Below, in pieces: positions 1 to 64,000 of a stretch of DNA of 64,000 nucleotides. Each line of letters begins with the position of its first letter. Within the stretch, counting starts at the first letter, position 1. This stretch comes from an uncultured Verrucomicrobiae bacterium (GTDB taxonomy: Bacteria; Verrucomicrobiota; Verrucomicrobiia; Limisphaerales; UBA11358): positions 10,765-74,764 of the forward strand of contig CAVWKA010000002.1 in NCBI GenBank assembly GCA_963755515.1. Reading direction: 5' to 3'. The notes beneath the pieces are model-generated. The model made no database searches, had not been told where the DNA came from, and saw only the letters and a list, made by a program, of their open reading frames with translations. The position numbers and the translations under genes were made by a program.

Positions 1-2
1 TC

Positions 3-149
3 GCGTTCAACCCTCGATACCTCATAGATGCGCTGGCTGCCTTGGGCGAGGACGAAGTGTTTTTTGAATTGATTGACGAATTAAGCCCCGGTGTTTTAAA
101 AATCAACGGGCCATTTCTGTACGTGGTGATGCCAATGAGATTGAGCTAG
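3..149 (+). CDS. dnaN: DNA polymerase III beta subunit (sliding clamp), C-terminal end only; 5' part lies outside the window
   Basis: Frame-3 translation AFNPRYLIDALAALGEDEVFFELIDELSPGVLKINGPFLYVVMPMRLS-stop. FNxxYLxDxL and the terminal YVVMPMRL match the conserved DnaN C-terminus. It is absent from the ORF track because it has no start codon in the window. Confidence 0.8.
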   Translation, partial: AFNPRYLIDALAALGEDEVFFELIDELSPGVLKINGPFLYVVMPMRLS

Positions 150-155
150 GCGGAC

Positions 156-518
156 ATGAATTCAACGATGGCTTCACGCATCGCGGCCGCCGTGGGCTTT
201 CTCGCGGTGGGCGTGGGGGCGTTTGGGGCGCATGACTTGAAAGGGGTTCTCTCACAAAATGGCACAACAGGCATCTGGCAAACGGCGGTATTCTATCATT
301 TCATCCACGCGGTCTTGCTGTTTGTTCTGGCGGAGCGGACCCCTTTTCCCGCGGTCGCCTGGTGGAGTTTTCTCATCGGCATTTTTGTTTTTTCCGGCTC
401 TCTTTATTTGCTGGCGGCCACAAATGTTCTTTGGATCGGCGCAGTGACGCCGCTCGGCGGACTAAGCTTTCTCTTCGGCTGGGGATCGTTGGTTTTCGCG
501 CCCGGGCAGCGAAAATGA
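156..518 (+). CDS. DUF423 (YgdD/TMEM256-like) small inner-membrane protein
   Basis: 120-aa ORF with four hydrophobic helices. GAFGAHDLKG ... FYHFIHAVLL ... GGLSFLFGW pattern is typical of DUF423. Confidence 0.8.
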   Translation: MNSTMASRIAAAVGFLAVGVGAFGAHDLKGVLSQNGTTGIWQTAVFYHFIHAVLLFVLAERTPFPAVAWWSFLIGIFVFSGSLYLLAATNVLWIGAVTPLGGLSFLFGWGSLVFAPGQRK

Positions 519-577
519 ATCAACAACGCGCTTGACCAGTGGCGGTTCCGGTGTGAGATTTCGACCGAAAGGAGATT

Positions 578-1306
578 ATGAAAAAATATACAATGGTTTC
601 AGTTTTCTGTATGGGAATCTCGGCCGCGCAAGCGCAGAATTCACCCCCACTCTATTCACCGCCGCCATATCAACAACCGCAGTATTACTATTATCCCCAA
701 CCCGACCAGGGGCTTTATCTGCGCGCGGGAGTCGGTCCTTCCTTTTATCAGGACGGCAAACTCACCGAGTTCGGTGGAGGTCCGTATGGCCAGGGCCCCA
801 ACGCCCCTGTCAAATACGAGACTGGCGCGGCGGCCAACGTCGCCGTAGGTTGGGCATTCAACCGATTTGTTTCCGCGGATTTCGAAACGGGCTTTCAAGG
901 CACCCGGATTGATTATGTGCCGGGATATTTCCAGTATAATCATTCGGACGTGTACGATATTCCGTTTCTCGCAAACGCCATATTGTCCTTTCCCATCCCA
1001 CACACGATCGTGACACCTTATATCGGAGCGGGAGTGGGTGGAGCGAACACTTATTTTGACGCGCGCGGATTCGGCGACAGTTCCCAGACGGTCTATCGAA
1101 CGGAAAACGATGTGGAATGGGCCTGGCAAGCCATGGCCGGATTGCGGTTTCGGCTGGCGCCGAACGTTTCTTTGGGCCTGGGCTACCGATATTTTACAAC
1201 CGCCGACACGACCTACGGCTACCCACCCAGCCCGAATTTCAACGTGGGTTTCGACGGCGTCCGCACGCACTCCGTCCTGTTCACCTTTGATTGGAAATTC
1301 TGGTGA
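578..1306 (+). CDS. outer-membrane beta-barrel protein (OmpA-like/OmpW-type barrel)
   Basis: Signal peptide MKKYTMVSVFCMGISAAQA. Gly/Tyr-rich alternating beta-strand segments and a C-terminal aromatic end (FTFDWKFW), as in small OM barrels. Confidence 0.7.
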   Translation: MKKYTMVSVFCMGISAAQAQNSPPLYSPPPYQQPQYYYYPQPDQGLYLRAGVGPSFYQDGKLTEFGGGPYGQGPNAPVKYETGAAANVAVGWAFNRFVSADFETGFQGTRIDYVPGYFQYNHSDVYDIPFLANAILSFPIPHTIVTPYIGAGVGGANTYFDARGFGDSSQTVYRTENDVEWAWQAMAGLRFRLAPNVSLGLGYRYFTTADTTYGYPPSPNFNVGFDGVRTHSVLFTFDWKFW

Positions 1307-1445
1307 GAGAGTTTTCCAAGGAAAGCCGGCTCCGGCTATTCCTCGAATTCAGATAAAGTACCGCATAGCGGACTGCCACGAGATTCCAGGGCAGGCGGAC
1401 GATTTGTTGTTTTACGCCAGAAAAATTTCGATTAATGCTAATGGC

Positions 1446-1997
1446 GTGAATCGTTCTGCTTTGAGCGCACAGAAAAAAATCGCCCGCGCACGAGGGTTGT
1501 GTGACAAAGGCTCCTGGAAGGAAGCGCTGATGTTTGCGCAGGGCTGGAGCGCGGAGGAGCCGTCGGCGGCGAAAGCGCTGTTTTTTCAAGGGGTCGCTCT
1601 GGCGGCGATGGGACGATTTGTCGAAGCCGAAACGAGCTATCGGCAGGCGCTGAAGCTGGACGAGAATGATTTCAAAGCATGGAATAATTTGGCCGGAGTG
1701 TTGTTTGATTCACTAAACAAGCCGATGGACGGGATGCGCTGCATGGAGCGGGCCTTGAAACTGGAGCCGCGCAACAAATTAGGCTGGTCGAACATGGCCG
1801 GCATGGTCGGGCAGATGGGACGACATGAGAAAGCGCTGGAATTCGCCGGCCGCGCTCTCGCCCTGGATCCCCAATTTGTCGAGGCGCTGTTGCACAAGGC
1901 TGCGGCGGCCAAAGCGCTGGGCAGAGTGGAAATCGTCCAGGAAGTTTCGCTCACGCTGTCTTCCATTGAGGCAGACAAGTTTAAGCGAGGGGGGTAA
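1446..1997 (+). CDS. TPR-repeat protein (start uncertain)
   Basis: 34-residue TPR periodicity (AKALFFQGVALAAMGRFVEAETSYRQALKLDENDFKAWNNLAGVL, ALEFAGRALALDPQFVEALLHKA). The track ORF starts at 1038 but overlaps the barrel gene out of frame. In-frame candidate starts after 1306 are TTG 1404, GTG 1446 and ATG 1530. Confidence 0.6.
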   Translation: MNRSALSAQKKIARARGLCDKGSWKEALMFAQGWSAEEPSAAKALFFQGVALAAMGRFVEAETSYRQALKLDENDFKAWNNLAGVLFDSLNKPMDGMRCMERALKLEPRNKLGWSNMAGMVGQMGRHEKALEFAGRALALDPQFVEALLHKAAAAKALGRVEIVQEVSLTLSSIEADKFKRGG

Positions 1998-2203
1998 CCG
2001 CGCGGCAAGGCAAGTCAATTCGCGATGACGGATTAGCCTGCCAGCCATCCTAACGCGAGGGTAGTCGCGCTGAGGCCGGCCAAGACGCCGAAGCAAACGG
2101 ACCAGCCACCTCGCAACCAGAACCACGCCGTCAAAGCCGAGCCGACCCACTACCCCAATCGCGAGTTGCTTGTTTTCGCAATAATTTCAGCTAAAATAAC
2201 CGG

Positions 2204-3310
2204 GTGATTTACGACGCGTCATTGGACGAGCTGTTGCAAAGGGTGTGGGAAGGCAAGCGAATTTTCCAAGCCGATGCGCTCCGGCTTTACCATTTGCCGT
2301 TGGAGGAATTGGGCGCATTGGCCGATCGCCGCCGCCAATTGGCCAAGGCCGACGATTTCAGCGGCCGCGGCAATGAAATCGTCTCCTACATCATTGATCG
2401 CAATGTCAATTACACCAACGTCTGCAATGTCTATTGCAAGTTCTGCGCCTTTTACCGCGTGGAAAAGGACGACGACGCCTACGTCATTTCCCTCGACGAA
2501 ATGGACCGGAAAATCGAGGAGACCATCGCGCTTGGCGGCACGCAAATTCTCATGCAGGGCGGGCACCATCCCAAGCTGACCAAGCAGTGGTATCTGGATT
2601 TGCTTTCACACATCAAAAACAAGTTTCCTGGTTTCAACATCCACGGGTTCAGCCCCAGCGAATTCATCCATTTTCGCGAGGTTTTTAACGAGCCGTTGGA
2701 AAAAATCATCGGTGATTTCAGGGCGGCGGGGCTTGGCTCAATCCCCGGCGGCGGCGGTGAGATTCTGGTGGACCGTGTTCGCCAACGGATTTCACCGCTC
2801 AAGGCGATGAGCGACGATTGGCTGGAAGTTATGGACGTGGCGCATCGGATGGGTTTGTATTCGAGCGCGACGATGATGTTCGGCCACGTGGAGACGATTG
2901 AAGACCGCATTGAGCATCTGGAGCGGTTGCGGGCGCAGCAGGAAAAATCGCTTGGCTACGGCAACGGCCATTTCACCGCGTTCATCTGCTGGACGTTTCA
3001 GGCTGAGCATACCAAATTGAAAGCTCCAACGGTGGGCGCGCATGAATATTTGCGCACCCAGGCGCTGGGCCGGATTTATCTGGACAACTTCACGAACGTG
3101 CAAAGCTCCTGGGTCACCCAGGGCCTCGAAATCGGCCAGGTGGCTCTCAAATTCGGCGCGAACGATTTGGGCAGCATTATGATTGAAGAAAATGTCGTGT
3201 CCCAGGCCGGCACGACGTTTCGCATGACGGTGGACGACATGAAGCGGCTCATTTCGGAATTGGGTTATGAACCGCGCCAGCGCAATAACTGGTACCAGTT
3301 GGTGAATTAA
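2204..3310 (+). CDS. mqnC: futalosine-pathway radical SAM enzyme, most like cyclic dehypoxanthine-futalosine synthase (MqnC); MqnE not excluded
   Basis: 368 aa, GTG start. NYTNVCNVYCKFCAFYR (CxxxCxxC), SIPGGGGEILVDRVR, ATMMFGHVET, FICWTFQ, SSWVTQG and FGANDLGSIMIEENVV fit my recollection of MqnC rather than MqnE. Confidence 0.8.
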   Translation: MIYDASLDELLQRVWEGKRIFQADALRLYHLPLEELGALADRRRQLAKADDFSGRGNEIVSYIIDRNVNYTNVCNVYCKFCAFYRVEKDDDAYVISLDEMDRKIEETIALGGTQILMQGGHHPKLTKQWYLDLLSHIKNKFPGFNIHGFSPSEFIHFREVFNEPLEKIIGDFRAAGLGSIPGGGGEILVDRVRQRISPLKAMSDDWLEVMDVAHRMGLYSSATMMFGHVETIEDRIEHLERLRAQQEKSLGYGNGHFTAFICWTFQAEHTKLKAPTVGAHEYLRTQALGRIYLDNFTNVQSSWVTQGLEIGQVALKFGANDLGSIMIEENVVSQAGTTFRMTVDDMKRLISELGYEPRQRNNWYQLVN

Positions 3311-3347
3311 GCTTGTCCTGAAATTTTTTAGGCGCGACAATCGCATC

Positions 3348-4434
3348 ATGGCAATACCGTCACCATCGCGAGTCATTCGCGACCCGAAAACGCGCTTTAA
3401 CTGGCGCGTGAGCGGCGTTGTCCGCCGGCTGATGTCGCGCTGGCTTGAGTGGCGCGCAAAGCTCACTGGGCGCAAGTACTATTGCCACGCGCTCGCCGGC
3501 GAGTCGGACTACAACATAGCGGTCAATTCCGACCTGACCGTTTCGTGCAACTGCCAGGATTACGATGGCAGCGGGCACATCGGCGATTTGCGGAAAAACT
3601 CCTTCGAGGAAATTTTCTTCGGGCCGGTGGCGCAAAAATTCCGGGATAATTTGGCGAAGGGGAAGATGCCCATTTCCACCTGCGCGCGCTGCGGCGATTT
3701 GCGCCGGCTCGAAACGCGGCGAACGGCCGCCCAAGGCGCGGCTGCCCTATCGAGGAATGCTTTTGGAAAACACCGTGGTTTGCAACGTGGACTGCATCGG
3801 TTGCGCGCGCGAGGGGGCGGCGAATGTGCGGACCAAAAAAACGATGCCGCTTGCGGAATTAAGCCAGATGGCCGACCTTGCGGCGCGGTTGGGAATGGAG
3901 CGGATATTTTATTTGAACCTCGGCGAGCCGTTCCTGTCACCGACGATTTGTCAGGAACTGCCGTTGTTGCGCAAAAAAAATCCGAAGGCTTATATCCGGA
4001 TTTCGACAAACGGCGTCTTGCTGAACACCGACGCCAAGCGCGAGGCGGCGCTGAATTTGAGCGACATTCAATTTTCGATTCACGGCATCAACGAGGAAAT
4101 GAGCGCAAAATACATGATGCGGGGAAATTTTGACAAGGCGTTCGAGGCGATGAAACAGATGGTTGCCTACCGCGACGCGCGTCAATTGAAGATGCCGATT
4201 TTGGAATGGAAATACCTGCTCTTCAACTGGAATGACCATCCCAAAACCATCGCCCGAGCCATGGAAATGGCCAAAGAGATTGGCGTGGACATCATTTCAT
4301 TCTGGCCCACTGGAAACCCGTTTTACGGAATTTCATGGCGCTATCGGCTCGGCAGGTTCAACCATATCGGACGCGAAAGCTGGAAGGGGCGCGAAGTAAT
4401 TTTGCGTCCTGAGAATGCCGCCGCCGCCCGATGA
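3348..4434 (+). pseudogene. radical SAM enzyme apparently split by one frameshift (Cys-rich N-terminal domain in frame 3, AdoMet-radical core in frame 1)
   Basis: ORF 3348..4133 reads VSCNCQDYDGSGHIGDLRKNSFEEIFFGPVAQKFRDNLAKGKMPISTCARCGDL (SPASM/twitch-like Cys cluster) and then degenerates. ORF 3565..4434 looks protein-like only from about 3715: PPKARLPYRGMLLENTVVCNVDCIGCA (CxxxCxxC), LNLGEPFL, ISTNG. The frame swap lies near 3705-3730. Alternative reading: the core starts independently at ATG 3757. Confidence 0.6.
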
Positions 4435-6404
4435 AAAGCGTTTTGCAGAGATGGGGATTGCCCTTTCTGACACTCTTCACCTTTTTCTTCCTGCTGGGCA
4501 GCCGTGCGCTCAATGAGCCGGACGAGGGCCGCTACGCTGAAATCGCGCGCGAAATGATTCAAACCGGCAACTGGCTGGTTCCGCATTTGTGGTATTTGCC
4601 GCATCTGGACAAGCCGCCGATGACTTATTGGCTGGTCGCGGCTTCCATGGACCTTTTCGGGCGTAATGAATGGGCGGTGCGCCTGCCGCTGGCGCTGGCC
4701 GGCATCAGCGGAGTCTGGGCGGCGTTTCTGCTTGGGAATTCAATGGGCGGGCGGCGTATTGGGACTTGGAGCGCTTTGATTTTGCAAAGTTCGCTCCTCT
4801 ATATCGTCATGGCCCGAATGCTAACGACGGACATCTTTCTCACGCAATTTATCGCCTGGGCCATTTACTTTTTCTGGCGGAGTTGGTTGGCGTTGAAAAG
4901 CCCGGAAAGCGCCGGCCGGGAATTCTGGCCATGGCATTTGGGAGGATGGGTGGCTGTCGCTCTGGCATTTCTTGTGAAAGGGCCAATTGCCCTGGCGATT
5001 CCCATGGCTGCTTTTGCGGTATTGATGATTGTTCGGTGGAGCGGAATTCAACGAAGGAAACTCTTAATTGCCGGATTGCTCGGCGGCATTGCGCTGTTTT
5101 TTATACTGGCGGCGCCGTGGTTTCTGGAAGTTTTTCGGCGCGAGCCTGGTTCGGCGCATTACATGATTTTCGGGCAGGCAGCGGGACATTTTTTGGGAAC
5201 AACGATTAAAAACCGGACAGGCAGTCCGTTTTATTTCTTCGGGATTCTTGCGGTCGGTCTTTTGCCCTGGACAATTTTGCTGGGATGGCTTTGGCGACGC
5301 TCGGAAAGCGCCCGGGATGAACGGCTTTTGCTGAACACCTGGGCCATTTTCACGTTCGTGCTGTTTTCGTGTTCCCATGCGAAATTGCCCGCATACATCC
5401 TGCCTATTTTTCCCGCGTTGGCGGTCTTGATCGCGTTGAAATTTTTCGGCGGCGAAAGCGCGAAAGAGCCCACGCCCAAAATTTCATGGCAGATTTGCGC
5501 GGCGAGCGCATTGCTGCTGCCGGCCGTTTTTCCGGTGCTGCTAAAAATCGCATTCAAGGACGCTTTGCCCGATTGGTTGATCTGGCAAACACCGGTGTGC
5601 GCGGGAGTTATCGTGATCATCTTCTTCCGGGCGCGGAAATGGGAAATGGAAACCGCGGCAGCGGCCACCGTCGGCTTGTCACTATTGGGATTTTTTATTG
5701 TGGTCGCGGAAATTCCGCCGTTTCAAAACACATTGCGGGCCAATCAAACGCTAAGACCGCTTGGCGAGGAACTGGCGAAAGATGTTCAGCCGGAGGATGC
5801 CCTTGTTTGTTGGGGAAAATTTCCCGAAGGCTTGCCGTTTTATTCCGGCGGCGCGATCTCGGCGACACACCGTCCCTATCTCGGCGATATGGATTTGACG
5901 CAGATGCCGTTTGATTTTCCAGGCAATCGCGAACACCTGGGCGATTTGCTTTTGCCGGATGAACAGGCGCTGGCGCAATTGCTGCATAGCGGGAAAACAG
6001 TTTGGGTCGTCGGTTTCGGCAATACGATTGAAAATTTTGAGAAAGGCCAAAGCGCAACGCCACTGCATTTGGTTTCGCGCGTCGGGCAATGGGAATTGTT
6101 TGTGAACCGCTGGGGCCGGGGGAGCATTTCAAATTTTGGCGCAGTGAATTTGAAAAGTGGAAAACAAGCTGAAATAGCTGAAATGCAGGGTATTTATTCT
6201 GTTAAGCTACTTTGCATGTGGCACTTACGAAGTTCTCATATGTTAAGATGCTCTTCCTGTGGCACTTATGCAGTTTTCGCGTGGTGGGATACCCTGCCTA
6301 TGGCACTTACGCAGTTTTCGCTCAGCCTAACTAAAACCCAAAATCTCCCGCTGCCGAACGGCTACAGTTTTTCTTCAAACGCTCCAAAGACACGGTGTCA
6401 ATGA
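4431..6404 (+). CDS. ArnT/PMT-type (GT39/GT83-like) membrane glycosyltransferase
   Basis: 657 aa with at least 10 hydrophobic helices. N-terminal LNEPDEGRYAEIAREMIQTGNWLVPHLWYLPHLDKPPMTYW is the hallmark first loop of ArnT-like enzymes. ATGA overlap with the upstream radical SAM ORF. The last approximately 90 codons run through intergenic-type repeats, with no stop before 6404. Confidence 0.85.
   Translation: MKSVLQRWGLPFLTLFTFFFLLGSRALNEPDEGRYAEIAREMIQTGNWLVPHLWYLPHLDKPPMTYWLVAASMDLFGRNEWAVRLPLALAGISGVWAAFLLGNSMGGRRIGTWSALILQSSLLYIVMARMLTTDIFLTQFIAWAIYFFWRSWLALKSPESAGREFWPWHLGGWVAVALAFLVKGPIALAIPMAAFAVLMIVRWSGIQRRKLLIAGLLGGIALFFILAAPWFLEVFRREPGSAHYMIFGQAAGHFLGTTIKNRTGSPFYFFGILAVGLLPWTILLGWLWRRSESARDERLLLNTWAIFTFVLFSCSHAKLPAYILPIFPALAVLIALKFFGGESAKEPTPKISWQICAASALLLPAVFPVLLKIAFKDALPDWLIWQTPVCAGVIVIIFFRARKWEMETAAAATVGLSLLGFFIVVAEIPPFQNTLRANQTLRPLGEELAKDVQPEDALVCWGKFPEGLPFYSGGAISATHRPYLGDMDLTQMPFDFPGNREHLGDLLLPDEQALAQLLHSGKTVWVVGFGNTIENFEKGQSATPLHLVSRVGQWELFVNRWGRGSISNFGAVNLKSGKQAEIAEMQGIYSVKLLCMWHLRSSHMLRCSSCGTYAVFAWWDTLPMALTQFSLSLTKTQNLPLPNGYSFSSNAPKTRCQ
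6219..6319 (+). repeat. three copies of a 19-nt motif TGGCACTTAYGMAGTTYTC at an exact 41-bp period (iteron-like)
   Basis: Copies at 6219-6237, 6260-6278 and 6301-6319. The 22-nt segments between copies are unrelated to each other. Confidence 0.8.
6317..6382 (+). repeat. dispersed approximately 65-bp element, copy 1 (short hairpin + T-tract, terminator-like)
   Basis: TTCGCTCAGCC..AAAACCCAAAATCTCCCGCTGCCGAACGGCTACAGTTTTTCTTCAAACGC. The stem is CTGCCG/CGGC(TA)CAG followed by TTTTTCTT. Related copies lie at 32388-32453, 49946-49983 and (partial) 13781-13800, all in the same orientation. Confidence 0.6.
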
Positions 6405-6487
6405 GATGCAAACGGCTTTACAATTTTTTTACAAATCTTTTACAGACCCTTGACAACCGGCTTGCGTTTCCGCGGCAAAGTGATTCC

Positions 6488-7834
6488 ATGAAAAAAATAT
6501 TTGCAGGATTCGTCCTGGCTTCGGGAATGGCCGGGTTGCTACTAGCAAGACACGCCTTGGCTTCGTCGAGTGAAAACGAAGGAGGCCATTACATCGTTCA
6601 CGAATGGGGCACGTTCACGGACGTGCAGGGCGGAGACGGCCAGTTGCTTTCATGGCGGCCATTGCAAACGTCGGAATTGCCCGGTTTTGTCCGCAATTGG
6701 CAAAATCCGGGGATGAACCGGAGATTTGCCGGATTTTTTGCCGGCGGCGAACCGTTTCGGGGCAAACGCAGCATGGTCACCTGGCAACGCCTGGAAACGC
6801 CGGTGATGTATTTTTACTCGGCTGAACGCATGAGCGTGAACGTAGGGGTGGATTTCCCCGGAGGAGTGATCACGGAATGGTATCCGCAAGCGACACAAAT
6901 CGGGCCGTCCGTTCCGCTGGACAGCGACGCGCCAGGCGCCGCCACAGTCCGGGCAAGCCGCGCGGTTTGGACTGATCTGCTGCTTTTGCCCGAGTCAAAG
7001 GGAAACGGGCGGTTGCAAAATCTTTTGCCGCCAGACCAGCCGGGCGCGCATTATTTCGCCGCGCGGAAGACCGGCGCGGACACGGTGCGTATGGAACTTG
7101 GGGACGGGACAAAGGAGGCGGACAATTACGAAAAATTTATTTTTTATCGCGGCGCCGGGAGTTTCAGAACGCCATTGCGCGTAAGCGTCAACGGGCAAAA
7201 TGAAATCGTCGTGGAAGACACCGGCTCGCAGGCATTGTCACATTTGTTTCTTCTGGCCATAAAGGACGGCCGCGGCGGTTTTGAAGAAATCGAGCATCTT
7301 CAGCCTGGGGAGAGCAAAACATTTCCGGCCATCGAATTACAAAATTGCGGAGCGAGTTGGTTTTATTCGATTGCCGACGGACAGGCGAAACTCGGAACGG
7401 CCGTCCGCGCGGCGCTGACAAGCGAGGGTTTGTTCGAGGACGAGGCGGCGGCGATGGTCAACACCTGGAAGGACTCGTGGTTTGCGGAAGACGGCGTGCG
7501 CGTATTTTATCTATTACCGCGGGCTTGGACGGATAAGACGCTGCCCCTGACGCTCAATCCCAAACCTGAAAGGGTTGTACGCGTCATGGTTGGACGCGCG
7601 GAGGTGATCATGCCGGAGACCGCGAAGGAATTGGCGGCGGTTCTGGCGAAGGCGGAAGCGGGTGACCAGGCGGCGCGGGAGCAAGGAATTGACGATTTGC
7701 AAAAGTTAAATCGGTTCGCGGAACCCGCGTTGCAATTGGCAGACCGGGGTGAAAAATCGCAGGACAGGATAAACTTCGGCTATCAGCTTTTGTCCGAAAT
7801 CGCTCAACGGCAATCCAAGGGCGCGGGCAATTGA
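6488..7834 (+). CDS. secreted hypothetical protein
   Basis: The in-frame ATG at 6488 gives signal peptide MKKIFAGFVLASGMAGLLLARHALA. The 448-aa product has no motif I recognise. The track ORF start at 6395 lies inside the upstream repeat element. Confidence 0.65.
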   Translation: MKKIFAGFVLASGMAGLLLARHALASSSENEGGHYIVHEWGTFTDVQGGDGQLLSWRPLQTSELPGFVRNWQNPGMNRRFAGFFAGGEPFRGKRSMVTWQRLETPVMYFYSAERMSVNVGVDFPGGVITEWYPQATQIGPSVPLDSDAPGAATVRASRAVWTDLLLLPESKGNGRLQNLLPPDQPGAHYFAARKTGADTVRMELGDGTKEADNYEKFIFYRGAGSFRTPLRVSVNGQNEIVVEDTGSQALSHLFLLAIKDGRGGFEEIEHLQPGESKTFPAIELQNCGASWFYSIADGQAKLGTAVRAALTSEGLFEDEAAAMVNTWKDSWFAEDGVRVFYLLPRAWTDKTLPLTLNPKPERVVRVMVGRAEVIMPETAKELAAVLAKAEAGDQAAREQGIDDLQKLNRFAEPALQLADRGEKSQDRINFGYQLLSEIAQRQSKGAGN

Positions 7835-7990
7835 AAAGTGAGCAATTCAGTCAAAATCGGAGTTATTCCGAGCGCGAAGCGCGCAAAATCGAAGGGGGAA
7901 GAAATCGAATCCGGGCCAGGATGGCGAGGGGGGCGGGCTGATTGAGCTTGGATATGAGGGCGGGCGTGGGATATTTTCGGACACACACAA

Positions 7991-9838
7991 ATGAAAAAGG
8001 TCGCGCTGGTGTTTGTGCTCGCGGTCACACTGCCGAGCCTGGTGCTCGCGTGGCTGGCCATGCGCTCGCTGCGTGACGAGCAGTTCCTGCTCGAACGCCA
8101 GCAATCGCTTTCGGACCAGCGCATCACCGAGACGCTCGCGCAAAATATCTCGGCGTATCTGGCGCAACAGGAGCAGGAATTCAGCGCGCAGGTGGAAAAT
8201 TATGTTGGCGGCCAAAATCCGGTCGAAGTCGCGCCGCAATTCGATCAACAAATCCGCCGGCGCTGGCCGCTGGCGGAAGTTGGTTTCTGCGTCACGTTGT
8301 CCGGCAACATCACGTGTCCGTCACCGTCCGCCGGGATGGCGGCGCGACAATTTCTTGCCGACAACGCGGACTTTCTCGGAAATCGCAAAGCCGCCGAAGT
8401 GTATCTCAACGACAAGGGAGGCAATGGAATAGTGAACGGACTTTCGAAAGCGCCGGCGTTTCAAACGGCATTCCCGCTCGGAAGCACGGCGGACGGAGCG
8501 CCGGCGCAAAAATTATCGAAGGTCATTCGGGCAGACGCTGAATTCGCCCAACTCATCGGCGGGGAAAAGGACGGGATGTTCGCGCGGTATCTGGAAAACA
8601 AACTACAGTTAATGTTCTGGCACCGGTTGGACAGCGAACCGGACCTGGTTTTTGGCGCGCAACTGAATTTGAGCCGTCTGGTGGGCAATTTGGGAAATCT
8701 GGTCAAGGCGGATTCGGGGATGAAGAACGGGATTTGCGTCGCGCTGCTTGATGACACTGGGAAACCCACGGCTGTTTCGAGCGCGAGCCCTTCGGGGAAT
8801 TGGAAGCACCCGTTTGTGGCGACGGAAATCGGGGAGGCGCTGCCGCACTGGGAAGTTGCGGCGTATCTGGTTGATCCCGCCGCGCTGACACGCGCCGCAT
8901 GCATTGCCAATATTGCCTTCGGGTTGCTCATCGTCGCGCTGGTGCTGGCGATCATCTCCGGGGGTTGGCTGATCGTGAAAGGTCTGAACGCTGAAGTTCT
9001 TCTGGCGCGACAGAAAGCCGATTTTGTGAGCAACGTCTCGCACGAACTCAAGACGCCGTTGACTTCAATCCGGATGTTTTCCGAAATGCTGGCCGAAGAG
9101 CGCGTCAGCGACCCGGCCCGGCAGCGCACCTACCTGAACATTATCGCCACAGAAGCCGGCCGACTGACGCGGCTCATCAACGACGTCCTTGATTTTTCGC
9201 GCCTAGAGCACGGCGAAAAGAAGTACGACTTTCAGCCGTGCGATTTGAGGGAAATCGTCCGGGCGACGGCGGAAACGTTTCGGCCGCATCTGGAATCGAA
9301 CGGATTCAAGTTTGATTGCGAATTGCCGGACGGGAAGATTCCCATACGCGGCGATGCGGACGCGCTGTCGCAAATCGTGGTGAATCTGTTATCCAATGCG
9401 GAAAAATATTCCAACGGCCAGAAGGACATAGCCTTGCGGCTGGCGGAACAACGGCTACCACAGCCGCGCGCCGAAGTGAGGGTTCTGGACCGGGGCTCCG
9501 GCGTGCCGGCGGGCAGCGAGGAAAAGATATTCGAGAAATTTTACCGCGCGCACGATTCCTTGAGCAGCGGCGTTCAGGGTTCGGGACTGGGATTGACAAT
9601 CGCCCGCCAAATAGCGCGCGCTCACGGGGGCGACATTGTTTACGAACCGCGCGACGGCGGCGGCAGTTGTTTCATTTTGCGATTGCCCCTCGGCGCGGTT
9701 TTTTCCGGATCGGATGAGGGGAGAACCGCAAAATCCGCCCCGAAGGCAAATTTTCACAAGTCATGGCATGATCACAATAGCAACCTTAGGCGGCGCGGGC
9801 CGCGTAACGTGGACCCCGGGGTTGAAGGCAAATTGTGA
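7991..9838 (+). CDS. sensor histidine kinase (two TM segments, HisKA + HATPase_c)
   Basis: H-box FVSNVSHELKTPLTSI; N box LLSNAEKYS; G boxes DRGSGVP and GSGLGLTIARQIARAHGG. TM helices at the N-terminus and at IAFGLLIVALVLAIISGGWLIV. Confidence 0.9.
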   Translation: MKKVALVFVLAVTLPSLVLAWLAMRSLRDEQFLLERQQSLSDQRITETLAQNISAYLAQQEQEFSAQVENYVGGQNPVEVAPQFDQQIRRRWPLAEVGFCVTLSGNITCPSPSAGMAARQFLADNADFLGNRKAAEVYLNDKGGNGIVNGLSKAPAFQTAFPLGSTADGAPAQKLSKVIRADAEFAQLIGGEKDGMFARYLENKLQLMFWHRLDSEPDLVFGAQLNLSRLVGNLGNLVKADSGMKNGICVALLDDTGKPTAVSSASPSGNWKHPFVATEIGEALPHWEVAAYLVDPAALTRAACIANIAFGLLIVALVLAIISGGWLIVKGLNAEVLLARQKADFVSNVSHELKTPLTSIRMFSEMLAEERVSDPARQRTYLNIIATEAGRLTRLINDVLDFSRLEHGEKKYDFQPCDLREIVRATAETFRPHLESNGFKFDCELPDGKIPIRGDADALSQIVVNLLSNAEKYSNGQKDIALRLAEQRLPQPRAEVRVLDRGSGVPAGSEEKIFEKFYRAHDSLSSGVQGSGLGLTIARQIARAHGGDIVYEPRDGGGSCFILRLPLGAVFSGSDEGRTAKSAPKANFHKSWHDHNSNLRRRGPRNVDPGVEGKL

Positions 9839-9847
9839 ATTAACCCA

Positions 9848-10045
9848 CGTCGTCGCCTACGATTAAGCTGTCATCCTTTCAGGCGGCCGGGGCCGCATGA
9901 ACGTGGAACTCCAAACGGGGGGTTGGTTGGAAGGGGACAAAGTTTGGTGAAAATTAGAGACTCCTTACGTCGTATCCAACGAATAAGCTGTCATCCTTTC
10001 AGGCGGCCGGGGCCGCGTGAACGCGGGACTCCAAACGGGGGGTTT
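9848..10045 (+). repeat. two tandem REP-like units (approximately 78 bp each, 119-bp period) between the kinase and regulator genes
   Basis: 9848-9925 and 9967-10045 share ACGTCGT..ACGA.TAAGCTGTCATCCTTTCAGGCGGCCGGGGCCGC.TGAACG.GG.ACTCCAAACGGGGGGTT, with hairpins GCGGCC/GGCCGC and CCGCG-TGAA-CGCGG. A third copy plus the linker GGGGACAAAGTTTGGTGAAAATTAGAGACTCCTTACGTCGT recurs at 26844-26938. Confidence 0.85.
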
Positions 10046-10083
10046 AAGGGGCGGGCGAGGAAGGGCGGGCGAGGGGACGACTT

Positions 10084-10776
10084 ATGAAAGCGAAAATTCT
10101 TATCGTTGAAGATGACGCGCATATTTTGGCGGGTCTTGAGGAAGTATTGAAGAGCGACGGCTTCGAGGCGGTGTCCTGCAACCGGGGCGACCTGGCGCTG
10201 GAAGCCGCCGCGAAACACAAGCCCGCGCTGGTGTTGCTGGACGTGATGCTGCCCGGGGCCAGCGGCTACGATATTTGCAAACAACTGCGCGCAAAAAAGT
10301 TTACCGCGCCGATTCTGATGCTTACCGCCAAGGGACAGGAAATTGACAAAGTGGCGGGACTGGACCTCGGCGCGGACGATTATGTAACCAAGCCATTCGG
10401 CGTCCGCGAATTGCTCGCGCGCATTCACGCGCTGCTGCGGCGGGGGAATCCAGGGGGCGGCAAAGTGGATTCGGACAAGGCCTTCAAAATCGGGGAGGCG
10501 GCAATTGACCCGAAGACATTTCAGTTAAAGCGAGGGAAAACGATCGAAGAACTCACGGCGAGGGAAGTGAAGCTGCTTCAGATGTTTCATGTTCACGCGG
10601 GCGAGGTCTTGTCGCGAGACAAATTGCTGAACGAAGTCTGGGGTTACAATTATTACGGCACGACGCGAACGCTCGATCAGGCGATCGTGCAGCTCCGCAG
10701 GAAACTGGGCGACCACGGCGGGGAACCGAAATTGCTGTTAACCGTTCACAGCGTCGGCTACAAACTGGCGGGTTAA
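10084..10776 (+). CDS. OmpR/PhoB-family response regulator
   Basis: REC domain (ILIVEDD, LLDVMLPG, TAKG, DDYVTKPF) plus a winged helix (LTAREVKLLQMF, RTLDQAIVQLRRKL). Confidence 0.95.
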   Translation: MKAKILIVEDDAHILAGLEEVLKSDGFEAVSCNRGDLALEAAAKHKPALVLLDVMLPGASGYDICKQLRAKKFTAPILMLTAKGQEIDKVAGLDLGADDYVTKPFGVRELLARIHALLRRGNPGGGKVDSDKAFKIGEAAIDPKTFQLKRGKTIEELTAREVKLLQMFHVHAGEVLSRDKLLNEVWGYNYYGTTRTLDQAIVQLRRKLGDHGGEPKLLLTVHSVGYKLAG

Positions 10777-10894
10777 CCTGCTCTTTACGAACTTCATGAC
10801 GCGCGAATTTTGGGAGCCGATTCCACAAGTCCCAAGAAAACGTCCAAGAACTGCTTTTATCAACCGGTTATTTCTGGTAGAATTTGGCAACACA

Positions 10895-11620
10895 ATGGCA
10901 GGCGCAACCGAAGAAAAACGCGAGGTCACACTGCCGAAAGGCGTCAGTTTGCGACGCCTTGGCGAGGTGTTGCTGGACGCGTGGCTGGCCGATCCACGCC
11001 GATGGATGAACGCGGCGCCGGAATTGCGCGACAGCGCGGTGACGGGGCCGGCCGTGCCCGTGCCGCGGGACGCCATGGATTTGTTCCGCCTGCTCGCCGA
11101 ACGACAGGTTGACTATTTGCTTGTCGGCGGCCTGGCAATGCTCACCCATGTCAAAGGCCGAAATACCCGCGCCGTGGATTTGCTCATGTCCGCGGCCGCG
11201 CTCGATAGAATTCCCGAAATCGTTTTGGAAGACAAAAGCGAATTTTTAGCGCGCGGAAAATTCAAGAGTGTTCTGGTGGACGTGCTGCTGACGCGCAATC
11301 CATTGTTCAAAACGGTCACGGAAAAATTTTCCACAACGCATCCATTTGCGGAGTTGCAAATCCCGGCGGTGACGGTGGAAGGCATGATTGTGTTGAAACT
11401 GTATGCGATGCCGTCGCTGTTTCGTCAATTTGACATGGATCGCGCGGCTGTTTATGAGAATGATATCACCCTGCTGATGGCGCGGCATTCCCCGGCCATT
11501 GAACCGCTCCTCGCGCTGGCGACGAAGGACATGGAGCCGGGCGACCAGATGGAGTTGCAAAGAATCACCGCCGAATGCCGTGAGAGAGCCAGATTACTGC
11601 GACAGCGCGCGGGCCAATAA
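10895..11620 (+). CDS. hypothetical protein, possibly nucleotidyltransferase-fold
   Basis: VDYLLVGGLAMLTHVKGRNTRAVDLL and a following helical region loosely resemble MNT/AbiEii-type nucleotidyltransferase folds. Start chosen at in-frame ATG 10895; the track ORF begins at 10796. Confidence 0.45.
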   Translation: MAGATEEKREVTLPKGVSLRRLGEVLLDAWLADPRRWMNAAPELRDSAVTGPAVPVPRDAMDLFRLLAERQVDYLLVGGLAMLTHVKGRNTRAVDLLMSAAALDRIPEIVLEDKSEFLARGKFKSVLVDVLLTRNPLFKTVTEKFSTTHPFAELQIPAVTVEGMIVLKLYAMPSLFRQFDMDRAAVYENDITLLMARHSPAIEPLLALATKDMEPGDQMELQRITAECRERARLLRQRAGQ

Positions 11621-12352
11621 ATGCCAGACACCCCGGAAATAAGCTTCGTGATTCCTTGCTACAACGAGGAAGGCAACTTGCGCGAGCTTGTAAAAGCGAT
11701 TCGCACCGCGGTGGAACCGCTGAAACTATCCTACGAAATCATCATTACTGATGATTGCAGCCAGGACCGGTCGTGGGAAGTTCTGAAGGAACTTGCGGCG
11801 GAGGACCCGCGCATTCGGGCGTTACGGTTCGAGTACAATTGCGGCGAAAGCGCGGCGCAATGGGCGGGGATGAAAATATCCCGCGGACGGACCATCGTGA
11901 CGCTTGACGCGGATTTGCAGAACGATCCGAAGGACCTGCCCAATCTGCTCGAGGGGCTGAAACGATACGATTGCGTCTGCGGCACGCGAGTAGAATCGCG
12001 GAAGCGGGGGGACAACTTTGTGCGGGTGGCATCGTCGCGGATAGCGAATTGGGTCCGCAACAAGCTGTCCGGCGAAAACATCAGTGACGCGGGCTGCTGT
12101 TACCGGGCCTTCAAGCGGGAGTGCATCGGGGATTTGAAATTTTTCAAGGGAATGCACCGATTCATGCCGACGCTGTTCAAGATGGAGGGTTTCACGGTGA
12201 CGGAGGTGCCGGTGACGACGAATCCGCGATTCGCGGGCAAGAGCAATTACGGGGTGTGGAACCGGTTATTCGCGTCATTTTACGATTTGCTGGCCGTGCG
12301 CTGGATGAAGAAGCGGATGATCCAGTATAAGGTGGCGGAGAAGATCAATTGA
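11621..12352 (+). CDS. GT2 polyprenyl-phosphate glycosyltransferase (ArnC/DPM1/GtrB-like)
   Basis: ISFVIPCYNEEGNL, ITDDCSQD and TLDADLQNDP (DxD), with a C-terminal membrane-associated segment. Confidence 0.9.
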   Translation: MPDTPEISFVIPCYNEEGNLRELVKAIRTAVEPLKLSYEIIITDDCSQDRSWEVLKELAAEDPRIRALRFEYNCGESAAQWAGMKISRGRTIVTLDADLQNDPKDLPNLLEGLKRYDCVCGTRVESRKRGDNFVRVASSRIANWVRNKLSGENISDAGCCYRAFKRECIGDLKFFKGMHRFMPTLFKMEGFTVTEVPVTTNPRFAGKSNYGVWNRLFASFYDLLAVRWMKKRMIQYKVAEKIN

Positions 12353-12373
12353 ACGGTAGAACCTGCCGTCGCC

Positions 12374-12715
12374 ATGCAGCGATTCCTGATCAAATGTATC
12401 AATTGCGGCTGGTTGATTATCATCGTCATCGGGATTCCGGCGGTGACGCGGGCGCGGCTTGGTCACCTGCAAATCACATCGGCGCCGAAGCTGCAACTGC
12501 TGTTGTTCTGGGGTCTGGCGCTGGGGCTGGCGGGAAACATTTTCGCGGCGGCATTTTTAATCAAAGGCCGGAAAGAGCGAATGCTTTGCTGGGAATGGGC
12601 GGGGGTGTTCGGCGCGTTGTTGTTTGCTTATGCCGCGTTTGTCCTGGGTTATTTCAATTTCAATTGGCTGAGGAATTTTTTGCTGTGGCTGCAAGGGGGA
12701 ATGACTAAGGAATGA
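12374..12715 (+). CDS. small hypothetical membrane protein (about 3 TM)
   Basis: 113 aa with three hydrophobic helices, located directly after the GT2 gene. No recognisable family. Confidence 0.5.
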   Translation: MQRFLIKCINCGWLIIIVIGIPAVTRARLGHLQITSAPKLQLLLFWGLALGLAGNIFAAAFLIKGRKERMLCWEWAGVFGALLFAYAAFVLGYFNFNWLRNFLLWLQGGMTKE

Positions 12716-12718
12716 CCG

Positions 12719-12814
12719 AATGAGGATTGAGGATTGAGGATTGAGGATTGAAGAATGAGGAATGAAGAATGAGGAATGAGGAGAAGGAAACGACGAAGAC
12801 GGGGATTTAACTGC
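12719..12814 (+). repeat. heptamer microsatellite (TGAGGAT/TGAGGAA)n plus conserved 35-bp flank, copy 1
   Basis: TGAGGATTGAGGATTGAGGATTGAGGATTGAAGAATGAGGAATGAAGAATGAGGAATGAGGAGAAGGAAACGACGAAGACGGGGATTTAACTGC. The same composite element lies at 31383-31474. Confidence 0.9.
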
Positions 12815-12970
12815 GAATGGACCGGTCTTCGCTCAGATGCTACGACCCGGCACGCGCGAATGGACCGGCCTTCGCTCAGAGCTAGGGCCGGGCACGCGCG
12901 AATTTGACACGGGCAAGGGCGGGGACAGACACGGATTTTTAACCGCAGAGAAGACAAGGAACGCAACGAC

Positions 12971-13325
12971 GGAAAGCGGAAACTGACACGGAATTTAACC
13001 GCGGATAACGCAGATGGGCGCAGATGACGGAGGCAGTGGGAGAGCCGCAAAAATGCGCAAAAGGCGCAAAACAAAATTTTAACCGCGGAGAACGCAAGGA
13101 ACGCAGAGACGCAACACAAAAAAACATTTTAACCACGGATGGCACGGATGGACGCGGATAAATTTTACAGAAGGAACCGAAGGGAATGAAGACGGGATTT
13201 AACCGCAAAGAGCGCAAAGAGCACAAAGATGGAAAGCGGAAACTGACACGGAATTTAACCGCGGATAGCGCAGATGGGCGCAGATGACGGAGGCAGTGGG
13301 AGAGCCGCAAAAATGCACAAAACGC
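12971..13325 (+). repeat. two approximately 95-bp direct repeats 260 bp apart, within a field of TTTAACCGCGGA-type low-complexity repeats
   Basis: 12971-13065 and 13231-13325: GGAAAGCGGAAACTGACACGGAATTTAACCGCGGATA(A/G)CGCAGATGGGCGCAGATGACGGAGGCAGTGGGAGAGCCGCAAAAATGC. Confidence 0.85.
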
Positions 13326-13477
13326 GCAAAGGGAAAGCGGGGACCGAGACGATTTTGAACAGAGGGATGAGTGAACCAGAGAATGAGGGAAAGGTCATGT
13401 TGCCCAGGAACGCGATTATTGAATGCCGAATGCGGAATGTCCGCCAATATGACAATATCATTAACTGACCCCTCATT

Positions 13478-13789
13478 CGCGCAATCTGGTGAGGCAACGA
13501 TTACGAGCATTCTGGTTTACTTTCATGCGTGCCCCCTCACCTCGATCCTCTCCCCCGAGGGGGAGAGGAAGTTTGGATGGACGCGCAATCTGGTGAGGCA
13601 ACGACTATGAACATTCTGGGTTATTTCCGTGCGTGCCCCCTCACCTCAATCCTCTCCCCCGAGGGGGAGAGGAAGTTTGGACGGACGCGCAATCCGGGGA
13701 GGCAACGACACTGAACATTCTGGTGTTCTTCCGTGCGCGCCCCCTCACCTCAATCCTCTCCCCCGAGGGGGAGAGGAAGTCTGAACGGC
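13478..13789 (+). repeat. 3 x 104-bp tandem repeat, each unit carrying a perfect 10-bp-stem hairpin
   Basis: Units start at 13478, 13582 and 13686 (CGCGCAATC...). Each contains CCTCTCCCCC-GA-GGGGGAGAGG (for example 13547-13568). Confidence 0.9.
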
Positions 13790-13920
13790 TACAGTTTTTC
13801 TGGAATGGCCATGGAATGGCTGCCGTCTTCCCGATCCGGCACGCAGCCGTGTTCCTGCAACTGGCCGAGCAAGGCCCTTTCCGATGATGGAAGCAAAATG
13901 GTTAGATCACCGGTCTGAAC

Positions 13921-15078
13921 TCATTTGGAATGCCACCAGTTGCGGATGTCATCGGCGGCTTGATGGGCGAAACCGGGAAAACGCTGGATGGCATCGCGGA
14001 TTTCGGGGAAGAAATGGGCGCCGAGCCATAGCAGCGCCAAAACCACCAAGAGCCAGACGACCGCATCCGCGAGAAACACGAGGGACCAGGTCCATTTCTG
14101 CTCGCGCAGACTCCAATAGCACATTTGGCGCGCCGCTTTCAACGGCATGGCGAGAATGCCATAGGCAATCATCAGGAGCAAGGCAGCGACCCAAACGGGC
14201 ACATTGAGCGGCAAGGAAATTCCCAGGACGGCTCCGGTGGCCAACAGGGAAATGATGGCGCAGATCCATCCGACGGTCAGAAGGCCTTGCAGCAATGAGA
14301 GCACTGGCAGGGTATAGGCCATGCCGGGATGAGCGGCAGCGTGGGCGGTCCAATAGCTGTGCCAGTTGTAACGCCACTGGTCGGCATGCGCCCGCATCTG
14401 ACGCTTGAACCGGCGTTTCCAGGCACGACTTCCCAGGCGGCCAGGGAAGTTTTTCATCGCCTCATAATAGCCTTCCCGCGCGCGATGGATGAATTCCTGG
14501 GCGGTGGACGGATTGCCGGAGGCGGCGGCTTTTTCCTCTGGCGACCGCGCCTCGGGTATCACAATGGCCATGATGATATAAACGAGCAGGCCGGTGCCCC
14601 AGAATATGGTCATCAGGACAAAGGCGAGACGCACGAAGGCGGGGTCAATACCGATATACGCGGCGACGCCATTGCAAACGCCGGCGATCATGGCGCCGTC
14701 ATGAATGCGATAGAGGCGCCGTGGCGGGGCGCCGGCACCGGGGGATTGATTTTCGCCCGGCGGATTCTGGCCGCCGGCCTTGTTGGATGCGCCTGAAGCG
14801 CCCGCGCCCGCAGTCTCACCCGGCCCGGTCTCGATAGGCCCCATTTCGGCCAGGACGGAGGCGACCTCTTTTTCGGACACGACATTTTTGTGGCTGGCGA
14901 GGAGGGCGCGGAATTTTTCGCCGATGGCGCTTTCGATATCGGAGAGGATTTCGTCGCGGTCGGGATTGCTGTGCAAACGGGCGGTGGCGGTATCGAGATA
15001 CGCGCGCAAGGCGTCGTAGCCGTTTTCTTCGAGCTGATAGGCGATGCCGCCGAGGTTGATGGTGATGACTTTGTTCAT
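13921..15078 (-). CDS. PspC-domain membrane protein
   Basis: Start trimmed to ATG at 15078 (MNKVITINL...), 15 nt downstream of the padR stop. PspC core RLYRIHDGAMIAGVCNGVAAYIGIDPAFVRLAFVLMTIFWGTGLLVYIIMAIVIP, followed by further TM helices. Confidence 0.85.
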   Translation of the reverse strand: MNKVITINLGGIAYQLEENGYDALRAYLDTATARLHSNPDRDEILSDIESAIGEKFRALLASHKNVVSEKEVASVLAEMGPIETGPGETAGAGASGASNKAGGQNPPGENQSPGAGAPPRRLYRIHDGAMIAGVCNGVAAYIGIDPAFVRLAFVLMTIFWGTGLLVYIIMAIVIPEARSPEEKAAASGNPSTAQEFIHRAREGYYEAMKNFPGRLGSRAWKRRFKRQMRAHADQWRYNWHSYWTAHAAAHPGMAYTLPVLSLLQGLLTVGWICAIISLLATGAVLGISLPLNVPVWVAALLLMIAYGILAMPLKAARQMCYWSLREQKWTWSLVFLADAVVWLLVVLALLWLGAHFFPEIRDAIQRFPGFAHQAADDIRNWWHSK

Positions 15079-15092
15079 GGTTGGTTTCCTTT

Positions 15093-15419
15093 CTATTTTT
15101 GGCCTAATTTTTTCACTGTTCCGTTGATTTGCGTCCAATAATCGAGGGTTTCGCGCAATTGTTGGCGGCCTTTGGCGGTGAGCATGTAATATTTGCGGGG
15201 GGGGCCGGCATCGGATTCCTTCCATTCGTAATCGAGGAGGCCTTCGCGGCGCAATTTGCTGAGCAAGGGATAGAGGGTGCCTTCCTGGGTGGCGAACTCG
15301 GTGGCGCTCAACTGTTTCAAAATATCGGCGACATAGACTTTTTCGGCGGCAATGATCTGGAGGACGAGGAACTCGAGGAGTCCCTTGCGGATGGCGGAAA
15401 ATTTTTCGTTGACGTTCAT
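15093..15419 (-). CDS. PadR-family transcriptional regulator
   Basis: 108 aa. LEFLVLQIIAAEKVYVADILKQL...GTLYPLLSKLRREGLLDYEWKESDAGPPRKYYMLTAKG is the PadR winged-helix signature. Confidence 0.9.
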   Translation of the reverse strand: MNVNEKFSAIRKGLLEFLVLQIIAAEKVYVADILKQLSATEFATQEGTLYPLLSKLRREGLLDYEWKESDAGPPRKYYMLTAKGRQQLRETLDYWTQINGTVKKLGQK

Positions 15420-15428
15420 TGCCGGTAC

Positions 15429-15460
15429 GGTAGCAAGCTACCTTATTGAATAAAGGTAGC
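15429..15460. promoter_or_regulatory. candidate PadR operator: three GGTAGC/GCTACC half-sites forming two overlapping palindromes
   Basis: GGTAGC-AA-GCTACC-TTATTGAATAAA-GGTAGC lies 10-40 nt upstream of the padR start codon. The first pair is a perfect palindrome; the second (GCTACCTTATT/AATAAAGGTAGC) is off by one T. Confidence 0.5.
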
Positions 15461-15507
15461 TGGTAAGGGGATGGGCGTCAAGCGGAAAAGATGGAAATTT
15501 CGGAGGA

Positions 15508-15603
15508 CCGCGGAGCGCCTGCGAATGGGGGCCTCCGGCTGCGTGAACCCCCTGCTGCACCGCCGGCGAGAAGGAAAAAATATGCAAATAATGACCGTTT
15601 ACG
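15508..15603 (+). repeat. left copy of an approximately 100-bp imperfect direct repeat bracketing the R-M cassette
   Basis: CCGCGGAGCGCCTGCGAATGGGGGCCTCCGGCTGCGTGAACCCCCTGCTGCACCGCCGGCG...AATATGCAAATA..CCGTTTAC aligns at roughly 80% with 18202-18308. Confidence 0.75.
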
Positions 15604-15738
15604 TTTTAACTCGCTGCTGTGGCTTTCCGAAAAAAATGCCTGGATTCAGCAATCCGGCAAACTGGCTTGCCCCAAAAGGTGTGGCAAATCGAATTCCAAT
15701 CCTTGCCAACGTTCTGCCTAGGTGTTAAGGTCGCACTC

Positions 15739-17115
15739 ATGTCGGCGCCCCCCGTATCGAAATCTCCAGAGACCAAGGAAGACGACGGCGCTTTGTTGCG
15801 TTTGCGGGAGGACTACACGCAGGCCGTGCTCGACATGTTCAATACGAACGCCGGGGCAAGCGAGCTTCGTCCGCAAATTGAAGTTGTCGGCCACACTTCC
15901 AATTTTCTCGACAACATGCGGTTGCCTGTCCACCGATGGTTCCGCTATAGTGCTGGTTTTTCCGCCGAATGGGTGAAATGGCTTCTTGCCGAAAGAAGCG
16001 GGGGCGAATTGCGAGTCTTCGATCCATTTGTAGGTTCAGGCACGACTTGTTTGGCGTGCGATGAAATGGCGATTCCATCCTATGGATTGGAAGCGCATCC
16101 GTTTGTGCATCGCGTCGCCCGCGCCAAATTAAGTTACGCTGCCGACCCGGAGCGGTTTTTGGCCAAGGCGGAGAATGCATTCTGCTTCGCCAGAAAAGCA
16201 CGCGGCGCGAATGGCTACCCGGAACTTATCCACAAATGTTTCTCAGCCGAAACACTCGACTCTCTCGACCGATTTCGCCGGGCGGTGGAGGCGGAACAAG
16301 ACGGCACACGCGAGGCGGAATTACTATGGATGGCACTTGTATCATCATTGCGAGTTGTATCCAAAGCAGGCACCGCGCCGTGGCAATATGTATTACCTGG
16401 CCGGCGCAAGACCACACCACCGGCACCGGAAATTGCCTTACGCCGGGCGGTTCAGATGATCGCCATTGACATCCGCTTTCTGGCCCGACGCGCCAAGCCT
16501 TTGGCAAAACTCCGGGTGGATGACGCCCGCCAATGCGCGACCGTTCCGAATGGTTGGGCCACACTTGTTATCACCTCGCCGCCCTACGCGAATAATTACG
16601 ATTACGCGGATGCCACGCGACTGGAGATGACGTTTTTGGGCGAGATTCGCGGCTGGGGCGACCTTCAGGAAAAGGTTAGGCAACACCTGGTCCGCGCTTG
16701 TTCTCAGCATGTCCCGCCCAACGCGGTAAATCTCGACGCGATTTTGGACTCGCCGGAACTGGCTCCAATTCGTGACGAAATTGCGCCGGTTTGCCGTGAG
16801 CTTTCATCCGTGCGATTGGAACGTGGTGGGAAAAAGACTTACAACAACATGATCGCCTGCTACTTCCTCGACATGGCAAAAGTGTGGCTGGCGCTCCGCC
16901 GCGTGTGCGCGTCGCCGTCCGAGGCATGTTTTGTCATCGGTGATTCCGCACCCTATGGAATCTATGTGCCGGTCATCGAGTGGTTTGGCAAACTCGCGAA
17001 AGCGGCCGGTTTTGATTCCTGGACATTTGAAAAACTTCGCGACCGGAACATCAAATGGAAAAACCGCAAACATCGTGTGCCGCTTTGCGAAGGACATCTC
17101 TGGGTTCGCGGATAA
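15739..17115 (+). CDS. DNA amino-methyltransferase (N4-cytosine or N6-adenine), type II R-M
   Basis: Start trimmed to ATG 15739. AdoMet motif DPFVGSGTT, then catalytic SPPY (TLVITSPPYANNYDY) downstream, which is alpha-type motif order. Confidence 0.85.
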   Translation: MSAPPVSKSPETKEDDGALLRLREDYTQAVLDMFNTNAGASELRPQIEVVGHTSNFLDNMRLPVHRWFRYSAGFSAEWVKWLLAERSGGELRVFDPFVGSGTTCLACDEMAIPSYGLEAHPFVHRVARAKLSYAADPERFLAKAENAFCFARKARGANGYPELIHKCFSAETLDSLDRFRRAVEAEQDGTREAELLWMALVSSLRVVSKAGTAPWQYVLPGRRKTTPPAPEIALRRAVQMIAIDIRFLARRAKPLAKLRVDDARQCATVPNGWATLVITSPPYANNYDYADATRLEMTFLGEIRGWGDLQEKVRQHLVRACSQHVPPNAVNLDAILDSPELAPIRDEIAPVCRELSSVRLERGGKKTYNNMIACYFLDMAKVWLALRRVCASPSEACFVIGDSAPYGIYVPVIEWFGKLAKAAGFDSWTFEKLRDRNIKWKNRKHRVPLCEGHLWVRG

Positions 17116-17125
17116 TCTGAAGATT

Positions 17126-18013
17126 ATGGCGGAATCACTTGCTCATCGCTGGGGACAAATCATTGGAGACGTTTTTGAGATGTTTGTTCGCAACATTCTT
17201 ACGGACGTGGCGAAACAGCATGACCTCTACCTCGACTTCAAGCGCCCTCGCAAAGCCAGAGGCAGCCAAGGCAAGCTGACCTGGCAGGATGGCTACGGAA
17301 ACAAACATGATCTCGACTACGTTCTGGAGCGAGGTGGCGACGAAGAGAGGTTGGGTGTGCCCGCGGCGTTCATTGAGTCAGCATGGCGACGATACACCAA
17401 ACATTCGAAGAACAAGGTGCAAGAAATTGAAGCCGCTGTTATGCCAGTGGCACTGACATTTTCGAGGCATCAGCCGTTCCTTGGAGCAGTGCTGGCCGGC
17501 GAATTCACCAAGAATGCCCTCCAGCAACTGGAATCAAAAGGCTTTGCCGTTCTGCATGTATCCTACGAATCCATTCTAACGGCATTCAATCAACTTGGCA
17601 TTGATGCTTCGTCTGAGGATGGCGTAGGCGGCACGACCGAAGAACAATTCCACAACAAAATAGCAAAATGGCAATCACTTCCCCAGCCGCAGTCAACCAA
17701 CCGGCTCCTGGCCAAACTGCGCACTCTTCATGAACAGGAAATTCTCGATTTCAAGCAGTGCCTGGAAGCTGCCATCATGAGGCGAGTGAGTTCCGTCCGG
17801 CTGACTGTGTTACGTGGTCATTCGGTCGAATGTTCCGACATCGAAAGCGCCATTATCTATCTGGTTGAAGAAGAAAAATCCTACCGCATGCGGGAGGACG
17901 GTGAGCAGCGTGAAAGTTTTGAAATTCAAGTCCGATTCAATACGGGGGCGAAGATTGAGGCTACGTTCCCCAAACGCGCGGAATCAATTGCCTTTCTGCG
18001 CAGCTTCACATGA
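17126..18013 (+). CDS. putative type II restriction endonuclease (cognate of the adjacent methyltransferase)
   Basis: 295-aa ORF 10 nt after the MTase stop, with visibly lower GC than its neighbours. Possible PD-(D/E)xK elements (HDLDYVLER, FIESAWRRYTKHSKNK). The assignment rests mainly on context. Confidence 0.55.
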   Translation: MAESLAHRWGQIIGDVFEMFVRNILTDVAKQHDLYLDFKRPRKARGSQGKLTWQDGYGNKHDLDYVLERGGDEERLGVPAAFIESAWRRYTKHSKNKVQEIEAAVMPVALTFSRHQPFLGAVLAGEFTKNALQQLESKGFAVLHVSYESILTAFNQLGIDASSEDGVGGTTEEQFHNKIAKWQSLPQPQSTNRLLAKLRTLHEQEILDFKQCLEAAIMRRVSSVRLTVLRGHSVECSDIESAIIYLVEEEKSYRMREDGEQRESFEIQVRFNTGAKIEATFPKRAESIAFLRSFT

Positions 18014-18201
18014 AAACATTTTGCTCAGGCTCCGTCGTTTCCTTTTTTGGCACTCCTGCCCTCTACGGAATCGAAATTGCGAAAGGACAAGTCTAAATAT
18101 GGCCGAAAATAAACCACCTGAATTCAGTAAGAAAACGTTGTGGACATTGTGGCAATGAATCGCACGGTTGCGGGCGGAGAGGACGGTGACTATCAAGTGG
18201 A

Positions 18202-18308
18202 TCGCCGAGCGCCTGCAAATGGGGACGTCCGGCTGCGTCAACGACCTGCTGAACGTCGGCGGCAAGGTGAAAGGGAATTAATATACAAATCTCAAGAATC
18301 CGTTTATG
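18202..18308 (+). repeat. right copy of the direct repeat bracketing the R-M cassette
   Basis: TCGCCGAGCGCCTGCAAATGGGGACGTCCGGCTGCGTCAACGACCTGCTGAACGTCGGCGGC...AATATACAAATC..CCGTTTAT. In one frame it reads LRAERTVTIKWIAERLQMGTSGCVNDLLNVGGKVKGN-stop, like the tail of a decayed gene. Confidence 0.75.
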
Positions 18309-18351
18309 GCTTTGGTTTTGTGTTGTACTTGGCGGATTGAAGAGACGAATA

Positions 18352-18400
18352 GGACGGAAAGGACGGATGGGACGGATGGGACGGATGGGACGACGAGGAC
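18352..18400 (+). repeat. 9-bp tandem repeat (GGACGGATG)n
   Basis: GGACGGAAAGGACGGATGGGACGGATGGGACGGATGGGACGACGAGGACGG. Same family as CACGGATGGCACGGATGGACGCGGAT at about 13135-13160. Confidence 0.8.
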
Positions 18401-18517
18401 GGAATGACAAGAAACGAGGGGACTGGGACAGCACCCGCACATGCTTGTTGCCGTGGGGATCAATGCCGCCCAGGCCGAAATTAACATGGCGACAATTGAG
18501 AAATCCGGGAATACTTT

Positions 18518-19903
18518 GTGGAATATATGTCCAAAACGTCGCGACGAGAATTTCTCGCCGGAGTCGCTTTGCTTGGCGCTTCATCACTTCTTCCTGGAAG
18601 CGCCGACGCGGCTCCGACGCCAGCCGGTCAGCCGGTCTCAGATTCCTCATGGTCCGCAGGCGACCGTCAAGAGGCAAGCGACCGGCTTCTTAATTACTTT
18701 GGCAGGACTGCGCCGCGGCTATTGCGGCCCGCCGAAGGCATCCTCTGGCATCCGAGCATTGCGTGCAGCCTTCCGGGCAAGGCCTATTCCACCAGCCTTT
18801 GGGACTGGGACACTTACTGGACGACGCGCGGCCTCTTCCGTTTTGCGAAAATTACAAATGATTCCGCGTTTCGGAAGAAAGTGGCTGAGCATGGCATCGG
18901 CAGTTTCATGAATTTCTTCGATCATCAATCGGACGAAGGCCGCATCGCCATCATGCTCGATGTGAATAATGCAGATCCGTTGGGATGCCTGAAGAAGGAG
19001 CGACCCAAATCACAAAACCAGGCGAAGCCAGTTTTCGGGCAGCTCGCCCTTTTGATCAGTGATGAAGTTGGCTCCGTGGACTGGCTGGCGCCGCACTTCG
19101 ACAAACTTCTGCAATTCCATGCGTCGTGGGTTTCCGGCAATCAGAGTCCGATTGGCCTTCTGGTGTGGGGAAACGACGTCGCCATCGGAAACGACAACGA
19201 TCCGACCACGTATGGACGGCCATTTTTTTCGTCCGCGAATCTGCTGTTGAATTGCCTTTTCCAAGAGGATTTGAAAGCGGCGATGGAGCTGGCCCGCCGG
19301 CTCAATCGTCCTGATGACGAGCAGCGCCTCAGCGTCCAGGCCACGACGCTTGGTGAGGAGATTCAGAAATATTGCTGGGATCCGCGCGATCAATTTTATT
19401 ATACGGTTGATGTGCAATGCGTTGACCGACGAAGGGAGCTAATTCCCAATGTGAAGCCGGGCATGGCGATGTCCTGGCATTGTTTGCCCCTACGCATCCA
19501 AACCTTCACTGGTTTTCTGCCGCTCTGGTGCGGTCTGGCTGAGCGTGCCCAGGCGAACCTGCTTGTGCAGACGAATTACCTTGGGGACGATCGCTTTTGC
19601 GGGAACTGGGGGGTTCGATCGCTTTCGTCAAAGGAAACCATGTATTGCATGGATTTCAGTTCAAATCCGAGTAATTGGCTGGGTCCTGTTTGGATCATCG
19701 TGAATTATTTTGTTTGGAAGGGGCTTAACGATTACGGGTTTCATGACGAGGCGGTGAAGCTGGCAGACAAGACGCTACGACTGCTGTCTGCGGATCTTGC
19801 GACGAATGGCTCGTTGAACGAATATTACGATCCGGACACGGGAAAGGCGCTGAGCCACAAAGGTTTTATGGATTGGAACCTACTTGTACTGGAAATGGCG
19901 TAA
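18518..19903 (+). CDS. TAT-secreted (alpha/alpha)6-barrel glycoside hydrolase, GH63/GH37-like (trehalase / mannosylglycerate-hydrolase type)
   Basis: Twin-arginine signal SRREFLAGVALLGASSLLPGSADA. WDWDTYW, GNWGVRSLS, NWLGPVWIIVNYFVWKGLNDYG, LNEYYDPDTGKAL and GFMDWNLLV match this fold family. Confidence 0.7.
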   Translation: MEYMSKTSRREFLAGVALLGASSLLPGSADAAPTPAGQPVSDSSWSAGDRQEASDRLLNYFGRTAPRLLRPAEGILWHPSIACSLPGKAYSTSLWDWDTYWTTRGLFRFAKITNDSAFRKKVAEHGIGSFMNFFDHQSDEGRIAIMLDVNNADPLGCLKKERPKSQNQAKPVFGQLALLISDEVGSVDWLAPHFDKLLQFHASWVSGNQSPIGLLVWGNDVAIGNDNDPTTYGRPFFSSANLLLNCLFQEDLKAAMELARRLNRPDDEQRLSVQATTLGEEIQKYCWDPRDQFYYTVDVQCVDRRRELIPNVKPGMAMSWHCLPLRIQTFTGFLPLWCGLAERAQANLLVQTNYLGDDRFCGNWGVRSLSSKETMYCMDFSSNPSNWLGPVWIIVNYFVWKGLNDYGFHDEAVKLADKTLRLLSADLATNGSLNEYYDPDTGKALSHKGFMDWNLLVLEMA

Positions 19904-19918
19904 GCAGGTTTGTAGCCT

Positions 19919-22675
19919 TTGGAAATGAAGCACGGATTAATTTTGATGTTGAGCACAGTCTTTCTGGGAGTGTCCGTGACAGCCATGACCGTTGGAAATC
20001 TTAAGTGCGAATATTGCAGCGACCCGATGGGTGTTGACGCGCCACAGCCGCGATTGGGCTGGGTATTGGAATCGGCCCAACGGGGCAACTTTCAAGCGGC
20101 GTATCAGATACTCGCAGCATCGAGCAAAAGCGAATTGAAAGAGAACCAGGGCGATTTGTGGGACAGCGGCAAGGTGGATTCGGACGAAACGATCCAAATT
20201 TTCTATGCGGGCATTCCGCTGAAATCTTCACAGCAGATTTTCTGGAAGGCGCGTGTCTGGGATGCGGATGGAAAAGTTTCCGACTGGAGCAAGGCCGGGA
20301 CGTGGACGATGGGAATTTTAAATGCGGAAGATTGGCACGCGCAGTGGATTGGCGCGGTGAACACCAATATGCCTTCGCTATTGCTGCGCCACGAATTTGT
20401 CGTCAAGCGAGGATTAAAACGGGCGGTGATTGACATATGTGGTCTTGGGCAATACGACCTGACGCTCAACGGAAAACCGGCGGACGATGATTTTCTTTCG
20501 CCTGGGTGGACGAAATATAACAAGACCTGTCTTTACGACACGCTCGACGTTACGAGATTGCTGCGGGCGGGCAAAAATGCCATTGGCATCGAACTTGGCA
20601 ACGGAATGTATAATATACTGGAGACGCGGTATCTGCGGGCCGGCTTGCGTCTTTATTCATTTGGCCCGCAGAAGGCCATTGCGCAAATCCGGCTCGAGTA
20701 TGCGGACGGTTCGGTTGAGACCGTGGTGACAGATCAAAGCTGGCGGCTTTCGCGCGGCCCGGTTACCACCTGTTCGATTTATTGCGGTGACAACTATGAC
20801 GCACGGCTGGAACAAAAAGGTTGGGACGAGGCCGGTTTTGACGATTCAGCGTGGGCGCCGGCCCAAATCGTCAACGGTCCAGGGGGCGACTTGCGCGGGC
20901 TTTCCTGCGCGGCGCCGCCGGTCCATTTTTTTGAAATTCACAAGCCAATTTCCTCACGCGCCCTCGGAAAGGGAGAGGTTGTCTTTGACCTCAGGCAGAA
21001 CGCCGCGCACGTCCCGAAAATATCCGTCACCGGTCCGGCGGGCAGTCGCGTGCGCATTATACCGTCCGAACTCATCGGCGCCAACGGGTTGGCGGACCAA
21101 CGTTCGATGGGGATACGGCGCGGAAACGCCATCTGGTGCGATTACACGAAGGCGACCGACGGCGTGGAGACATGGTCGCCAAAATTCTTCTACGTAGGCT
21201 GCCGTTATTTTGAAGTGAAATCGTTTCCGGCAAAGGGCGGGACCACATTGCCCGCCGTGAAATCCATCGAAGGCATCGTGGTTCAATCTTCATCCCAACC
21301 GGTTGGCGAATTTGAATGTTCCAACACGTTGTTCAATCGAATCCGCGACCTTGTTCGATGGGCGCAGCGCAACAACATGATGAGCATCATGACCGATTGT
21401 TCGACGCGAGAGAAACGGGGCTGGCTGGAGCAGGACCATTTGAACGGGCCGGCGCTGCGTTACGAATTCGACCTTGCGCAATTGTTCACCAAGACGCTGA
21501 ACGACATGGCGGATTCGCAGTTGACGAACGGCCTGGTGCCGACGACCGCGCCGGAGTACACGATTTTGCTCGACAGCAACACGCCGCCAGGCCGGCGGAA
21601 CAATTTTGGCGATTCACCCGAATGGAGCAGCGCCATGATTCTCGTGCCGTGGCAGCAATATGAATTCGACGGCGACCTGAACCTGTTCCGCATCCATTAT
21701 GACGCGATGAGCCACTATCTGGCCTACCTGGGGAGCCGGGCGACGAATTACATCGTCAATTACGGACTGGGCGACTGGTATGACCTTGGCCCAAAACATC
21801 CGGGCATAGCGCAGCTCACGCCGATTGCGCTGACCGCGACGGCATTTTATTACCGGGACGCTGAAATCATGTCACGCGCCGCGGCGCTGCTTGGCAAAGC
21901 GGAGGACGCGAGACAATTTTCCGATCTGGCGGGAAAAATCCGCGCCGCGTTCAACGAAAGATATTACGCCGCGACGAATCATTTTTATGCGACCGATTCA
22001 CAGACGGCCAATTCGATTCCGCTGGTGATGGGCATTTGCGAGCCGAGCCATCGAGGCGCGGTTCTCGACGCAATAGTTGCCGACATTGGCAAACGCGGCG
22101 ACTCGTTCACGGCGGGGGACGTGGGGTATCGGTATTTGCTGCGGGCGCTGGCCGAAGGGGGGCGCAACGACGTGATTTTTGAGATGAATAATCGGTTGGA
22201 CAAGCCGGGTTACGGTCTGCAATTGAAAAGAGGGGCGACGAGCCTGACCGAAGCATGGGATGCCGGGCGTGATTCGTCACAGGATCATTTCATGCTCGGC
22301 CAGATTCAGGAATGGTTTTACCATGACCTGGCGGGCATCCAGGACGCGCCGGGCAGCCCGGGTTTCAAACAAATTGTGATCGCGCCGCAGCCATGCGGGA
22401 ATGTAAAATGGGTCAAGGCCAGCTATGATTCTGCGCGGGGAGAGATTGAAAGTGACTGGAAGCAAAATGGAGGAAGGTTCAGGTTGCGGGCAACAATTCC
22501 GCCGAACACAACGGCAACATTTTTAATTCCGGCACGCGATGCGAATGAGGTTTTGGAAAGCGGCGGACCGGCCGCGAAGTCCCCGGGCGCGCATTTTCTG
22601 GGGATGGAAGACGGCAGGGCAGTTTTTCAGACGGGGTCCGGAAGATACAATTTTGAAAGCAAATTGATGAGGTAA
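19919..22675 (+). CDS. alpha-L-rhamnosidase (GH78)
   Basis: 918 aa with signal peptide. N-terminal LKCEYCSDPMGVDAPQPRLGWVLES...AAYQILAASS...GDLWDSGKVDSDETIQIFYAGIPLKSSQQIFWKARVWDADGKVSDWS is the classic GH78 N-domain. The catalytic-domain pattern REKRGWLEQD is also present. Confidence 0.9.
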   Translation: MEMKHGLILMLSTVFLGVSVTAMTVGNLKCEYCSDPMGVDAPQPRLGWVLESAQRGNFQAAYQILAASSKSELKENQGDLWDSGKVDSDETIQIFYAGIPLKSSQQIFWKARVWDADGKVSDWSKAGTWTMGILNAEDWHAQWIGAVNTNMPSLLLRHEFVVKRGLKRAVIDICGLGQYDLTLNGKPADDDFLSPGWTKYNKTCLYDTLDVTRLLRAGKNAIGIELGNGMYNILETRYLRAGLRLYSFGPQKAIAQIRLEYADGSVETVVTDQSWRLSRGPVTTCSIYCGDNYDARLEQKGWDEAGFDDSAWAPAQIVNGPGGDLRGLSCAAPPVHFFEIHKPISSRALGKGEVVFDLRQNAAHVPKISVTGPAGSRVRIIPSELIGANGLADQRSMGIRRGNAIWCDYTKATDGVETWSPKFFYVGCRYFEVKSFPAKGGTTLPAVKSIEGIVVQSSSQPVGEFECSNTLFNRIRDLVRWAQRNNMMSIMTDCSTREKRGWLEQDHLNGPALRYEFDLAQLFTKTLNDMADSQLTNGLVPTTAPEYTILLDSNTPPGRRNNFGDSPEWSSAMILVPWQQYEFDGDLNLFRIHYDAMSHYLAYLGSRATNYIVNYGLGDWYDLGPKHPGIAQLTPIALTATAFYYRDAEIMSRAAALLGKAEDARQFSDLAGKIRAAFNERYYAATNHFYATDSQTANSIPLVMGICEPSHRGAVLDAIVADIGKRGDSFTAGDVGYRYLLRALAEGGRNDVIFEMNNRLDKPGYGLQLKRGATSLTEAWDAGRDSSQDHFMLGQIQEWFYHDLAGIQDAPGSPGFKQIVIAPQPCGNVKWVKASYDSARGEIESDWKQNGGRFRLRATIPPNTTATFLIPARDANEVLESGGPAAKSPGAHFLGMEDGRAVFQTGSGRYNFESKLMR

Positions 22676-22944
22676 GAAGAGGCCGCATAAAGTAAAATCG
22701 CCATAATAAAGCCGGTTAACGGCACGAATGCAAAGTTCCCTACCCGCCCGTCTTAATGGCGGCGGCGGCGGGCGTTTCTCCGAGGAGGTTAATGCGCCTA
22801 TTTTTTTGGAGTTTTAGCTCGACAGACTTTTTGATTTGGATGATAAGATTATGCCCAATAAGGTCTGGCTTTTCTTCCCGGAATCCACGGGTGCTACGGG
22901 CGGAAGCGTCAATCTGCTGAATCCAAAACTGACAGGAGAAACGT

Positions 22945-25323
22945 ATGAAAAATCGCGGTGCAACTGTATTTACGGCGCTGGCTTTGCTGGCGCTCTTAAC
23001 CATAAACTTTCAACCCTCAACCGCCTTCGCCCAGAACACGGTAGTCACCTATCAGGGCCGGGTGACGGACAATGGGACGAATTTTAGCGGCGCTGGACTG
23101 TTCCAATTCGCGCTGGTGACCAGCACGAACAACGACAGCCAGGCGACCGCCGCCGCCAGCCCTCCCAGCGGCGGCTACGTGACGGTCATCAACGTGATTT
23201 CCGGGGGTGCTGGATATACCAATACGCCTGCGGTAACCATCAGCGGCGGGGGCGCCAGTACGAACGCGACGGCGACGGCGACGGTGAGCGGCGGGGCGGT
23301 GACGGGCATCACGGTCACCGATCCTGGTTTCGGCTACACCAGCACGCCGACAGTGGTGATTGCGCCGCCTCCGCCGGACATTACCTACACGACGTATTGG
23401 AGCAATGACGGCACGGGCGTGAATGGGAGCGAACCCTCCGCAGCGGTGGGCGTGGGCGTGAGCAACGGGCTGTTCACCGTGGGATTGGGCGACACGACGC
23501 TGGCGAACATGACGGGGCTTCCCGCGGGGCTGTTCACGCAGCCGGGGCTACAACTGCAAATCTGGTTTAATGACGGCGTGAATGGTTTTGCGTTGCTCAA
23601 TCCGTTGCAGGACCTCACGGCGACGCCTTACACGGCTTTTGCCAACAGTGCCAGTAATTTGCTGGGAGTGTTACCGGCAGGCCAGTTAAACGGCACGGTG
23701 CCATTGTCGCAATTGCCGGCGGCAGTGGTGACGAACGATGAAACGTCCGTGACGCTGGACAATCTCACTCTCAACGGCGTAATTACGGCAAATGACGGCA
23801 TCAGTATCATCAGCGGCAGTCTAAATCTGCCTAATCCGGTCACGGTTAATTCCGGCTTTGGCAGCCTTTTTTATTCCGGCAGCGCGAATGGCAATTTTTT
23901 TGCCGGCCTCTTTGCCGGCAATCCGGCCAACGACAACGGCGGCGACAACGCGGCCTTTGGCGCTAATGCGCTTGCATCCAATACGACCGGCTCCGATAAC
24001 GCGGCCAGCGGCTTTGACGCGCTTTACTTCAATACGGGAGGCGATGCGAACACGGCGGATGGATGGAAAGCGCTTTATGCCAACACGAGCGGGGGTCTTA
24101 ACACGGCCAACGGCTCTCAGGCGCTTTTTTCCAATACGAACGGAAGCGGCAACACCGCCTCCGGATTTGATGCGCTTTACGCCAACACGAGCGGCGAAAA
24201 CAACACGGCAGATGGCGGTCAAGCGCTTTACGGTAACACGAGCGGGGGTCGTAACACGGCCAACGGCTTTCAGGCGCTTTTCTCCAATACGAACGGCACC
24301 GGCAACACGGCCTCCGGATTTGATGCGCTTTACGCCAACACGGGCGGCGAAAACAACACTGCGGATGGCTGTCAAGCGCTTAACGGTAACACGAGCGGGG
24401 GTCTTAACACGGCGAACGGCTTCCAGGCGCTTTTCTCCAATACGAACGGCACCGGCAACACGGCCTCCGGATTTGATGCGCTTTTCGCCAACACGAGCGG
24501 CGAAAACAACACTGCGGATGGCGGTCAAGCGCTTAACGGCAACACGAGCGGGGGTTTTAACACGGCGAACGGCTTCCAGGCGCTTTTCGCCAATACGAGC
24601 GGCGGTCTGAACACCGCCAACGGCTTCCAAGCGCTTGACGCAAACACAGGCGGCAGCCAAAACGTCGCAATAGGCAATGATGCGCTCACCAACAACACTT
24701 TGGGCAGCGGCAACATCGGTATTGGATTTCAGGCCGGGGAAGCTAATCCCAACGACGCCAATGACAACATTGACATCGGCAGTCCAGGCGGGACTTTTGA
24801 CGGCACAATTATCTCTCCCGGCGGCGTCGTCCGCATCGGAAGCGGCCAAAGTGCCACTTATCTGGCAGGGAATGTCTATGGCGAGAGTTTCAATCAAAGC
24901 AGTGACCGGAACGCCAAGGAAAATTTTGCCGGCATCAATCCGCAAACGGTGCTGGCCAAAGTGGCGGAAATGCCCATCACCGAATGGAATTACAAGATTG
25001 ATAGAAATGTCGAACACATCGGCCCGATGGCGCAGGATTTTCACGCGGCGTTCGGGTTGAACGGAGGCGATGACAAACATATTTCCACGGTGGATGAAGG
25101 CGGCGTGGCGCTGGCGGCGATACAGGGGCTTAATGAAAAGGTGGAAGTCAGAAGTCAGAAGTCAGAAGTCAGAATCCAGAATCTGGAAGTGGAGAACGCG
25201 AAACTCCAGGCGGAGGTTTCCGATTTGCGGTCGCAGCTTGGCGGGCTGCGAGAGGCCGTGGCCCGGCTCACGGACCCATCCGCCAGTCCGGTTGCCCTGA
25301 ATACGCGACAGGAGGACAAATGA
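22945..25323 (+). CDS. secreted fibre protein ('tail fibre domain' type) with C-terminal peptidase-S74 intramolecular chaperone domain, paralogue 1
   Basis: Signal peptide; [16 protein letters not shown]...FQFALVTS head; two GGxGYTxxPxVTISGGG pseudo-repeats; about 15 copies of a 17-aa repeat NTAxGxxALxxNTxGxx. The C-terminus SSDRNAKENF..ITEWNYK..HIGPMAQDFHAAFGL..STVDEGGVALAAIQGL is the endosialidase-chaperone signature, followed by a coiled coil. RBS AGGAGA lies 6 nt upstream. Confidence 0.85.
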   Translation: MKNRGATVFTALALLALLTINFQPSTAFAQNTVVTYQGRVTDNGTNFSGAGLFQFALVTSTNNDSQATAAASPPSGGYVTVINVISGGAGYTNTPAVTISGGGASTNATATATVSGGAVTGITVTDPGFGYTSTPTVVIAPPPPDITYTTYWSNDGTGVNGSEPSAAVGVGVSNGLFTVGLGDTTLANMTGLPAGLFTQPGLQLQIWFNDGVNGFALLNPLQDLTATPYTAFANSASNLLGVLPAGQLNGTVPLSQLPAAVVTNDETSVTLDNLTLNGVITANDGISIISGSLNLPNPVTVNSGFGSLFYSGSANGNFFAGLFAGNPANDNGGDNAAFGANALASNTTGSDNAASGFDALYFNTGGDANTADGWKALYANTSGGLNTANGSQALFSNTNGSGNTASGFDALYANTSGENNTADGGQALYGNTSGGRNTANGFQALFSNTNGTGNTASGFDALYANTGGENNTADGCQALNGNTSGGLNTANGFQALFSNTNGTGNTASGFDALFANTSGENNTADGGQALNGNTSGGFNTANGFQALFANTSGGLNTANGFQALDANTGGSQNVAIGNDALTNNTLGSGNIGIGFQAGEANPNDANDNIDIGSPGGTFDGTIISPGGVVRIGSGQSATYLAGNVYGESFNQSSDRNAKENFAGINPQTVLAKVAEMPITEWNYKIDRNVEHIGPMAQDFHAAFGLNGGDDKHISTVDEGGVALAAIQGLNEKVEVRSQKSEVRIQNLEVENAKLQAEVSDLRSQLGGLREAVARLTDPSASPVALNTRQEDK
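24151..24609 (+). repeat. 3 x 153-bp near-identical tandem super-repeat (each 3 x 51 bp) inside fibre gene 1
   Basis: Units start at 24151, 24304 and 24457 (AACAC(C/G)GCCTCCGGATTTGATGCGCTTT...). They encode NTASGFDALYANTSGENNTADGGQAL.GNTSGG.NTANGFQALFSNTNGTG. Confidence 0.85.
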
Positions 25324-25414
25324 AAACAGGAGGTAGCGTGACCGGGTAGCGACACGGACGCACCGGAAGATTGGATGGGGGGCGCTTGATTTGGGAACGC
25401 GAGTTTGCGCGGAT

Positions 25415-26113
25415 TCATGATTCGCCGCCGAAGCGCGGGCCGATTTGCATTTTTCCGACGACGACCGCGCCGTCTTCCACCATCAGATGCCGGGCATCCA
25501 CGTCGCCGAACAACCGGGCGGTGGACTTGAGGACGACCAAGTCCCGGGCGCGGAGATTGGCGGCAAGTTCCCCGGCGATTTCGGCCGACTGGACCTTGAG
25601 CGGGGCCGTCCAGCGAAAATGATTCTCCGACGGAATGATCAGATGGGAGGCAGTCAGGCTGCCTTTGATGTCGGCGGTCGAGTAAATGGTCAAGGAGCGT
25701 TCGACGGCGAGCTTGCCGTGGAATTTTCCCCGGATGACGGCGTCGCCGACGATGGTATCGGTATTAAAGACGCAGCCTTTGGGTTCGATGACAAAGACGC
25801 CCTTGGTCTTGAAATTTTTGGCAATGGCGGTGGTGATGCGATAATCGTGCAGGTCCACGTAGCGGCCGCATTGTTTGCACATGGTGGACTCGGCGCTGGC
25901 CGGCGCGTCGAGTTCCGCGCCGCACTCGAAGCAGGCAACCCGCCTGTGTTTCGGCGTCCGCTTGGGCGCAGTTGGCGGCGGATTGAGAACGTCCTGGACG
26001 CGGAGATGCTGCCCGCATTTTTTGCAGATGGTGGAGTAGGCCGAGCGCGGCTCCATTTGTTGGTGGCCGCAATGCGGACAGGCCACCATGACCTTGTCCT
26101 GTTTCTCCGGCAT
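25415..26113 (-). CDS. bactofilin-domain protein with two N-terminal zinc ribbons
   Basis: CPHCGHQQ..17..CKKCGQ and CFECGAEL..15..CKQCGR, then a bactofilin-type beta-helix with repeated (I/V)xGxhxG motifs (VGDAVIRGKFHGKLAVERSLTIYSTADIKGSLTASHLIIPS... ARLFGDVDARHLMVEDGAVVVGKM). Confidence 0.8.
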   Translation of the reverse strand: MPEKQDKVMVACPHCGHQQMEPRSAYSTICKKCGQHLRVQDVLNPPPTAPKRTPKHRRVACFECGAELDAPASAESTMCKQCGRYVDLHDYRITTAIAKNFKTKGVFVIEPKGCVFNTDTIVGDAVIRGKFHGKLAVERSLTIYSTADIKGSLTASHLIIPSENHFRWTAPLKVQSAEIAGELAANLRARDLVVLKSTARLFGDVDARHLMVEDGAVVVGKMQIGPRFGGES

Positions 26114-26143
26114 TCAATGTCTTTCGGCCCGCCGCGGCACGAT

Positions 26144-26560
26144 TCAACGTCCGGCCCTGCCCGATTCCGGAGATTTTGGGTTATCCGGCGGACGGACCAC
26201 GGGCGGCGTGGGTTGGACCTTGTTCGGATTGACTTCGGTTTTCCCGACAAAGGTGACGCCCTCTTCGACGACCAGTTTGGGGGCGCGGATGTCGCCAAAC
26301 AATTCGGCCTTGGACTTGATCTCAATTTTTTCCCTGGCATTGATGTTGCCGTTGACCTTGCCGCGGACGACGACCGACTGGGCGGCGATGTTGCCGTTGA
26401 TGACGGCGCTGTCACCGAGGGTCAAACTGCCGTCGGTTTGGATTTCGCCGTCGAGTTTGCCATCAAAGGTGAGTTCGCCGGAGAACTTGAGGTTGCCTTT
26501 GACTTCGACGTCGGAGTTCAACGCGTTTTTGGAGGCGCCTGGTGTGTTCGTCGTGTCCAT
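26144..26560 (-). CDS. bactofilin (polymer-forming cytoskeletal protein)
   Basis: Start trimmed to ATG 26560 (RBS AAGGAGAAAAG upstream). 138 aa: VEVKGNLKFSGELTFDGKLDGEIQTDGSLTLGDSAVINGNIAAQSVVVRGKVNGNINAREKIEIKSKAELFGDIRAPKLVVEEGVTFVGK, with a Pro-rich tail. Confidence 0.85.
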   Translation of the reverse strand: MDTTNTPGASKNALNSDVEVKGNLKFSGELTFDGKLDGEIQTDGSLTLGDSAVINGNIAAQSVVVRGKVNGNINAREKIEIKSKAELFGDIRAPKLVVEEGVTFVGKTEVNPNKVQPTPPVVRPPDNPKSPESGRAGR

Positions 26561-26843
26561 CTTTTCTCCTTTTTTGTAATACTTAATGCAGGAGGAGAGA
26601 GGTGTCAAAAGTTTATTTTGCGGGCGGGGAAAAAGGGGGAAGCGTTTACGCGAATTGGCGCGAAGGGACACGAATGGAAAGGGGAAAGGCACATTCTCAC
26701 GCAACGGTCGCAGCCGCCGTCGCCCAGGCTCCCGTCTCCGCCAAGGCTACGCCGGGCAGGATGGCGGGCCAAGAAGGCCGCAAAGAAATGCAGATGAACG
26801 CAGATGAAAAAAGCTGAAAGCTGACCAGTCTTAGCCGCGCTTC

Positions 26844-26938
26844 GGGGACAAAGTTTGGTGAAAATTAGAGACTCCTTACGTCGTCTCCTACGATTAAGGA
26901 GGCCCGGACCGCGTGAACGCGGAACTACAAACGGGGGG
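26844..26938 (+). repeat. third copy of the REP-like unit seen between the kinase and regulator genes
   Basis: GGGGACAAAGTTTGGTGAAAATTAGAGACTCCTTACGTCGTCTCCTACGATTAAGGAGGCCCGGACCGCGTGAACGCGGAACTACAAACGGGGGGG. Compare 9933-10045. Confidence 0.85.
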
Positions 26939-27188
26939 GCGTTTTCGACGCGGCCAAGTGACAAAGTTGGCACAAGGACTTGAGAACAAGGGCGGCGTAG
27001 CGTCGAGCTCCGCGGCTGAGGGTGCGCGGGATTTTCCTGTCCCGCCTTCCAAAAACCGGCGACTGGCCGCCGTCGCGCCGAAGCGGCGCTTTGGCGCGCC
27101 GCGGAAGAGTCGCCGGAACCCGCCGGCTGGAAAGCCCGCGCCAGGTCTTTGTCACTGGCCCCGCCCAAGGGTTTTAGTCCGTATTATA

Positions 27189-27217
27189 TTGACAAGAAGC
27201 TGAGCTTTTTATATACT
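27189..27217 (+). promoter_or_regulatory. near-consensus sigma-70 type promoter upstream of fibre gene 2
   Basis: TTGACA (27189-27194), a 17-nt spacer, then TATACT (27212-27217), 88 nt upstream of ATG 27305. Confidence 0.55.
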
Positions 27218-27304
27218 GCCGCCGCTTCGGAAGGGCTGTTGGCGTGTCTTTGCGCCCTTTCCGAACGCACATCAAGGAACAACAAAGAGCAGAAAGGTTA
27301 AGTT

Positions 27305-29975
27305 ATGAAATCGCTGTCGCGTCGTATTGTATGCAGTGCGCTGGCCTGGCTGGCGCTTTTGACCCTCAACCTTCAACTCACGATTGCCCATGCGCAGGGG
27401 ACGGTGTTCACGTACCAGGGACGGGTGACGGACAATGGCACGAACTTTAACGGCACGGGGCAGTTCCAGTTTGCGCTGGTGACCAGCACGAACGGCCAGA
27501 CGGCGACGGCCACAGCGAACATGGGCGGGGTTTCGCCGACTAAATTCGTCAGCAGTTGCAGTATTGTCAATGGCGGGAGCGGTTACACGACGGCGCCGGC
27601 AGTGAGTTTTTCCGGCGGTGGCGGCACGGGCGCGACGGCCACGGCGAATCTCACCGGGGGCGTTGTCACGAGTATCACCATTGACACGCCTGGTTCAAGC
27701 TACAGCAGCGCGCCGGCGGTGACGATTGCGCCGCCGCCGCCGGTTTACACGACGTTTTGGAGCAACGACGGCACGAGCGTGGCCGGGAGCGAGCCATCGG
27801 CGGCCGTGGGGGTGGGGGTGAGCGGCGGCCTCTTCACCGTGGGATTGGGCGACACGACGCTGCCGGGCATGTCATCTCCGCTTCCGGCCTCCCTGTTCGC
27901 CTCGCAATCGGATCCTGGAGCTGATGATGTGGTTCAACGACGGCGTGAATGGTTTTGCGTTGCTCAATCCGTTGCAGGACCTCACGGCGACGCCTTACAC
28001 GGCTTTTGCCAACAGTGCCAGTAATTTGCTGGGAGTGTTACCGGCAGGCCAGTTAAACGGCACGGTGCCATTGTCGCAATTGCCGGCGGCAGTGGTGACG
28101 AACGATGAAACGTCCGTGACGCTGGACAATCTCACTCTCAACGGCGTAATTACGGCAAATGACGGCATCAGTATCATCAGCGGCAGTCTAAATCTGCCTA
28201 ATCCGGTCACGGTTAATTCCGGCTTTGGCAGCCTTTTTTATTCCGGCAGCGCGAATGGCAATTTTTTTGCCGGCCTCTTTGCCGGCAATCCGGCCAACGA
28301 CAACGGCGGCGACAACGCGGCCTTTGGTGCTAATGCGCTTGCATCCAATACGACCGGCTACCAAAATACGGCCAATGGCTTTGGCGCGCTTTACTTCCAC
28401 ACGGACGGCTACCAAAACGCGGCCAATGGCTATAAGGCGCTTTTTTTCAACACCAGCGGTCTCCAAAACACGGCCAATGGAGCGTTTGCGCTTTTTTCCA
28501 ACACCAACGGTTACGGAAACACGGCCGATGGCTATCAATCGCTTTATGACAACACGAGCGGCAACTTAAACACAGCCGTCGGCGCTTATGCGCTTGAAAA
28601 CAATACAACCGGCGGCGGAAACACGGCCAATGGCGAGGGTGCGCTTTTTTCAAACACCAACGGCTACGACAACACGGCCAATGGCTTCGATGCACTTGCA
28701 GACAACACGAGTGGCCACGAAAACACAGCCAATGGCGTTTATGCACTAGCAGACAACACAAGCGGCTACCAAAATACGGCCAATGGCTTTGGCGCGCTTT
28801 ACTTCAACACGGACGGCTACCAAAACGCGGCCAATGGCTATAAGGCGCTTTTTTACAACACCAGCGGTCTCCAAAACACGGCCAATGGAGCGTTTGCGCT
28901 CATTGACAACACGAGCGGCTTCCAAAACACGGCCAACGGCGAGAATGCGCTTTTTTCCAACACCAACGGTTACGGAAACACGGCCGATGGCGTTGCCGCG
29001 CTTTACGGCAACACGAGTGGCGAAAATAACACGGCCGATGGCGTTGCCGCGCTTTACGGCAACACGAGTGGCGACGGAAACACGGCCAATGGCGAGAATG
29101 CGCTTTACTCCAACACGAGCGGCAACTACAACACCGCGGTCGGCTTTGGGGCGTTAGAGGATCTTGGCTTCGGCGCCGCCGGCGGCAACAATAACATTGC
29201 GGTGGGCTTCGTTGCCGGCGGCGCGTTCACAGGGAATGAAAGCTCCAACATTGACATTGGCAATGTTGGAATCGCCGGCGAAAGCGGCGTCATCCGCATC
29301 GGCACCGAAGGGATTCAGAACTCCACTTTCCTGGTCGGCAAGGTGGGCATCAACGAAGCCAGTCCGTCAGGCGCGTTGCACATCACGGGTCCCACCAATG
29401 CGCCGCCGACCGGCGTGGGCAGCGGTGACAACGGGCTGGTGCTAGGCACGACCGGCACGACGGGCTACAAATGGATTCAGAGTTACGGCGGACCGCTGGT
29501 GTTGAACGGCCCCGGCAACGATGTCGGCATCGGCAACGAATCCCCCGTCTATCCGCTGGAGATGGGCAGCGGGGCCTATTGCAGCGCCGCAGGCGTTTGG
29601 ACGAGTGTTTCCGACCGCAATGCCAAGGAAAATTTTAGGGCCATCCAACCCGCCGAAGTGTTGGCCAAAGTCGCCGCGCTCCCGATTACGCAATGGCAAT
29701 ACAAAGCAGAGCCGACGGGAACCGAACACATCGGCCCCATGGCGCAGGATTTTCACGCGGCGTTTGGCTTGAACGGCGCGGATGACAAACACATTTCCAC
29801 GGTGGATGAAGGGGGCGTGGCGCTGGCGGCGATACAGGGGTTGAACCAGAAAGTGGAGGAGCAATTGAAAGAAAAGGACGCCGAGATTGCGGATTTGAAA
29901 CAGGAAAACGATTCGCTGGCCGAACGCCTGAACGAACTGGAACAAACGGTTAAAAAACTCGCGGAAGGAAATTAA
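27305..29975 (+). pseudogene. fibre protein with peptidase-S74 chaperone domain, paralogue 2, interrupted by a +1 frameshift near 27905-27925
   Basis: ORF 27305..28024 carries the signal peptide and head ([17 protein letters not shown]..). ORF 27924..29975 carries the body ([20 protein letters not shown].., about 16 x 17-aa repeats) and the S74 end (VSDRNAKENF..ITQWQYK..HIGPMAQDFHAAFGL..). Comparison with paralogue 1 (..LFTQPGLQLQIWFNDG..) places the frame break between LFASQS and [11 protein letters not shown]. Confidence 0.75.
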
Positions 29976-30581
29976 GAAGGGCGGGGGCGTCCGGGGGGGG
30001 CTGCCGCGTTTTCAAAAGGCACAACTCACGGCTCTTGCAGCGAAAAAAACCTTCTTAAGAATGAGCGATTTTGAGTTATTTTAATGCAAAGGATTTATTC
30101 AAAAAAGGTCAGAAGAAGTCTCACCAGATGATGTGAGCCGGTTCTCTTGAAAAAACTACGCGTATTTCGAAGGTGGCGAAATTTACGGGCGCCTTCCCCA
30201 AAGCGGTGTGGCGCTTCGCTTCCCCCCGCACTCCATGACGGCAAGCGAGTTCGTGGGCCTGTCCGCAGTTCGTTTATCAATAAAAACTGAGGCCGAAGAG
30301 GAGATGCGCGCTTCCGCCTACGCCAAGAGGCTACGGCGGACAGGTCGCCTCCGCTGCGCTTCCGTCTTCGTTGCACTCCGACGCGACGCGACGGCGCCGG
30401 CAGGTTGCAAATGCGGTTGTCGTTGGAGGCTCGGAGACCCAGGGCGGCGCTCGCAGACTCGCTTGACCTGGGCTACTATCGGTCACCCCTTCGGGGTATT
30501 ATTCTGCGGCTGCGCCGGAGGTTATTTGCAGTCAAAGCGAACCAAGAGGAAAATGACGCCGCTACAGTTTTTTTAGACGCG

Positions 30582-31304
30582 CTATTGGTCGCGGGTAATT
30601 GCGCGCATTTCGGTTTCGAAATCGCGCCTTAAAGATTCGCGATGGAGAGGGGAACTTTCGCGCGGCACATGCATCATCCTGCCGACGACGATTTCGCAGC
30701 GTGAAAATGGGAGGGGAATTTGAAAGCGGTCCCAGCTTTTCAACTGGATTTTCGGGCCCAAATGACAGGAGACGGGGACGACGGGCAATCCGGTAACCTG
30801 GGCGAGGGCCAAGACGCCCTCCTGGACGACATAAGAAGGTCCTTTCGGGCCGTCGGGGGTTATCGCGAGGTCAAAGCCGTGTTCAGCCATCGTGACCAGT
30901 TCAAGCAAAGCCTGGGGTCCGCGCCGGCTGGTGGAGCCGCGGACGGATCGCACGCCGAAGCGTCCGAGGATGGCGGAGAGGAAGGCGCCGTCCCGGCTGG
31001 CGCTGACGAGACCGGCGAGTCCCTCGGCCCGGTAATGGCGGCGTCTGAGGATGGAATGGAGTTTCATGGAGAGGGCCAGGCGATTGTGCCAGGTGCAATA
31101 GATGACCTGGCGGATGTCCTGGCGTGTCATAAATCCGTGGGGATCGTTGACACGGCAGCGGATGGTGGTGGATACGGCATGGACAACGGCCCAGATGGCG
31201 CTGGCGCCGAGGGATTGATGCCATTGAGGGCAGTGCGGCACAACGCGCCCGCTCTTCCTGGCGGATCGTATGCCGGTGCGAAGGGAATTTTGGAACTCGG
31301 TCAC
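30582..31304 (-). CDS. lysophospholipid acyltransferase family protein (DUF374 type)
   Basis: IYCTWHNRL...LVSASRDGAFLSAILGRFGVRSVRGSTSRRGPQALLEL...DLAITPDGPKGPSYVVQEGVLALAQVTGLPVVPV is the DUF374/LPLAT pattern. Confidence 0.8.
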   Translation of the reverse strand: MTEFQNSLRTGIRSARKSGRVVPHCPQWHQSLGASAIWAVVHAVSTTIRCRVNDPHGFMTRQDIRQVIYCTWHNRLALSMKLHSILRRRHYRAEGLAGLVSASRDGAFLSAILGRFGVRSVRGSTSRRGPQALLELVTMAEHGFDLAITPDGPKGPSYVVQEGVLALAQVTGLPVVPVSCHLGPKIQLKSWDRFQIPLPFSRCEIVVGRMMHVPRESSPLHRESLRRDFETEMRAITRDQ

Positions 31305-31382
31305 TCCGATTATCTATTTACGGTGAGAATGCCCGCTGGAATGGGGAATGCAAAGGGAATTGTTGGAAAAAATGCCGGCAGA

Positions 31383-31474
31383 ATGAGGATTGAGGATTGA
31401 GGATTGAGGATTGAGGATTGAGGATTGAGGATTGAGGATTGAGGAAGGAAACGACGAAGGCGGGATTTAACCGC
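31383..31474 (+). repeat. heptamer microsatellite (TGAGGAT)9 plus conserved flank, copy 2
   Basis: ATGAGGATTGAGGATT...(9 units)...GAGGAAGGAAACGACGAAGGCGGGATTTAACCGC, located 80-170 nt upstream of the minus-strand DUF374 gene start. Confidence 0.9.
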
Positions 31475-32387
31475 AAAGGGCCCAGCCGCCGTCGCCCAGG
31501 CTATGGCGTGCCAAGAAGAACACAAAGACGGAAGGCGGAAACCGACGCGGAATTTTTACCGCAGATACCGCCGATGGACGCTGATAACTTGCGCCGGTTG
31601 GGATGAGGTTGGCGGCGGCATCCAGCAATTCCGATTCGATTGATGCCCAGCGGACGTCACGGACGGTGGACTGGCATCCGCGAAGAACAGTGATTCGGTG
31701 GTCACGAGCATTCGTTTGACGCCCTTGGGCAACGATTGAAAATCCGGGTACTCTGTCACAATTGATTTCATATTCTCTCCCGACTCTGCATTGGACGCAG
31801 CCTCTCGAATGAACGATTCATTAAAATGGTAAAAATTAAAAACGCTACGAGCACGGCGCCGGTTCGAACGTGGCGACGGATTCATCGCGAATCTGTCTGG
31901 AATGAAATTGGCAACGGCAGGCCGCTGACAGCGCCTGACAAAACAGCATATGTTGTGTTTCGACCGAGTGCAGTTCAAACGGCTGGCTGGCTTTCGCCCA
32001 ATTCCAACAATCGGTCTGCCAGCCCTGTGTCCGTGTCGTCGTTGAATTCATGTAACGCATAGAAAAAGCCTCTCTCCCCCCCAACGCTGTTTGAAGTTGC
32101 CTGTCGTGAGCTTTTGATCTCAACTCACCCCCGTGCGTTCAAAACGGACTGTAAAAATTTTTGTCGCAAATCATTTTACGACCGCGTAGAAATTGGAAAT
32201 AGGTTTGAACTTTCAGGGTTAGATCGAACGAAAAAATGACAAGCGAACCAGAGAGCAATTTCAAAGGAATCAGCAATTTGAGCATTTTCAGAAAAGCTGT
32301 CGCCATTCGGTTGGGGAAAAGGAGCAGCGGATCTTTTGGGTTCTGGCTTCGTTTTCGCTCAGTCACAGGCCGCTGCGGGCATGCTCC

Positions 32388-32453
32388 TTCGCTCAGCCTC
32401 GCCAAAACCCAAAATCTCTCGCTGCCGAACGGCTACAATTTTTCTTCAAATGC
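32388..32453 (+). repeat. dispersed approximately 65-bp element, copy 2
   Basis: TTCGCTCAGCCTCGCCAAAACCCAAAATCTCTCGCTGCCGAACGGCTACAATTTTTCTTCAAATGC. Its last bases supply the ATG (32450) of the next ORF. Confidence 0.6.
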
Positions 32454-32911
32454 TCTATTCCCCTGAAGAAGTGAAACAGTTTCGGGAGATTTTCGCGGCG
32501 GAACTGAAACAATATCGGGCGTCTGATCGGCGATATGCCAATCCGATTCTGGTTGTTATCCTGGCGGGCTTCGCGGCGGTTGTTTGCGCCTTTGTGCTTT
32601 CGCAACATCCCATTAAATGGCTGCTTGGCGCCGGGATTTTTCTGATCGCCGCCGGCCTTGTTTCAATTGCGATGGCGATGTCGGTAATTCAAAAGAAGCT
32701 GATTTGTCCCGCCTGCCAGAATATGTTTCTGGATGAAATCGGAGAATGCTGCCCCGAATGCGGATCGGCATCGCTTGACCCCCCAGGCTCGGTTCTTGGC
32801 GGGCGGCGTTGTCGCGCTTGCGGGAAGAATTTATTGAGCGGCAAGAATCGCAATTTCAGATATAGGGCTTGCACTCATTGCGGGGTGTTACTTGACGAAA
32901 AGGGTTTGTGA
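32450..32911 (+). CDS. hypothetical membrane protein with C-terminal zinc ribbons
   Basis: 153 aa from ATG 32450. Two TM helices (ILVVILAGFAAVVCAFVL, LLGAGIFLIAAGLVSIAMAM), then CPACQ..CCPECG and CRACG..CTHCG. Confidence 0.5.
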   Translation: MLYSPEEVKQFREIFAAELKQYRASDRRYANPILVVILAGFAAVVCAFVLSQHPIKWLLGAGIFLIAAGLVSIAMAMSVIQKKLICPACQNMFLDEIGECCPECGSASLDPPGSVLGGRRCRACGKNLLSGKNRNFRYRACTHCGVLLDEKGL

Positions 32912-32928
32912 GAATTGATCAATCTGGC

Positions 32929-33027
32929 GCGGCTGATGAAAAGAAAAAATGGCTGAATTTTGATTTGCCGATTTCGCCGGGCATCCTCGCGGCGAGCGAA
33001 CAAACTGAGGAAGCCCAGTTGGAAAAT
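32929..33027 (+). other. approximately 100-bp fragment homologous to an internal part of comM/yifB (50283-50380)
   Basis: About 82% nucleotide identity by hand alignment, with no indels and the same frame: ADEKKKWLNFDLPISPGILAASEQTEEAQLEN versus ComM ADEKKEGPNFDLPIALGILAASDQIVTDQLEN. It is embedded in track ORF 32908..33297, whose coding status is doubtful. Confidence 0.6.
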
Positions 33028-33297
33028 CCACCAACCAGGCCAGATTCTTCGCCCGCTTTCCGGGTAGATTTCAATTCACCGCGACCGGCTTTCACTGGAG
33101 CCAATTTGAATGGAACCGTGTTCATTCAAGGAGCCTTTTGCCATGTGATTCAGGGCGACAAATATCCAACCGGTTGGATTGCCGAGGAAGACGGCAACGC
33201 TGCCTGGAAACGCTGCGTAGCAGAGGCAGGGTCAAAATGCGCCGCCGGAGCTGCTTTGGAAGAATTTTCAAAGGATTTGCTGCCGCCGTTGGTCTGA

Positions 33298-33855
33298 TTG
33301 GATAAAATCTCGAGCATGGCCCCGGCGGATGATTTTGACTGTATTCAGAACAGCCTTGTCGGCGATTCCGAGGCCTTTGCCACACTGGTTCGAAAAAATC
33401 AAAAAATGGTGTTTGCTGTTGCATTTCGCATGACGGGTTCCGTTGCCGATGCGGAGGATCTGACGCAGGAAACATTTCTGCGCGCGTACCAGCACTTGGA
33501 TGGGTTTCGCGCTCAATCAAAGTTTTCCACGTGGCTATGTCAAATCGCGGTGAACCTGGGGCTTAATTGGCGCGCCCGGGAAAGTCGGCGTGGCGATGTT
33601 CACATCAAATGGGCCGAGGATTTGGATTTGGCAGGAAGGCCTGGCAACTTTCCGGATGAACTTTCGCAGCGCGTTCAAGAGGCCCTGAACAGGCTTCCGG
33701 CGAAGCAACGTGCCGCCATTGTCCTGACGGTTTATGAAAATCAGAACCACGCGGAAGCGGCCAAAGTTTTGAATTGCAGTGAAGCCACGGTTTCCTGGCG
33801 TGTTTTTGCCGCGCGGCGGAAATTGAAACGCCTGTTGAAAGGAATGGCTATATGA
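33298..33855 (+). CDS. ECF (sigma-24 type) RNA polymerase sigma factor
   Basis: Region 2 (DAEDLTQETFLRAYQHLDGFRAQSKFSTWLCQIAVN) and region 4 (LPAKQRAAIVLTVYENQNHAEAAKVLNCSEATVSWRVFAARRKLKRLL). TTG start at 33298; the alternative ATG at 33316 is plausible. Confidence 0.9.
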   Translation: MDKISSMAPADDFDCIQNSLVGDSEAFATLVRKNQKMVFAVAFRMTGSVADAEDLTQETFLRAYQHLDGFRAQSKFSTWLCQIAVNLGLNWRARESRRGDVHIKWAEDLDLAGRPGNFPDELSQRVQEALNRLPAKQRAAIVLTVYENQNHAEAAKVLNCSEATVSWRVFAARRKLKRLLKGMAI

Positions 33856-34454
33856 ACAATTCCGACCTTGATTCCCTTTTGAGAAAGGCTCGCATTCCGG
33901 AGCCGTCGGATGAATTTTCAGCCGGATTGCCGCAACAAATGGCGCGGCAGATGAATCGTTCGCGAATGCAAGCCGCCCGGCCGCCACGAATCTGGTTGCG
34001 GCGGCTTGCTTGGGGCTTTGCAACGATCGTTTGCGTTCTCATGGCTTTTGCCGTCGGCCTTCGGCGTGGACAAACGGGAAAGGATGCAATCTCCACCAAT
34101 GACATCCTGGCAAATGTGAAATTTGTCCAGGAAACGCTGGCAACCTTTCCCGGCCAGGTCCGGGCCATTGTCGAAGATCAGCGGGGACTGAATGTGATAT
34201 TGTCCGACACCAATGATGTTCCTTCGTCCGCGCCACTTTACGTGAGGGTTTTTAACGGCAAAGAATGGGCCGCGGTGGTGACCTTCAGCGGCCAGGAAAT
34301 CCGGATTGCCGGCCAAAAGATGACCGTGCTTTCAGACGCGCATGGCGGGATCATACTTATTGGAAATGATTTTGCATGGTCAAGCCGCGGACCGGCGATG
34401 GAAAACGATGATCTCAAAATCAGCGCAAAAGACCTTGGCCTGGGCGCCCTCTAA
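33852..34454 (+). CDS. putative single-pass anti-sigma factor
   Basis: ATGA overlap with the sigma gene. Short cytoplasmic N-terminus, one TM (LAWGFATIVCVLMAFAVGL) and an extracytoplasmic domain of about 120 aa. Assigned by position and architecture only. Confidence 0.55.
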   Translation: MNNSDLDSLLRKARIPEPSDEFSAGLPQQMARQMNRSRMQAARPPRIWLRRLAWGFATIVCVLMAFAVGLRRGQTGKDAISTNDILANVKFVQETLATFPGQVRAIVEDQRGLNVILSDTNDVPSSAPLYVRVFNGKEWAAVVTFSGQEIRIAGQKMTVLSDAHGGIILIGNDFAWSSRGPAMENDDLKISAKDLGLGAL

Positions 34455-34455
34455 C

Positions 34456-37400
34456 ATGAAGCGCCTCATTTTAATCACGGCCCTTTTTTTTCCGGCGTTG
34501 CGGGCGCCGGCCCAAAACAACGAAGTGCCCCGGTTGGCGCTGATCGCGGAATCGCCGGAGGCGTCCGCGGCCGTTGATATTCTCACGGCGCAACTTTCAT
34601 CGAATGACAAGGTCCGTTTGCTGGAACGCGATGAGATTGAGAAGGTGTATCAAGAGCAGGGCCTGTCGGCGGGCAATCGGGACGACTTGAAACTGGGCCG
34701 GTTGCTCGGCGCGGACGGGTTATTGTTGCTCGATGTAAAGATCATCGAGTCCAGTTCTCCGTTTGGACCCAGACCGGTGGAAACAAATCTGACCGCACGG
34801 CTGATCGCGGTGAAACCCGGGGTCATTTTGGATGACGAAAAGTTCCCGGTCGGCGATTTGGCGGGGTGGTCCCCGGGATATGCGACTCATTTGGATTCAT
34901 TCCTGCCAAAACTGGGCGTGGCAGCGGGGAACGCGATTCCCATTGCGGTGGTGAACCTGCGCTCGTCCGTTCAATCCGCCGACGAAGCGGAAACCGAAAG
35001 GGAACTAAAGGCATTGACGATTCAAAGGCTGAGCCGGGAACAGCAATTATTTGTACTGGAGCGGGAGCGGATGCAATTATTGGAGCGGGAAAAGGGATTA
35101 AATTCAGACGAATCGGCGTTTTGGGACGGCAGCTACCTCCTGGAGGGGACCGTGGACCAAAATGGTTATTCCGCGAGCACCATCACCATTGATGCCCGGT
35201 TGACGCCGCCGAAAGGCGGCGCGCCATTGTTGTTCGAAGTGCGCGGAGCGCGCACCAATCTGGTTGAGGTGATCAATCAATTGGCCGACAAGGTCGTCGC
35301 ACTTCTGAATGTGAAATCCGCCGCGCCGGAATGGAATGCCGCGGATGAGGCGTCGAAGTTTTTTGACGAGGCCAAATGGGCACTGCGGTGGAAATCATAT
35401 TCGGAAGCAGAGGCAGCGGCGGATTCGGCGTGGGCCTTGGGGAAGAGAGACATGGAATGCGCGCGAATACGGATAATGATCCGCCTCGAGGAGTTGCCTG
35501 AGGTTGTTCCGCCTGGCGATACAATTGGTTCATACTATGTAAGTATCAACGACCCGCCCAATGAGACGGATTGCGACACGGCGATTTCCGCCCTGGAAAG
35601 CTATTATGAATTTAGCCGGACCTCGGCAGAAGGCGTGCCCAAGATGTCTTTTCACGGCCCGGATTACGTTTTTCGCCAGCCGGATTGGTATCTTCTCGGC
35701 GTGGGTACGCTCGTGGCGGCTTCTGAAGTATTGCAGCATTATTATTTTAATCCGCGATCACGACCAGCCGTTGCCGAGAAATTGGCCAATTTGCGCGCCT
35801 TGACGCGTTCAGTTGCCGGATTGATTTCAGAATCACCGTCCGTGCATGACAGTTATTTCGTCGGGAATCGCACCATCGCGCCAGACCGATTATTGCAAAC
35901 TTTTTCACCGAGGTGGGTGTATGGTTTTTGGCAATTAGCTTATCCCAAGCTGGTCCCCAGTTTTTTTGAGTGTGCGGTCGAATGGGGTCCTTTCTGGCAG
36001 GAACGGCCGGAAGATGATCTCGAAGTTTACCGCGAATTGATGGCAAGTCCGCTGTTTTTTTGTCTCCACGATAACTTTTGGTCCAGAAACCAATACTGTC
36101 CGTGGCTCGTTGCCTGGAATGAGGAGGATCAAAAGCGCATTCCGGTGGTTTGGAGCGGCTTTATCAATGACATGAACGCATCCACGAATTACTTTTGGCG
36201 GTTCGAAGCAAAAGCTCTGGCTTGTGCCGAAGCTCGCGGCAAAGCCTGGGCGGGGGAAAGGCCTGCTTTTGCCGGCCTACCCCAATTTACTCCATCCGGG
36301 ATCTCTCCGGCGGGCGCTCAACTTGCCGATGCTGACGAAGGCTGGAAGGCAAGCCGCGAAGCGTTGCTTGATTTTATTTCGACAAATTATGATTCAATTG
36401 TGGACGATAACGGCAATCTTCCGCGGAATGATTGGAATATGGATTTTCTGCTCGGAGGGAAATCCGAATATGCTTCCAGATTTGCGGCAATCCAACAAAA
36501 CTTTCTCAACCAGCATGCCGACCGGGTGAAAGAAATCGAAAATCGGGAGGAGATTGAAGAACAAGAGGAATATCTGGCGCGTTTTACGCCGTACGACTGG
36601 AACACCTTTAACAAGGTCTTTTCATCACACGATTACACCAAGGAGCAGGCGGCCGAATTGGAGCCGCTGATTGCAGCCTATAAATCCAACCTCCTTGCCA
36701 GAGCCACCACCGAGAACGAAAAATTCACGGCAGGAAACAATGCGAAGTGGATGGATTTTTATTTGGGAAGCTCGATCCGCGAGGCCCTGAATCCACCGGC
36801 ACACCCGATGCCGTCGCCAACATTCTCGCCGGCGAAAATCACCGCTCCAACTTTGGGGAGGCCAATACGGCCGGTTGCTTCCGCCGTCCCCAATGGGATG
36901 ATTGTTTCAAAGTCGCCGCCGGAAATTCCGACGAACATCGTGACCGTAACGAAATTTCTGCCAATTCCATACAATCAGTTAAGCAACAACGGCAAGGGCA
37001 TACAGATCTTCGCGGAACGTTGGAGCGAAGGAAAACTTTTGGCCGGCCTGGAATACCATCAATACCGCAGTGGCTTTGACATGAATCGAAATTGGACGAC
37101 CGCCAATATAACGCTGTCCGCCATCGCAATTTTGAATCCAACCAATCAAAGTTGGGATTTTATCGGATGTCCCGAGTCACCCGGGGCCGACATGGGATTA
37201 CGAGTGCTGGAAAACGACACTGAGCGATTGATACTGTTTCGAGGCAATTTATATTCATGCCTGGACGGACCTCTTCAGGAATTCGACTTTCGGACGCAAA
37301 GTTGGCGCATGCTGGAAGCTCCCGGAGCCGACAAGTCGTTTTTATTCGCGTTAAACGATCATTTGTATGCCGCCAATGACAACGCAATTTTCGAGATCGC

Positions 37401-38262
37401 CGATAGCGGGAACACGCGCATCATGGCCAGCACGCGCCGCCGCCCGGCAATCACAACACTCGATTCGTTGGACAACTTCCGTGCCGTGCAAATGTTTGCC
37501 GGTCCCGATCAATCCGTTTGCGCGAGCATCGGGCAAAAAATTTATCGTTGGGATGGAGACGATTGGCGCGAAATTTTAACCGCAAACGCCTCCGAGCCGC
37601 CGGACATTTTTGATGAAGCGGTCGTTTTTCGCGACCTTCCTTCGTTCAATTCGGACGAGCCGGAACGATTATGGATTTGGACCAAAAGCGATGCTCCACC
37701 TGAACTGGCTCTGGCGGGCAAATCAAGACCCCATCCAAACATCATCAACCCGTATTGGCAGCCACCGGATCATCAGAACTTGCGCCCACTCTGGAAATCA
37801 CCGGATGAGGATTTTTTGGCCGTTTCTCCCGCCGCATTTTATCAGACCAATCTTTATTTCTTCATTAATCACGCCGACATCAGGAATGTCAACGGGGAGC
37901 GGATGGTCATGGAAAAAGACGGTTATCACACCCAATTGATTTGTTTAAGCCCTGATTTCAACGAGCCAATCGTAATTCCGTTGAGATTTGATGCAAGCCA
38001 GGGCCAGGCACCATCAAACCTGTCGGGGGAGCCGGCCACACCGTGGCTGGCGAAGGATAGGATGTTCCTTGATACGACGGCGTATTTTTCCGACGGCCAG
38101 TTATTTTTCAGCCAACGAAGTATTGCCGGAGTCTGGTCAATTCCCATTTCAGAACTTCAATCGGCTATTGCGGCCCGGAAGCAAGTTCAGCCCGGTCAAG
38201 TGGTTCGGGCGAGAGCGGCAGCAGAATCGAATGATGAAACGGCCGCCCAAGACCACCAATGA
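34456..38262 (+). CDS. large secreted hypothetical protein (1268 aa) with N-terminal CsgG/LpoB-like domain
   Basis: Start trimmed to ATG 34456 (signal peptide MKRLILITALFFPALRAPAQ). PRLALIAE..AAVDILTAQLSSNDKVRLLERDEIEKVYQEQGLS resembles the N-domain of the CsgG-like lipoprotein at 39157. Kelch/beta-propeller-like segments occur near aa 900-1000. The rest is unassigned. Confidence 0.75.
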   Translation: MKRLILITALFFPALRAPAQNNEVPRLALIAESPEASAAVDILTAQLSSNDKVRLLERDEIEKVYQEQGLSAGNRDDLKLGRLLGADGLLLLDVKIIESSSPFGPRPVETNLTARLIAVKPGVILDDEKFPVGDLAGWSPGYATHLDSFLPKLGVAAGNAIPIAVVNLRSSVQSADEAETERELKALTIQRLSREQQLFVLERERMQLLEREKGLNSDESAFWDGSYLLEGTVDQNGYSASTITIDARLTPPKGGAPLLFEVRGARTNLVEVINQLADKVVALLNVKSAAPEWNAADEASKFFDEAKWALRWKSYSEAEAAADSAWALGKRDMECARIRIMIRLEELPEVVPPGDTIGSYYVSINDPPNETDCDTAISALESYYEFSRTSAEGVPKMSFHGPDYVFRQPDWYLLGVGTLVAASEVLQHYYFNPRSRPAVAEKLANLRALTRSVAGLISESPSVHDSYFVGNRTIAPDRLLQTFSPRWVYGFWQLAYPKLVPSFFECAVEWGPFWQERPEDDLEVYRELMASPLFFCLHDNFWSRNQYCPWLVAWNEEDQKRIPVVWSGFINDMNASTNYFWRFEAKALACAEARGKAWAGERPAFAGLPQFTPSGISPAGAQLADADEGWKASREALLDFISTNYDSIVDDNGNLPRNDWNMDFLLGGKSEYASRFAAIQQNFLNQHADRVKEIENREEIEEQEEYLARFTPYDWNTFNKVFSSHDYTKEQAAELEPLIAAYKSNLLARATTENEKFTAGNNAKWMDFYLGSSIREALNPPAHPMPSPTFSPAKITAPTLGRPIRPVASAVPNGMIVSKSPPEIPTNIVTVTKFLPIPYNQLSNNGKGIQIFAERWSEGKLLAGLEYHQYRSGFDMNRNWTTANITLSAIAILNPTNQSWDFIGCPESPGADMGLRVLENDTERLILFRGNLYSCLDGPLQEFDFRTQSWRMLEAPGADKSFLFALNDHLYAANDNAIFEIADSGNTRIMASTRRRPAITTLDSLDNFRAVQMFAGPDQSVCASIGQKIYRWDGDDWREILTANASEPPDIFDEAVVFRDLPSFNSDEPERLWIWTKSDAPPELALAGKSRPHPNIINPYWQPPDHQNLRPLWKSPDEDFLAVSPAAFYQTNLYFFINHADIRNVNGERMVMEKDGYHTQLICLSPDFNEPIVIPLRFDASQGQAPSNLSGEPATPWLAKDRMFLDTTAYFSDGQLFFSQRSIAGVWSIPISELQSAIAARKQVQPGQVVRARAAAESNDETAAQDHQ

Positions 38263-38309
38263 AGATATTCGTCAAAGAATTCAGGCGGCCAAATTGTCTG
38301 ATATATCGA

Positions 38310-39152
38310 ATGAAACGGCTTGTCAGCCTATGCCTCTTATTACTGGCCGGGCATCTGGACGGCGCAGTCGGAAGCACAACTCCAACTGGCCGTTTCCGGC
38401 GAACCGCAGGTGATTTTCCCCGGCAAATCGCGGATCATCTCCGTGGCTTTCAGTAATCCAGCGCAAAGCGATTTTGCCGGTGAAATCCGTGCGCGGGTTT
38501 ATCAAGCGTCGTCGGCGACCACATTCCTTTTCTCCGATGCGCCCTGGAAAAACGTTGCCGTGCCGGCGGAGAAACCGTTCTGGAAACCGCTGCTTTGGAT
38601 TTTCCACGGGTGAACGCGAAAACCAGATTTCTGGTTCAATGGCTGGAAGATACCAACCTCATAATCGGCACGACATCGGTACTGGTTTATCCAACCAATC
38701 TATTTCAAATGCTGCCGTCGCTCCGCCAAAATGATTTTGGGGTCCTGGATCCCGACGCCCGGCTCAAGCCGCTGTTGAAAGCAGCAGAGATTCCGTTCGT
38801 GGATCTCGGCGAGATGGCGTTGACAAATTTTTCGGGCAAATTGGCGATTATCGGTCCATTCGATTCCAAAGACCGGGAGCCGGATGGAATCGCGAATCGA
38901 ATATCGGCCATTGCCAAAGATGACGTGGCGGTGGTATGGATTCAGCCGCCGCAAGATGAAAACGACAAACTTCAACCTTCCTTCTATTCCGTATGGAAAG
39001 GCCGTGCCCCCGTTGTTGTGGCACAGGCGAAACTGGTCTCGGATTTGGCTGAAAACCCGCAATCACAACTCAACCTGATTTGTCTCTGCCAAGAGGCATT
39101 AAATCCCCAACCGGCGCTTTTGCCCGGCTCGGAACCGCAACCGTGGAATTGA
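38310..39152 (+). pseudogene. secreted hypothetical protein read in three segments (frame 3, then frame 1, then frame 3)
   Basis: Signal peptide MKRLVSLCLLLLAGHLDGA is in frame 3 from ATG 38310. The protein-like middle part AQSEAQLQLAVSGEPQVIFPGKSRIISVAFSNP...NVAVPA is in frame 1. The continuation GETVLETAALDFPRVNAKTRFLVQWLED... returns to frame 3 and runs to stop 39152. Frame 3 has a stop at 38454. Confidence 0.5.
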
Positions 39153-39156
39153 AATT

Positions 39157-40089
39157 ATGAAAACATACTTAAAACTTGGTTTGCTGATCGCGCTCACCGT
39201 GTGCGCTTCGAAGACCTTCGCCGACAACAACCCGGTTCTCACGGTCGCCGTCTTCGATTTCAGTTCCAGCGACGAATCCGTGCGCGACCTGGGACCAAAA
39301 GTCGCCACACTTGTTAACGCCAATCTTTCCGCCGATCCGAATATTATCACGGTGGAAAGGGCGGACCTCGGGAAGGTCCTCGGTGAACAAGAACTGGGGT
39401 TGTCGGGGACCGTTTCACCCGATACGGCCGCGAAGGTGGGACAGTTGACGGGGGCCAAGGTCCTCGTTACCGGACGGGTGTTCGAGGCAGACAACCAGCT
39501 TTTTATCGTCGCCAAAGTGATTGGCACGGAAACCAGCCGAGTGTATGGCGAATTGGTATCCGGTCCGACGGAAGGTTCGCTGGGTGATTTATCGGCCAAA
39601 CTGGCGCAGAAAGTTGCCGCGGACGTGGAACAGAAAGGCGAGACGTTGGTCGCCAAAGTAAAGACGCACGACGATTATGTGGCGGAGATCAAGAAGCAAC
39701 TGGGCGATAAGAAACTGCCCGTAGTTTCCGTGAAGATTTCCGAACAGCATTTTGGCCAATATATCTTTGACCCCGCGGCACAAACCGAGATCTTGCTGCT
39801 CTTGCGACAAAGCGGCTTCGAGGTAGTGGATGAGCTTTCCACGAACCGGCCGGACATTTCGATCACCGGCGAAGCCGTGAGCGAATTCGGCATGCAAAAG
39901 GGGAATCTTAAAAGTTGCCGGGCGCGGATTGAAGTCACTGCTCACGACGTTGCCAGCGGCAAAGTCCTAGCCGTTGACCGGCAAACCGGCGTTGCGGTGG
40001 ATTTGGCGGAGCATATCGCGGCAAAGACCGCCTTGCAAAATGTCGCGGACGAATTGTCCGTGCGACTGCTCCCCGAACTGGCGCAATGA
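39157..40089 (+). CDS. CsgG-like periplasmic/OM lipoprotein
   Basis: Lipoprotein-type signal (LLIALTVCAS). VLTVAVFDFSSSDESVRDLGPKVATLVNANLSADPNIITVERADLGKVLGEQELGLSG..AKVGQLTGAKVLVTGRV matches the CsgG/FlgO/LpoB-type domain pattern. Confidence 0.7.
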   Translation: MKTYLKLGLLIALTVCASKTFADNNPVLTVAVFDFSSSDESVRDLGPKVATLVNANLSADPNIITVERADLGKVLGEQELGLSGTVSPDTAAKVGQLTGAKVLVTGRVFEADNQLFIVAKVIGTETSRVYGELVSGPTEGSLGDLSAKLAQKVAADVEQKGETLVAKVKTHDDYVAEIKKQLGDKKLPVVSVKISEQHFGQYIFDPAAQTEILLLLRQSGFEVVDELSTNRPDISITGEAVSEFGMQKGNLKSCRARIEVTAHDVASGKVLAVDRQTGVAVDLAEHIAAKTALQNVADELSVRLLPELAQ

Positions 40090-40163
40090 AAATTTTCATG
40101 CGGGCATAGTGACATGCGGCAGCTTGACGATGCAGGGAATCGGATTGTTGTGGGCCGGAGTGG

Positions 40164-40745
40164 TTGCGTTATAGTGTGGCCGTGAGCGATATCACCGTGG
40201 TTCTTGAGCGGGCGGAGAAGGGGGACCCAAAGGCCGCCGGCGAATTGTTGCCGCTGGTTTACGATGAGCTGCGCCGGTTGGCCGCACATCGGCTGGCCGG
40301 GGAACCGAACCAGCACACCTTGCAGCCGACGGCGCTGGTCCACGAAGCCTGGCTCAAGATTTCCAACGACGAGAAACGCAATTGGAATGGGCGGCAACAT
40401 TTCTTTGCCGCCGCGGCCGAGTCAATGCGCCACATTCTGGTGGACCGCGCGCGGCGCCGGCTGGCGGCGAAACGGGGCGCCGGCGAAACGCCGCTCGATG
40501 CGGATGATTTCGACCTTCCCGCGCCCGCGCCGGACGATCAGTTGCTGATGGTGAACGACGCGGTGGAGAAATTCGGCGCCGTGGACGCGCGCAAGGCCGA
40601 ACTGGTCAAGCTGCGTTACTTCGTGGGCATGTCGTTTGAAGAAGTGGCCGAAGCGTTGGGCATTGCGGTGCCGACTGCGAAACAGTGGTGGGCCTATGCG
40701 CGGGCGTGGCTGCGGGTGGAGATGGGCGGGCGAATCGAAACGTAG
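40164..40745 (+). CDS. ECF sigma factor of the kinase-associated type (ECF43-like, Sigma70_ECF family)
   Basis: ITVVLERAEKGDPKAAGELLPLVYDELRRLAAHRLAGEPNQHTLQPTALVHEAWLKI and the C-terminal KAELVKLRYFVGMSFEEVAEALGIAVPTAKQWWAYARAWL are characteristic. The start may be GTG 40182 rather than TTG 40164. Confidence 0.85.
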   Translation: MRYSVAVSDITVVLERAEKGDPKAAGELLPLVYDELRRLAAHRLAGEPNQHTLQPTALVHEAWLKISNDEKRNWNGRQHFFAAAAESMRHILVDRARRRLAAKRGAGETPLDADDFDLPAPAPDDQLLMVNDAVEKFGAVDARKAELVKLRYFVGMSFEEVAEALGIAVPTAKQWWAYARAWLRVEMGGRIET

Positions 40746-40896
40746 CGGCGGGCCTCCGGGCCTGCCGTAGAGGGCGGCATCCTGCCGCCTGGAAAAACCG
40801 TCCACATTTCGTGAGTGACCCTATTTTGAATGGCTTTCCCGACAACCACGTTTTTTCCGCCGGGCTGGAAGCCCCGGCTCCACGTCAGCCAAGATG

Positions 40897-41177
40897 GCTA
40901 ACAGCCGGTTAAAAAACCATAGACACCGCCGCTGAGAGGATTTTTGGTTTTGAGCGCGGAGCGACGAAGGAGGCTAGCCGTAGCGCTCTGTGACCGAGGA
41001 GCGACCAAGCGCAAAACCAAAAAGGCCTCAGCCCGAAGGGATTCATCGAAAACCGGGCGGCGACTTCGTTGCTCCCCAGTCGAAGATCCACAAGGGATAT
41101 TCTCCTTCGTCGCGCCTCATCGGCGCCCGGTTTTGGATGAAACGGCGGTATCCATAGTTTTTTAACGGGCTGCTAAC
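40897..41177. mobile_element. MITE-like 281-bp element with approximately 35-bp terminal inverted repeats and nested internal hairpins
   Basis: Left end GCTAACAGCCGGTTAAAAAACCATAGACACCGCCG versus right end CGGCGGTATCCATAGTTTTTTAACGGGCTGCTAAC (29/35 complementary). Internal pairs: TTTTTGGTTTTGAGCGC/GCGCAAAACCAAAAA, TCATCGAAAACCGGGCG/CGCCCGGTTTTGGATGA and GGAGCGACGAAGGAG/CTCCTTCGTCGCGCC. No coding capacity. Confidence 0.5.
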
Positions 41178-41211
41178 GCGACATCATCGGGCGGCGTGAG
41201 TTGTGGCCGGG

Positions 41212-41430
41212 CTACGCCTGTTTTCCTTTCGGCACGTGCGTATCCCAGGTGCGTCCCGATTCCGGCTGGACCTGGGTGAAGCCCATGCCGGGCGGCGGAT
41301 TGGGAATTCGGATGAGATGCTGGCAGGCCGGGCATTGAATCTGCCGCCCGCCGAACCGGGCTTCGCACTGCAACGGCTGGTCGCAGTGCGGACAATAAAA
41401 CTTGAATTCAGTTGTGTTCATACGATTCAT
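41212..41430 (-). CDS. small zinc-ribbon protein
   Basis: About 72 aa from ATG 41430 (alternative 41421): FYCPHCDQPLQCEARFGGRQIQCPACQHLIRIP, a CxxC..CxxC ribbon with a Pro-rich tail. Confidence 0.55.
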   Translation of the reverse strand: MNRMNTTEFKFYCPHCDQPLQCEARFGGRQIQCPACQHLIRIPNPPPGMGFTQVQPESGRTWDTHVPKGKQA

Positions 41431-41523
41431 CAGATTCCATACTCTCAAGCGTAATCCGGGGGCAAAAGGGATGTCGAATTTTTTCAGATACTTTTTGCCG
41501 GCCAATTGCGCTTAATCATTTGG

Positions 41524-43722
41524 ATGAATGAAGGGGACCACAACGTGAAGCCAGACAACCAACGCGAGGCGGCGCTCTTTCAGGCCGCTGCCCAACTCAC
41601 GGGTTCCGCCCGCGGGGCGTTTCTGGACAGCGCCTGTCGCGACGACGCGGCCCTGCGTCAGCGGCTGGAAGCCCTGCTGGGCGCGCATGAGCAAGCTGGG
41701 GGTGTCCTGGCCGAGCCTGCGCCCGCGGCCAAGGGGACGATGAAAGTTGAGTTGGCGGTTGTTCCAGACGAATCCATCGGTCAGAAGATCGGGCGCTACA
41801 AAGTCCTTCAGAAAATCGGGGAGGGCGGTTGCGGGGCGGTCTATATGGCGGAGCAACAGGAGCCGGTGCGCCGCCGCGTGGCGCTTAAAGTGATCAAGCT
41901 GGGCATGGACACGAAGGCGGTGATCGCCCGATTCGAGGCGGAGCGGCAGGCATTGGCATTGATGGACCATCCGAACATTGCGAAGGTGCTCGATGCCGGC
42001 TCGACCGAGAGCGGTCGGCCATTTTTCGTGATGGAACTGGTGCGCGGGATCAAGCTCACCGAGTATTGCGATCAGAACCAACTGGATACGCGCACGCGCC
42101 TGGAATTGTTCATCCAGATTTGCCAGGCCATTCAGCACGCGCACCAGAAAGGCATCATCCATCGGGACATCAAGCCGTCGAACATTCTGGTGACGATGCA
42201 CGACGGGGTGGCGGTGCCCAAGGTGATTGATTTTGGGATAGCCAAGGCGACGACGGATCAACGGCTGACAGACAAGACGCTGTTCACGGCCTATGAACAG
42301 TTCATCGGCACACCGGCATACATGAGTCCGGAGCAGGCGGAGATGAGCGGGCTGGACGTGGACACGCGCAGCGACATCTACAGCCTGGGCGTGCTGCTTT
42401 ACGAGTTGCTGACGGGGAAGACGCCATTCGATCCGAAAGAACTGATGGAGTCCGGACTGGATGCAATGCGAAAGACGATTCGGGAGAAGGACCCAGTTCG
42501 GCCCAGCACCAAGCTGGCGACATTAGAGGGCGAGGAACGCACGACCACGGCGAAGCGCCGTTCGGTGGAGATCTCAAAACTTGCGAAGTTGTTGTCGGGG
42601 GATTTGGACTGGATTGTAATGAAATGTCTGGAGAAGGACCGGACGCGGCGTTACGACACGGCCAACGGGTTGGCCGCCGACCTCAGGCGGCATCTCAACA
42701 ACGAGCCGGTGGTTGCGTGCCCGCCGAGCGCCGCCTACAAGTTTCGAAAAGCCCTTCGGCGGAACAAGCTCGTGTTTACCGCGGCGGCGGCGGTGACGGC
42801 GGCGCTGGTGTTGGGGATCATTGCCAGCACCTGGCAGTCGGCGCGGGCAATTCACGCCAAACGGGAGGCTGAAGCCGCGGAAGCACAAGCCATTCAGGCG
42901 CAAGCCAACGAAACCAAACAGCGGCTGCTCGCTGAGCAGGAAGCCGCGCAGGCCGAACAGGCCAAAGAAATTGCCGACCATGAATCCATTGCCGCGCGGC
43001 GGACGGCGGGCGAGTCCGATGCCCGTTACCTGCTCCAGCAACGGCTTCTTCCCGCGGCGCTCGCCAAAGCGACTGAAGCATACAAACTCGGAGGCGAATG
43101 GGAGGATGGCCTGCTCATTGACGATATTGCCCGTGCCGCCCGCCAAACCTGGGTGCTGGCCGCCCGCGTGCCGTTGAGCGAACCGGCAAAGATGGCTTGC
43201 GTGGCTCGGATCAACGAGGAGGAGTGCGTGGTTTTGTGCGGAGCCGGCGGCCTTCGCGTCGTGGACGCCCGGAATGGCGCCACTCTTGGCGCGGCACCTT
43301 TTGCGGGACAAGTCCAGTATTTGTTTCCGGGTTCAAGTTCCAATTCCGTGGTTGCCGTTTCTGATTCCTCGGTTTCGGTTCTTTCTTTGCCGTCGCTCGC
43401 GGTTACAGCAACAAAGTCGGTCCCAAGTTCGATCAGCTTTGCGACGGCCACAGGCAACAGCCTCTTGCTGTTGCTCAACAGCCACGAGGTATGCCTTTAT
43501 GATCTTTCCAGCCTGTCGAATGTCGCTTCCTTCAACTGGGACCAGAATCCGGGCACGAAAGGATTTCAACTGCCGCGTCACGGCTGCGTTTCCCCCGACG
43601 GCAAACTCGTGCTGCTTCATGGCGGGAGCTGGGTGAATCCGGTGATTTTCTGGGACCGGCGAAGCGACCCGGCGAGCCTTCACGGTACTGAAGATACACC
43701 TGCAGGAGTTTCAATTTATTGA
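41524..43722 (+). CDS. Ser/Thr protein kinase, membrane-anchored, paralogue 1 (N-terminal domain + kinase + TM + coiled coil + start of beta-propeller); reading frame breaks near 43650-43700
   Basis: [37 protein letters not shown] and [34 protein letters not shown]. Start taken at ATG 41524; the track ORF begins at TTG 41506. Confidence 0.85.
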   Translation: MNEGDHNVKPDNQREAALFQAAAQLTGSARGAFLDSACRDDAALRQRLEALLGAHEQAGGVLAEPAPAAKGTMKVELAVVPDESIGQKIGRYKVLQKIGEGGCGAVYMAEQQEPVRRRVALKVIKLGMDTKAVIARFEAERQALALMDHPNIAKVLDAGSTESGRPFFVMELVRGIKLTEYCDQNQLDTRTRLELFIQICQAIQHAHQKGIIHRDIKPSNILVTMHDGVAVPKVIDFGIAKATTDQRLTDKTLFTAYEQFIGTPAYMSPEQAEMSGLDVDTRSDIYSLGVLLYELLTGKTPFDPKELMESGLDAMRKTIREKDPVRPSTKLATLEGEERTTTAKRRSVEISKLAKLLSGDLDWIVMKCLEKDRTRRYDTANGLAADLRRHLNNEPVVACPPSAAYKFRKALRRNKLVFTAAAAVTAALVLGIIASTWQSARAIHAKREAEAAEAQAIQAQANETKQRLLAEQEAAQAEQAKEIADHESIAARRTAGESDARYLLQQRLLPAALAKATEAYKLGGEWEDGLLIDDIARAARQTWVLAARVPLSEPAKMACVARINEEECVVLCGAGGLRVVDARNGATLGAAPFAGQVQYLFPGSSSNSVVAVSDSSVSVLSLPSLAVTATKSVPSSISFATATGNSLLLLLNSHEVCLYDLSSLSNVASFNWDQNPGTKGFQLPRHGCVSPDGKLVLLHGGSWVNPVIFWDRRSDPASLHGTEDTPAGVSIY

Positions 43723-45540
43723 CACCGATCATTTTGCCACCTGGGAATTGGTCGGCGGAGGAGAGACGGGAATGCCCGACAAGGTTAATATTTACGATGC
43801 CACAGCACGCTCCGGTCGTGGCCAGCTCGCAATCGGTTCCCAATGATGACATCAAGGGACACATCGGGTTTCAAGTCTGGAGTTCCAAGGATTGGCACTA
43901 TGACACAGATTTTCCCATCGTCGGGTGCATTGGGCCGTCCGGCCTGGGATCTTAAAGGCGTGGATATCACCGGGGAACAAGGCGGGAGATTTCACCTCAG
44001 TGATCGGTATGCGAATTTGTTGCCGACGGAAGCAAATATCCCGGCATTTCTTGCCGCGCGACATGGACAACGGCGTGCTGGCACTTCAATCCCCCAGCGA
44101 TCTTTTGATTTTCCAGTTAAGTTGGCGTTATTGGGATGGCTTCATCCGGGATTATTGCGCCACGGCGTGCTCCAACGGCTTGGTGTACGTTGACATTCAT
44201 TTGCATCCGAGCGCCACGCCTGGTGTTCCTTCCCTTCAATCCCCGCGAAAAGCGCGGCGCGTTTCAGCCTGCAATGGCCGGCCGACAGCAAATGGATGCC
44301 CTGGGCCATCGCCGCCACGCCGGACGCTTCCACTGTGGCCATCATCGCGGTCAGGAGACTGATTCCGGCGATACGATCAATGCGCGCTACGGTCGTGTCC
44401 GCGCTTTGATTTACCATCCCGGCGGTCTGGCGGACGCGCCTGCGGCGTGGCCTATCCGGAACGCTTTTCAGGTGGATGAGCCAGCCTTTAACGGTTTTAC
44501 ACCGCGTTTTCTGGTCATGGACCCGACGCCCAGCGCTTTGCTATATTGGGATTCCACGACCACCGTGACCCGCTATGATACCCGCTGATGGCAGGCCGCT
44601 TGGCTCACTTGAATTGGGCCTGGTCAGCGCGCATTCGCGTGATGGCCGCCGCGTCGGCACAGTTTCTCCGGCGGGCAGGATTCGTGTCTATGACGTCTCG
44701 ACCGGCGACACGATTCTTGACCAGCAGGGCAAACCGGCTTCCGGACTGTGCTTGTCCCCGGACGGCTCGCGCCTGGTGGCGTCCCAAGATGGCAGGATTA
44801 ACATTTACGACGAATCGTCGGGCCAGGTGCTCTCTTCGCTTTCTTCCCCTTTGGTGCCTTTGGCTTACCCGTCTCAGGGAAACCGCTTCCTTGCCTTTCA
44901 GCCCGATGAAACCGGTGATCGGAGGCTCCGTCGTTTTGGCGGATACGGCGAGATGCGCAGCGTCGCCGCCGTCCTCAACCGCGCGGGCACCAGTTTTACG
45001 CCGGCATTCTTCAGCGATTCCGGCGATCAAATTGCCGTCGTTGGCGACCGCTGGACGCCCAAGATCATCCGTTCTCTCCGCCCGGATGAACTCCCGGCGG
45101 TGCTGAATACCGGCCTTCCCGAAACCACTGAGATCCCGGCCCTTGAGCCTGCCAACATCGTCACCACCGCTCCCGCCGCGCCGCTCCTGAATCCATAGAT
45201 GTGCTGGGCGCGGACAACATTTCGGCGCTGCAATCGCACCTCGGCGACCTGGTGGCCGTTCAAGGGCGGGTCCGAAATTGTCAAGCTGGTCAAGCCGGAT
45301 CGCCGCAAACATTTACTTTGAGGGCGCGCGGGACCCCAACAGTCCAAGTGTGGGTGCCGTGGGGCCCATTTCCGAAATTCGAAGCGATCTTCGGCAGAGA
45401 CCTCGATGCCGCGCTGGATGGCCGCACCATAAGGGCGACCGGACGTCTTTCCGTTTACCAGGGGGAGCATCGAGGTGACGCTTGACGACCCGGCGAAATT
45501 TGTGATTGTCTCTCCGAGCGGCCAGTCCAATTAACTTCGC
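43646..45540 (+). pseudogene. frameshift-fragmented continuation of kinase 1 (beta-propeller/WD-like repeats), plus a fragmented approximately 110-aa C-terminal module
   Basis: Protein-like stretches alternate between frames: FTVLKIHLQEFQFIDTDHFATWELVGGGETGMPDKVNIYDATARSG (frame 2 from about 43680), ORFs 43843.., 43925.., 44136.., and 44575..45198 (RIRVYDVSTGDTILD..SPDGSRLVASQDGRINIYDESSGQV). The stretch 45201-45540 is readable only by switching frames (GDLVAVQGRVRN / HLYFEGARDPNSP / VWVPWGPFPKFEAIFGRDLDAALDGRTIRATGRLSVYQG / IEVTLDDPAKFVIVS). Confidence 0.5.
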
Positions 45541-45549
45541 CAAGAGACC

Positions 45550-48500
45550 ATGAATCAGAACCGTGAAGAGCTTTTATTTGGCCTGGCACTGACAAAATCT
45601 GCCAGCCAGCGGCTTGAGTTTCTCGACCGCGAATGCGGCGAAGACAGGGCGTTGCGCACCCGCCTCGAAGCCCTGCTCGCGGCGCATGAGCAAACCGAAG
45701 GCGTGCTGGCCGAACCCGCGCCGGCGGCCAAGGCGACGATGAAGATCGAATTTGCCGATGTTCCCGACGAAGCCGTCGGCCAGAAGATCGGGCGTTACAA
45801 GATGCTGGAGAAAATCGGCGAAGGCGGCTGCGGCGTGGTCTATGTGGCCGAGCAGACGGAGCCGGTCCGCCGCCGCGTGGCGCTCAAGGTCATCAAGCTG
45901 GGCATGGACACCAAGCAGGTCGTCGCCCGGTTCGAGGCCGAGCGGCAGGCGCTGGCGATGATGGACCATCCCAACATCGCCAAGGTGCTCGATGCCGGCG
46001 CGACGGAAACGGGCCGGCCTTACTTCGTCATGGAACTGGTGCGCGGCATCCGCATCACCGATTACTGCGACCAGAACAATCTGTCCACCAGGGAACGGCT
46101 GGATCTGTTCATCCAGGTCTGCCAGGCCATCCAGCACGCGCACCAGAAGGGCATCATCCACCGCGACATCAAGCCGTCGAACATCCTGGTGACGCTGCAC
46201 GACGGCGTGCCGGTGCCCAAGGTGATTGATTTCGGCATCGCCAAGGCGACCGCAGGCGCGGCTGACCGACAAGACGGTTTACACGCAGTTGCAGCAGTTC
46301 ATCGGCACGCCGGCCTACATGAGTCCGGAACAGGCGGAGATGAGCGGGCTGGACATTGATACGCGCAGCGACATTTACAGCCTGGGCGTGCTGCTTTACG
46401 AATTGCTGACGGGCAGCACGCCGTTCGATGCGCAAGGAACTGATGTCGCAGGGCATTGACGCGATGCGGCAAGACCATCCGGGAGAAGGAGCCGGTGCGG
46501 CCCAGCACGCAAGCTGGCGACGCTCAAGGGCGAGGAGCTGACGACCACGGCCAAGCGCCGTTCGGTCGGACACGTCGAAGCTGATGCACGCAGCTCAAGG
46601 GCGACCTGGACTGGATCGTGATGAAGTGCCTGGAGAAGGACCGCACGCGGCGTTACGAGACGGCCAACGGTCTGGCGGCGGACATCAAGCGGCATCTGAA
46701 CAACGAGCCGGTGGTCGCCCGTCCGCCGAGCACAGCTTATCGGTTTCAGAAAACCGTTTCGCCGGAACAAAGTTGGGCTTCGCCGCACGGCGGCCGTCAT
46801 TGTCGTCGCCTTGCTGCTCGGCATCATTGTCAGCACCTGGCAGGCGGTGCGCGCCACGCATCGCCAAGCGGGAAGCCGTGGCGGCGCAAGCGCGGCGAAG
46901 CAGTGCAACGACAAACAGGCTGACGCCAATGCAAAAGGAAGCTGACGCCGGCCAGACAAGGCCGAAGGCCAGCGCAGGAACTCGCCGCCCGCCAGCGCGC
47001 CTACGCCTCGGACATGAACGTCGCCATGCAGGCGCTGGCCGGAAGCAATCTCGGCCGCGCGCTGGATTTGCTGAACCGCCAGCGGCCCCAGCCGGGCCAG
47101 AAAGATTTGCGCGGCTGGGAATGGCGTTATCTCTGGCAGCAAACCCGCAGCGACGCCTTGTTCACCCTTTGCCAGGAATCCAGCGAAATCGAATCGCTGG
47201 CGGCTTCAGCCGATGGCCACTGGCTGGCGATCGGCGTGGACCACAATGGCGGGTGTTTGTGTGGGACCTGCGGACCCGGCAGGAGGTTGGCCCACCTCGC
47301 ACCGGACGAAGATGAGGTGCGCGCCGCCTTCTCACCGGCTGAATCCTCTGCTGGCCTTCACCAGCGTCAGCGTTCCGGCTTCGGGCAAGGAGCAAAACAC
47401 TTTGCGGCTCTGGAATGCCGCCACGCGACAGATGGTTGGCGAATTCCCACTGGATCGCGAGTGCGCGGGGCTGGCGTTCGCCAAGGATGGGCGGACGCTG
47501 GTGACTTCCACCGGCCGGAGGACGGCATCACTCTCTGGGCGCATGCCCGAAGGAACCAAGCTGGCCAGTTATCCATGCGACGATGAATTAGATGTTGATC
47601 CCGGGAACCGGTTTTGCCGCGACGCCGGACTTGAGTCTGGCGGCGTATATTACGGGCTGACAACGTCGCAGCAGGTTCGCGTCATGGATCTGCACGACGG
47701 CAAGGAACTTTGGAACGCGGCTGGCAGCCAAGGAATTTATCACCGCCCTGGCGTTTTCGCCGGATGGAAAAACGCTGGCGTCCGCCGCCGGATTCGGCGA
47801 GTCGGACATCCGCTTGTGGGACGTGGCCACCGGCAAGGAAATCGGGCGGCTGGAAGGCCACAAATCCTGGGTCGGCTCTTTGGTGTTCTGGCCGGATGGC
47901 AAAAAACTGGCCTCCAGCCAGCGCCGACCAGACGATTCGCATTTGGGATGTGGCCAGTCGCAAGTGCCTGGACGTGCTGCGCGGTCATCGTCAGGAGGTG
48001 TGGCGGCTGGCGTTGCTGCCGGATGACAAAACGCTGGTCAGCGGCGGCAAGGACGGCACGGTTTGCTTTTGGGACACGTCCGTCACGCATCCGCATCAGT
48101 CTCGCATCACCATGCCGGAGAAAGTGGTTGACTGGTGCTTCCCGCCGGAGAACCAATCAGTTCTCACCCTGGACCTGCAGGGCCAAGTGGCGCGAAGGTC
48201 TGGACCTGCCTTTCGACAGCAGGAACCGCTGCTGGACGTCGGCACCAATTTCATTTCCGATTCTTGGAACAATGTCTTCTCGCAGCGACGGACGCTTCCT
48301 GGCGTTCGGCTCGACCAACGGCGTCATCCAGGTTTGGGACGTATCCCGCCAGGTTCTGTGGCGTCAGTGGACGAATACAACGGGTGCTCGTAGCGCCCCT
48401 CGCATTTCTCGCAAACGGAAACAAGCTGGCAGTCTGGTCCAGGGCCGGCAATGTCGAATCACGAATGGGATCTTATAACCGGGCGGGAATTGCAATCGTG

Positions 48501-49039
48501 GCAGGCCGTTTCGGAAAGTTATCAAGAACAGATTCCATCGATCGTGACTTTCCCAGACGAAGAGCATTACGTGGCATTCGGGTTTAATGGCGCGGTCCAA
48601 TTCAAGGATGCGGCCAACGATGAGGTAATGGAAACCAACCTGGATTATCTGGAAGGCATTGCCGCGGCGGTTTCTCCCGATGGCAAACTCTTCGCCGTAG
48701 CCAGTTATTTGGGTTATGCGCGAGTGTGGGACACCGCGACCTGGCACGAGGGAGAGACGCTGCGCGGCTTTCTCAACGGCGTTAACTCGGTGGTTTTTTC
48801 ACCGGACAGCCAACGACTCGCCATCGGCGGCAGCAATCCCGACGATGCGGTGAAACTCTGGGACGTGAACAGTTGGCAGGACGTATTCACCCTGGAAGGC
48901 GCAGGCTCTCTTTTTGTGGATCTCCGCTTTTTCACCCGACGGCAACGTCATCGGCGCCCTGAGCAGTGACGGCATCTTGAACCTCTGGCGCGCGCCGTCC
49001 TGGGCGGAGATCCACGCGGCGGAGGCGCAACGACCATGA
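45550..49039 (+). pseudogene. Ser/Thr protein kinase with WD40 repeats, paralogue 2, broken by at least a dozen frameshifts
   Basis: The kinase domain is intact to about 46255 ([30 protein letters not shown]). Then [23 protein letters not shown] is in another frame, and [11 protein letters not shown] / KTIREKEPVRPST / KLATLKGEELTTTAKRRS / [21 protein letters not shown] each need a frame switch. WD40 units ([71 protein letters not shown]) are scattered over ORFs 47014.., 47213.., 47710.. and 48451... The last readable stretch SPDGNVIGALSSDGILNLWRAPSWAEIHAAEAQRP ends at stop 49037-49039. Confidence 0.8.
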
Positions 49040-49227
49040 ACCCAAATCGCGAAACTTTCCGGACCGGGAATGTGGCGACGACGCGGCCCTGTGCCAGCGG
49101 CCCGCAGCCTGCGCCGCCTCGATTTACCTCGTGACTACCATGAAAACCAAATTGCAGAACTTGACGCACACAACTGCCAATAAAGCTCTCAGCCCTTACC
49201 CTGAATCCCACCCGATGAACTCAGGGA

Positions 49228-49800
49228 ACCCACACCTCACCCTGACCGCATGAATCAGTTTTCTCCCCACAACCCTCACCCGGTCCCGCGGCGGGACCAC
49301 CCTCTCCCGCTCCCTCCTTCGCCAGAAGCGCTACGGAGGGCAGGCACGCGGGCGAGGGACAATCTCCCGTCCCATCGGATGGGAGGGGAGAGGGAATCCG
49401 TCTTCGGCGCGCTACGACGGGACGGGCAGCAGGCGGATGCTGGTTTCGCTTTCGAAGGGTCGGCGATTTCCGAGAGTCAGGTGGCTGGGCAAACGGATGT
49501 GCCGTGCCAAAGCGGCGTCGCGCTTCGCTTGCCGCCGCACTCCAAGACGCTGGCGCGCGGTTCGAATGGTCCCGGTAAAGACGGCGGACCCACACCTCAC
49601 CCTGACCGCATGAATCAGTTTTCTCCCCACAACCCTCACCCGGTCCCGCGGCGGGACCACCCTCTCCCGCTCCCTCCTTCGCCAGAAGCGCTACGGAGGG
49701 CAGGCACGCGGGCGAGGGACAATCTCCCCTCCCATCGGATGGGAGCGGAGAGGGAATCCGTCTTCGGCGCGCTACGACGGGACAGGCAGCAAGCGGACGC
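49228..49800 (+). repeat. two approximately 213-bp direct repeats (about 97% identical) separated by a 147-bp spacer
   Basis: 49228-49440 and 49588-49800 (ACCCACACCTCACCCTGACCGCATGAATCAGTTTTCTCCCCACAACCCTCACCCGGTCCCGCGGCGGGACC...), with an exact 360-bp offset. Track ORFs here are translations of the repeat. Confidence 0.9.
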
Positions 49801-49945
49801 CCATCGTTTTTCGGAAAACAATGGAGCCAACGACAGGTTCGGGGGGTCAAAGCGCGAATGTTTTCAGGGAAATCTCTCCGCGTTGAGGGGAGAGGGAAGC
49901 CGATATAGGGCGCATCGGCAATTCAAGTCTGAATTCAGTTCCGGT

Positions 49946-49983
49946 CTCACGCTGCCGCACGGCTACAGTTTTTCTTCAAACGC
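49946..49983 (+). repeat. dispersed element, copy 3 (3' half only)
   Basis: CTCACGCTGCCGCACGGCTACAGTTTTTCTTCAAACGC. Confidence 0.6.
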
Positions 49984-50074
49984 GCTCTGGTCTCCATGAC
50001 CGCTGCCAAGGCGACGATGATGATCAAGCAAAATAAACATTGCTGTTGCGACTGATCTCGGCGATAAGATTTCA

Positions 50075-51601
50075 ATGCTCGCGAAGGTTTCCTCGGCCGC
50101 GCTCAACGGTATCGAGGCTTTTCCGGTCGAAGTCGAAGTCAATGTCGCCTACGGCGACACTTTCATTGCCCTGGTTGGCCTGCCTGATGCCGCAGTCAAG
50201 GAATCGAAGGACCGGGTTTCGACGGCGCTGGGCAATTCCGGCTACAAATTTCCGATGGGACGCACCACCATCAACTTGGCGCCGGCTGATGAAAAGAAGG
50301 AAGGGCCGAATTTTGATTTGCCGATTGCGCTGGGGATATTGGCGGCGAGCGACCAAATTGTGACGGACCAGTTGGAGAATTTTGTGGCAGTGGGCGAACT
50401 GGCGCTGACCGGGGCGGTGCGGCCCAGCAAAGGGATGCTCCCGATGGCGCTGCGGGCGAAAGCGGATGGGAGGACAGGAATCCTTGTTCCGGCGGAAAAC
50501 GCGGCGGAAGCGGCAGTGGTTGCTGGATTGCAGGTGATCCCGGTGCAAAACCTGCGGGAAGCGGCGCAATTTCTCGAGGGAGAGATCAAGATTGCGCCCA
50601 CGCGGGTGGACATTGCGAAAATTTTTGAGCACGGCCACGAGGACGAACTGGATTTTTCCGAGGTCAAAGGACAGGAGAACGTGAAGCGCGCCCTGGAGAT
50701 TGCGGCGGCGGGCGGGCATAACATATTGCTCATCGGGCCGCCGGGGACTGGGAAGTCCATGCTGGCGAAGCGGCTGGCGACAATATTGCCGCCGCTGACG
50801 CTGGATGAAGCGCTGGAAACGACCAAAATCCACAGCATCGTGGGGCTGCTGGCGCCGGGGCAGGCGCTGGTGACGCAGCGTCCTTTTCGCGCGCCGCATC
50901 ACACGGCGAGCGACGCCGGACTGCTCGGCGGCAACATCAACCCGACGCCGGGGGAGATTTCACTGGCTCATCACGGAGTTTTATTTTTGGACGAGCTGCC
51001 GGAGTTCAAGCGCAGCGTCCTGGAAACCATGCGCCAGCCGCTCGAAGAGGGGCGGGTAACGATATCGCGCGCCGCCGGGACGATGACATTTCCTTCGCAA
51101 TTCATGCTGGTGGCGGCGATGAATCCGACGCCGGACGGCAAGATGCCGGGGGAGAGCCGGTCGTCGCCGCGGGAGATTCAGAATTATCTGGGGCGGATCT
51201 CCGGGCCATTGCTGGACCGGATTGATTTGCACGTGGAAGTGCCGCAGGTGAAGTTTCAGGAGATTTCGAGCGACCGAATGGGCGAGACCTCGGAGCAAAT
51301 CCGGGAGCGGGTGGTTGCGGCGCGGGGGATCCAGCAGAAGCGCTTTGCGCACAAGCCGAAAATCACGTGCAATGCGCTACTGGGGCCGAAGGAACTGAAG
51401 GAGTATTGCCGGCTGGACGAGGGGACGATGGAGTTGCTGAAGAGTGCGATGTCTGACTTGAATTTCAGCGCGCGGGCGTATGACCGGATATTAAAGGTGG
51501 CGCGGACGATCGCGGATTTGGCTGGCGCAGAAAATATTTTGAGCGAGCATATATCGGAAGCGATCCAGTACCGCACGCTGGACCGGCAATTGTGGACATA
51601 A
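50075..51601 (+). CDS. comM: YifB/ComM-family Mg-chelatase-like AAA+ ATPase
   Basis: 508 aa. N-terminal Lon-like domain (FDLPIALGILAAS), Walker A LLIGPPGTGKSMLA, GVLFLDELPEF, and the C-terminal SARAYDRILKVARTIADLAG motif. Confidence 0.95.
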   Translation: MLAKVSSAALNGIEAFPVEVEVNVAYGDTFIALVGLPDAAVKESKDRVSTALGNSGYKFPMGRTTINLAPADEKKEGPNFDLPIALGILAASDQIVTDQLENFVAVGELALTGAVRPSKGMLPMALRAKADGRTGILVPAENAAEAAVVAGLQVIPVQNLREAAQFLEGEIKIAPTRVDIAKIFEHGHEDELDFSEVKGQENVKRALEIAAAGGHNILLIGPPGTGKSMLAKRLATILPPLTLDEALETTKIHSIVGLLAPGQALVTQRPFRAPHHTASDAGLLGGNINPTPGEISLAHHGVLFLDELPEFKRSVLETMRQPLEEGRVTISRAAGTMTFPSQFMLVAAMNPTPDGKMPGESRSSPREIQNYLGRISGPLLDRIDLHVEVPQVKFQEISSDRMGETSEQIRERVVAARGIQQKRFAHKPKITCNALLGPKELKEYCRLDEGTMELLKSAMSDLNFSARAYDRILKVARTIADLAGAENILSEHISEAIQYRTLDRQLWT

Positions 51602-51605
51602 AAAT

Positions 51606-53462
51606 ATGAATTATCGAGTGCGCCGCCGTGGCGAGGAGTTGGGAACTTTTTCCCCGGACGATTTGCGCCGTCGGCGCGAGGCGGGAGAATTTTCCGGTGA
51701 CGAATACGTTCAGGCGGAAGGCATGAACGACTGGCAGCCGTTGGATTTGGTTTTGCGACAAGGTTATGTCAGGCCGCCGCCATTGCCGGGAGGCGTTGCC
51801 AACCGCAGCGCCGGCCCAAATCCGGTTTTGGTTTGGACGTTGATTGTTTTCGGCGCGGTTGTTTTTGTGGTGATCATTGCGGCATTTGTGCGCGGGATTC
51901 AACGCGCTGTCACCGTTGCGCAGGAAACGCAAACGCGTTATTTGAATATGGCGCGGCCGGACGCATTAGCCGCGGCGACGAAACCGGTTGTTTGGACGAC
52001 AAACACGTTGACGGAAGCGGACGCACAGAAACGCGCGCGCGAATTCAGAATAAGGCAATGGGTTGACGGTTACCAAAAGCGCGGCGAACGCAATCCGGAA
52101 TGCGACGCGGAAATCGTGACATTTCTCCAAACGTGGATCGCGCGCAATTACGGGGGCGCGGCGGCAACCAATACCCTGGTGCTATCGGCGGAAGCCGACA
52201 AGCTGGCAAGAGACACAAATTGCACGGACCCGCTGGCGCTGACGGCCATCGCGGGTGAAACGCAGAACCGCGCCGAAGCCATCCGCTGTTTGCAAAGGGC
52301 GCTGGACGCCTTTCCAAAATCAAAGCACGAAGCGTATCCGAAATTTTACGCGGACGTCATCTCCGCGCTGGATTCGTCGGCGCTTCGGCAATTCGCCGCA
52401 TGTTTTTCCGACGGCAGCTTCGCCCCGGTTGATCAACAGGAAATTGGGGAAATTTTTGTCAACGGCTGGGGTGATCGTTTTTTTGAACGCAACGGTGACG
52501 CGGTTTGCAAAATTGCGAATGAAGCCGGCACCAATTTCCAATGGCTCGCCCTCACGCTCGAAGGCGAAAATGAAATCAACCTGGCATGGGCCGCGCGCGG
52601 CAGGGGTGGCGCTGACGCGGTGACTTCAAGCGGCTGGAAAGGATTCCGCGACCATTTGGCCGCGGCACGGAGCGATTTGACCGAGGCATGGAATTTGCGG
52701 AGGAATTATCCGCTGGCGCCGAGATTGATGATAACCGTCGCGCTCGGCGATTCGGGGATCACGGAAATGCGCCAATGGTTTGACCGGACAACGATCGCGC
52801 AAATTGATTATCCCGGCGCATGGGCGGAAATGCGTTGGGGATTGCGCCCGCGTTGGTATGGCAATTTGGACGCGATGCTCGCCTTCGGGCGGACCGCCGT
52901 CGCCACGCGGCGGTTTGACACCGACGTGCCGCGGAAATTCATTGACAGCGTTTATGACGTGGAAGCGGAGATGAATCTGCCGCGCGGCCATTACCTTTTT
53001 GGCCGGGCCGACATTTGGCCGCAATTGCAAATCATTTATTCCGGCTATCTCAACGAACCTTCGCAAGCGCCCTATCGAAATGGCTGGCTCACGTCGTATG
53101 CCATCATTGCTTGTTACGCCGGGAAATACGATGTGTCACGAGCGCAGTTGGAAGCGCTCAACTGGAAACCGCAGCGAAGCATTCTGGCGGAATGGAATTT
53201 GGACGCGACGCTTTGGCCTTTGGAAGTGGCAGCCCTTAGCGGGCCGCTCGGCGGTAAAGTTTCCGCCGCTGAAACGTTTTTCCAAAATGGAGATACCGCC
53301 GCCGCGTTAAAGAGATACAAGGAATTAAATTCAAACCCTGATGCCGACGGGCGGACGAAGGAATTTATTCGGCGGCGGCTGGCATTGTTGAATGCAGAGC
53401 AGGGGATGCTTCCGCAGCAAGATCGAACAATGGCCATTCCGATGCCGTCGGTCACCAATTAA
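51606..53462 (+). CDS. GYF_2 (DUF4339) domain membrane protein, otherwise uncharacterised
   Basis: N-terminus YRVRRRGEELGTFSPDDLRRRREAGEFSGDEYVQAEGMNDWQPLDLVL is GYF-like. One TM (VLVWTLIVFGAVVFVVIIAAFV), followed by a helical domain of about 500 aa. Confidence 0.7.
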   Translation: MNYRVRRRGEELGTFSPDDLRRRREAGEFSGDEYVQAEGMNDWQPLDLVLRQGYVRPPPLPGGVANRSAGPNPVLVWTLIVFGAVVFVVIIAAFVRGIQRAVTVAQETQTRYLNMARPDALAAATKPVVWTTNTLTEADAQKRAREFRIRQWVDGYQKRGERNPECDAEIVTFLQTWIARNYGGAAATNTLVLSAEADKLARDTNCTDPLALTAIAGETQNRAEAIRCLQRALDAFPKSKHEAYPKFYADVISALDSSALRQFAACFSDGSFAPVDQQEIGEIFVNGWGDRFFERNGDAVCKIANEAGTNFQWLALTLEGENEINLAWAARGRGGADAVTSSGWKGFRDHLAAARSDLTEAWNLRRNYPLAPRLMITVALGDSGITEMRQWFDRTTIAQIDYPGAWAEMRWGLRPRWYGNLDAMLAFGRTAVATRRFDTDVPRKFIDSVYDVEAEMNLPRGHYLFGRADIWPQLQIIYSGYLNEPSQAPYRNGWLTSYAIIACYAGKYDVSRAQLEALNWKPQRSILAEWNLDATLWPLEVAALSGPLGGKVSAAETFFQNGDTAAALKRYKELNSNPDADGRTKEFIRRRLALLNAEQGMLPQQDRTMAIPMPSVTN

Positions 53463-54249
53463 GCGGGGACCGTCTTTTTGAGCGCACTTTCCACGGCGGT
53501 GCGGTAAATAACGTCCACGACGTTCCGAAGATATTGTTCGTCGGCGACGCCGTCGGTGGCTTCCGGCGGGAAATCCACTTTGGCGCGGAAATGCCGGCCA
53601 GGTCACCGAACAATTCCACGCGCGCCACCGGGTCAAATTCTCGCGTCGCAACAGCGCCTGCAAAGCGATGTCCGCTTCCGCCGGTGAAACATTCTGCCGC
53701 AGGCGCGCGACGAGGTGCGGAAATTGCCGGAGCGAATTGTATTTGCCGGCGAGCAATTGGTCCAGATCCGGCTCGGAGATCTGCGGGGTGCGGATGACAA
53801 CGGTGTTGGCGGCGATGTCGCCCAGGCGCTGGCATTTTGAGTTGAGCCAGCAGGTCAGGCCGCCGACAAAATAAAACAGCCGGCAATGCATCCACGAACC
53901 GCAGCAGGTTGCGCACGACGATTTGGTTGAATTGCAGCCGCATTCCTTCCGCGTCCACCACGCGCAGGCGGAACAGCCTCTTGCCGATGGTCTGGCCGCG
54001 CCAGCTCCATTCAAAAAAAATCCCGTAGCCGATGCCGACGACAAACCAGCCGATGACCAAAAAGCGCAGGGCAAATTCAAAGCTGAGCACTTCGAGCAGA
54101 CTGCATGAGCGATTCCCAGAACCATCAGGCAAGACCAGGATGCAAAGCTGGTCAATGAACCACGCGAAAAACCGGGTCACCGGCCCGGCCAGCAATTGCG
54201 AAAACACGATGCCTTCCGGCGTACGGATGAACAGGGTGCTGGTTTTCAT
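53459..54249 (-). pseudogene. RDD-family membrane protein, frameshifted at least 3 times
   Basis: FIRTPEGIVFSQLLAGPVTRFFAWFIDQ...WRGQTIGKRLFRLRVVDAEGMRLQFNQIVVRNLLRFVDALP in one frame; GGLTCWLNSKCQRLGDIAANTVVIRTPQISEPDLDQLLAGKYNSLRQFPHLVARLRQNVSPAEADIALQALLRRE in a second; HFRAKVDFPPEATDGVADEQYLRNVVDVIYRTAVESALKKTVPA in a third. Confidence 0.6.
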
Positions 54250-55297
54250 TTACAGGCCGGTGCGGACCGGTTTTGGTTTTCAAAGGCGCGCGGCTTTGTG
54301 CCCGCCGCCTTTGATTTTCCCGATTTTGACAGAAACAGAGACAGCAGAATCAGTTCAACGGCGCCAAAGGCGATTTTGGCCTCGTAGGGAATGACCGGTT
54401 CGTGATATTGCGAGAGAAATGCTTCGATAAATCCCGCCCAGACCAGCAGCACGCCGACGCCAAAAATCAGCGTGACGACGTCGCCCGAAATTTCGCGCAA
54501 CCGCGCTTCGCAGCGGGGCGCGGCTGCCCCGGCCGATCAGCGCCAGCGCCAGCATCAAGCCGGCCTGGCCGGCGATGAGAATGGCCGGGATTTCGATCAC
54601 GCCGTGCGGCATCAGCCAGCCGAGCAGAAATTTTGTTTGCCCGGCGCGGATGTAATCCACCGCCACCGCGCCGAGAATCACGCCGTTGTAAAACAGCATG
54701 AGGATCGTGCCGAAGCCCCACGTCATTCCGAGCGCCAGGGTGAAGATGGAAACCTTGGTGTTATGCGTCATCAATTCCGCCGAGAAAGTGGTTTTGTACC
54801 CTGCCAGCCGGTCATTCGTGGCTTTTTCCTCCTCGGCCACGCGTTTGGCCGGGTCTTGCAGCAAATGGGAGAACGGCATCAGCACCGGCTTTGGCGTCCG
54901 GGTCAAAGGCAATGGCCAGCCCGCCGAAGGCGCAGCCCGCCAGGGTGATGGCCAGCGAAAAATAAAAGGCCCGGACATGCCGGCGAAACGTTTGCGGCAG
55001 CGTCTGGAAAAACCATTGCAGCGGGAAAAAACGTCGCTGTTTTTCGCGCGTCTCGTGAATTTCGCCATAGGCGCGGGCGACCAGATTTTCCAGATAGCGC
55101 CGCGTTTCCGGTTCGGAGGAAAGGTCGTGATTTTTGCCAGGTCGGCGGCGGTGCGCTCGTAAAGATGATGGAACAGCTGCAATTGCGGCAGTGTCATCCG
55201 CCAGTCCGGCTCGCGCTTCCATCCGGTCGAGCAATTTCTCCAGCTCGGTCCAGAACGGCCGCTCGCCGGCGATGAAACGTTGCAGATCAACAATCAC
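54246..55297 (-). pseudogene. SpoIIM-like (DUF95) membrane protein, frameshifted at least 4 times
   Basis: MIVDLQRFIAGERPFWTELEKLLDRME / MTLPQLQLFHHLYERTAADLAKITTF / SSEPETRRYLENLVARAYGEIH...AFDPDAK / PVLMPFSHLLQD...MTHNTKVSIFTLALGMTWGFGTILMLFYNGVILGAVAVDY...LMPHGVIEIPAILIAGQAG / REISGDVVTLIFGVGVLLVWAGFIEAF alternate between two frames. Confidence 0.6.
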
Positions 55298-56637
55298 AAC
55301 AATTGCCTTTGTTTCACGTTCAGGTATTGCGAGACCAGTTCGGCGCTCAAACGTTCGTTGCCGAGCAGCGAAAATTGCACGCCGCGCCGCTGCAAGATCT
55401 TTTGCAACTCGCGCAATTTCTGCCAGCGCAAATGGCCGCCGAGTCGCCGATACAAATCATCCATGCCCGCCACGTCCGGATCTGGCAAAGAGCGGCTTCA
55501 CGCCCGGCGGTTGCATCATGTTACCAGACCAAATGCTGGCGGCGGATCAATTCCATATTGCGGACGAAATTTTCCGCCATGGCCGGGATCGTCCAGCGCC
55601 GTCAGAAAAACCAGCAGCGCGCGGCGGCGCAGCCGCAGCCGGATGAAGGCGCACAGTTCGTCAAAATCCGGCGTGACGATTTTCGGCTCGAGCGTGTAAA
55701 GCGCGTCGCGGCAGGCGTTGTAATGCGCCTTGCCGTTTTTTGCGCGCACGAATTTTTCCACTTTGTCGGTGAATGTCAGCAGTCCGAACAAGTCCCCCTG
55801 CCGTTCCGCCGCCAGCCCCAGCACCAGCGCGGCGGTGACGAAACGTTCCAGCGTGGAATTCGCTTTCGCATATTTTCATTTGATTGTGCGCGCGCTCAAG
55901 CGCGACGCATCCACGATCACGTAAACCTCCTGGGTTTTTTCGATTTGAAAGACTTTCGTGATGGGTTTGCCGCGCCGCGCGGTGGCTTTCCAATGGATTT
56001 CGTCATAGCCGTCGCCGGGAACGTATTCGCGCAGTTTTTCAAAATCGCGGCCCTTGCCGACCTGCCGTTGCGCGTGCAAGCCAAAAGCGCCGCGATTCAG
56101 AAACAGCGCCGCAAGATTTTTTCGTTCGTTGAGCAAGTTGGGATAAACGCGGATTTCCGATTGCGCCGGAAAGGTTTTGCGCGCCGCCCAAAATCCGAGC
56201 GGCGAACGGCTTTCAATATAGGCCGAATCGAGTTTGTAATTGCCGCGTTTGAGCGGCGTGCACGGCCAGGCCAGCCGCGACCATTCGCTGTGCGCGGGCA
56301 GCAGCGCGTCCAATTCTTCGGTTTCGGTCATGATTTCGCGCGGCCAGGCCAGCGCCACGCGCAGATTTTTTTTGCATGCTGGCGTTCGGTTGCGGATGCG
56401 CAATTCCAATTTTGCCTCGCGGTCTTTCGACATGCGGGCGACCGGCGGAAGTTCGAGGCCGATGCCCGCCAGACTTTTTCGGGCGCCGATGGCATCGGCC
56501 ATCGCCACCAACAACAGTCCGCCAATGAAGCAACAGCGATACACCGATGGCAGTTGGCGCGACCGCGCCATGAGCAATGCGAACGGCAGAACGATCGCCG
56601 CCACCCAAAACAACAATCTGTAGCGCGGAACAATCAT
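55294..56637 (-). pseudogene. DUF58 protein (MoxR partner), frameshifted at least 3 times
   Basis: ORF 55876..56637 carries GRDFEKLREYVPGDGYDEIHWKATARRGKPITKVFQIEKTQEVYVIVDASR (DUF58 core). The continuation lies in ORF 55516..55824 (MLGLAAERQGDLFGLLTFTDKV) and ORF 55294..55488 (..DDLYRRLGGHLRWQKLRELQKIL..). Confidence 0.7.
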
Positions 56638-57595
56638 CGCGGCACGGCGATTTGCTGGAGAATTTGCTGGATGACTTCGGCCACGGTCAGTCCTTCGATT
56701 TCAAATTCCGGCCGCAGAATCAAACGATGTTCCAGCACCGGCGGCGCCATCATTCTTGATGTCGTCCGGCGTGACGAAATCGCGGCCGGAAATCGCGGCA
56801 TAGGCGCGCGCCGCCATGATCAGCGATTGCGTGGCGCGCGGGCCGGCGCCGACCAGGATGCTTTCGTGCTGGCGCGTGGCGCGGACGATGTCCACGAGAT
56901 AGGCGATCAGTTCATCGCGCATGACGATGGCCGCCAGCTCTTCACGCAGCGACGACCAAATCTTCCGGCTTGATGACCGGCTGCACGGCACCCTGGCGAG
57001 CAGTGTTTCCGGCGCGTCCTTGGTCATCGTGCGCTGCGCGAGCGACAAGTTCCTCGGCGCGGTCGGGCGCGGCCATGGTGATTTTGAGCATGAACCGGTC
57101 TTTCTGCGCTTCGGGCAGCGGATAGGTGCCTTCGTATTCAATCGGATTTTGCGTGGCGAACACGGTGAAATTCGGCGGCAGCGGATGGGTGTCGCGGTCA
57201 ATCGTCACCACGCGTTCCTGCATCGCCTGCAGCAGCGCCGACTGGGTCTTGGCCGGCGCGCGGTTGATTTCGTCGGCCAGCAGGAACGAGGTGAAGACCG
57301 GGCCTTTGATGAGCGAGAATTCGTTGCGCTGCAGGTTGAAAACATTCGTGCCGGTGATGTCGGCGGGCATGAGGTCGGGCGTGAACTGGATGCGGGCGAA
57401 ATCGGCGCCGAGCACGCGGGCGAGCGTGCGCACGAGCAGGGTTTTGGCGACGCCGGGCACGCCTTCGATGAGCGCGTGGTTGCCGGTGAAAATGGCGATG
57501 AGCGCCTTTTCGATGACGTCGTGCTGGCCGATGATGACTTTGCCGGTTTCGTGCCGCGCCTGCGCGAGGACTTCCTTGAGTCTTTCAGTGTTCAT
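56634..57595 (-). pseudogene. MoxR-family AAA+ ATPase, C-terminal third frameshifted at least 3 times
   Basis: Intact N-terminal two thirds ([15 protein letters not shown] Walker [50 protein letters not shown]). Then [19 protein letters not shown] / [13 protein letters not shown] / EELAAIVMRDELIAYLVDIVRATRQH...FVTPDDIK / MMAPPVLEHRLILRPEFEIEGLTVAEVIQQILQQIAVPR lie in different frames. ATGA overlap with the DUF58 start. Confidence 0.8.
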
Positions 57596-57607
57596 AATTT
57601 TTGTGAT

Positions 57608-58853
57608 TCATGGGGTTCCCAATGCATCGGCAGATTTTTTTATAAGTTGCGATGGGATTGCGGTCCTTGGGCGGCAGGGAATTTTCCGCTGAGAAACGGC
57701 CTCGGCCTGCTGCAGCCTGCGTCGAGGAGCTATTTCCGCCTGCGCCGACCGTTTTTTTCCATTCGGCAAAACAGGCTGCGCAGCAAGTCGCGCGGCGCGA
57801 TGCTGCGGCGGAGCAGATTGACAAAGCCAGCGGCGGAATCTTTGCCGGCCACAAAATCCTGCCGTTTTTTCATCGGCGCGCGGCGGCACGAGGCTGGTGG
57901 CATTTTTCCAGATGAACAAGTCCGGCCAGCAAGCAGCAATCCGGCGGCCAGCCCGTGCAACCGATATTTGCGCATCAACGTCGCGACGCCGGCTTGTTTC
58001 GACGATGCCAAAATGCGCCTCGTCAAAAACCACGTTTTTGTTCGAGCCCGACGAGCCACGCCAGCAAATCCGCATGGCGGTCCCTGGCCATGGCTTCATT
58101 GCTGACGAAATAAGAATCAGTGGCCAAGACGACCGAGCCATTGCCAAATTGTCGTTCGATGACGACGGCGTTGGTGCCGCGCGCATAAATCGCGCGCCAG
58201 GCGCTGTCGCAATTGGTGAAAACAATGCCGCTGTGCCAATCCAGGGTTTTCGGCAGGGTCAAATCGGTTTTGTTGACGACATTGACCGGCGCGTAGGTGT
58301 CGCCGTTTTGCTCCAGCTTTTCGAAGCCGGGATGAAACCCCCATTCGTCTTCCAGCGAGACCCAATCTTCCTCGTCGTCAGAAATTCCGCTTTTTTTCAA
58401 TGGCTTTGGCGGTGTCATTTTTTCATTTTTCGATCTGGCAGACGCCACATCATTGGTGTCGCCTTCATCGCTGTAATCAAAATCGTATCCCTCGGTTTGG
58501 GGAAAGAAAGTAATGACGAGCCGGTTGCCACGGGCGAGGAAATTTTGGATTTCCTTAAATGAATCCGGGGAGAGCCAGTCGAATTCATACGGCGAACCGG
58601 CCAGATGCAAATAAACCGTTTGCGCCTCTTCGGGCAAACGGTTGTCGGCGCTAAAATCGCGGGACGCCGAAACGCCGGGAATTTTTTCAAGGCTCTCATA
58701 AAGCGCCATGGTGCCGAGCGGATCGGCCCGAAGCGAAGAATAGGGCGGGTAAACGTCGCCATGCTCGAAGCGCAATTCAAAAAGCTCGGTGATGCCGAGC
58801 CCAAAAACGGCCGCGCAGCCGAGCAAGATGAAAATGGGAAGATAGTTTTTCAT
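57608..58853 (-). pseudogene. DUF4350-like protein; N-terminal approximately 270 aa intact, C-terminal part frameshifted (from about 58050 downward)
   Basis: Start at ATG 58853 (MKNYLPIFILLGCAAVFG), with an ATGA overlap with the upstream gene. ..ADLLAWLVG is followed in another frame by NKNVVFDEAHFGIVETS, then GVATLMRKYRLHGLAAGLLLAG in a third. The exact 3' end is uncertain. Confidence 0.6.
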
Positions 58854-60502
58854 CCGCCGGCCTTGATTCTTTCGACGTTCGCGGAAAATTGGTTCACCAA
58901 ATCTCGATTCACCTCGTGCATGCCATACCAAATGCGCTCCAAGATGGAAATGTTGTCGCCGAAAATTGAAAGCAGATTTGGAAAGGCGTGCGCGCGCCGG
59001 CGCAGCTCGCGCTCGTAATCACGATTCGATTTAAAACGGGCAATGCGGATGAGATTCCTTGCCGCCAGATGGGACAAGCTGGCGAGATAAAAGGCGCGCA
59101 TCGCCAGGCGAAATTCGCCGCGATCGAGAAGCTCGCGCGCCAGTTGGGTCCAGCCGTCCTCCGGCATTTGGTCGGCGCCGACATTTTCATCCAAAATATC
59201 CGGCGTGGAAAAGATGGCTTGGGCCGGGACGGCGGCCGGGGATTTTCCACGGTTGCGCCAGACGCGAAAAAGAAAAGCGGCCAGGGCGGCGACCACGACG
59301 GCCAACAACCCGTAAAGCAAAATTTCCACGGACTCAATCCATCCGTAGCCGGAGGAATCGGCGGAAGTCGAAATCACCGGTTGCCTGGGGAAAAGTTTGC
59401 GAAGCAATTCATCAAGCCAATGCGACACATCGCGCGCCCATTGGCGAAGCGTTTGACCAATCGCGTCGAAGAATTCCCCGAAAATGCCCTCCTGCGAATC
59501 CGGCCCGACAATTTTTTCGCGCGGCATCCGCCAAACGTATTTTCGCTCGTGGATGGTTTGGTTGATCGCCTTGTCCAAATCGGCGGGCGAAATTTTTTGG
59601 CCGGCCGGCGTCGTCGCGGTTGATTTTGGGCTGTCCCCCCTCGCCGGCGACGCCAGGAAAAGGGCGAGGGAAATTAAAATAGCGGCGGCAATTTTTTGCG
59701 AAATGGCGAATGGTTTCAGTTCCGCTTTCAAATCTTCGCCGGATTGCAACGATTCACCGTAAAAGCAGCGCAGGACGAAAATGGTTTTCAAAATCGGGTC
59801 CACGCACAGATAGGTCAGACCCAGCATGGCGGCGAAAAAGGTGGAATTGAGAAGCGCCGACGGGCTTTTGCTGAAAGCCGATTCAATGCCAAAAAGCATT
59901 TTGAACAGATCGGGCAGGACCAGACAAACGGTTGTCCAGTTCAAGAAAACGTAAAAGCCAAAGCCGAGCATGATGGCGAGAGTGACATTATTTTGTGTCG
60001 GCCAGAGCGCCGCCTGCCTCCAGGATTTATTGAGAAATTTTGAAAGACCCCCACCGTCGCCGGCGCCCAGCGCGGTCGCATTTTGAAAAAACGCGTAAAC
60101 CCAGGCAAAAGGCAGCAGCGGAAGAAGTGACAGCGGAATTAAAAACAGGCCGAGCGGCTGTAAAATGGATTGGGTAAAGCAAATTTTCGCGGCGTCGCGA
60201 AAATTCATCGGCGGAATATTTTCCGCGGCGATTTGCGCGCGGAGACGCCGGGCAAAGAGGGTCTGGCAGAATTTCATCCAGAAAAATAAAACGGCGATGC
60301 CGAAGCTGGCATTGGACAGATGCAGGCAGGCAAACGGGCTGCGGCTCATCCCGGCCCAGAAAAACAGCAAACCGAGAACGAATGGAACGGCACCGAGATA
60401 ATAAGCAGCCAGCGCGGCGGGTGGCGCGGTGCGGAGCAAATGCACGGCCTCCTCGATGAGGTCGAAGGCCGGCTTGCCTAGCTGACGGCGCGCGCGTTTC
60501 AT
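58850..60502 (-). CDS. polytopic membrane protein with C-terminal DUF4129-like domain
   Basis: 550 aa with multiple TM helices. C-terminus LARELLDRGEFRLAMRAFYLASLSHLAARNLIRIARFKSNRDYERELRRR fits the DUF4129 pattern. Confidence 0.7.
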   Translation of the reverse strand: MKRARRQLGKPAFDLIEEAVHLLRTAPPAALAAYYLGAVPFVLGLLFFWAGMSRSPFACLHLSNASFGIAVLFFWMKFCQTLFARRLRAQIAAENIPPMNFRDAAKICFTQSILQPLGLFLIPLSLLPLLPFAWVYAFFQNATALGAGDGGGLSKFLNKSWRQAALWPTQNNVTLAIMLGFGFYVFLNWTTVCLVLPDLFKMLFGIESAFSKSPSALLNSTFFAAMLGLTYLCVDPILKTIFVLRCFYGESLQSGEDLKAELKPFAISQKIAAAILISLALFLASPARGDSPKSTATTPAGQKISPADLDKAINQTIHERKYVWRMPREKIVGPDSQEGIFGEFFDAIGQTLRQWARDVSHWLDELLRKLFPRQPVISTSADSSGYGWIESVEILLYGLLAVVVAALAAFLFRVWRNRGKSPAAVPAQAIFSTPDILDENVGADQMPEDGWTQLARELLDRGEFRLAMRAFYLASLSHLAARNLIRIARFKSNRDYERELRRRAHAFPNLLSIFGDNISILERIWYGMHEVNRDLVNQFSANVERIKAGG

Positions 60503-60825
60503 TGCTGGTCAATCCAATGAACCTGCCAAAGGGCGCCTTCATGAAACGAATCCGGCAATTTCAGCAAGCCTTGGCCGATGAGAAAGAAGAAAAACCAGGC
60601 GACGAAGATCCCGAAAACCAGTTGCGCCAGCCGGAAAAGCCACGCCAGAGAAAGCCGCGGCGACAACGGCTGGCGGGCCAATTTTTTGAGACAAGCGGAA
60701 CAGACGACGCGGTCGTCGTGTTCGGTGACGCATTCGCGGCAAAAGAACTGTTTGCATACCGGGCAGCGCGCCACGGCTTCGCGACCGGCGTGGTTAAAAC
60801 AACGTTGTTGGGAGAGAGTTTGCAT
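60499..60825 (-). CDS. B-box-like zinc-finger membrane protein
   Basis: 108 aa from ATG 60825: CFNHAGREAVARCPVCKQFFCRECVTEHDDRVVCSACL, then one TM (LAQLVFGIFVAWFFFFLIG). Its stop overlaps the next start (ATGA). Confidence 0.6.
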   Translation of the reverse strand: MQTLSQQRCFNHAGREAVARCPVCKQFFCRECVTEHDDRVVCSACLKKLARQPLSPRLSLAWLFRLAQLVFGIFVAWFFFFLIGQGLLKLPDSFHEGALWQVHWIDQQ

Positions 60826-60826
60826 T

Positions 60827-61444
60827 TCAGGAAACCAGGCGGGGCGGGACGTTTGGTTTATCGGCGGCAGTATTTTGCGCCGGGGCGCCAGCCGAAGCCG
60901 CCAGGTTCTGCATCCAGGCCGACGCCACGTCCGGTGACAATTGGCCGCCTTGCGCGGCGGCGATGAGCGGGCGGATATTCTGCAAGACCTTGCGTGCGCG
61001 GCGGACGCGGCAAAGCGACGGCAACTCTTCGGTTTGAACGGCGGTGCGGACACCGGTTTTGCAGGTGGCCCCGCAGAACAGATTGGCCAACAGCAGAAGC
61101 ACGCAAAGGCCGAGGACGACCGCCAGAACAATTCCACCGGCGATTTCACCGCTGCTCCAAAGGGATGGCGAAGTTTTCGGCAGGGTTGCCAAAGAGAGAG
61201 CGAAAAAGGAGAGAAAAATGAAAGCGGCAATTCCGTTCAACCATTGATACCGCATCGTTTGCTGGATCGTCACGGCCTGGATGTCACGGAAATAAAATCG
61301 TTTGTAAGTTTCGCTGTAACCGGCGGACTCGACGCAGAGCAAATGGTCATCACCGAGCCAGAGGCTGGAACGCGACATGAAGGCGATGGCGAACAGGCTC
61401 CGCGCGCGCGCGCGGGTCAACCGTTTATATTTTATTTCAGCCAT
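60827..61444 (-). CDS. hypothetical membrane protein
   Basis: 205 aa with two TM helices (IAAFIFLSFFALSLATL, GGIVLAVVLGLCVLLLLANLF). Its stop lies 1 nt before the next start. No recognisable family. Confidence 0.55.
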   Translation of the reverse strand: MAEIKYKRLTRARARSLFAIAFMSRSSLWLGDDHLLCVESAGYSETYKRFYFRDIQAVTIQQTMRYQWLNGIAAFIFLSFFALSLATLPKTSPSLWSSGEIAGGIVLAVVLGLCVLLLLANLFCGATCKTGVRTAVQTEELPSLCRVRRARKVLQNIRPLIAAAQGGQLSPDVASAWMQNLAASAGAPAQNTAADKPNVPPRLVS

Positions 61445-61445
61445 A

Positions 61446-62018
61446 TCATCGTCGGGCGATGGTCACAAAAAGAATTGTCCAGCCGGCGATTTGCAGCGTC
61501 GCCAGAATCATCGCGACGACGAATCGGGTTTTTGTCCGGCGCAAAATGCCTTGCGGTGCCTTCCAATAACGGATGGCGACGAACAGCGACATCGGCGCCG
61601 TGACCAGCGTAAAATAAAAAATCAGCAGCGGATAAATCGCCAGAGCCAGCGCGATGTCGTCGTAGAGCGTGCGCTCATTATCCAGCGTTTTGATTTTGCC
61701 TTTGGCTTTGCCGATTTCGAGACAGGCCGGACAGAGGTGCTGGCCGCGCAAATCGCAATCGCAAAGCGCGCAGAGAAATCGCCCGCAGGCTTCGCAAGGC
61801 ACGACGGCTTTTTTTTTCGGATGATAAAAGCAGCTGGATTCACCTTCAATCATGACGGCTTCCGCATTTTGTCCGGCGCCGATTTTGCGGAACAAGGCGG
61901 GAAAAACTTCGACTTGGAGCGGGAGGCCGCAGGCCGGGCACGGCCTTAATTCGGGCTGATTGAAAATTTCGCCCAGCAGCCATGCGCGGCACGTCGGACA
62001 TTGAAGCGGCAAATTCAT
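61446..62018 (-). CDS. zinc-ribbon/B-box membrane protein
   Basis: 190 aa: CPTCRAW..CPACG, CFYHPKKKAVVPCEACGRFLCALCDCDLRGQHLCPACL, then two TM helices. Confidence 0.6.
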   Translation of the reverse strand: MNLPLQCPTCRAWLLGEIFNQPELRPCPACGLPLQVEVFPALFRKIGAGQNAEAVMIEGESSCFYHPKKKAVVPCEACGRFLCALCDCDLRGQHLCPACLEIGKAKGKIKTLDNERTLYDDIALALAIYPLLIFYFTLVTAPMSLFVAIRYWKAPQGILRRTKTRFVVAMILATLQIAGWTILFVTIARR

Positions 62019-62758
62019 CTATAAACGACACGAGTGTTGCAAATACGGTCGTGCAAGGCGCGTTTTTCCGGATTGTCGAAGCAGGCCATGATATAACCGA
62101 TCATGCATGTCAACGAACTCAATATCTTCGAAAAATATCTTGCGAAAGCGCGTCCGTAGGACACGCGGGCGCCGTCAGCGGTGACGACTTTTATATTGCA
62201 GGCCATTTTCCCGAGCGTTGCGCCGTATTTGCCGACCATAAGGCCTTCGTAAGAGAGAGCGATGGCCATTTCGAAAGTGAAGACCACCAATTGCAGTGAG
62301 ATCAATGCCGCCGGCGCCACGTGTGAACGAGCACTTCCCGCAATGATCAATCCGAAAATCATTCCGATGCCCATGTTGGTGGCGCCCAAAATCAAACCAT
62401 CCAAAAGAACCGCGGCGAACCGGGTCAAAATACGGGCGTATCGCAATTCCCCGGGGTTAATTTGCGCGCCCTCGGCAAGTTTTTGCATGAAAACCGGTTT
62501 GCAGCCGGCGCAGACGCGCGCATTGCCGTAGCGGATAGTTTCATCAATTGGAAAAATTTTTCCGCACTCGATGCAAACGGCTTCGGGGGCCGCTTCCCCC
62601 GGCGACGCGGCGACTTCGCGATACGGCTGCCAGTGGGTCATGCCTTCGCGCCAGACCAAAGTGTCCGGTTGAATTTTTCCGGCGCGAACCAGCTCTGCGA
62701 GTTGTTCGTCGGTCACCGGGCCGGTTTCCTTCCCTTGGTCAGCGTAATGCCAGTTCAT
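62015..62758 (-). CDS. GYF_2 + zinc-ribbon + RDD-domain membrane protein
   Basis: Start trimmed to ATG 62758: MNWHYADQGKETGPVTDEQLAELVRAGKIQPDTLVWREGMTHWQPYREV (GYF_2), CIECG..CAGCK, and an RDD domain (RFAAVLLDGLILG ... GATLGKMACNIKVVTADGARVSYGRAFARYF ... ALHDRICNTRVV). Confidence 0.8.
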   Translation of the reverse strand: MNWHYADQGKETGPVTDEQLAELVRAGKIQPDTLVWREGMTHWQPYREVAASPGEAAPEAVCIECGKIFPIDETIRYGNARVCAGCKPVFMQKLAEGAQINPGELRYARILTRFAAVLLDGLILGATNMGIGMIFGLIIAGSARSHVAPAALISLQLVVFTFEMAIALSYEGLMVGKYGATLGKMACNIKVVTADGARVSYGRAFARYFSKILSSLTCMIGYIMACFDNPEKRALHDRICNTRVVYR

Positions 62759-63053
62759 ATTTAGATCGAAATTTCCGCCGAATTTTACCTGCAAAATGCC
62801 ACAACCCGGACAGTGATGGCAAAATTATTTTTGGGATTCATAGCGCGGCCACTCACCGTTTTTCGGGATTTTCAATTGTTTTTCGGGGTGCCAAGGGCAT
62901 GGGCAACGAAGCGCCGCGCCCGTGCCAGGGAAAACTGGGGGCGTACTGAAAGAAGCACACTGGAAAAAAGACTTGCAAACTTGTGGAGCAGGAAGAAAAT
63001 CACGAAAAGGCCCCACGCGGGTCGTGGGCAGGAAACCAAATGGGAAATATCAG

Positions 63054-63242
63054 GTGAAAAGGAAACTATTATTGGCGGGGTTGATGTTTTTTTTAGTCGC
63101 CGGTTTAAAGGCCCAATCTACCTGGGGGAGTCCATTCGACGCCGACGGAAATGACCGAGTGTCATTGGACACCTATTTCGCCGCAGTCTGGAACGTGAAT
63201 GGCACGCCGATAGACTTGCTGGCGGTGGGAACCGGAAGTTAA
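63054..63242 (+). CDS. possible small secreted protein
   Basis: A GTG start would give VKRKLLLAGLMFFLVAGLKAQS (signal-like) plus about 40 aa. Support is weak. Confidence 0.3.
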   Translation: MKRKLLLAGLMFFLVAGLKAQSTWGSPFDADGNDRVSLDTYFAAVWNVNGTPIDLLAVGTGS

Positions 63243-63823
63243 TGCCACTCAAACAGGAGGCCCCGTGGCCGGCCCACTGGCGATATATTCAGTGAGCGAA
63301 TTCGCTCGCGGATTAATTCTGGATTGGAAAGGCTTAGGTGGAATCTCGCTTTTCGCGGGTACTGTTAAAGGCCAATTTCTTCTGGACCCGCATCATGCCC
63401 CGATGCAGAGCTTTGGCCACATCCAACGAATCAATTTTTCCGACGGAACGCCGCCGCCGAACCTGGAAAAATCCCTCTGGCAAAAAGGTTGTCTGAGCCG
63501 CCTCGAATTGCAATCCCCGTTACACAATTTTTAAGGCCATATTGAGGTTAGGCCGGCAGGTATAATTATGAAGCGGGTTCAAAAGCAAGACCCAACGGGA
63601 AACTTGCGTATTTCGAGTGTTTTCAAGGGTTGATTCTGGACTTGGATTCCAAATTCGATCAAGGCTTTAAATCGCAAAAGGGCAACGCCTGAGCAAAAAA
63701 GACCTGCATCGGAATCCCCATGCCAACGGCACGATGATTGCCGTTGACGCCTTGTTCGCGAAATATATTCTGAGGTCGAAATAAATGCCCAAAGCCACTG
63801 ATCAACGGAGGGAGGCAACCATT

Positions 63824-64000
63824 ATGGACGATCTGCCGTTCAGCCTCGTGCGGGCGGCCATCGGGTTTCACCGGCTGAATGAATGCGTCCTGCGGCAGAT
63901 GGGTTTGAGGGCACAACCGCTCGGGCCGGCACGGTGCTGCACGCGTTGTTTGAGCAGAACGATTGCACGGTGAAAGACCTGGCCAATCGGACGCAAATCC
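63824..64000 (+). CDS. MarR-family regulator, N-terminal part (runs off the window); probable frame change near 63925-63935
   Basis: MDDLPFSLVRAAIGFHRLNECVLRQMGL is in one frame and GTVLHALFEQNDCTVKDLANRTQI (MarR wing/helix region) is in the next. Confidence 0.45.

What the first reader, a model, noticed from the sequence alone, without database searches (positions are those of the whole stretch)
15508..18308. Type II R-M cassette bracketed by approximately 100-bp direct repeats that look like decayed gene tails
Seen: the methyltransferase (DPFVGSGTT ... SPPY) and a lower-GC 295-aa ORF are flanked by 15508-15603 and 18202-18308, which align at roughly 80% over about 100 bp. Both end in AATAT(G/A)CAAAT...CCGTTTA(C/T). 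The right copy reads in frame LRAERTVTIKWIAERLQMGTSGCVNDLLNVGGKVKGN-stop, and the left copy reads a degenerate version (FRRTAERLRMGASGCVNPLL). The repeats therefore look like the 3' end of a duplicated or decayed gene. I have a loose, unverified recollection of similar C-terminal peptides on small transposase-associated ORFs in PVC genomes. Inference: the cassette was inserted by, or can be excised through, recombination between these repeats, which would make it a minimal mobile defence island. The endonuclease has no family I can name.
Basis: partly seen in the sequence, partly recalled or inferred. Interest (0 to 1): 0.55.

Follow-up and report, generated by a model that had tools for sequence, protein, structure and literature searches.

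The report
R-M gene pair between transposon-end remnants
An ordinary two-gene restriction-modification defence system sits in a strain-variable spot of a Verrucomicrobiota genome between two decayed 3' ends of a common IS200-like transposable element, and a near-identical strain that lacks it shows the repeats were not what removed it.

Summary
A methyltransferase (15739-17115) and a 295-aa ORF (17126-18013) are flanked by two direct copies of about 105-170 bp. The core is 84% identical over 56 nt and the whole repeat is 75% identical over 108 nt.

Both genes match REBASE-derived PADLOC models over their full length (MTase_II E 6.5e-125; REase_II E 1.4e-62). The nuclease therefore does have a family.

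The repeats are 5'-truncated 3' ends of a roughly 1-kb IS-like element. That element encodes a 312-aa Y1 (IS200/RAYT-like) transposase and has 23-bp terminal inverted repeats. I found it at 371 loci in Verrucomicrobiota genomes, never next to this R-M pair.

The mobility inference is not supported in the form stated:
- A contig 99.9% identical in the left flank lacks window 15520 to about 18337. It keeps only the first ~36 nt of the left copy, not one hybrid repeat.
- The same R-M pair occurs in seven other contexts without these repeats.
- The two copies are hardly closer to each other (75%) than to family members in other genomes (71-76%).

Best reading: a dispensable R-M cassette in a locus littered with IS remnants, lost by illegitimate deletion. 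This is a known kind of arrangement (compare PluTI) and of low to moderate interest.

The parts
15484..15603 (+). Left repeat: a degenerate, 5'-truncated 3' end of the Y1-transposase IS-like element. It reads ...RRTAERLRMGASGCVNPLL... and ends in the degenerate terminal repeat AAATATGCAAATAATGACCGTTTAC.
   Evidence: Family profile hit at 15503-15571, E 1.1e-7. blastn to family elements covers positions about 888/912-1032. The terminus aligns with the family terminus.
15739..17115 (+). Type II DNA methyltransferase, 458 aa. Motif I (DPFVGSGTT) is at residue 95 and motif IV (SPPY) at residue 280.
   Evidence: PADLOC MTase_II PDLC03306, E 6.5e-125, residues 52-458 vs profile 18-422/422. Pfam N6_N4_Mtase matches motif I only. 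Motif positions.
17126..18013 (+). Type II restriction endonuclease candidate, 295 aa. It starts 10 nt after the MTase stop.
   Evidence: PADLOC REase_II PDLC03525, E 1.4e-62, residues 1-294 vs profile 1-287/288. 3119 homologues. The gene follows a homologous MTase in every context fetched. A 35%-identical homologue on an Erwinia plasmid follows an annotated DNA methyltransferase.
18136..18307 (+). Right repeat: a 5'-truncated 3' end of the same element. The ORF fragment IARLRAERTVTIKWIAERLQMGTSGCVNDLLNVGGKVKGN* spans 18159-18281. It is followed by the degenerate terminal repeat ...AATATACAAATCTCAAGAATCCGTTTAT.
   Evidence: Family profile hit at 18148-18298, E 1.6e-20. blastn covers element positions about 850/880-1030. 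phmmer found 40 relatives at 55-72% identity.
15520..18337 (.). Segment absent from the cassette-free allele L009 (Logan SRR30413545). L009 has 30 unrelated nt in its place.
   Evidence: L009 matches window 13753-15519 at 99.9% and 18359-19400 at 98.7%. The junction was read. The right limit lies between 18338 and 18357.
15520..15918 (.). Segment absent from allele L001 (ENA ERZ25039501 contig_62397). It covers the rest of the left repeat and the first 60 MTase codons. L001 also has a +1 G at 17325 in the REase gene.
13445..13472 (+). Third, very short remnant of the same element terminus (CAATATGACAATATCATTAACTGACCCC), in the same orientation.
   Evidence: Fuzzy search and direct reading, compared with the termini.
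13921..15419 (-). Left flank: the PadR-PspC operon, conserved in relatives.
   Evidence: Pfam PadR E 2.2e-20 and PspC E 2.3e-21. 80 orthologous loci carry the pair, but none has the R-M or the tails upstream.
18518..19903 (+). Right flank: a GH63/MGH1-like glycoside hydrolase gene, whose alleles diverge between strains.
   Evidence: Pfam MGH1-like_GH E 2.5e-34. L001's copy is about 92% identical and L009's 98.7%.

Best explanation
This is a conventional type II restriction-modification pair. The methyltransferase gene comes first and the nuclease gene follows 10 nt downstream on the same strand. The pair belongs to a family that is widespread in Verrucomicrobiota.

It lies in a strain-variable intergenic spot between a conserved PadR-PspC operon and a GH63-like gene.

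The two 'direct repeats' are not a signature of how the cassette moves. They are two 5'-truncated, decayed 3' ends of a roughly 1-kb IS-like element. Each holds the last 35-55 codons of the transposase gene plus the 23-bp terminal inverted repeat. The element encodes a Y1 (IS200/RAYT-like) transposase and is multi-copy in this phylum. A third such remnant lies 2 kb further left.

The cassette therefore sits between pre-existing repeated sequences in a locus rich in IS remnants. This corresponds to Furuta's third class, 'chance insertion between repeated sequences', or to a substitution.

The cassette is dispensable. One near-identical strain has lost it through a 2.8-kb illegitimate deletion with 30 nt of filler. 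Another appears to carry a truncated M gene and a frameshifted R gene.

What is shown: the gene families, the origin of the repeats, the presence/absence polymorphism and its end points, and the lack of repeat association elsewhere.

What is inferred: that the enzymes are active, that L009 is a deletion rather than the ancestral state, and that the two remnants arose independently or very long ago.
For: Gene identity:
- PADLOC gives full-length matches for both genes.
- The M-then-R order is kept in seven other Verrucomicrobiota contexts and on an Erwinia plasmid.

Origin of the repeats:
- phmmer with the 40-aa tail gave 40 hits.
- A profile search gave at least 1495 proteins.
- The parent is 312 aa, with Pfam Y1_Tnp at 47 bits against a cutoff of 23.
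- 371 loci were found in genome contigs, almost all from Verrucomicrobiota MAGs, with many copies per genome.
- The element is about 1018 bp with sharp ends. Many copies are 5'-truncated but keep an intact 3' end.
- It has 23-bp terminal inverted repeats.
- Both window copies end exactly at the family terminus.

No link between the repeats and the R-M pair:
- No MTase or REase homologue occurs in 386 kb around 80 family members.
- No tail, terminal repeat or flanking repeat of 30 bp or more surrounds the other R-M copies.

Weak kinship of the two copies: they are 75% identical to each other and 71-76% identical to members from other genomes.

The empty allele carries no repeat copy.

The left copy aligns with the family in register across position 15519/15520. 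W's left copy is therefore one continuous remnant, and L009 is most simply a deletion.
Against: - Only two substantial remnants exist in 64 kb, and they lie exactly either side of the cassette in the same orientation. That placement is suggestive.
- The two copies share substitutions that are rare in the family: SGC instead of (R/P/A)GY, and CAAAT instead of CCAAAAT in the terminus. Their mutual alignment score (49) is slightly above any other (42-47).
- Two alleles, L001 and L009, break at the same left position, 15519/15520. A purely passive role for the remnant does not explain this.
- The rest of this genome was not available, so copies from the same genome could not be compared (searches found nothing).
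- The nuclease fold was not confirmed. The AF2 core has pLDDT below 50 and Foldseek found no PDB match.
Confidence: 0.68

Rival explanations
1. Insertion with long target duplication (Nobusato/Furuta/Kobayashi type). A single pre-existing transposon-end remnant was duplicated when the R-M pair inserted. The two copies have since diverged, and L009 is a later deletion.
For: - The repeats are direct and in the same orientation, immediately outside the R and M genes. The insert is under 20 kb and the repeat is longer than 30 bp, which are Furuta's criteria.
- The copies share rare substitutions.
- The left-right alignment score is the top score.
Against: - The empty allele does not hold one copy of the repeat.
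- The copies are only 75% identical, no closer than to elements of other genomes.
- Both copies end at the element's own terminus, and the right copy extends about 35-50 nt further 5' than the left. This fits two separately truncated elements better than one duplicated stretch.
- None of seven other insertions of this R-M family has flanking repeats.
Confidence: 0.15
2. The Y1 transposase mobilises the cassette in trans. The cassette plus one or both element ends behaves as a non-autonomous transposon, or the remnant's interior is a transposase cleavage or recombination hot spot that gains and loses cargo.
For: - Both copies keep (degenerate) terminal repeats.
- The family makes many non-autonomous derivatives.
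- The same breakpoint, 15519/15520, appears in two alleles.
Against: - Two-ended derivatives of the family always pair a left end with a right end in inverted orientation. Here both ends are right ends in direct orientation, and no left end is detectable in 15300-18500.
- No transposase gene lies in the window.
- The terminal repeats are degraded.
- The 5'-truncation points in the family do not cluster at the equivalent position, about L014 3214.
- DNA folding around 15519 is no better than shuffled sequence, z -0.43.
- No other R-M copy is bracketed in this way.
Confidence: 0.08
3. A site-specifically integrated island with attL and attR formed by an integrase.
For: Direct repeats bracket a small island whose REase gene has lower GC than the window.
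Against: - There is no integrase or recombinase ORF between 13.9 and 22.7 kb. All large ORFs there are assigned as PspC, PadR, M, R, GH63 and the unscanned GH78-like 918-aa ORF.
- The repeats are 75% identical with indels, not an identical core.
- The empty allele lacks an attB-like copy.
Confidence: 0.02

Closest known systems
PluTI R-M unit of Photorhabdus luminescens (Khan et al. 2010, PMC2875022)
   Same: An R-M gene unit flanked by direct repeats that turn out, on inspection, to be pieces of 3' ends of insertion sequences. It was proposed as a putative mobile unit, and no clean empty site was available.
   Different: - PluTI's repeats are 16/16 bp, unique in the genome, and come from the IS982 family. 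Here the repeats are about 105-170 bp, 75-84% identical, and come from a Y1 (IS200/RAYT-like) element.
- Here an allele without the cassette exists, and it argues against repeat-mediated movement.
- No extra P-loop genes are present in this unit.
Insertion of R-M systems with long target duplication (Nobusato 2000; Furuta, Abe, Kobayashi 2010, PMC2853133)
   Same: R and M genes are bracketed by direct repeats longer than 30 bp, with no mobility gene inside and an insert under 20 kb.
   Different: The defining comparison fails. The related genome without the R-M does not carry one copy of the repeated sequence. The repeats belong to a multi-copy element family, which is Furuta's separate class of 'chance insertions between repeated sequences'.
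IS200/IS605-family insertion sequences and REP-associated tyrosine transposases (RAYTs)
   Same: The parent of the repeats encodes a Y1 HUH transposase domain. Pfam Y1_Tnp scores 47 bits, and NCBIfam's best hit is REP_Tyr_transpos at 47.7 bits. As with RAYTs, the gene is flanked by inverted copies of a short conserved sequence.
   Different: - It falls below the NCBIfam cutoffs for both RAYT (80 bits) and IS200 (55 bits).
- It carries a C-terminal extension of about 190 aa that ends in the conserved tail.
- It has perfect 23-bp terminal inverted repeats. By my own knowledge, canonical IS200/IS605 elements have none.
- It is multi-copy with deletion derivatives, whereas RAYTs are typically single-copy (PMC5581495).
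REBASE type II systems represented by PADLOC models PDLC03306 (MTase_II) and PDLC03525 (REase_II)
   Same: Both proteins match the models over their full length.
   Different: The PADLOC output does not name the prototype enzyme or recognition site. Pfam and NCBIfam have no model for the nuclease.

Membership tests
Type II restriction-modification system | DNA methyltransferase with an AdoMet-binding motif I and a catalytic motif IV | tested here: met
   DPFVGSGTT at residue 95 and SPPY at residue 280. PADLOC MTase_II E 6.5e-125 over the full length. Pfam N6_N4_Mtase scores 35 bits against a cutoff of 26.7.
Type II restriction-modification system | A separate, adjacent restriction endonuclease gene | tested here: met
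   PADLOC REase_II PDLC03525, E 1.4e-62, residues 1-294 vs profile 1-287/288. The M-R adjacency is conserved in all nine fetched contigs (seven distinct contexts) and on an Erwinia plasmid.
Type II restriction-modification system | Recognisable nuclease catalytic fold (for example PD-(D/E)xK) | tested here: inconclusive
   The AF2 model has mean pLDDT 68, and residues 40-118 are below 50. Foldseek against PDB found nothing at E <= 0.001. phmmer against PDB found nothing relevant.
Type II restriction-modification system | Sequence-specific methylation and cleavage | not testable with these tools
   This needs methylome data or cloned enzymes. Palindrome avoidance is ambiguous: GATC, GTAC, ATCGAT and GTCGAC are all depleted.
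R-M insertion with long target duplication | R and M both inside, insert under 20 kb, flanking direct repeat over 30 bp | tested here: met
   The insert is about 2.6 kb between the repeats. The repeats are about 105 bp at 75% identity, with a 56-nt core at 84%. Criteria are from PMC2853133.
R-M insertion with long target duplication | A related genome without the R-M carries one copy of the repeated sequence at the site | tested here: not met
   L009 keeps only about 36 nt (15484-15519) of the left copy. It then has 30 unrelated nt and rejoins the window at 18338-18357.
Integrase-mediated genomic island | An integrase gene and an identical att core at both ends | tested here: not met
   No recombinase ORF lies in or next to the bracket. 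The repeats are 75% identical with indels.
Composite or non-autonomous transposon of the Y1/TIR element | Cargo bracketed by a left end and a right end in inverted orientation | tested here: not met
   Both remnants are right ends on the + strand. No left-end similarity exists in 15300-18500. Family derivatives keep left end plus right end.
IS200/IS605 - RAYT superfamily (parent of the repeats) | Y1 HUH transposase domain | tested here: met
   L014 2344-3282 scores Pfam Y1_Tnp E 2.5e-12, and L072 scores 1.5e-11. The HUH-like NHFH motif and the RYKS tyrosine are visible in the sequence.
IS200/IS605 - RAYT superfamily (parent of the repeats) | Reaches NCBIfam equivalog cutoffs (IS200 or RAYT); for RAYT, single copy per genome | tested here: not met
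   REP_Tyr_transpos scores 47.7 bits against a cutoff of 80, and transpos_IS200 scores 20.8 against 55. There are many copies per genome.

The most novel reading that the evidence does not exclude
The remnants may not be inert. The interior of the transposase tail (around GAGCGCC|TGCG, 15519/15520) could be a recurrent break or recombination site, possibly cut by the Y1 transposase acting in trans. Decayed ends of this very abundant Verrucomicrobiota element would then serve as docking and deletion points where small defence cassettes are gained and lost. The evidence not excluding this is that two independent alleles break at the same nucleotide, and that the only two sizeable remnants in 64 kb bracket the cassette.
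Probability: 0.1. Interest if true: 0.5.

Novelty: new member of a known kind. Interest (0 to 1): 0.25.

Why it matters
The value is mainly cautionary. A pair of long direct repeats around a defence cassette looks like the footprint of mobility. Here, population-level alleles and a family-wide survey show the repeats are generic transposon debris. The cassette is lost by a different route.

The case adds a Verrucomicrobiota example to the known class of R-M units flanked by IS remnants. It documents presence, decay and loss of one R-M system among strains that are 99.6-99.9% identical in the left flank.

Two by-products may be worth more than the finding itself:
- An R-M family whose nuclease is unusually uniform (78-88% identity) across very many Verrucomicrobiota genomes in unrelated contexts.
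- A multi-copy Y1-transposase element with true terminal inverted repeats, which sits between classical IS200 elements and domesticated RAYT/REP systems.

Tried and rejected
1. A word-indexed protein search with the 40-aa tail found only the same locus. tblastn against plasmids found nothing. A viral-contig scan found no relative.
2. Exact-pattern scans for this species' repeat in genome contigs and for its left junction in metagenome contigs both returned 0 hits. The source genome and further alleles could therefore not be fetched.
3. Exact look-ups of the window's REase and GH63 proteins are not on record.
4. I fetched 80 PspC-orthologous loci to look for an ancestral empty site. Synteny upstream of PadR is not conserved, and the closest contig (93%) is cut inside PadR.
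5. Hairpin hypothesis for the shared 15519/15520 breakpoint: DNA folding gives z -0.43 and +0.39, no better than shuffles. Rejected.
6. Hot-spot hypothesis tested on the family: 5'-truncation points are scattered (3016-3238 in L014 coordinates) with no cluster at the equivalent site, about 3214.
7. The REase structure model has a low-confidence core (pLDDT below 50), and Foldseek against PDB gave only noise. phmmer against PDB gave nothing.
8. I tried to guess the recognition site from palindrome avoidance. Several sites are depleted and none can be attributed to this system.
9. The promoter and terminator scan of 15350-18560 found nothing above the shuffled expectation.
10. The 30 nt in L009 compared with the 30 nt at 18308-18337: by my own ungapped count they match at 10/30, so they are not homologous (sequences).
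Full report
**Observation**

The window holds a methyltransferase gene (15739-17115) and, 10 nt after its stop, a 295-aa ORF (17126-18013), both on the + strand. The repeat finder reports a direct repeat at 15505-15560 / 18199-18254, 56 nt at 84%. A gapped alignment of 15503-15603 with 18197-18307 gives 81/108, or 75%.

The core 18-mer occurs only at these two places in 64 kb, against 0.24 expected. The right copy reads IARLRAERTVTIKWIAERLQMGTSGCVNDLLNVGGKVKGN* and is closed upstream by TGA at 18156. The left copy reads ...RRTAERLRMGASGCVNPLL....

**The two genes**

PADLOC's REBASE-derived models match both proteins end to end. MTase_II PDLC03306 scores E 6.5e-125, and REase_II PDLC03525 scores E 1.4e-62 over residues 1-294 against profile positions 1-287 of 288. 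Pfam sees only motif I of the MTase and has nothing for the nuclease.

Motif I (DPFVGSGTT, residue 95) lies 185 residues before motif IV (SPPY, residue 280). This order is permuted relative to the Pfam N6_N4_Mtase model.

The nuclease has 3119 homologues at E < 1e-5. The best 120 are almost all 295 aa long and 78-88% identical, mostly from Verrucomicrobiota / Limisphaerales MAGs. In every contig fetched (seven distinct contexts) it follows a homologous MTase. MTase identity is 82-92% aa and REase identity 82-88% aa, and DNA homology to the window stops at the ORF boundaries, 15755-18021. A 35%-identical homologue on small Erwinia plasmids also follows an annotated DNA methyltransferase.

A structure model was too uncertain in the putative catalytic core (pLDDT < 50 for residues 40-118) to confirm a nuclease fold, and Foldseek found nothing.

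**What the repeats are**

An exhaustive phmmer search with the 40-aa tail found 40 proteins at E <= 1e-3, 55-72% identical. Their consensus is ...KGDxxKVALAARLRAETTMTVxWIAERLxMGTxGYLNHLLYRRRK.... A profile of these found at least 1495 proteins.

Full-length members are 312-313 aa. They have an N-terminal Pfam Y1_Tnp domain (47 bits against a cutoff of 23), and their best NCBIfam hit is the REP-associated tyrosine transposase, though below its cutoff.

A scan of one genome per species confirmed 371 loci. Nearly all are in Verrucomicrobiota MAGs, many genomes carry many copies, and copies often lie at contig ends.

Comparison with a reference copy shows a discrete element of about 1018 bp with sharp ends. 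There are many internally deleted copies that keep both ends, and many 5'-truncated copies with an intact 3' end. The ends are perfect 23-bp inverted repeats: AAAGGGGTCAGTTCTTGATATTG ... CAATATCAAGAACTGACCCCTTT. The right end lies 24 nt after the stop codon.

Both window copies end exactly at this terminus. They are closest to the subfamily ending ...AATATGCCAAAATCAAGAACTGACCCGTTTAY. A profile of 27 full elements hits the window only at 18148-18298 (E 1.6e-20) and 15503-15571 (E 1.1e-7). A third remnant of about 28 nt from the terminus lies at 13445-13472.

The repeats are therefore decayed 3' ends of an IS-like element.

**Are the repeats linked to the cassette?**

Four results say they are not:
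- In 386 kb around 80 family members there is no homologue of this MTase or REase.
- Around the seven other contexts of the R-M pair there is no tail, no terminal repeat and no flanking direct repeat of 30 bp or more.
- The two window copies are 75% identical to each other and 71-76% identical to elements from other genomes.
- No left-end sequence of the element lies in 15300-18500, so the pair does not form a two-ended derivative.

**Alleles of the locus**

An exact look-up of the PadR protein returned three contigs from other samples.
- L010 (ERR11523672) confirms the window's left junction at 99.6%.
- L001 (ENA ERZ25039501) is 99.6-99.8% identical but lacks 15520-15918. That segment is the rest of the left copy plus the first 60 MTase codons. 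L001 also has an extra G at 17325 in the nuclease gene, and its GH63-like gene is only about 92% identical.
- L009 (Logan SRR30413545) matches 13753-15519 at 99.9% and 18359-19400 at 98.7%. Between these it has 30 unrelated nt plus a differently sized 9-mer repeat block.

The cassette is therefore absent from a near-identical strain. That allele keeps only the first ~36 nt of the left copy and nothing of the right copy.

Recombination between the repeats, or an insertion with long target duplication, would leave or start from one full copy. Neither fits. The left copy aligns with the family in register across 15519/15520. The simplest reading is that L009 is a 2.8-kb illegitimate deletion from a window-like ancestor, and that L001 is a partly decayed cassette.

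L001 and L009 share the same left break point, and I cannot explain this. Folding and the family's truncation points give no support for a structural or transposase hot spot. L001 also carries many indels that may be assembly errors.

**Relatives**

Eighty PspC-orthologous loci (58-93% aa identity) all keep PadR-PspC. None has the R-M, the tails or GH63 upstream within 8 kb. The cassette and its right-hand neighbours are thus not ancestral to this operon's surroundings, but no further empty site was obtained.

**Comparison with what is known**

Furuta, Abe and Kobayashi (PMC2853133) divide direct repeats around R-M genes into three classes: site-specific recombination, insertion with long target duplication, and chance insertion between repeated sequences. 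Their test for the second class is that the repeats align with the empty genome. This locus meets the formal size criteria but fails that test.

The closest described case is PluTI (PMC2875022). There, the direct repeats flanking an R-M unit proved to be parts of 3' ends of IS982-family elements.

The parent element resembles IS200/IS605 and RAYTs in its Y1 domain. It differs in three ways: it has true terminal inverted repeats, a long C-terminal extension, and high copy number. RAYTs are typically single-copy (PMC5581495).

**Verdict**

This is a real and correctly described structure. It is an ordinary type II R-M pair in a variable, IS-remnant-rich site. The repeats are explained and are probably incidental. 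The proposed repeat-mediated mobility is not supported by the one natural empty allele.

It is a new member of a known kind, with interest about 0.25. The most novel reading still open is that the remnants act as break or docking sites for defence cassettes. It rests only on the shared break point and the bracketing, and I give it a probability of about 0.1.

Noticed in passing
L014:2289-3306 and L011-L090 generally; window remnants at 13445-13472, 15484-15603, 18136-18307: A roughly 1018-bp, multi-copy IS-like element of Verrucomicrobiota. It encodes a 312-aa Y1 (IS200/RAYT-like) transposase with a C-terminal extension of about 190 aa, and has perfect 23-bp terminal inverted repeats. Short TGACCCCTTTAC units are reiterated outside both ends. 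There are many two-ended internal-deletion copies and many 5'-truncated copies. By my own knowledge, canonical IS200/IS605 elements have no terminal inverted repeats, and RAYTs are single-copy. I did not check whether ISfinder lists it.
   Followed up: partly
window 17126-18013 and P0002-P0121: The restriction enzyme family is unusually uniform. It has 3119 homologues, and the best 120 are nearly all 295 aa and 78-88% identical, in unrelated genomic contexts across Verrucomicrobiota. NCBI names some of them 'DNA methylase', which looks like a mis-annotation carried over from the neighbouring gene.
   Followed up: partly
window 13478-13789: Three tandem copies of a 104-nt unit (84-91% identical). 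Each contains the 24-nt palindrome TCCTCTCCCCCGAGGGGGAGAGGA. The repeat is also present in L001. It sits in a repeat-rich intergenic stretch (12690-13900) with further 71-nt and 37-nt repeats.
   Followed up: no
window 18334-18404: A tandem array of 9-nt units of the GGACGGATG type, just right of the right remnant. Its length varies between strains: L009 has a different unit count and about 77 extra nt.
   Followed up: partly
L001 vs window 18547-20084 and 20085-22717: In the otherwise 99.6-99.8% identical contig L001, the GH63-like gene is only about 92% identical and carries several indels. A further 2.6 kb inside the 918-aa GH78-like gene is missing. This points either to a recombination mosaic or pseudogenisation next to the cassette, or to assembly artefacts.
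   Followed up: no
window, with L002, L005, L007, L171-L173 (119 kb): Several palindromes are strongly depleted relative to a Markov expectation: GATC 335 vs 552, GTAC 65 vs 140, ATCGAT 2 vs 20.8, GTCGAC 0 vs 15.3. This suggests several R-M specificities act on these genomes. None could be assigned to this system.
   Followed up: partly
window 23947-24603 and 27689-28679: Internal repeats with a period of about 153 nt, and a 1-kb paralogous stretch at 83-88% identity. They appeared when L001 was aligned to the window, and probably represent repeated domains in large ORFs.
   Followed up: no

Follow-up and report, generated by a model that had tools for sequence, protein, structure and literature searches.

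Two S74-chaperone fibre genes around a conserved bactofilin pair in a Verrucomicrobiae genome: a probable accident of gene position

In the DNA of a soil bacterium belonging to the Verrucomicrobiae, two plus-strand genes for fibre proteins with a Peptidase_S74 chaperone domain bracket two bactofilin genes on the opposite strand. The spacing is tight, with 92 bp between the convergent ends of fibre 1 and the bactofilin pair and 745 bp between the pair and the divergently oriented fibre 2. The scaffolding of envelope machinery is an established function of bactofilins, and both this general knowledge and the tight spacing favour the proposal, made in a preliminary description of the locus, that the genes constitute a spatially organized module in which bactofilin polymers would direct the export or anchoring of fibres to a pole or an appendage. 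Do these genes indeed belong together, or does the arrangement reflect only where they happen to reside? We approached this question through the domain content, conservation and genomic surroundings of each component, using the entire 64-kb stretch of DNA that was analysed (hereafter the window) and homologous loci from other genomes and metagenomes.

Both minus-strand genes encode bactofilins, as had been described, and both exceed the Pfam cut-off of 27.9 bits for the family (PF04519). The first gene of this two-gene unit (26144-26560, minus strand, within an ORF spanning 26144-26704) encodes a small bactofilin of 138 amino acids that starts with MDTTNT, scores 96.8 bits and covers profile positions 3-97 of 98. 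Its companion (25415-26113, minus strand) encodes a protein of 232 amino acids that scores 67.9 bits, the match being divided into two stretches, and that carries two N-terminal CxxC...CxxC zinc ribbons. The zinc-ribbon bactofilin is 56-87% identical to its counterparts in 66 other species, and an orthologue of the small bactofilin resides directly upstream of it at all 66 of these Verrucomicrobiae species loci. Nucleotide homology across species is limited to positions 25421-26633 and ends about 15-70 nt upstream of the ATG of the small bactofilin gene. Judged from this pattern of conservation, the bactofilin pair is an independent unit of 1.2 kb, present in every Verrucomicrobiae species locus examined while its neighbours vary by species.

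The preliminary description had called for a survey of whether fibre and bactofilin genes co-occur, and this survey was conducted from both sides. An S74 fibre gene was found within 10 kb of the orthologous bactofilin pair at one of the 66 Verrucomicrobiae species loci, and in this sole case the fibre gene lies about 9 kb away on the opposite strand. From the fibre side, tblastn and HMM searches that recovered the window as a positive control revealed no bactofilin at any of 80 fibre loci. These loci come from metagenome contigs (median length 6.3 kb), such that more distant linkage could escape, although gaps as short as the 92 and 745 bp seen in the window would fall well within this length. 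Clustering of six-frame ORFs from the same 80 loci likewise yielded no recurrent partner gene for the fibres, but only alternative frames of the fibre genes themselves and an ECF sigma factor in five loci. The closest relatives, whose bactofilin is 84-87% identical, have quite different neighbours around the pair, and two sister genomes have their fibre homologues 1.1 and 2.1 Mb away from it. Searches for a genome of the same species were unsuccessful, and exact look-ups of the window bactofilin and of its 100%-identical twin (P0121) gave no contig.

The proposal of a fibre-bactofilin module fails at the comparative level because no recurrent adjacency was found on either side of the survey, an outcome that the preliminary description itself had named as refuting it. 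Several other observations also argue against it: the arrangement is missing in the closest relatives, the genes occupy opposite strands and so do not form one operon, the fibres are Sec substrates without an identifiable cytoplasmic part that could touch a cytoplasmic polymer, and one of the two fibre genes is frameshifted as sequenced. We therefore regard a positioning module as very improbable. It is highly likely that two unrelated things stand side by side at this locus, namely multi-copy fibre paralogues and an independent bactofilin unit, and that the bracketing is an accident rather than a functional arrangement. The bracketing is specific to this genome, and most plausibly reflects the positions that members of a scattered and recombining family happen to occupy. 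Since the juxtaposition does not recur, it offers no handle on the positioning of surface fibres. A link between fibres and bactofilins is possible only as strain-specific co-regulation through the divergent 745-bp intergenic region. This region contains a promoter-like site upstream of fibre 2 (TTGACA-17-TATACT, 27189-27217, plus strand), which is a consensus match only, at 11 of 12 positions, and shuffled sequence is expected to contain as many such sites as the region does.

If the bactofilins do not account for the fibre genes, what kind of proteins do these genes encode? Fibre 1 (22945-25323, plus strand) is an intact ORF of 792 amino acids. Both fibres have the N-terminal form of a Sec signal peptide, judged by eye from a positive n-region, a hydrophobic core and a cleavage-type site: the sequence begins with MKNR, continues with a hydrophobic stretch and reaches AFA followed by Q in fibre 1 (amino acids 1-29, nt 22945-23031) or AHA followed by Q in fibre 2. 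The conserved head of fibre 1 (about amino acids 30-235) includes two GGxGYT modules, which occur in the fibres as GGxGYT..P.V motifs, and a head of this kind is modelled as beta-rich with a pLDDT of 80-97 over about 190 residues and is conserved among homologues. Fifteen 17-residue NTAxGxxAL repeats in exact register form the shaft of fibre 1 (amino acids 335-589, nt 23947-24711). The S74 chaperone domain begins at Ser653 (nt 24901-25053) and is opened, in both fibres, by the sequence SDRNAK (24901-24918 in fibre 1), an SDxxxK motif that was located by motif search. This motif is predicted to provide the serine of autocleavage together with its partner lysine, and is kept in most aligned homologues. 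A long C-terminal helix (about amino acids 718-776 in fibre 1) is predicted by the monomer model with a pLDDT of 80-92.

Fibre 2 shares these parts but is divided between two frames. Its 5ʹ part (27305-27914, plus strand, in an ORF spanning 27305-28024) encodes the signal peptide and head, and its 3ʹ part in the +1 frame (27915-29975, plus strand, in an ORF spanning 27924-29975) encodes seventeen 17-residue repeats, likewise in exact register, followed by an S74 domain that carries SDRNAK and then a coiled coil, with about 75-100 more residues ahead of the cleavage site than are present in fibre 1. Peptidase_S74 (PF13884) matches score 41.1 bits for fibre 1 and 46.9 bits for fibre 2 against a Pfam cut-off of 22, and the S74 and bactofilin domain assignments of the preliminary description are both upheld. 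The features it listed for two fibre genes (signal peptide, head, repeats, S74 domain and coiled coil) are likewise present, although fibre 2 does not form a single open reading frame, and its count of 15-16 repeats holds for fibre 1 but falls short of the 17 in fibre 2. Some homologues are named trimeric autotransporter adhesins by JGI. This assignment was considered and set aside, as Pfam detects no YadA-type anchor, head or stalk family in the window fibres, whose C-terminus consists only of Peptidase_S74 and the coiled coil and thus lacks the YadA-type beta-barrel.

The fibre family is very large, with more than 6,143 database matches whose source names represent several phyla. NCBI calls its members 'tail fiber domain-containing protein', and NCBIfam has no model for these fibres. 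This name, together with S74 domains and a repeat shaft as commonly found in the tail fibres and spikes of phages, raises the possibility that the genes are relics of a prophage, a tailocin or a contractile injection element. Individual modules do have relatives among viruses. The shaft matches PHROG tail-spike and virion families and shows 44-50% identity to the tail fibres of marine podophages that infect Pelagibacter, Roseobacter and Methylophilales; the GGxGYT module has matches in cyanophage neck, baseplate and structural proteins; and the S74 domain with its catalytic motif is common to phage fibres and tailspikes that carry a C-terminal intramolecular chaperone, such as the K1F endosialidase, the T5 L-shaped fibre and the GA-1 neck appendage. 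However, the window fibres differ from phage fibres by a Sec signal peptide, which is not expected of virion proteins because these are assembled in the cytoplasm, and no phage match covers 80% or more of the fibre protein. No relatives of the head were found in 2.9 million viral contigs scanned with either fibre 1 by itself or an alignment of 18 sequences, the search patterns being derived from the head and not extending to the S74 domain or shaft. In these sequence comparisons, the GGxGYT pair, the 17-residue shaft and the S74 domain have phage virion counterparts, whereas the full architecture that includes the signal peptide has none.

Genomic context also distances the fibres from phages. 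Pfam scans of large ORFs detected no capsid, tail, baseplate, integrase or terminase family in the 64 kb of the window, nor was any virion or lysis gene found there, and the flanks of the locus are chromosomal (a rhamnosidase, a GH63-like hydrolase, DUF374 and an ECF sigma factor). Homologues of the fibres in sister genomes have carbohydrate-active and housekeeping genes as neighbours. A prophage-derived origin as a relic element is thus extremely unlikely, and the view that the fibres are host-encoded, which the preliminary description had advanced, accords with the signal peptides, the flanks and the absence of phage genes and viral head relatives. Its statement that no phage or secretion genes occur within 10 kb holds for phage genes but not strictly for secretion genes, since two CsgG-domain genes (34342-38262 and 39157-40089) lie about 4.4-10 kb downstream of the fibres. 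Rfam yielded no match between 20 and 33 kb of the window.

The best match of the family profile among solved structures, covering the S74 region and the next helix, is the ICA domain of MYRF (7dc3, E=1.3e-7), a eukaryotic membrane-bound transcription factor. The profile also matches the GA-1 neck appendage chaperone (3gud), whose cleaved form starts with residues that align with SDRNAK, and SDRNAK of fibre 1 aligns with the MYRF domain as well. The fibres and MYRF have an SDxxxK-type logic of self-cleavage in common, but only the chaperone module is shared, and its context and function are entirely different. Searches of the PDB with a single fibre sequence gave no match, and those with the profile matched the S74 module only. 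Foldseek searches of the PDB with monomer models, which are poor structural queries for a probably intertwined trimer, gave no significant match for either the head (best E=0.34) or the shaft plus S74 domain (E=0.011, K5A lyase, TM 0.13).

Can the two fibre genes be trusted as sequenced? A +1 frameshift in fibre 2 (27905-27914, plus strand), caused by one additional nucleotide that fibre 1 lacks (sequence context TCGGATCCTGG), places the ORF for the signal peptide and head out of register with the overlapping ORF for the remainder of the protein. About 25 nt from this site is the 5ʹ edge of a tract shared by fibre 1 (23572-23992, plus strand) and fibre 2 (27939-28359, plus strand) with one mismatch in 421 nt, outside of which the paralogues are 65-90% identical. 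Collapsed or cross-polished reads from paralogous fibre genes in a metagenome-assembled genome could produce the tract, the frameshift and perhaps even the adjacency. Such an artefact would fit the near-identity of the tract within otherwise diverged genes and the proximity of the frameshift to it. It would also fit the state of a kinase paralogue gene elsewhere in the window (45550-47300), which repeatedly leaves and regains frame and so indicates indel-rich stretches in this sequence, and the fact that the fibre proteins of the window, like its rhamnosidase, are absent from the protein collection searched although its bactofilin is present. Nevertheless, both fibre copies are colinear over their whole length with full-length family members, and the head, repeat number, tip and S74 region have diverged separately in each. 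Gene conversion among repeat-rich paralogues for surface proteins is a common and real phenomenon, and two distinct fibre genes would remain even if the tract were artefactual. We consider an assembly artefact unlikely. The near-identical tract shows what appears to be genuine sequence exchange between the fibre paralogues. Programmed frameshifting in fibre 2 was also evaluated and rejected for want of support, as no slippery heptamer is present at the site, homologues are single ORFs, and other genes in the window are disrupted by indels.

Domain content and the known biochemistry of S74 domains suggest how such fibres might be made. The Sec signal peptide would export the chain, and the C-terminal S74 domain would act as an intramolecular chaperone that nucleates trimerization of the repeat shaft. 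The chaperone would then cleave itself at the serine of SDRNAK, a step that would remove the coiled coil as well. The product would be a mature trimeric fibre whose conserved N-terminal head is probably proximal to the cell and whose variable region ahead of the cleavage site could serve as the distal tip. We infer trimerization, cleavage, export across the outer membrane and a surface location on this basis.

The closest characterized analogues are the mosaic adhesive trimer (MAT) fibres of Bdellovibrio bacteriovorus, and in particular their S74 subgroup, exemplified by Bd3182 (Caulton et al. 2024, PMC10769870). The MAT-S74 fibres carry a signal peptide, a conserved and beta-rich N-terminal domain of ~130 amino acids and an S74 domain with SDxxxK, and their self-cleavage and surface location have been demonstrated (PMC10769870). 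The likeness is one of architecture, as both sets of proteins proceed from a signal peptide directly into a conserved beta-rich N-terminal domain and on through a long repetitive shaft to an S74 domain with SDxxxK. Like the window fibres, MAT fibres are chromosomal and multi-copy, and are mosaics of phage-like modules with a variable region ahead of the cleavage site. There are also differences: the window-family profile does not match the S74 fragment of Bd3182 in the PDB at E<=1, the shaft here consists of regular 17-residue repeats, the S74 domain precedes a coiled coil, and the host is not a known predator. By analogy with the MAT fibres, the window fibres would most probably serve at the cell surface in adhesion or in the recognition of ligands. 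Our verdict is that both the fibres and the bactofilins are unexceptional representatives of known types and that their proximity is due to chance.

The fibre family nevertheless has implications beyond this locus. Genes for signal-peptide-bearing S74 proteins annotated as 'tail fiber domain-containing' form a huge chromosomal family in soil bacteria, with signs of recombination between paralogues, and tandem same-strand fibre arrays are common elsewhere, as observed at ten loci. An architecture resembling that of MAT fibres is also found in non-predators. A broader reading, which we offer only tentatively, has two parts that are proposed jointly: large repertoires of secreted MAT-like fibres, built from phage tail-fibre modules and diversified by gene conversion between paralogues, may exist in soil Verrucomicrobiae that are not predators and in several further soil phyla, and the pair of zinc-ribbon and small bactofilins may be an uncharacterized core cytoskeletal unit of Verrucomicrobiae that is independent of these repertoires. 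If this is true, MAT-like fibres would serve bacteria in general as a system of variable receptors or adhesins on the cell surface.

For the bactofilins, the relevant comparison is with the characterized proteins BacA/B, CcmA, BacM and BacE/F, with which both window genes have the beta-helical PF04519 core in common. The window pair departs from these examples in the zinc ribbons of one copy, in its fixed two-gene organization across Verrucomicrobiae and in the lack of an adjacent characterized partner gene. We know of no studies of bactofilins in Verrucomicrobiota, and the constancy of the pair makes it a reasonable target for cell biology in this phylum. The two zinc ribbons, which did not figure in the preliminary description, are a separate observation; no description of a fusion between zinc ribbons and a bactofilin was found in the literature.

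Four genes occupy the region from 22945 to 29975. Two of these, fibre 1 (22945-25323, plus strand, 792 amino acids) and fibre 2 (27305-29975, plus strand), are paralogous genes for S74 'tail-fibre' proteins, and between them on the minus strand lie a small bactofilin gene (26144-26560) and a zinc-ribbon bactofilin gene (25415-26113). The identity of both intervening genes as bactofilins, claimed in the preliminary description, is upheld by matches to PF04519 at 96.8 bits for the small and 67.9 bits for the zinc-ribbon gene (cut-off 27.9). The sequence features given there are largely borne out, apart from three corrections described below. That description also proposed that fibres and bactofilins form a spatially organised module, a proposal that can be evaluated by surveying gene neighbourhoods from both sides.

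For the bactofilin-side survey, a 24-sequence alignment of relatives of the zinc-ribbon bactofilin was used to collect 66 loci, one per species-level genome and nearly all from metagenome-assembled genomes of soil Verrucomicrobiae (986 kb in total, median 15.4 kb). Only one of these loci (L060) carries an S74/fibre match, which is encoded on the other strand at a distance of about 9 kb. The fibre-side survey started from 18 aligned full-length fibre homologues and yielded 80 metagenome loci (702 kb, median 6.3 kb), none of which contains a bactofilin detectable by tblastn or by HMMs derived from the 66 orthologous pairs; these HMMs recover both bactofilin genes of the window at E=1e-66 to 1e-69. 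Two sister genomes assembled into megabase contigs each have a fibre homologue on the same contig as the bactofilin pair, 1.1 Mb and 2.1 Mb away from it. Fibre genes are thus not enriched beside bactofilins, the proposed module is not supported, and the adjacency is specific to the genome represented by the window. Each component belongs to a known kind and is ordinary for it: the fibres are part of a widespread S74 family resembling the mosaic adhesive trimer (MAT) fibres of Bdellovibrio bacteriovorus, and the bactofilins form a pair conserved in the lineage.

In many loci, fibre genes stand in tandem on one strand as two or three copies (e.g. L071, L080, L097, L100, L131, L136 and L143 of the surveyed set). 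Two nearby paralogues on one strand therefore reflect the normal habit of the family, which points to local duplication as its usual route of expansion, and the one unusual feature in the window is the 2-kb insert that separates fibre 1 from fibre 2.

The bactofilin pair itself is a fixed two-gene unit of 1.2 kb (25415-26633). The small bactofilin, whose true start is the ATG at 26560 as judged by comparison with relatives, is found directly upstream of the zinc-ribbon bactofilin in all 66 loci, and protein identity across the pair ranges from 56 to 87%. At the nucleotide level, the window is homologous to these loci only across 25421-26633, which spans both genes and a short leader; outside the unit nothing is conserved among loci, and the flanking genes vary by species. 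In one locus (L032), 4 kb separate the pair from the orthologous rhamnosidase, and the interval lacks a fibre, instead encoding what by-eye reading of translations, without profile search, identifies as a CPBP-like protein, a trypsin-like protease and a GT39-type transferase. The downstream bactofilin also bears two N-terminal CxxC...CxxC zinc ribbons. It is strongly conserved, with 1,681 matches, the best 120 of which are 67-100% identical and about 237 amino acids long. No description of a zinc ribbon fused to a bactofilin turned up in a literature search, and this universally paired protein of Verrucomicrobiae could be taken up as a separate subject.

The fibre architecture originally described (signal peptide, head, GGxGYT motifs, repeat shaft and S74 domain) is present in both paralogues, with 15 and 17 repeats, and Pfam scores exceed the cut-off for the S74 domain as they do for the bactofilins. 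The N-terminus of fibre 1 (MKNR, a hydrophobic stretch and AFA|Q), read by eye, is a predicted Sec signal peptide. The head that follows is strongly conserved in alignments of homologues, where QLQIWFNDG and a 19-residue stretch form the conserved motifs, and it holds two GGxGYT..P.V motifs. Fifteen 17-residue NTAxGxxAL units then run in perfect register from residue 335 to 589, followed by a Peptidase_S74 domain (41.1 bits, cut-off 22) that opens with SDRNAK, an example of the SDxxxK serine-lysine motif, and by a long C-terminal helix modelled at pLDDT 80-92. Fibre 2 shares this layout and has about 75-100 additional residues ahead of SDRNAK as well as two additional repeats; these differences fall at 29311-29611 and about 28831-28950. 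The variable region before the cleavage site differs between the two proteins, and the paralogues therefore differ mainly at the predicted distal tip.

By the order of its parts, the fibre appears closest, among characterised systems, to the MAT fibres. Members of that family combine a signal peptide with a long trimeric shaft and with an N-terminal domain that is invariant, rich in beta structure and proposed to keep the fibre attached to the cell; 13 of 21 carry an S74 domain with SDxxxK, and self-cleavage of the MAT S74 domain has been shown experimentally (PMC10769870). In the probable mechanism, the chain would be exported via Sec, trimerisation would be driven by the C-terminal chaperone, and a cut at Ser653 would free the chaperone and coiled coil. 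The trimeric fibre would then be displayed with the variable region immediately before the cleavage site as its tip.

The fibre family comprises more than 6,143 proteins at E<=1e-5 among 8,000 candidates scored. Its source names include Verrucomicrobiota, Alphaproteobacteria, Acidobacteriota-type bins and others, and named members are labelled 'tail fiber domain-containing protein'. A JGI label, 'trimeric autotransporter adhesin', is not supported because a Pfam scan detected no YadA-type anchor. The protein is a patchwork whose modules have counterparts in phage virions. Its 17-residue repeat shaft shares 44-50% identity with annotated tail fibres from Methylophilales phage Venkman, Roseobacter phages CRP-1 and CRP-7 and Pelagibacter phages HTVC111P and HTVC112P, and it has further matches among PHROG tail-spike and virion-protein families. 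Sequence and fold searches relate the GGxGYT module to cyanophage neck, baseplate-wedge and structural proteins, and the S74 region resembles the MYRF ICA domain and the GA-1 neck-appendage chaperone. A phage protein search found no protein spanning at least 80% of the fibre, whose whole architecture opens with a predicted signal peptide.

A prophage origin of the locus was also considered and rejected. Pfam scans of large ORFs across all 64 kb found no virion, integrase or lysis genes, head-pattern scans found no relatives of the head domain in 2.9 million viral contigs, and base composition is unremarkable throughout the region. The Pfam matches in the window are to other kinds of gene (radical-SAM enzymes, glycosyltransferases, a two-component system, PspC, glycoside hydrolases, a rhamnosidase, DUF374, ECF sigma factors, Ser/Thr kinases, a Mg-chelatase-like ATPase and others). 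The earlier reading of the fibres as host-encoded and not part of a prophage is supported.

Fibre 2 had been described as a single open gene, but is broken by a +1 frameshift into ORFs at 27305-28024 (signal peptide and head) and 27924-29975. Alignment with fibre 1 places one extra base near 27905-27914, within TCGGATCCTGG, a segment that includes GATC and CCTGG. Through the greater part of the two paralogues sequence identity is 65-80%, rising to about 90% in the S74 region, and a 421-nt tract (23572-23992 in fibre 1, 27939-28359 in fibre 2) differs by one base. This suggests gene conversion between paralogues, of which such a tract is the expected product. About 25 nt separate the frameshift from the 5' edge of the tract downstream of it, and the extra base could be a junction error of conversion. 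Cross-polishing of paralogous reads could also have produced both tract and frameshift, and the window does have indel-rich stretches, as indicated by a kinase paralogue that slips repeatedly out of and back into frame from 45550 to about 47300. The frameshift could mark a true pseudogene, a slip at the junction of a gene conversion, or an error of base calling, polishing or assembly; the main conclusion is the same whether fibre 2 is a pseudogene or an assembly error. The scale and recombination of this fibre family in non-predatory soil bacteria could be taken up separately.

Other possible disruptions occur in the window. The Ser/Thr kinase paralogue at 45550-47300 (its intact counterpart is at 41506-43722) loses and regains the frame several times and is interrupted by stop codons; it represents a decayed pseudogene or else a stretch of the assembly rich in indels. 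At 15619-18013, two overlapping same-strand ORFs of 498 and 360 amino acids are offset by +1, the first containing a DNA methylase domain only as a C-terminal fragment; this pair may be another disrupted gene.

The preliminary statement that phage genes are absent holds, but its companion, that no secretion genes occur within 10 kb, is not strictly true, since a pair of CsgG-domain genes that follow an ECF sigma factor gene lie 4.4-10 kb downstream of the fibres. No association between CsgG-type genes and fibres was found in the survey of other fibre loci. This cluster (33298-40089) also includes a possible anti-sigma gene (200 amino acids, without a family match), and of its two CsgG proteins one has 1306 residues and bears the CsgG-type domain at its N-terminus, while the other is CsgG/FlgT-like; the cluster may serve the cell envelope. 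Finally, short intergenic repeats pair 26844-26938 with 9933-10042 (79% identity) and 30198-30240 with 49507-49549 (88% identity). The latter is present in another surveyed locus (L009) as well, and both pairs may be REP- or MITE-like elements.

Follow-up and report, generated by a model that had tools for sequence, protein, structure and literature searches.

Ectopic gene conversion between bacterial paralogues is exemplified by tufA and tufB of Salmonella and E. coli. Non-reciprocal exchange is also the basis of silent-cassette antigenic variation, as in pilE/pilS of Neisseria, vlsE of Borrelia, and msp2 of Anaplasma, where the silent cassettes have no promoter and no 5' end and are present in multiple copies. 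Domain-level exchange between genes for surface virulence factors of Porphyromonas gingivalis has been reported (PMC5266723). Among eukaryotes, ectopic recombination or gene conversion among cell-surface paralogues has been reported for the yeast FLO genes (PMC3512402) and for the surface antigens of Plasmodium falciparum (PMC10919680). The locus described here, in a 64-kb stretch of DNA from an uncultured member of the Verrucomicrobiota (the window), contains two paralogous fibre genes that share an identical tract, for which recent ectopic gene conversion is strongly supported by sequence comparison. The second gene also carries a frame break close to the tract.

Both genes are predicted to be chromosomal paralogues encoding Sec-exported fibre proteins (Table 1). 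Paralogue 1 begins with a Sec-type signal peptide, followed by a head of ~180 aa, a neck, repeats of 17 residues (51 nt), and, at the C terminus, a Peptidase_S74 chaperone domain; paralogue 2 is built alike, but is divided between two open reading frames (ORFs). The Peptidase_S74 family (PF13884) matches paralogue 1 at aa 653 to 703 (E = 2.3e-10, 41.1 bits) and paralogue 2 with 46.9 bits, both exceeding the Pfam gathering cutoff of 22 bits. In both proteins the domain starts with SDRNAKENF, which corresponds to the conserved Ser...Lys motif of predicted autoproteolysis, a motif known at the start of Peptidase_S74 domains from the endosialidase literature. Each repeat array also has a higher-order period, which is 153 nt for paralogue 1 (86% identity) and 408 nt for paralogue 2 (78% identity). 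The fibre genes are therefore prone to recombination.

The family is very large, with >6,000 homologues, named “tail fiber domain-containing protein” and mostly from Verrucomicrobiota metagenome-assembled genomes (MAGs). Protein searches with paralogue 1 and with repaired paralogue 2 returned no orthologue with >57% identity over a long alignment (closest, 45 to 57%), and no close outgroup for either paralogue was found, the best homologues being 45 to 57% identical. The head and the 17-aa repeats matched no Pfam family, an NCBIfam search of the fibre proteins gave nothing relevant, searches of PDB sequences, Rfam, and NCBIfam added nothing, and no publication on these fibre proteins emerged from a search of the literature. 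Some sources call relatives trimeric autotransporter adhesins. This identity was ruled out because the Pfam search detected neither a YadA-type anchor nor Hep_Hag or HIM repeats, its only matches being PF13884 and weak coiled-coil matches below the cutoff.

The upstream neighbours are a GH78 rhamnosidase and a GH63-like enzyme, and an opposite-strand pair of bactofilin genes separates the paralogues. A 450-aa ORF at 25445..26797 (+), which has a high codon score and was first taken for a gene, is a shadow of these two minus-strand genes. No phage genes were found nearby, the fibre genes lying in a chromosomal context, and no third fibre gene copy was found within the 64-kb window.

Table 1. 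Features of the fibre gene locus, in window coordinates
Feature	Coordinates	Strand	Basis or remark
Paralogue 1, intact fibre gene (792 aa)	22945..25323	+	ORF, translation, Pfam, homologues
Identical tract, copy 1	23572..23960	+	Reaches 23992 if one mismatch is allowed; encodes the neck, beginning directly behind WFND and ending at the first 17-aa repeat
51-nt (17-aa) repeat array, paralogue 1	23938..24696	+	Repeat analysis
Peptidase_S74 intramolecular chaperone domain, paralogue 1	24901..25053	+	PF13884 match; begins at SDRNAK
Zinc-ribbon and bactofilin gene, between the fibre genes	25415..26113	-	Translation; L042-L045 orthologue carries PF04519
Bactofilin gene (138 aa)	26144..26560	-	Exact product retrieved same-species contigs
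Promoter-like site (sigma-70 type, TTGACA-17-TATACT) preceding paralogue 2	27189..27217	+	11/12; consensus match only
Head ORF, paralogue 2 (signal peptide and head)	27305..28024	+	Out of frame past ~27914
Extra-nucleotide site	27908..27915	+	40-junction linker alignment; compared with L042, one C of CC 27914-27915
Body ORF, paralogue 2 (neck, repeats, S74 domain 29610-29765, coiled-coil tail)	27924..29975	+	
Identical tract, copy 2	27939..28327	+	Continues to 28359 with one mismatch; unchanged in L042
51-nt repeat array, paralogue 2	28254..29165	+	

As the initial annotation had reported, the two copies of the tract are identical base for base over 389 nt, at an offset of 4,367 nt. Identity runs on, interrupted by a single C/T difference at 23961/28328, until the next mismatch at 23993/28360, giving 421 nt in total, and the rest of the paralogues is diverged, with flanks only 66 to 76% identical. 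The nearest mismatches on the 5' side, at 23568/27935 and 23571/27938, are both T/C and both synonymous. The 5' edge falls in WFNDGVNGF, the most conserved motif of the family, the 3' edge lies within the first repeat unit, and there are no indel differences between the copies. The same 71-aa peptide is indeed encoded by antisense ORFs 23628..23843 and 27995..28210, which had been put forward as independent confirmation of the identity, but this follows trivially from the identity of the tract. At flank identities of 0.70 to 0.76, the probability of 389 successive matches is 10^-46 to 10^-60, and chance is therefore excluded as the origin of the tract.

Synonymous divergence (Nei-Gojobori, codon alignment) sets the tract apart from the rest of both genes: dS is 0.83 in the head, 1.03 in the repeats, and 0.93 in the C-terminal domain but 0.029 in the tract, whose 143 codons contain three synonymous and no non-synonymous differences. 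In 30-codon sliding windows, pS is 0.4 to 0.6 on either side but 0.0 in a series of seven consecutive windows. Constraint on the protein cannot explain this pattern, because synonymous sites are identical and the neck (141 residues) is hardly alignable in relatives, where only its first 30 to 75 residues can be aligned, and barely so past ~50. In the flanks, dN/dS is 0.18 to 0.34, indicating that paralogue 2 has long been functional.

A second assembly provides an independent view of paralogue 2. Exact-product look-up of the 138-aa bactofilin retrieved four contigs from other samples (L042 to L045); the sister strain is present in ERZ25039501, SRR30413548, ERR11593882, and SRR27973317. Of the four, L042 (ENA ERZ25039501 contig_81574; 3,407 nt, from another metagenome) covers window positions 25339 to 28746 and thus includes, for paralogue 2, the promoter, head, linker, entire tract, and some of the repeats. 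Its identity to the window is 99.74% over 3,407 nt, with six substitutions and three indels, and the tract and its 5' edge are unchanged (C at 27935 and 27938). By its contig naming, L042 seems to be a long-read assembly, with possible errors of its own. No match was obtained when paralogue 1, the ComM-like gene, the RDD gene, or the second bactofilin in its 232-aa form was looked up exactly, and scans of genome and metagenome contigs found no same-species locus, the best relatives having 59 to 72% amino acid identity.

Perfect identity might also arise during assembly or polishing, if a repeat were collapsed or duplicated or if the copies were homogenised by cross-mapped reads. This assembly is demonstrably imperfect, as described below, and the paralogue 1 copy of the tract is known from this window alone. 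The two copies nevertheless lie on a single contig, 4,367 nt apart, and each has unique flanks of its own; L042 independently assembles the paralogue 2 copy without any difference, in a stretch that starts in the unique bactofilin genes, crosses the tract, and ends in the repeats; and cross-mapping requires prior high similarity, whereas the flanks are 66 to 76% identical. We therefore regard an artefactual tract as highly improbable. Its perfect identity could be slightly exaggerated if cross-mapped paralogous reads were used in polishing.

The step in dS and the presence of the same tract in a second assembly strongly support the earlier proposal of a recent conversion between diverged paralogues. 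The following sequence of events is envisaged. An old duplication of the fibre gene (dS, ~0.8 to 1.0) would have been followed by purifying selection on both copies. More recently, homologous recombination would have copied ~390 to 420 nt of the neck, non-reciprocally, from one gene into the other, with end points placed tentatively in the family-wide WFNDG motif and the first repeat unit. The split of paralogue 2 is a separate matter: in this assembly it stems from an additional C at 27914/27915, at a distance of 24 nt from the 5' edge of the tract. We assign a probability of roughly 0.6 to this account as a whole, that is, to a conversion tract accompanied by an unrelated extra C that is most likely a consensus or sequencing error and otherwise a young, private null mutation. 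Related MAG loci often have tandem fibre paralogues bearing patches of raised identity, of 658 nt at 96% (L007), 766 nt at 82.5% (L031), and 154 nt at 90% (L004).

The anatomy of the frame break was described accurately in the initial annotation: the distance between CTGTTC (27893-27898) and TGGTT (27930-27934) is spanned by 31 nt in paralogue 2 and 27 nt in paralogue 1, and the head and body ORFs of paralogue 2 overlap in different frames. Alignment of 40 head-neck junctions from related loci, with the linker LF-xQ[PS]xLQL[QR]IWFNDG, locates the break more closely. Head and neck are contiguous and in one frame wherever both parts align in the related loci, and all 40 junctions are in frame. 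The head frame of paralogue 2 contains the conserved Gln codon (CAA, 27905-27907), whereas the conserved Leu codon (CTG, 27915-27917) belongs to the body frame. These codons are separated by seven nucleotides (TCGGATC) rather than the six expected; exactly one extra nucleotide must therefore lie within the site. Removal of one base converts 27305-29975 into a single 889-aa ORF with no stops and restores the family linker. The sequence reads GGATCCTGG in the window, GGATCTGG without the extra C at 27914/27915, and GGAT-CTGG, exactly one C fewer than in the window, in L042. Paralogue 2 of L042 is accordingly an unbroken ORF of at least 480 aa, ended only by the end of the contig, with exactly the predicted linker residues.

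Because L042 has the same tract and the same edge but no extra C, the frame break is, as far as these assemblies indicate, private to the present one and not linked to the conversion. Both strains have the tract, but only one has the frameshift; the events are therefore independent, and the frameshift is either younger than the tract or unreal. In exact look-ups, neither of the frameshifted products (239 aa and 683 aa) was on record in any public assembly.

Three explanations had been offered for the break, the first being a recombination scar that silenced copy 2, so that it now serves copy 1 only as a donor cassette. Its role would then resemble that of pilS. The break is only 24 nt from the edge of the tract, and the recurrence of tandem fibre paralogues with raised-identity patches in related MAGs would suit such a system. 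Those 24 nt are, however, specific to paralogue 2, in a linker that is 56% identical between the paralogues; the extra base lies outside the tract, and L042 shows that the tract and its edge can exist without the frameshift. Silent donors are promoterless and truncated at the 5' end, whereas paralogue 2 retains the near-consensus promoter-like site noted in the initial annotation, an ATG start codon, and a signal peptide, and the flank dN/dS values denote a long functional history. Linked silencing of this type thus appears extremely improbable.

The second explanation is a reversible on/off switch, for which the mechanism could be slipped-strand phase variation or, alternatively, programmed +1 ribosomal frameshifting. 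One strain does have C where the other has CC, and conversion by paralogue 1 extending 25 nt further upstream should also restore the frame. The sequence of the site, TCGGATCCTGG, nevertheless offers little to such mechanisms: its longest run is 2 nt, the CC itself, with no longer homopolymer and no short tandem repeat. The repeat tract that marks phase-variable contingency loci is thus missing from the frameshift site, and the conserved shift and recoding signal of programmed frameshifting are likewise missing: no slippery, stall, or recoding motif was seen at the site, an Rfam search found no element at the break, and the 40 related junctions and L042 need no frameshift. We give a switch hardly any credence. 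A combined scheme, in which a real CC allele silences paralogue 2 but the gene is preserved and its neck is kept identical by recurrent conversion, would constitute a primitive on/off and domain-shuffling fibre system, with the frame repaired whenever conversion reached ~25 nt further upstream; this too is very improbable.

The third explanation, a sequencing indel, has the best support, along with the closely related possibility of a mutation private to this strain, and the quality of the assembly bears directly on both. A census of frameshifts was based on the continuity of Pfam domains and on related contigs, since a codon usage model was too noisy across the window. Comparison of window positions 43310 to 49027 with the syntenic contig L041 (ERZ27256528 k141_1142115; 88 to 93% nucleotide identity) revealed an “indel storm” at 43676-48917, comprising 58 indels, nearly all of 1 nt and outside homopolymers, of which 44 are insertions and 14 are deletions in the window. 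The storm hits two adjacent Ser/Thr-kinase genes, and the adjacent gene at 50030-51600 has no indels relative to L041 in 1,571 nt. In a frameshift-aware alignment with the protein P0121, the kinase-WD40 gene has 24 frame changes and a single stop, and its amino acid identity is 83% once stitched. The storm sets in mid-gene, the first 2,170 nt of the gene at 41506 being clean, and leaves an 800-nt clean island. Third codon positions account for 0.58 to 0.59 of substitutions inside the storm, compared with 0.60 to 0.76 outside.

Decay of two pseudogenes was considered as the source of the storm and rejected: onset is mid-gene, a clean island remains, third-position bias is kept, and insertions outnumber deletions (44 versus 14), whereas the decay of pseudogenes is usually deletion biased. 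The storm is apparently indel-only noise, of the kind typical of a poorly polished long-read consensus. Elsewhere in the window, another +1 shift, near 54505, divides a SpoIIM-family gene (-) into ORFs that match positions 33 to 127 and then 132 to 162 of the Pfam model. Indel errors that fragment genes have been reported in long-read assemblies (PMC12007338).

The indel storm and the split SpoIIM gene favour an assembly or consensus insertion as the origin of the extra C, which we consider probable. The extra C is of the same kind as the storm events, a single inserted base outside a long homopolymer; L042 lacks exactly one C at that position; and all 40 relatives are in frame. Against this, the fibre region is otherwise clean of indels: the 2.4 kb of paralogue 1 and the 2.05-kb body of paralogue 2 are intact, and no indel distinguishes the tract copies. 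Moreover, genuine 1-nt indel polymorphism exists in the population, as at 25415, where a T is present in the Logan short-read contig L043 and missing in L044 and L042. L042 might itself be in error, although exact restoration of the frame would then be a large coincidence, and it is very unlikely that its intact state results from a deletion that fell on the one base restoring the family-consistent frame.

The cleanness of the fibre region implies a low local error rate, so that a real mutation is quite possible. The extra C would then be a very recent, strain-private frameshift, paralogue 2 a young pseudogene, and the tract unrelated to either. In addition to the absence of other indels and the polymorphism at 25415, this alternative may draw on the frequent loss of surface-protein paralogues and on the fact that both coding substitutions in paralogue 2 between the window and L042 are non-synonymous. 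It is weakened by the insertion-biased 1-nt noise elsewhere in the assembly, which the extra C resembles, by the restriction of the frameshifted products to this assembly, and by paralogue 2 having no further decay. On balance, a real frameshift is realistic but unlikely. If it did occur, the cell would produce and secrete a head fragment of 239 aa ending in 36 out-of-frame residues, and a signal-less body might restart at ATG 27924/27927 behind GGAG. Taken together, all readings besides an assembly indel and a real private mutation are improbable.

The preferred account, conversion of the neck with an unrelated extra C, makes the tract an ordinary case of ectopic conversion between repeat-rich surface paralogues, and only the host and the gene family are new. 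Recent conversion is clearly illustrated here for the secreted fibre proteins of soil and freshwater Verrucomicrobiota, a family that is very large and uncharacterised and that would recombine at two levels, by unequal exchange within repeat arrays and by conversion between loci. The apparent silenced cassette or switch vanishes once a second assembly is compared. Given the dense single-base indel noise on this contig, its apparent pseudogenes need sequence reads before they are interpreted.

Several known systems share features with this locus. Phage tailspike and tail fibre proteins of the endosialidase type (PF13884) have a homologous C-terminal domain starting from the S-D-x-x-x-K motif and a predicted repetitive fibre body, but the fibre pair is chromosomal, with Sec signal peptides and with glycosidase and bactofilin neighbours. 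The frame break recalls the long-read indel errors of the study cited above (PMC12007338), where single-base indels give apparent frameshifts and split genes; the indels of the window cluster in part of the contig and are missing from a related contig named in short-read (megahit) style, but the fibre break is isolated in an otherwise clean stretch. With silent-cassette systems the pair would share non-reciprocal transfer of a segment between possibly unexpressed and expressed copies of a surface gene. Copy 2 is, however, complete save for one base and intact in a sister strain, and what moved is the neck, a conserved segment rather than a variable one. The FLO genes and P. falciparum antigens are likewise mosaic, surface-exposed, repeat-containing paralogues with a converted segment within deep divergence; they are eukaryotic, and mosaics there are tied to functional diversification. 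In comparison with described conversions between bacterial paralogues, the host here is an uncultured member of the Verrucomicrobiota, the family is uncharacterised, and one event is seen. As in those conversions, a sharp, near-identical tract that includes synonymous sites lies within diverged paralogues of the same genome, in genes for repeat-rich surface proteins, and each copy occupies its own context, that of paralogue 2 being confirmed by L042.

The 51-nt repeat arrays of both fibre genes have a higher-order periodicity, with a period of 153 nt (86% identity) in the array of the intact gene, paralogue 1 (23947-24654), and of 408 nt (78% identity) in the array of paralogue 2 (28310-29137), the gene split by one extra base. 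This periodicity points to recent unequal exchange inside the arrays. In addition, synonymous divergence (pS), calculated in sliding windows along the alignment of the two paralogues, has two smaller dips, at 25033-25122 / 29745-29834 and 23332-23415 / 27698-27781, where values are 0.28 and 0.19, respectively, compared to ∼0.5. These lesser dips may mark the eroded remains of older conversion tracts, or they may reflect codon-level constraint. When paralogue 2 of the window is compared with L042, an ENA assembly contig from another strain, only two coding substitutions are seen, at 28398 and 28549; both are non-synonymous (H/N and D/G) and are located inside repeat units.

Two bactofilin genes are located between the fibre genes (see the table), and a long plus-strand open reading frame (ORF) at 25445-26797 (450 aa) was rejected as a gene, being a shadow ORF of these minus-strand genes. 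At position 25415, just after a bactofilin stop codon, the window and the Logan contig L043 both have a T, which L042 and L044, a contig from a further sample, lack. This is a real single-base polymorphism among strains. The same region contains one copy of an intergenic repeat of ∼100 nt (79% identity), at 26844-26938, upstream of the paralogue 2 promoter region; the other copy (9933-10042) precedes a gene whose start is at 10084, and a partial copy occupies 9878-9922. An imperfect palindrome of 61 nt is found at 27056-27116.

Coordinates and strands of the bactofilin and kinase genes
Feature	Position	Strand
Zinc-ribbon-bactofilin gene	25415-26113	-
Bactofilin gene	26144-26560	-
Ser/Thr-kinase gene, large, indel-shredded	41506-~45530	+
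Ser/Thr-kinase gene, large, indel-shredded	45550-~49060	+

One of the two broken Ser/Thr-kinase genes has a kinase-TM-WD40 architecture. Compared with the syntenic contig L041, the window carries 58 indels, mostly of 1 nt, between 43676 and 48917 (44 insertions and 14 deletions relative to L041), with the result that the ORF at 41506..43722 represents only a truncated version of a ∼1,340-aa gene. No indels relative to the same contig occur within 45466-46256 or in the gene that follows (50030-51600). The concentration of indels looks like that of a long-read consensus left unpolished, not like the decay of pseudogenes. A +1 frame change also splits a SpoIIM-family gene (54249-55293, minus strand) near 54500-54510, spreading its Pfam PF01944 match over two ORFs (model positions 33-127, then 132-162); GGGG and CCCC runs adjoin the break.

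A related Verrucomicrobiota metagenome-assembled genome (JBAOIL010000030.1) contains five fibre-type genes within 19 kb, and two of these, 6.8 kb apart, have in common a tract of 658 nt (10571-11228 and 17371-18028 of that locus) spanning the C-terminal domain and downstream sequence. The two copies of this tract are 96% identical, and exchange between fibre paralogues is therefore not limited to the window.

Follow-up and report, generated by a model that had tools for sequence, protein, structure and literature searches.

Two adjacent genes for membrane Ser/Thr kinases, located in a 64,000-nt stretch of DNA (the window) from an uncultured Verrucomicrobiae bacterium, can be read as proteins only by switching the frame many times, and the question is whether these frameshifts are mutations of the organism or errors of the assembled sequence. 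Both genes lie downstream of an ECF-type sigma factor gene (coordinates of the features are given in Table 1) whose product matches PF07638 Sigma70_ECF (E 1.7e-52) and the NCBIfam model TIGR02999 Sig-70_X6 (E 1.4e-57, exceeding the curated cut-off). Together with the kinase matches, this bears out the gene content named in the initial annotation, an ECF sigma factor with two Ser/Thr kinases, a combination that is not unusual in Verrucomicrobiota and Planctomycetota. The ECF43 type in the 2009 classification of Staron et al. reportedly designates an ECF sigma factor associated with Ser/Thr kinases; the present locus resembles this association in that the PF07638/TIGR02999 sigma factor stands directly upstream of the two kinases, which carry large C-terminal sensor-like domains as in the ECF sigma/Ser/Thr kinase module.

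Reading frames of the two kinase genes

Three-frame translation and frameshift-aware protein-to-DNA alignment read kinase 1 in a single frame from the ATG at 41524 to 43675 (the ORF counted from its first start, 41506–43722, has 738 codons). This clean part comprises the N-terminal motif, the Ser/Thr kinase domain, a region with transmembrane and coiled-coil segments and the first portion of the C-terminal domain. From there on, alignment to the closest full-length homologue (P0002) places frame corrections at 43678, 43802, 43947, 44059, 44216, 44253, 44350, 44580, 44917, 44957, 45196 and 45468, in agreement with the earlier description of 733 clean codons followed by frame switches up to about 45540. 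The corrected kinase 1 (41524–45534, stop codon 45532–45534) is a full-length protein of 1337 residues, without internal stop and colinear with P0002, which matches Pkinase with E 1.1e-47 and whose frameshifted C-terminal half matches no Pfam family. Its truncated 732-aa product (P0001) is already found in public protein databases. Kinase 2 (45550–49039, stop codon 49037–49039) was corrected by alignment to P0053 at 25 places between 46252 and 48916, where at least a dozen switches had been noted; the closely spaced switches reported near 46440–46620 correspond to five corrections within 46433–46590. The result is a protein of 1153 residues, colinear with P0053 and with WD40 and beta-propeller Pfam matches, in which the frameshifted part begins at the activation loop and takes in the transmembrane segment, the coiled coil and the WD40 beta-propellers.

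Table 1. Positions of intact and frameshifted features, counted from the first letter of the window
Feature	Position	Strand	Remarks
ECF-type sigma factor	40164..40745	+	intact; upstream of the kinases
Kinase 1, clean part	41524..43675	+	one frame, without indel
Block 1A, remainder of kinase 1	43676..45468	+	12 frame corrections
Clean island	45469..46251	+	783 nt, zero gap columns vs. L002
Block 1B, kinase 2	46252..48917	+	25 frame corrections
Relic, 5' end of a third kinase paralogue	49034..49110	+	intergenic
Non-coding direct repeat	49211..49800	.	two 230-nt copies, 95% identical, 360 nt apart
Clean stretch between blocks	50075..53462	+	two intact ORFs
ComM/Mg-chelatase-like gene	50075-51601	+	intact; 93.3% identical to L002, zero gaps
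GYF/TPR protein gene	51606-53462	+	intact
RDD-family gene	53452-54249	-	probably affected by block 2
Block 2	about 53650..58034	-	DUF4350-MoxR-DUF58-SpoIIM operon, at least 19 frameshifts
SpoIIM-like	54273-55360	-	4 frameshifts
DUF58	55297-56637	-	5 frameshifts
MoxR ATPase	56637-57595	-	4 frameshifts
DUF4350	57609-58853	-	6 frameshifts, all at or below 58034
Clean stretch after block 2	58850..62794	-	four operon genes: 550, 205, 190 and 259 aa

As a sister genome for comparison, which the initial annotation had proposed, we used L002 (ENA ERZ27256528), a syntenic short-read contig of 8467 bp with MEGAHIT naming; at 88–93% nucleotide identity it represents a sister population, that is, another strain than the window. 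It carries both kinases intact, with open reading frames and in the same gene order. Its alignment to 43310–49027 (88.6% identity) has 69 gap openings, none of them within 43310–43675 of kinase 1, whereas the alignment to the next gene (50030–51600, 93.3% identity) has none. The C-terminal domain of the kinase-1 type is also read in a single frame in three more distant relatives (L001, L085 and L086).

The 37 corrections of both kinases fall within 5.2 kb, one per 142 nt, and the nucleotide alignment to L002 independently gave 37 frameshifting event clusters. At this rate, the absence of any event from the upstream 2152 nt of kinase 1 has a probability of 2.5e-7 and that from the 3384 nt of the two downstream genes one of 4e-11; long intact ORFs are likewise present elsewhere in the window, as had been noted. 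Block 1 thus starts in the middle of a gene, at 43676, and its indels start and stop independently of gene boundaries, with sharp edges. The uniform density claimed earlier is contradicted by the indel-free island, which holds the end of kinase 1, the intergenic spacer and, from kinase 2, the N-terminus with the kinase domain. The block rate predicts 5.5 events there (P = 0.004 for a pre-specified interval), but the estimated probability is no more remarkable than about 0.14 once the island is regarded as the largest among 37 gaps. The ORF 49250–49999 was rejected as a gene: it overlies the direct repeat, has no Pfam family and is non-coding under the codon model, so that the right edge of block 1 is bounded only between 48917 and 50030. 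No repeats were found at the block edges except the paralogy of the two kinases and the relic at 49.06 kb.

Selection and indel spectrum in the corrected reading

Once corrected, block 1A is 92% identical to L002 in amino-acid sequence. The dN/dS against L002 is 0.21 in block 1A and 0.19 in block 1B, compared with 0.17 in the unshifted part of the same gene and 0.078 in the ComM-like gene, and mismatches concentrate at codon position 3. The calculation suggested in the initial annotation thus returns a value of about 0.2 for the reconstructed kinases, with no signature of decay. No genuine internal stop codon occurs in about 1450 corrected codons, the only stops encountered being the true one of kinase 1 and one TAG in a misaligned gap cluster of 25 nt.

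Small natural indels in bacteria are biased to deletions and tied to repeats. Here, a net change of +1 relative to L002 is found in 29 of the 37 frameshifting clusters, and the isolated events comprise 26 single-base insertions and 2 single deletions (13:1). The inserted base lies outside any run in 20 of the 26 isolated insertions (77%, against a block background of 51% of bases), and the block and L002 have the same homopolymer content, which led us to reject homopolymer errors, the classical signature of nanopore, 454 and Ion Torrent data, as the source; since this association is missing, an artefact would have to be of another type. A GC dinucleotide is created by 14 of the 19 isolated G/C insertions (5.8 ± 2.0 expected by chance, P < 0.0002), a context that points to a systematic process. 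We know of no platform or assembler that yields single-base insertions of this kind, outside homopolymers and creating GC. An association with the Dam motif GATC was also considered, but only about 4–5 of the 49 single insertions create or touch it by eye, too few for a claim. A further reading, in which both alleles of a strain polymorphism have been written, gives 25 synonymous-allele readings among all 49 single insertions (16.6 ± 3.3 expected) and 13 of 20 in the strict set of isolated non-run insertions (8.8 ± 2.2 expected, P = 0.04). The junctions of the 49 insertions are uniform over the codon (18/16/15), with no clear enrichment of insertions next to third codon positions, and the signal of doubled alleles is suggestive only.

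Neighbouring genes with many frameshifts are typical of the pseudogene fields of decaying genomes, such as Mycobacterium leprae and recent symbionts, where real decay brings nonsense mutations, relaxed dN/dS and a deletion bias, and has no fixed block size. The present genes are like such fields in that several adjacent ones are broken by many frameshifts, and unlike them in the lack of nonsense codons, the low dN/dS, the insertion bias, the sharp edges and the intact orthologues. If the indels were real, the ECF-linked kinases, together with the MoxR operon described below, would be very young pseudogenes of this lineage, which we regard as improbable. It is true that the frameshifts stand in the deposited sequence and that truncated products are in public collections; moreover, kinase paralogues are numerous in the group (at least 8000 matches), so that the loss of two would be tolerable, and the remnant of a third kinase close by is evidence that genes of this kind decay here. 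On the other hand, the 37 indels are accompanied by no genuine nonsense codon and by a dN/dS equal to that of the intact part, and the excess of insertions outside repeats is the opposite of the bacterial spectrum. Divergence at codon position 2 in block A is only 2.4%, which limits neutral substitutions to at most about 43 in 1.8 kb, and at least 12 indels on this background give a ratio far above the natural one. The mid-gene onset, the clean island, the intact genes of the sister population and the recurrence of these lesions in the conserved MoxR operon, flanked by clean genes on either side, also argue against decay; neither relaxed selection nor nonsense codons nor a natural indel spectrum was found in the corrected reading. 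A real, localised and very recent shower of single-base additions, biased to insertions, preferentially creating GC and laid down in two tracts of about 5 kb before substitutions had time to build up, is highly improbable; error-prone repair synthesis across a long patch would be a conceivable source.

A second block in an unrelated operon

Block 2 lies 4.7 kb from block 1, on the opposite strand and in unrelated genes. Its frameshifts were found by aligning proteins of the syntenic locus L003, and its lower edge is set by the codon model only; its base-level detail is unreliable because L003 is too distant and the alignment forces skips to codon boundaries. Of its 19 corrections, 16 remove single extra bases. 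The corrected MoxR product is identical at 290 of 318 positions (91%) to an intact homologue of 319 aa, and the MoxR homologues on recorded contigs longer than about 5 kb are all 319–329 aa long among the matches listed; a 217-aa MoxR fragment (P0121) is already present in public protein collections. In the four adjoining genes of this operon, alignment to the L003 orthologues revealed no frameshifts over 62758–58853. Two further regions in which frames switch were not retained: at 62.8–64 kb the codon model suggests a possible third block, which has no homologue support and is not claimed, and at 12.7–13.8 kb the region is a non-coding tandem repeat.

The initial annotation had considered a targeted loss of both kinases of the ECF module if the indels were real. 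Such a loss is ruled out because block 2 frameshifts an unrelated operon. The same block bears on the proposed collapse between the two kinase paralogues, in which the consensus would be a chimera of these genes, or of paralogues elsewhere in the genome, merged or mis-joined. The kinase family is very large and the two kinases are 77–86% identical over several hundred nt, though only in their N-terminal halves, but it is the most similar parts that are clean (the kinase domain of kinase 1 and 45550–46251 of kinase 2), whereas the frameshifted C-terminal halves are unrelated (no Pfam family vs. WD40). Each corrected gene is colinear with its own orthologue over the whole length, and block 2 consists of single-copy operon genes without paralogue. 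The proposal is not supported, and we rate it as improbable, slightly more so than real decay. Decoding of the broken frames through programmed ribosomal frameshifting or some other kind of recoding has a negligible probability: the corrected reading does make a good protein, which is all that speaks for it, but the 37 + 19 sites have heterogeneous contexts with no common slippery motif, none is conserved in L002 or any homologue, and corrections of both +1 and +2 are required.

Probable consensus errors and their possible origin

Taken together, the sequence comparisons indicate, with a probability of about 0.9, that the frameshifts arose as errors in the assembled consensus and are not mutations in the organism. 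This preference for a locally poor consensus over pseudogene decay, already expressed in the initial annotation, is now supported by four independent lines: in a sister population, assembled independently from short reads, neither gene is interrupted and the gene order is the same; single-base insertions make up nearly all lesions, nonsense codons are absent and dN/dS is around 0.2; the indels start and stop regardless of gene boundaries; and the same type of lesion strikes a conserved but unrelated operon of the opposite strand. The errors are thus distributed regardless of gene, strand and function, and removal of the indels restores full-length colinear proteins for kinase 1 and kinase 2. 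The 346-kb contig, from a probably Limisphaerales-like member of Verrucomicrobiota, would contain, in the window, at least two read-sized patches (43676–48917 and about 53650–58034) whose consensus carries about 0.7% small indels, nearly all single extra bases, in clean surroundings. In the cell, both kinases would most likely be intact, kinase 1 with about 1337 aa and kinase 2, a WD40 kinase, with about 1153 aa, and the ECF sigma/kinase module as a whole is most likely intact.

Concerning the technical cause, a long-read stretch of low depth or left unpolished, or a gap between short-read contigs that was filled with long reads, has about an even chance; a hybrid scaffold fits because clean and dirty segments of 4–5 kb alternate and a clean island interrupts block 1. 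A strain-mixture consensus, with the two alleles of a polymorphic site placed one behind the other, comes second as a possible but less probable cause, and some other pipeline error takes what is left. According to the proovframe (10.1101/2021.08.23.457338) and Polypolish (PMC8812927) reports, residual small indels cause frameshifts in long-read assemblies and are not removed at sites of low depth or poor read mapping. The present case resembles the assemblies described in these two reports and in Kastor (PMC12007338) in that a gene falls apart into successive ORFs of different frames, correction yields a conserved protein of full length, errors occur locally and truncated products spread into databases. 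The classical error described for nanopore assemblies concerns homopolymer length (PMC9262707, PMC8812927). The blocks depart from this usual description by insertions that mostly avoid runs, outnumber deletions and favour GC dinucleotides, and by their confinement to read-sized patches of an otherwise clean contig.

The frameshift blocks are not a biological feature, and they matter as quality control, not as biology. Read at face value, they would lead to a reported loss of both sensory kinases of the ECF module and of the MoxR operon, and the number of pseudogenes in an uncultured Verrucomicrobiota lineage would be inflated. The reads are not needed to recognise such patches: the criteria used here are an intact sister orthologue in the same gene order, the ratio of insertions to deletions, the lack of nonsense codons, the dN/dS of the corrected reading and recurrence in unrelated neighbouring genes. 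The odd signature of single extra bases outside homopolymers, creating GC, may also help to trace the faulty step of the assembly pipeline.

As to the surroundings, the ComM-like gene has its best matches in the Limisphaerales MAG bog_1421 (86% in amino acids) and a Verrucomicrobiia MAG (84%), and in none of the related genomes anchored on this gene do the kinases stand beside it. About 890 nt in the direct-repeat region are missing from L002. The relic of the third kinase (49056–49109 is 80% identical to 41620–41673) is common to both populations, with L002 5723–5771 aligning to 49024–49072.

Frameshifts in the two kinase genes

Translation of the three forward frames reveals that the frame of the first Ser/Thr kinase gene (kinase 1) is open until 43719, beyond which the protein-like reading jumps between frames. 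The second kinase gene (kinase 2) begins at 45550 and shows the same jumping from about 46250. Both genes lie on the plus strand and come after a gene for an ECF-type sigma factor, in a window with a G+C content of about 57% and a high coding density. The frameshifts belong to the deposited sequence, since public collections include, from a 346,085-bp contig, a 732-aa protein (P0001) that is exactly the truncated kinase-1 product. Frame corrections were counted by frameshift-aware protein-to-DNA alignment to the closest full-length homologues: kinase 1 requires 12 between 43678 and 45468 (against P0002, 1260 aa) and kinase 2 requires 25 between 46252 and 48916 (against P0053, 1169 aa). Corrected kinase 1 comprises 1337 aa and reaches its stop codon at 45532–45534 with no internal stop; the reconstruction of kinase 2 ends at 49037–49039, its sole '*' falling within a badly aligned coiled-coil stretch. 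Over its 5242 nt, block 1 (43676–48917) thus contains 37 corrections, a density of 1 per 142 nt, and at this rate the indel-free 2152 nt of kinase 1 upstream and the indel-free 3384 nt in two genes downstream have probabilities of 2.5e-7 and 4e-11, respectively. The dense frameshifting described in the initial annotation is confirmed by these figures; the idea of one uninterrupted and unique block is not, as an indel-free island of 783 nt (45469–46251) separates block A in kinase 1 from block B in kinase 2, and a second block exists.

According to Pfam, reconstructed kinase 2 consists of a kinase domain followed by WD40 beta-propellers. No Pfam family was matched at E 1e-5 by the C-terminal part of kinase 1 (850 aa, residues about 490–1337, window 43000–45534). 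This domain is conserved in four comparison loci (L001, L002, L085 and L086), and in L001, L085 and L086, the more distant relatives, it also lies in a single frame. For the homologue P0002 there are beta-propeller hints on record, weak or faint only.

Second block on the minus strand

A codon-usage model, with a Viterbi path and training on the window's long ORFs, switches frame rapidly at 43656–49028 and, on the minus strand, at 53458–58869. The syntenic locus L003 encodes a GYF/RDD protein, three unnamed genes, DUF4350, MoxR, DUF58 and SpoIIM. Alignment of its proteins to the window revealed zero frameshifts in four genes at 62758–58853 and at least 19 corrections in block 2 (about 53650–58034; see the table), 16 of the 19 being single extra bases. 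The ORF at 56942–57595 is a MoxR fragment of 217 aa (P0121, from the same 346-kb contig as P0001); among the homologues listed, every one whose recorded contig exceeds about 5 kb has 319–329 aa. The RDD-family gene at 53452–54249 is probably frameshifted as well, judging from a Pfam match that reaches its first 126 residues only and from changes of frame in the codon model at 53648 and 53879. The two blocks are separated by a clean 4.7 kb, and the sequence is clean again beyond block 2. A targeted loss of both kinases, considered in the initial annotation should the indels be real, therefore falls: the opposite strand carries the same type of lesion in a conserved operon unrelated to the kinases. 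Among the matches listed, the majority of the named kinase and MoxR homologues come from Verrucomicrobiae MAGs.

Features of the window, with frameshifts in block 2 counted from the L003 protein alignment
Feature	Position	Strand	Remarks
ECF-type sigma factor gene	40164–40742		upstream of the kinases; PF07638, E 1.7e-52; TIGR02999, E 1.4e-57
DUF4350	58034–57780 (frameshifts)	−	6 frameshifts
MoxR		−	4 frameshifts; 290/318 identical to intact homologue
DUF58		−	5 frameshifts
SpoIIM-like	down to 54504 (frameshifts)	−	4 frameshifts
Relic of third kinase paralogue, 5' end	49034–49110		L002 5723–5771; intergenic, after kinase 2
Direct repeat	49211–49800		two 230-nt copies, 95% identical, gapless, 360 nt apart
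Tandem array, non-coding	13478–13788		104 nt x 3 (90% identity)
Tandem array, non-coding	12708–12782		AGGAATG x 10.6
Tandem array, non-coding	31384–31445		TGAGGAT x 8.9
In-frame tandem repeats, 51/153 nt	23977–24654		inside 792-aa ORF
In-frame tandem repeats, 51/153 nt	28332–29134		inside 683-aa ORF
SPASM (ORF 3348–4130) and Radical_SAM (ORF 3565–4431) domains	3348–4434		overlapping ORFs, different frames

Origin of the frameshifts

The short-read contig L002 (8467 bp, MEGAHIT-style naming, ENA ERZ27256528) comes from a sister population and encodes P0053. Its gene order matches that of the window: 736 C-terminal codons of a kinase-1 orthologue, a kinase-2 orthologue that is intact at 1169 codons, and then a ComM/Mg-chelatase-like gene of 508 codons. 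The ComM-like protein finds its best genome matches in a Limisphaerales MAG (86% aa) and in a Verrucomicrobiia MAG (84%). In BLASTN, L002 is 88.6% identical to window 43310–49027 with 69 gap openings, and 93.3% identical to 50030–51600 with zero gaps; in a global alignment, 43310–43675 and 45469–46251 are gap-free. Merging events less than 15 nt apart gives 37 frameshifting clusters, the same count as from the protein alignments, with a net +1 in 29. Position 1 of L002 corresponds to window 43310, and the window's first frameshift follows only 366 nt downstream; this may be chance, or it may hint at a breakpoint of short-read assemblies around there.

For dN/dS, the window was read codon by codon in the frames of L002 with the indels removed. 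Values are 0.17 for the pre-block part of kinase 1, 0.21 for block A, 0.075 for the clean island, 0.19 for block B and 0.078 for the ComM-like gene, and codon position 3 holds most of the mismatches in all zones. The only stops encountered are the true kinase-1 stop and one TAG within a 25-nt cluster of alignment gaps, a cluster that is stop-free when read by protein-guided alignment. In bacteria, natural small indels show a deletion bias, are associated with repeats and occur several-fold less often than substitutions. Natural decay does not account for 37 indels that come without a nonsense codon, with undiminished constraint and with a 13:1 bias towards insertions, and it is very unlikely that the indels are real and the kinases very young pseudogenes. 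Programmed recoding, with 56 heterogeneous sites of which none is conserved, is excluded as far as the sequence can show.

Relative to L002, the isolated events comprise 26 insertions and 2 deletions of a single base, plus one insertion and one deletion of 2 nt. A classical homopolymer-length error is ruled out because the block and L002 do not differ in homopolymer content and 20 of the 26 inserted bases lie outside runs (51% of block bases have run length 1). Moreover, a GC dinucleotide results from 14 of the 19 isolated insertions of G or C (chance 5.8 ± 2.0, P < 0.0002), [G]C and G[C] being one event viewed from either strand, which points to a systematic process.

The blocks are most likely poor-consensus patches within an otherwise good contig, and the preference of the initial annotation for an artefact is supported. 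They are not a biological feature; their use is as a quality-control flag and for their odd error signature. The size of the blocks (4.4–5.2 kb), their alternation with similarly sized clean stretches and the 783-nt island fit dirty stretches resting on very few long reads, or a hybrid scaffold in which long-read gap fills join short-read contigs. According to published accounts (10.1101/2021.08.23.457338, PMC8812927, PMC9262707), gene-fragmenting residual indels are well documented in long-read assemblies and persist where depth or mapping fails. A consensus built from a strain mixture is another candidate. In 13 of the 20 isolated insertions outside runs, the added base could represent a synonymous second allele of its neighbour, as in GC[G]C, AC[G]C and CGG[C] (chance 8.8 ± 2.2, P = 0.04), and real third-position differences are commonly of the C/G type (91/343); this signal is weak, and insertion junctions show no clear enrichment beside third codon positions. 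Collapse between the two kinase paralogues, in turn, deserves hardly any credence, as the similar parts of the kinases are the clean parts, the frameshifted C-terminal halves are not related to each other, each gene, once corrected, aligns colinearly to its own orthologue, and block 2 has no paralogue.

Repeats and other sites

After kinase 2 lies a short relic of a third kinase paralogue, from the 5' end of its gene, with MNPNRE... and a FLDRECGDD-like motif; it is a genuine old remnant, because it is conserved in L002. About 890 nt around the direct repeat are absent from L002. The ORF at 49250–49999 (249 aa), located after block 1, overlies the 230-nt copies and was rejected as a gene. The copies contain a G/C-rich palindrome, and a 29-mer of the element is found again at 30212–30240, which suggests a dispersed intergenic repeat.

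Frame switching of the codon model at 12.7–13.5 kb comes from non-coding tandem arrays, and frameshifted genes were rejected there. The model also switches five times at 62800–64000, where no homologue supports a frameshifted gene; this region may represent a third patch of poor consensus or just weakly coding sequence. The overlap of the SPASM and Radical_SAM ORFs may reflect a pair of neighbouring genes or an isolated frameshift. The ORFs of 792 and 683 aa, with their in-frame repeats, resemble fibre-like repeat proteins, the latter with a terminal Peptidase_S74 (endosialidase chaperone) domain.
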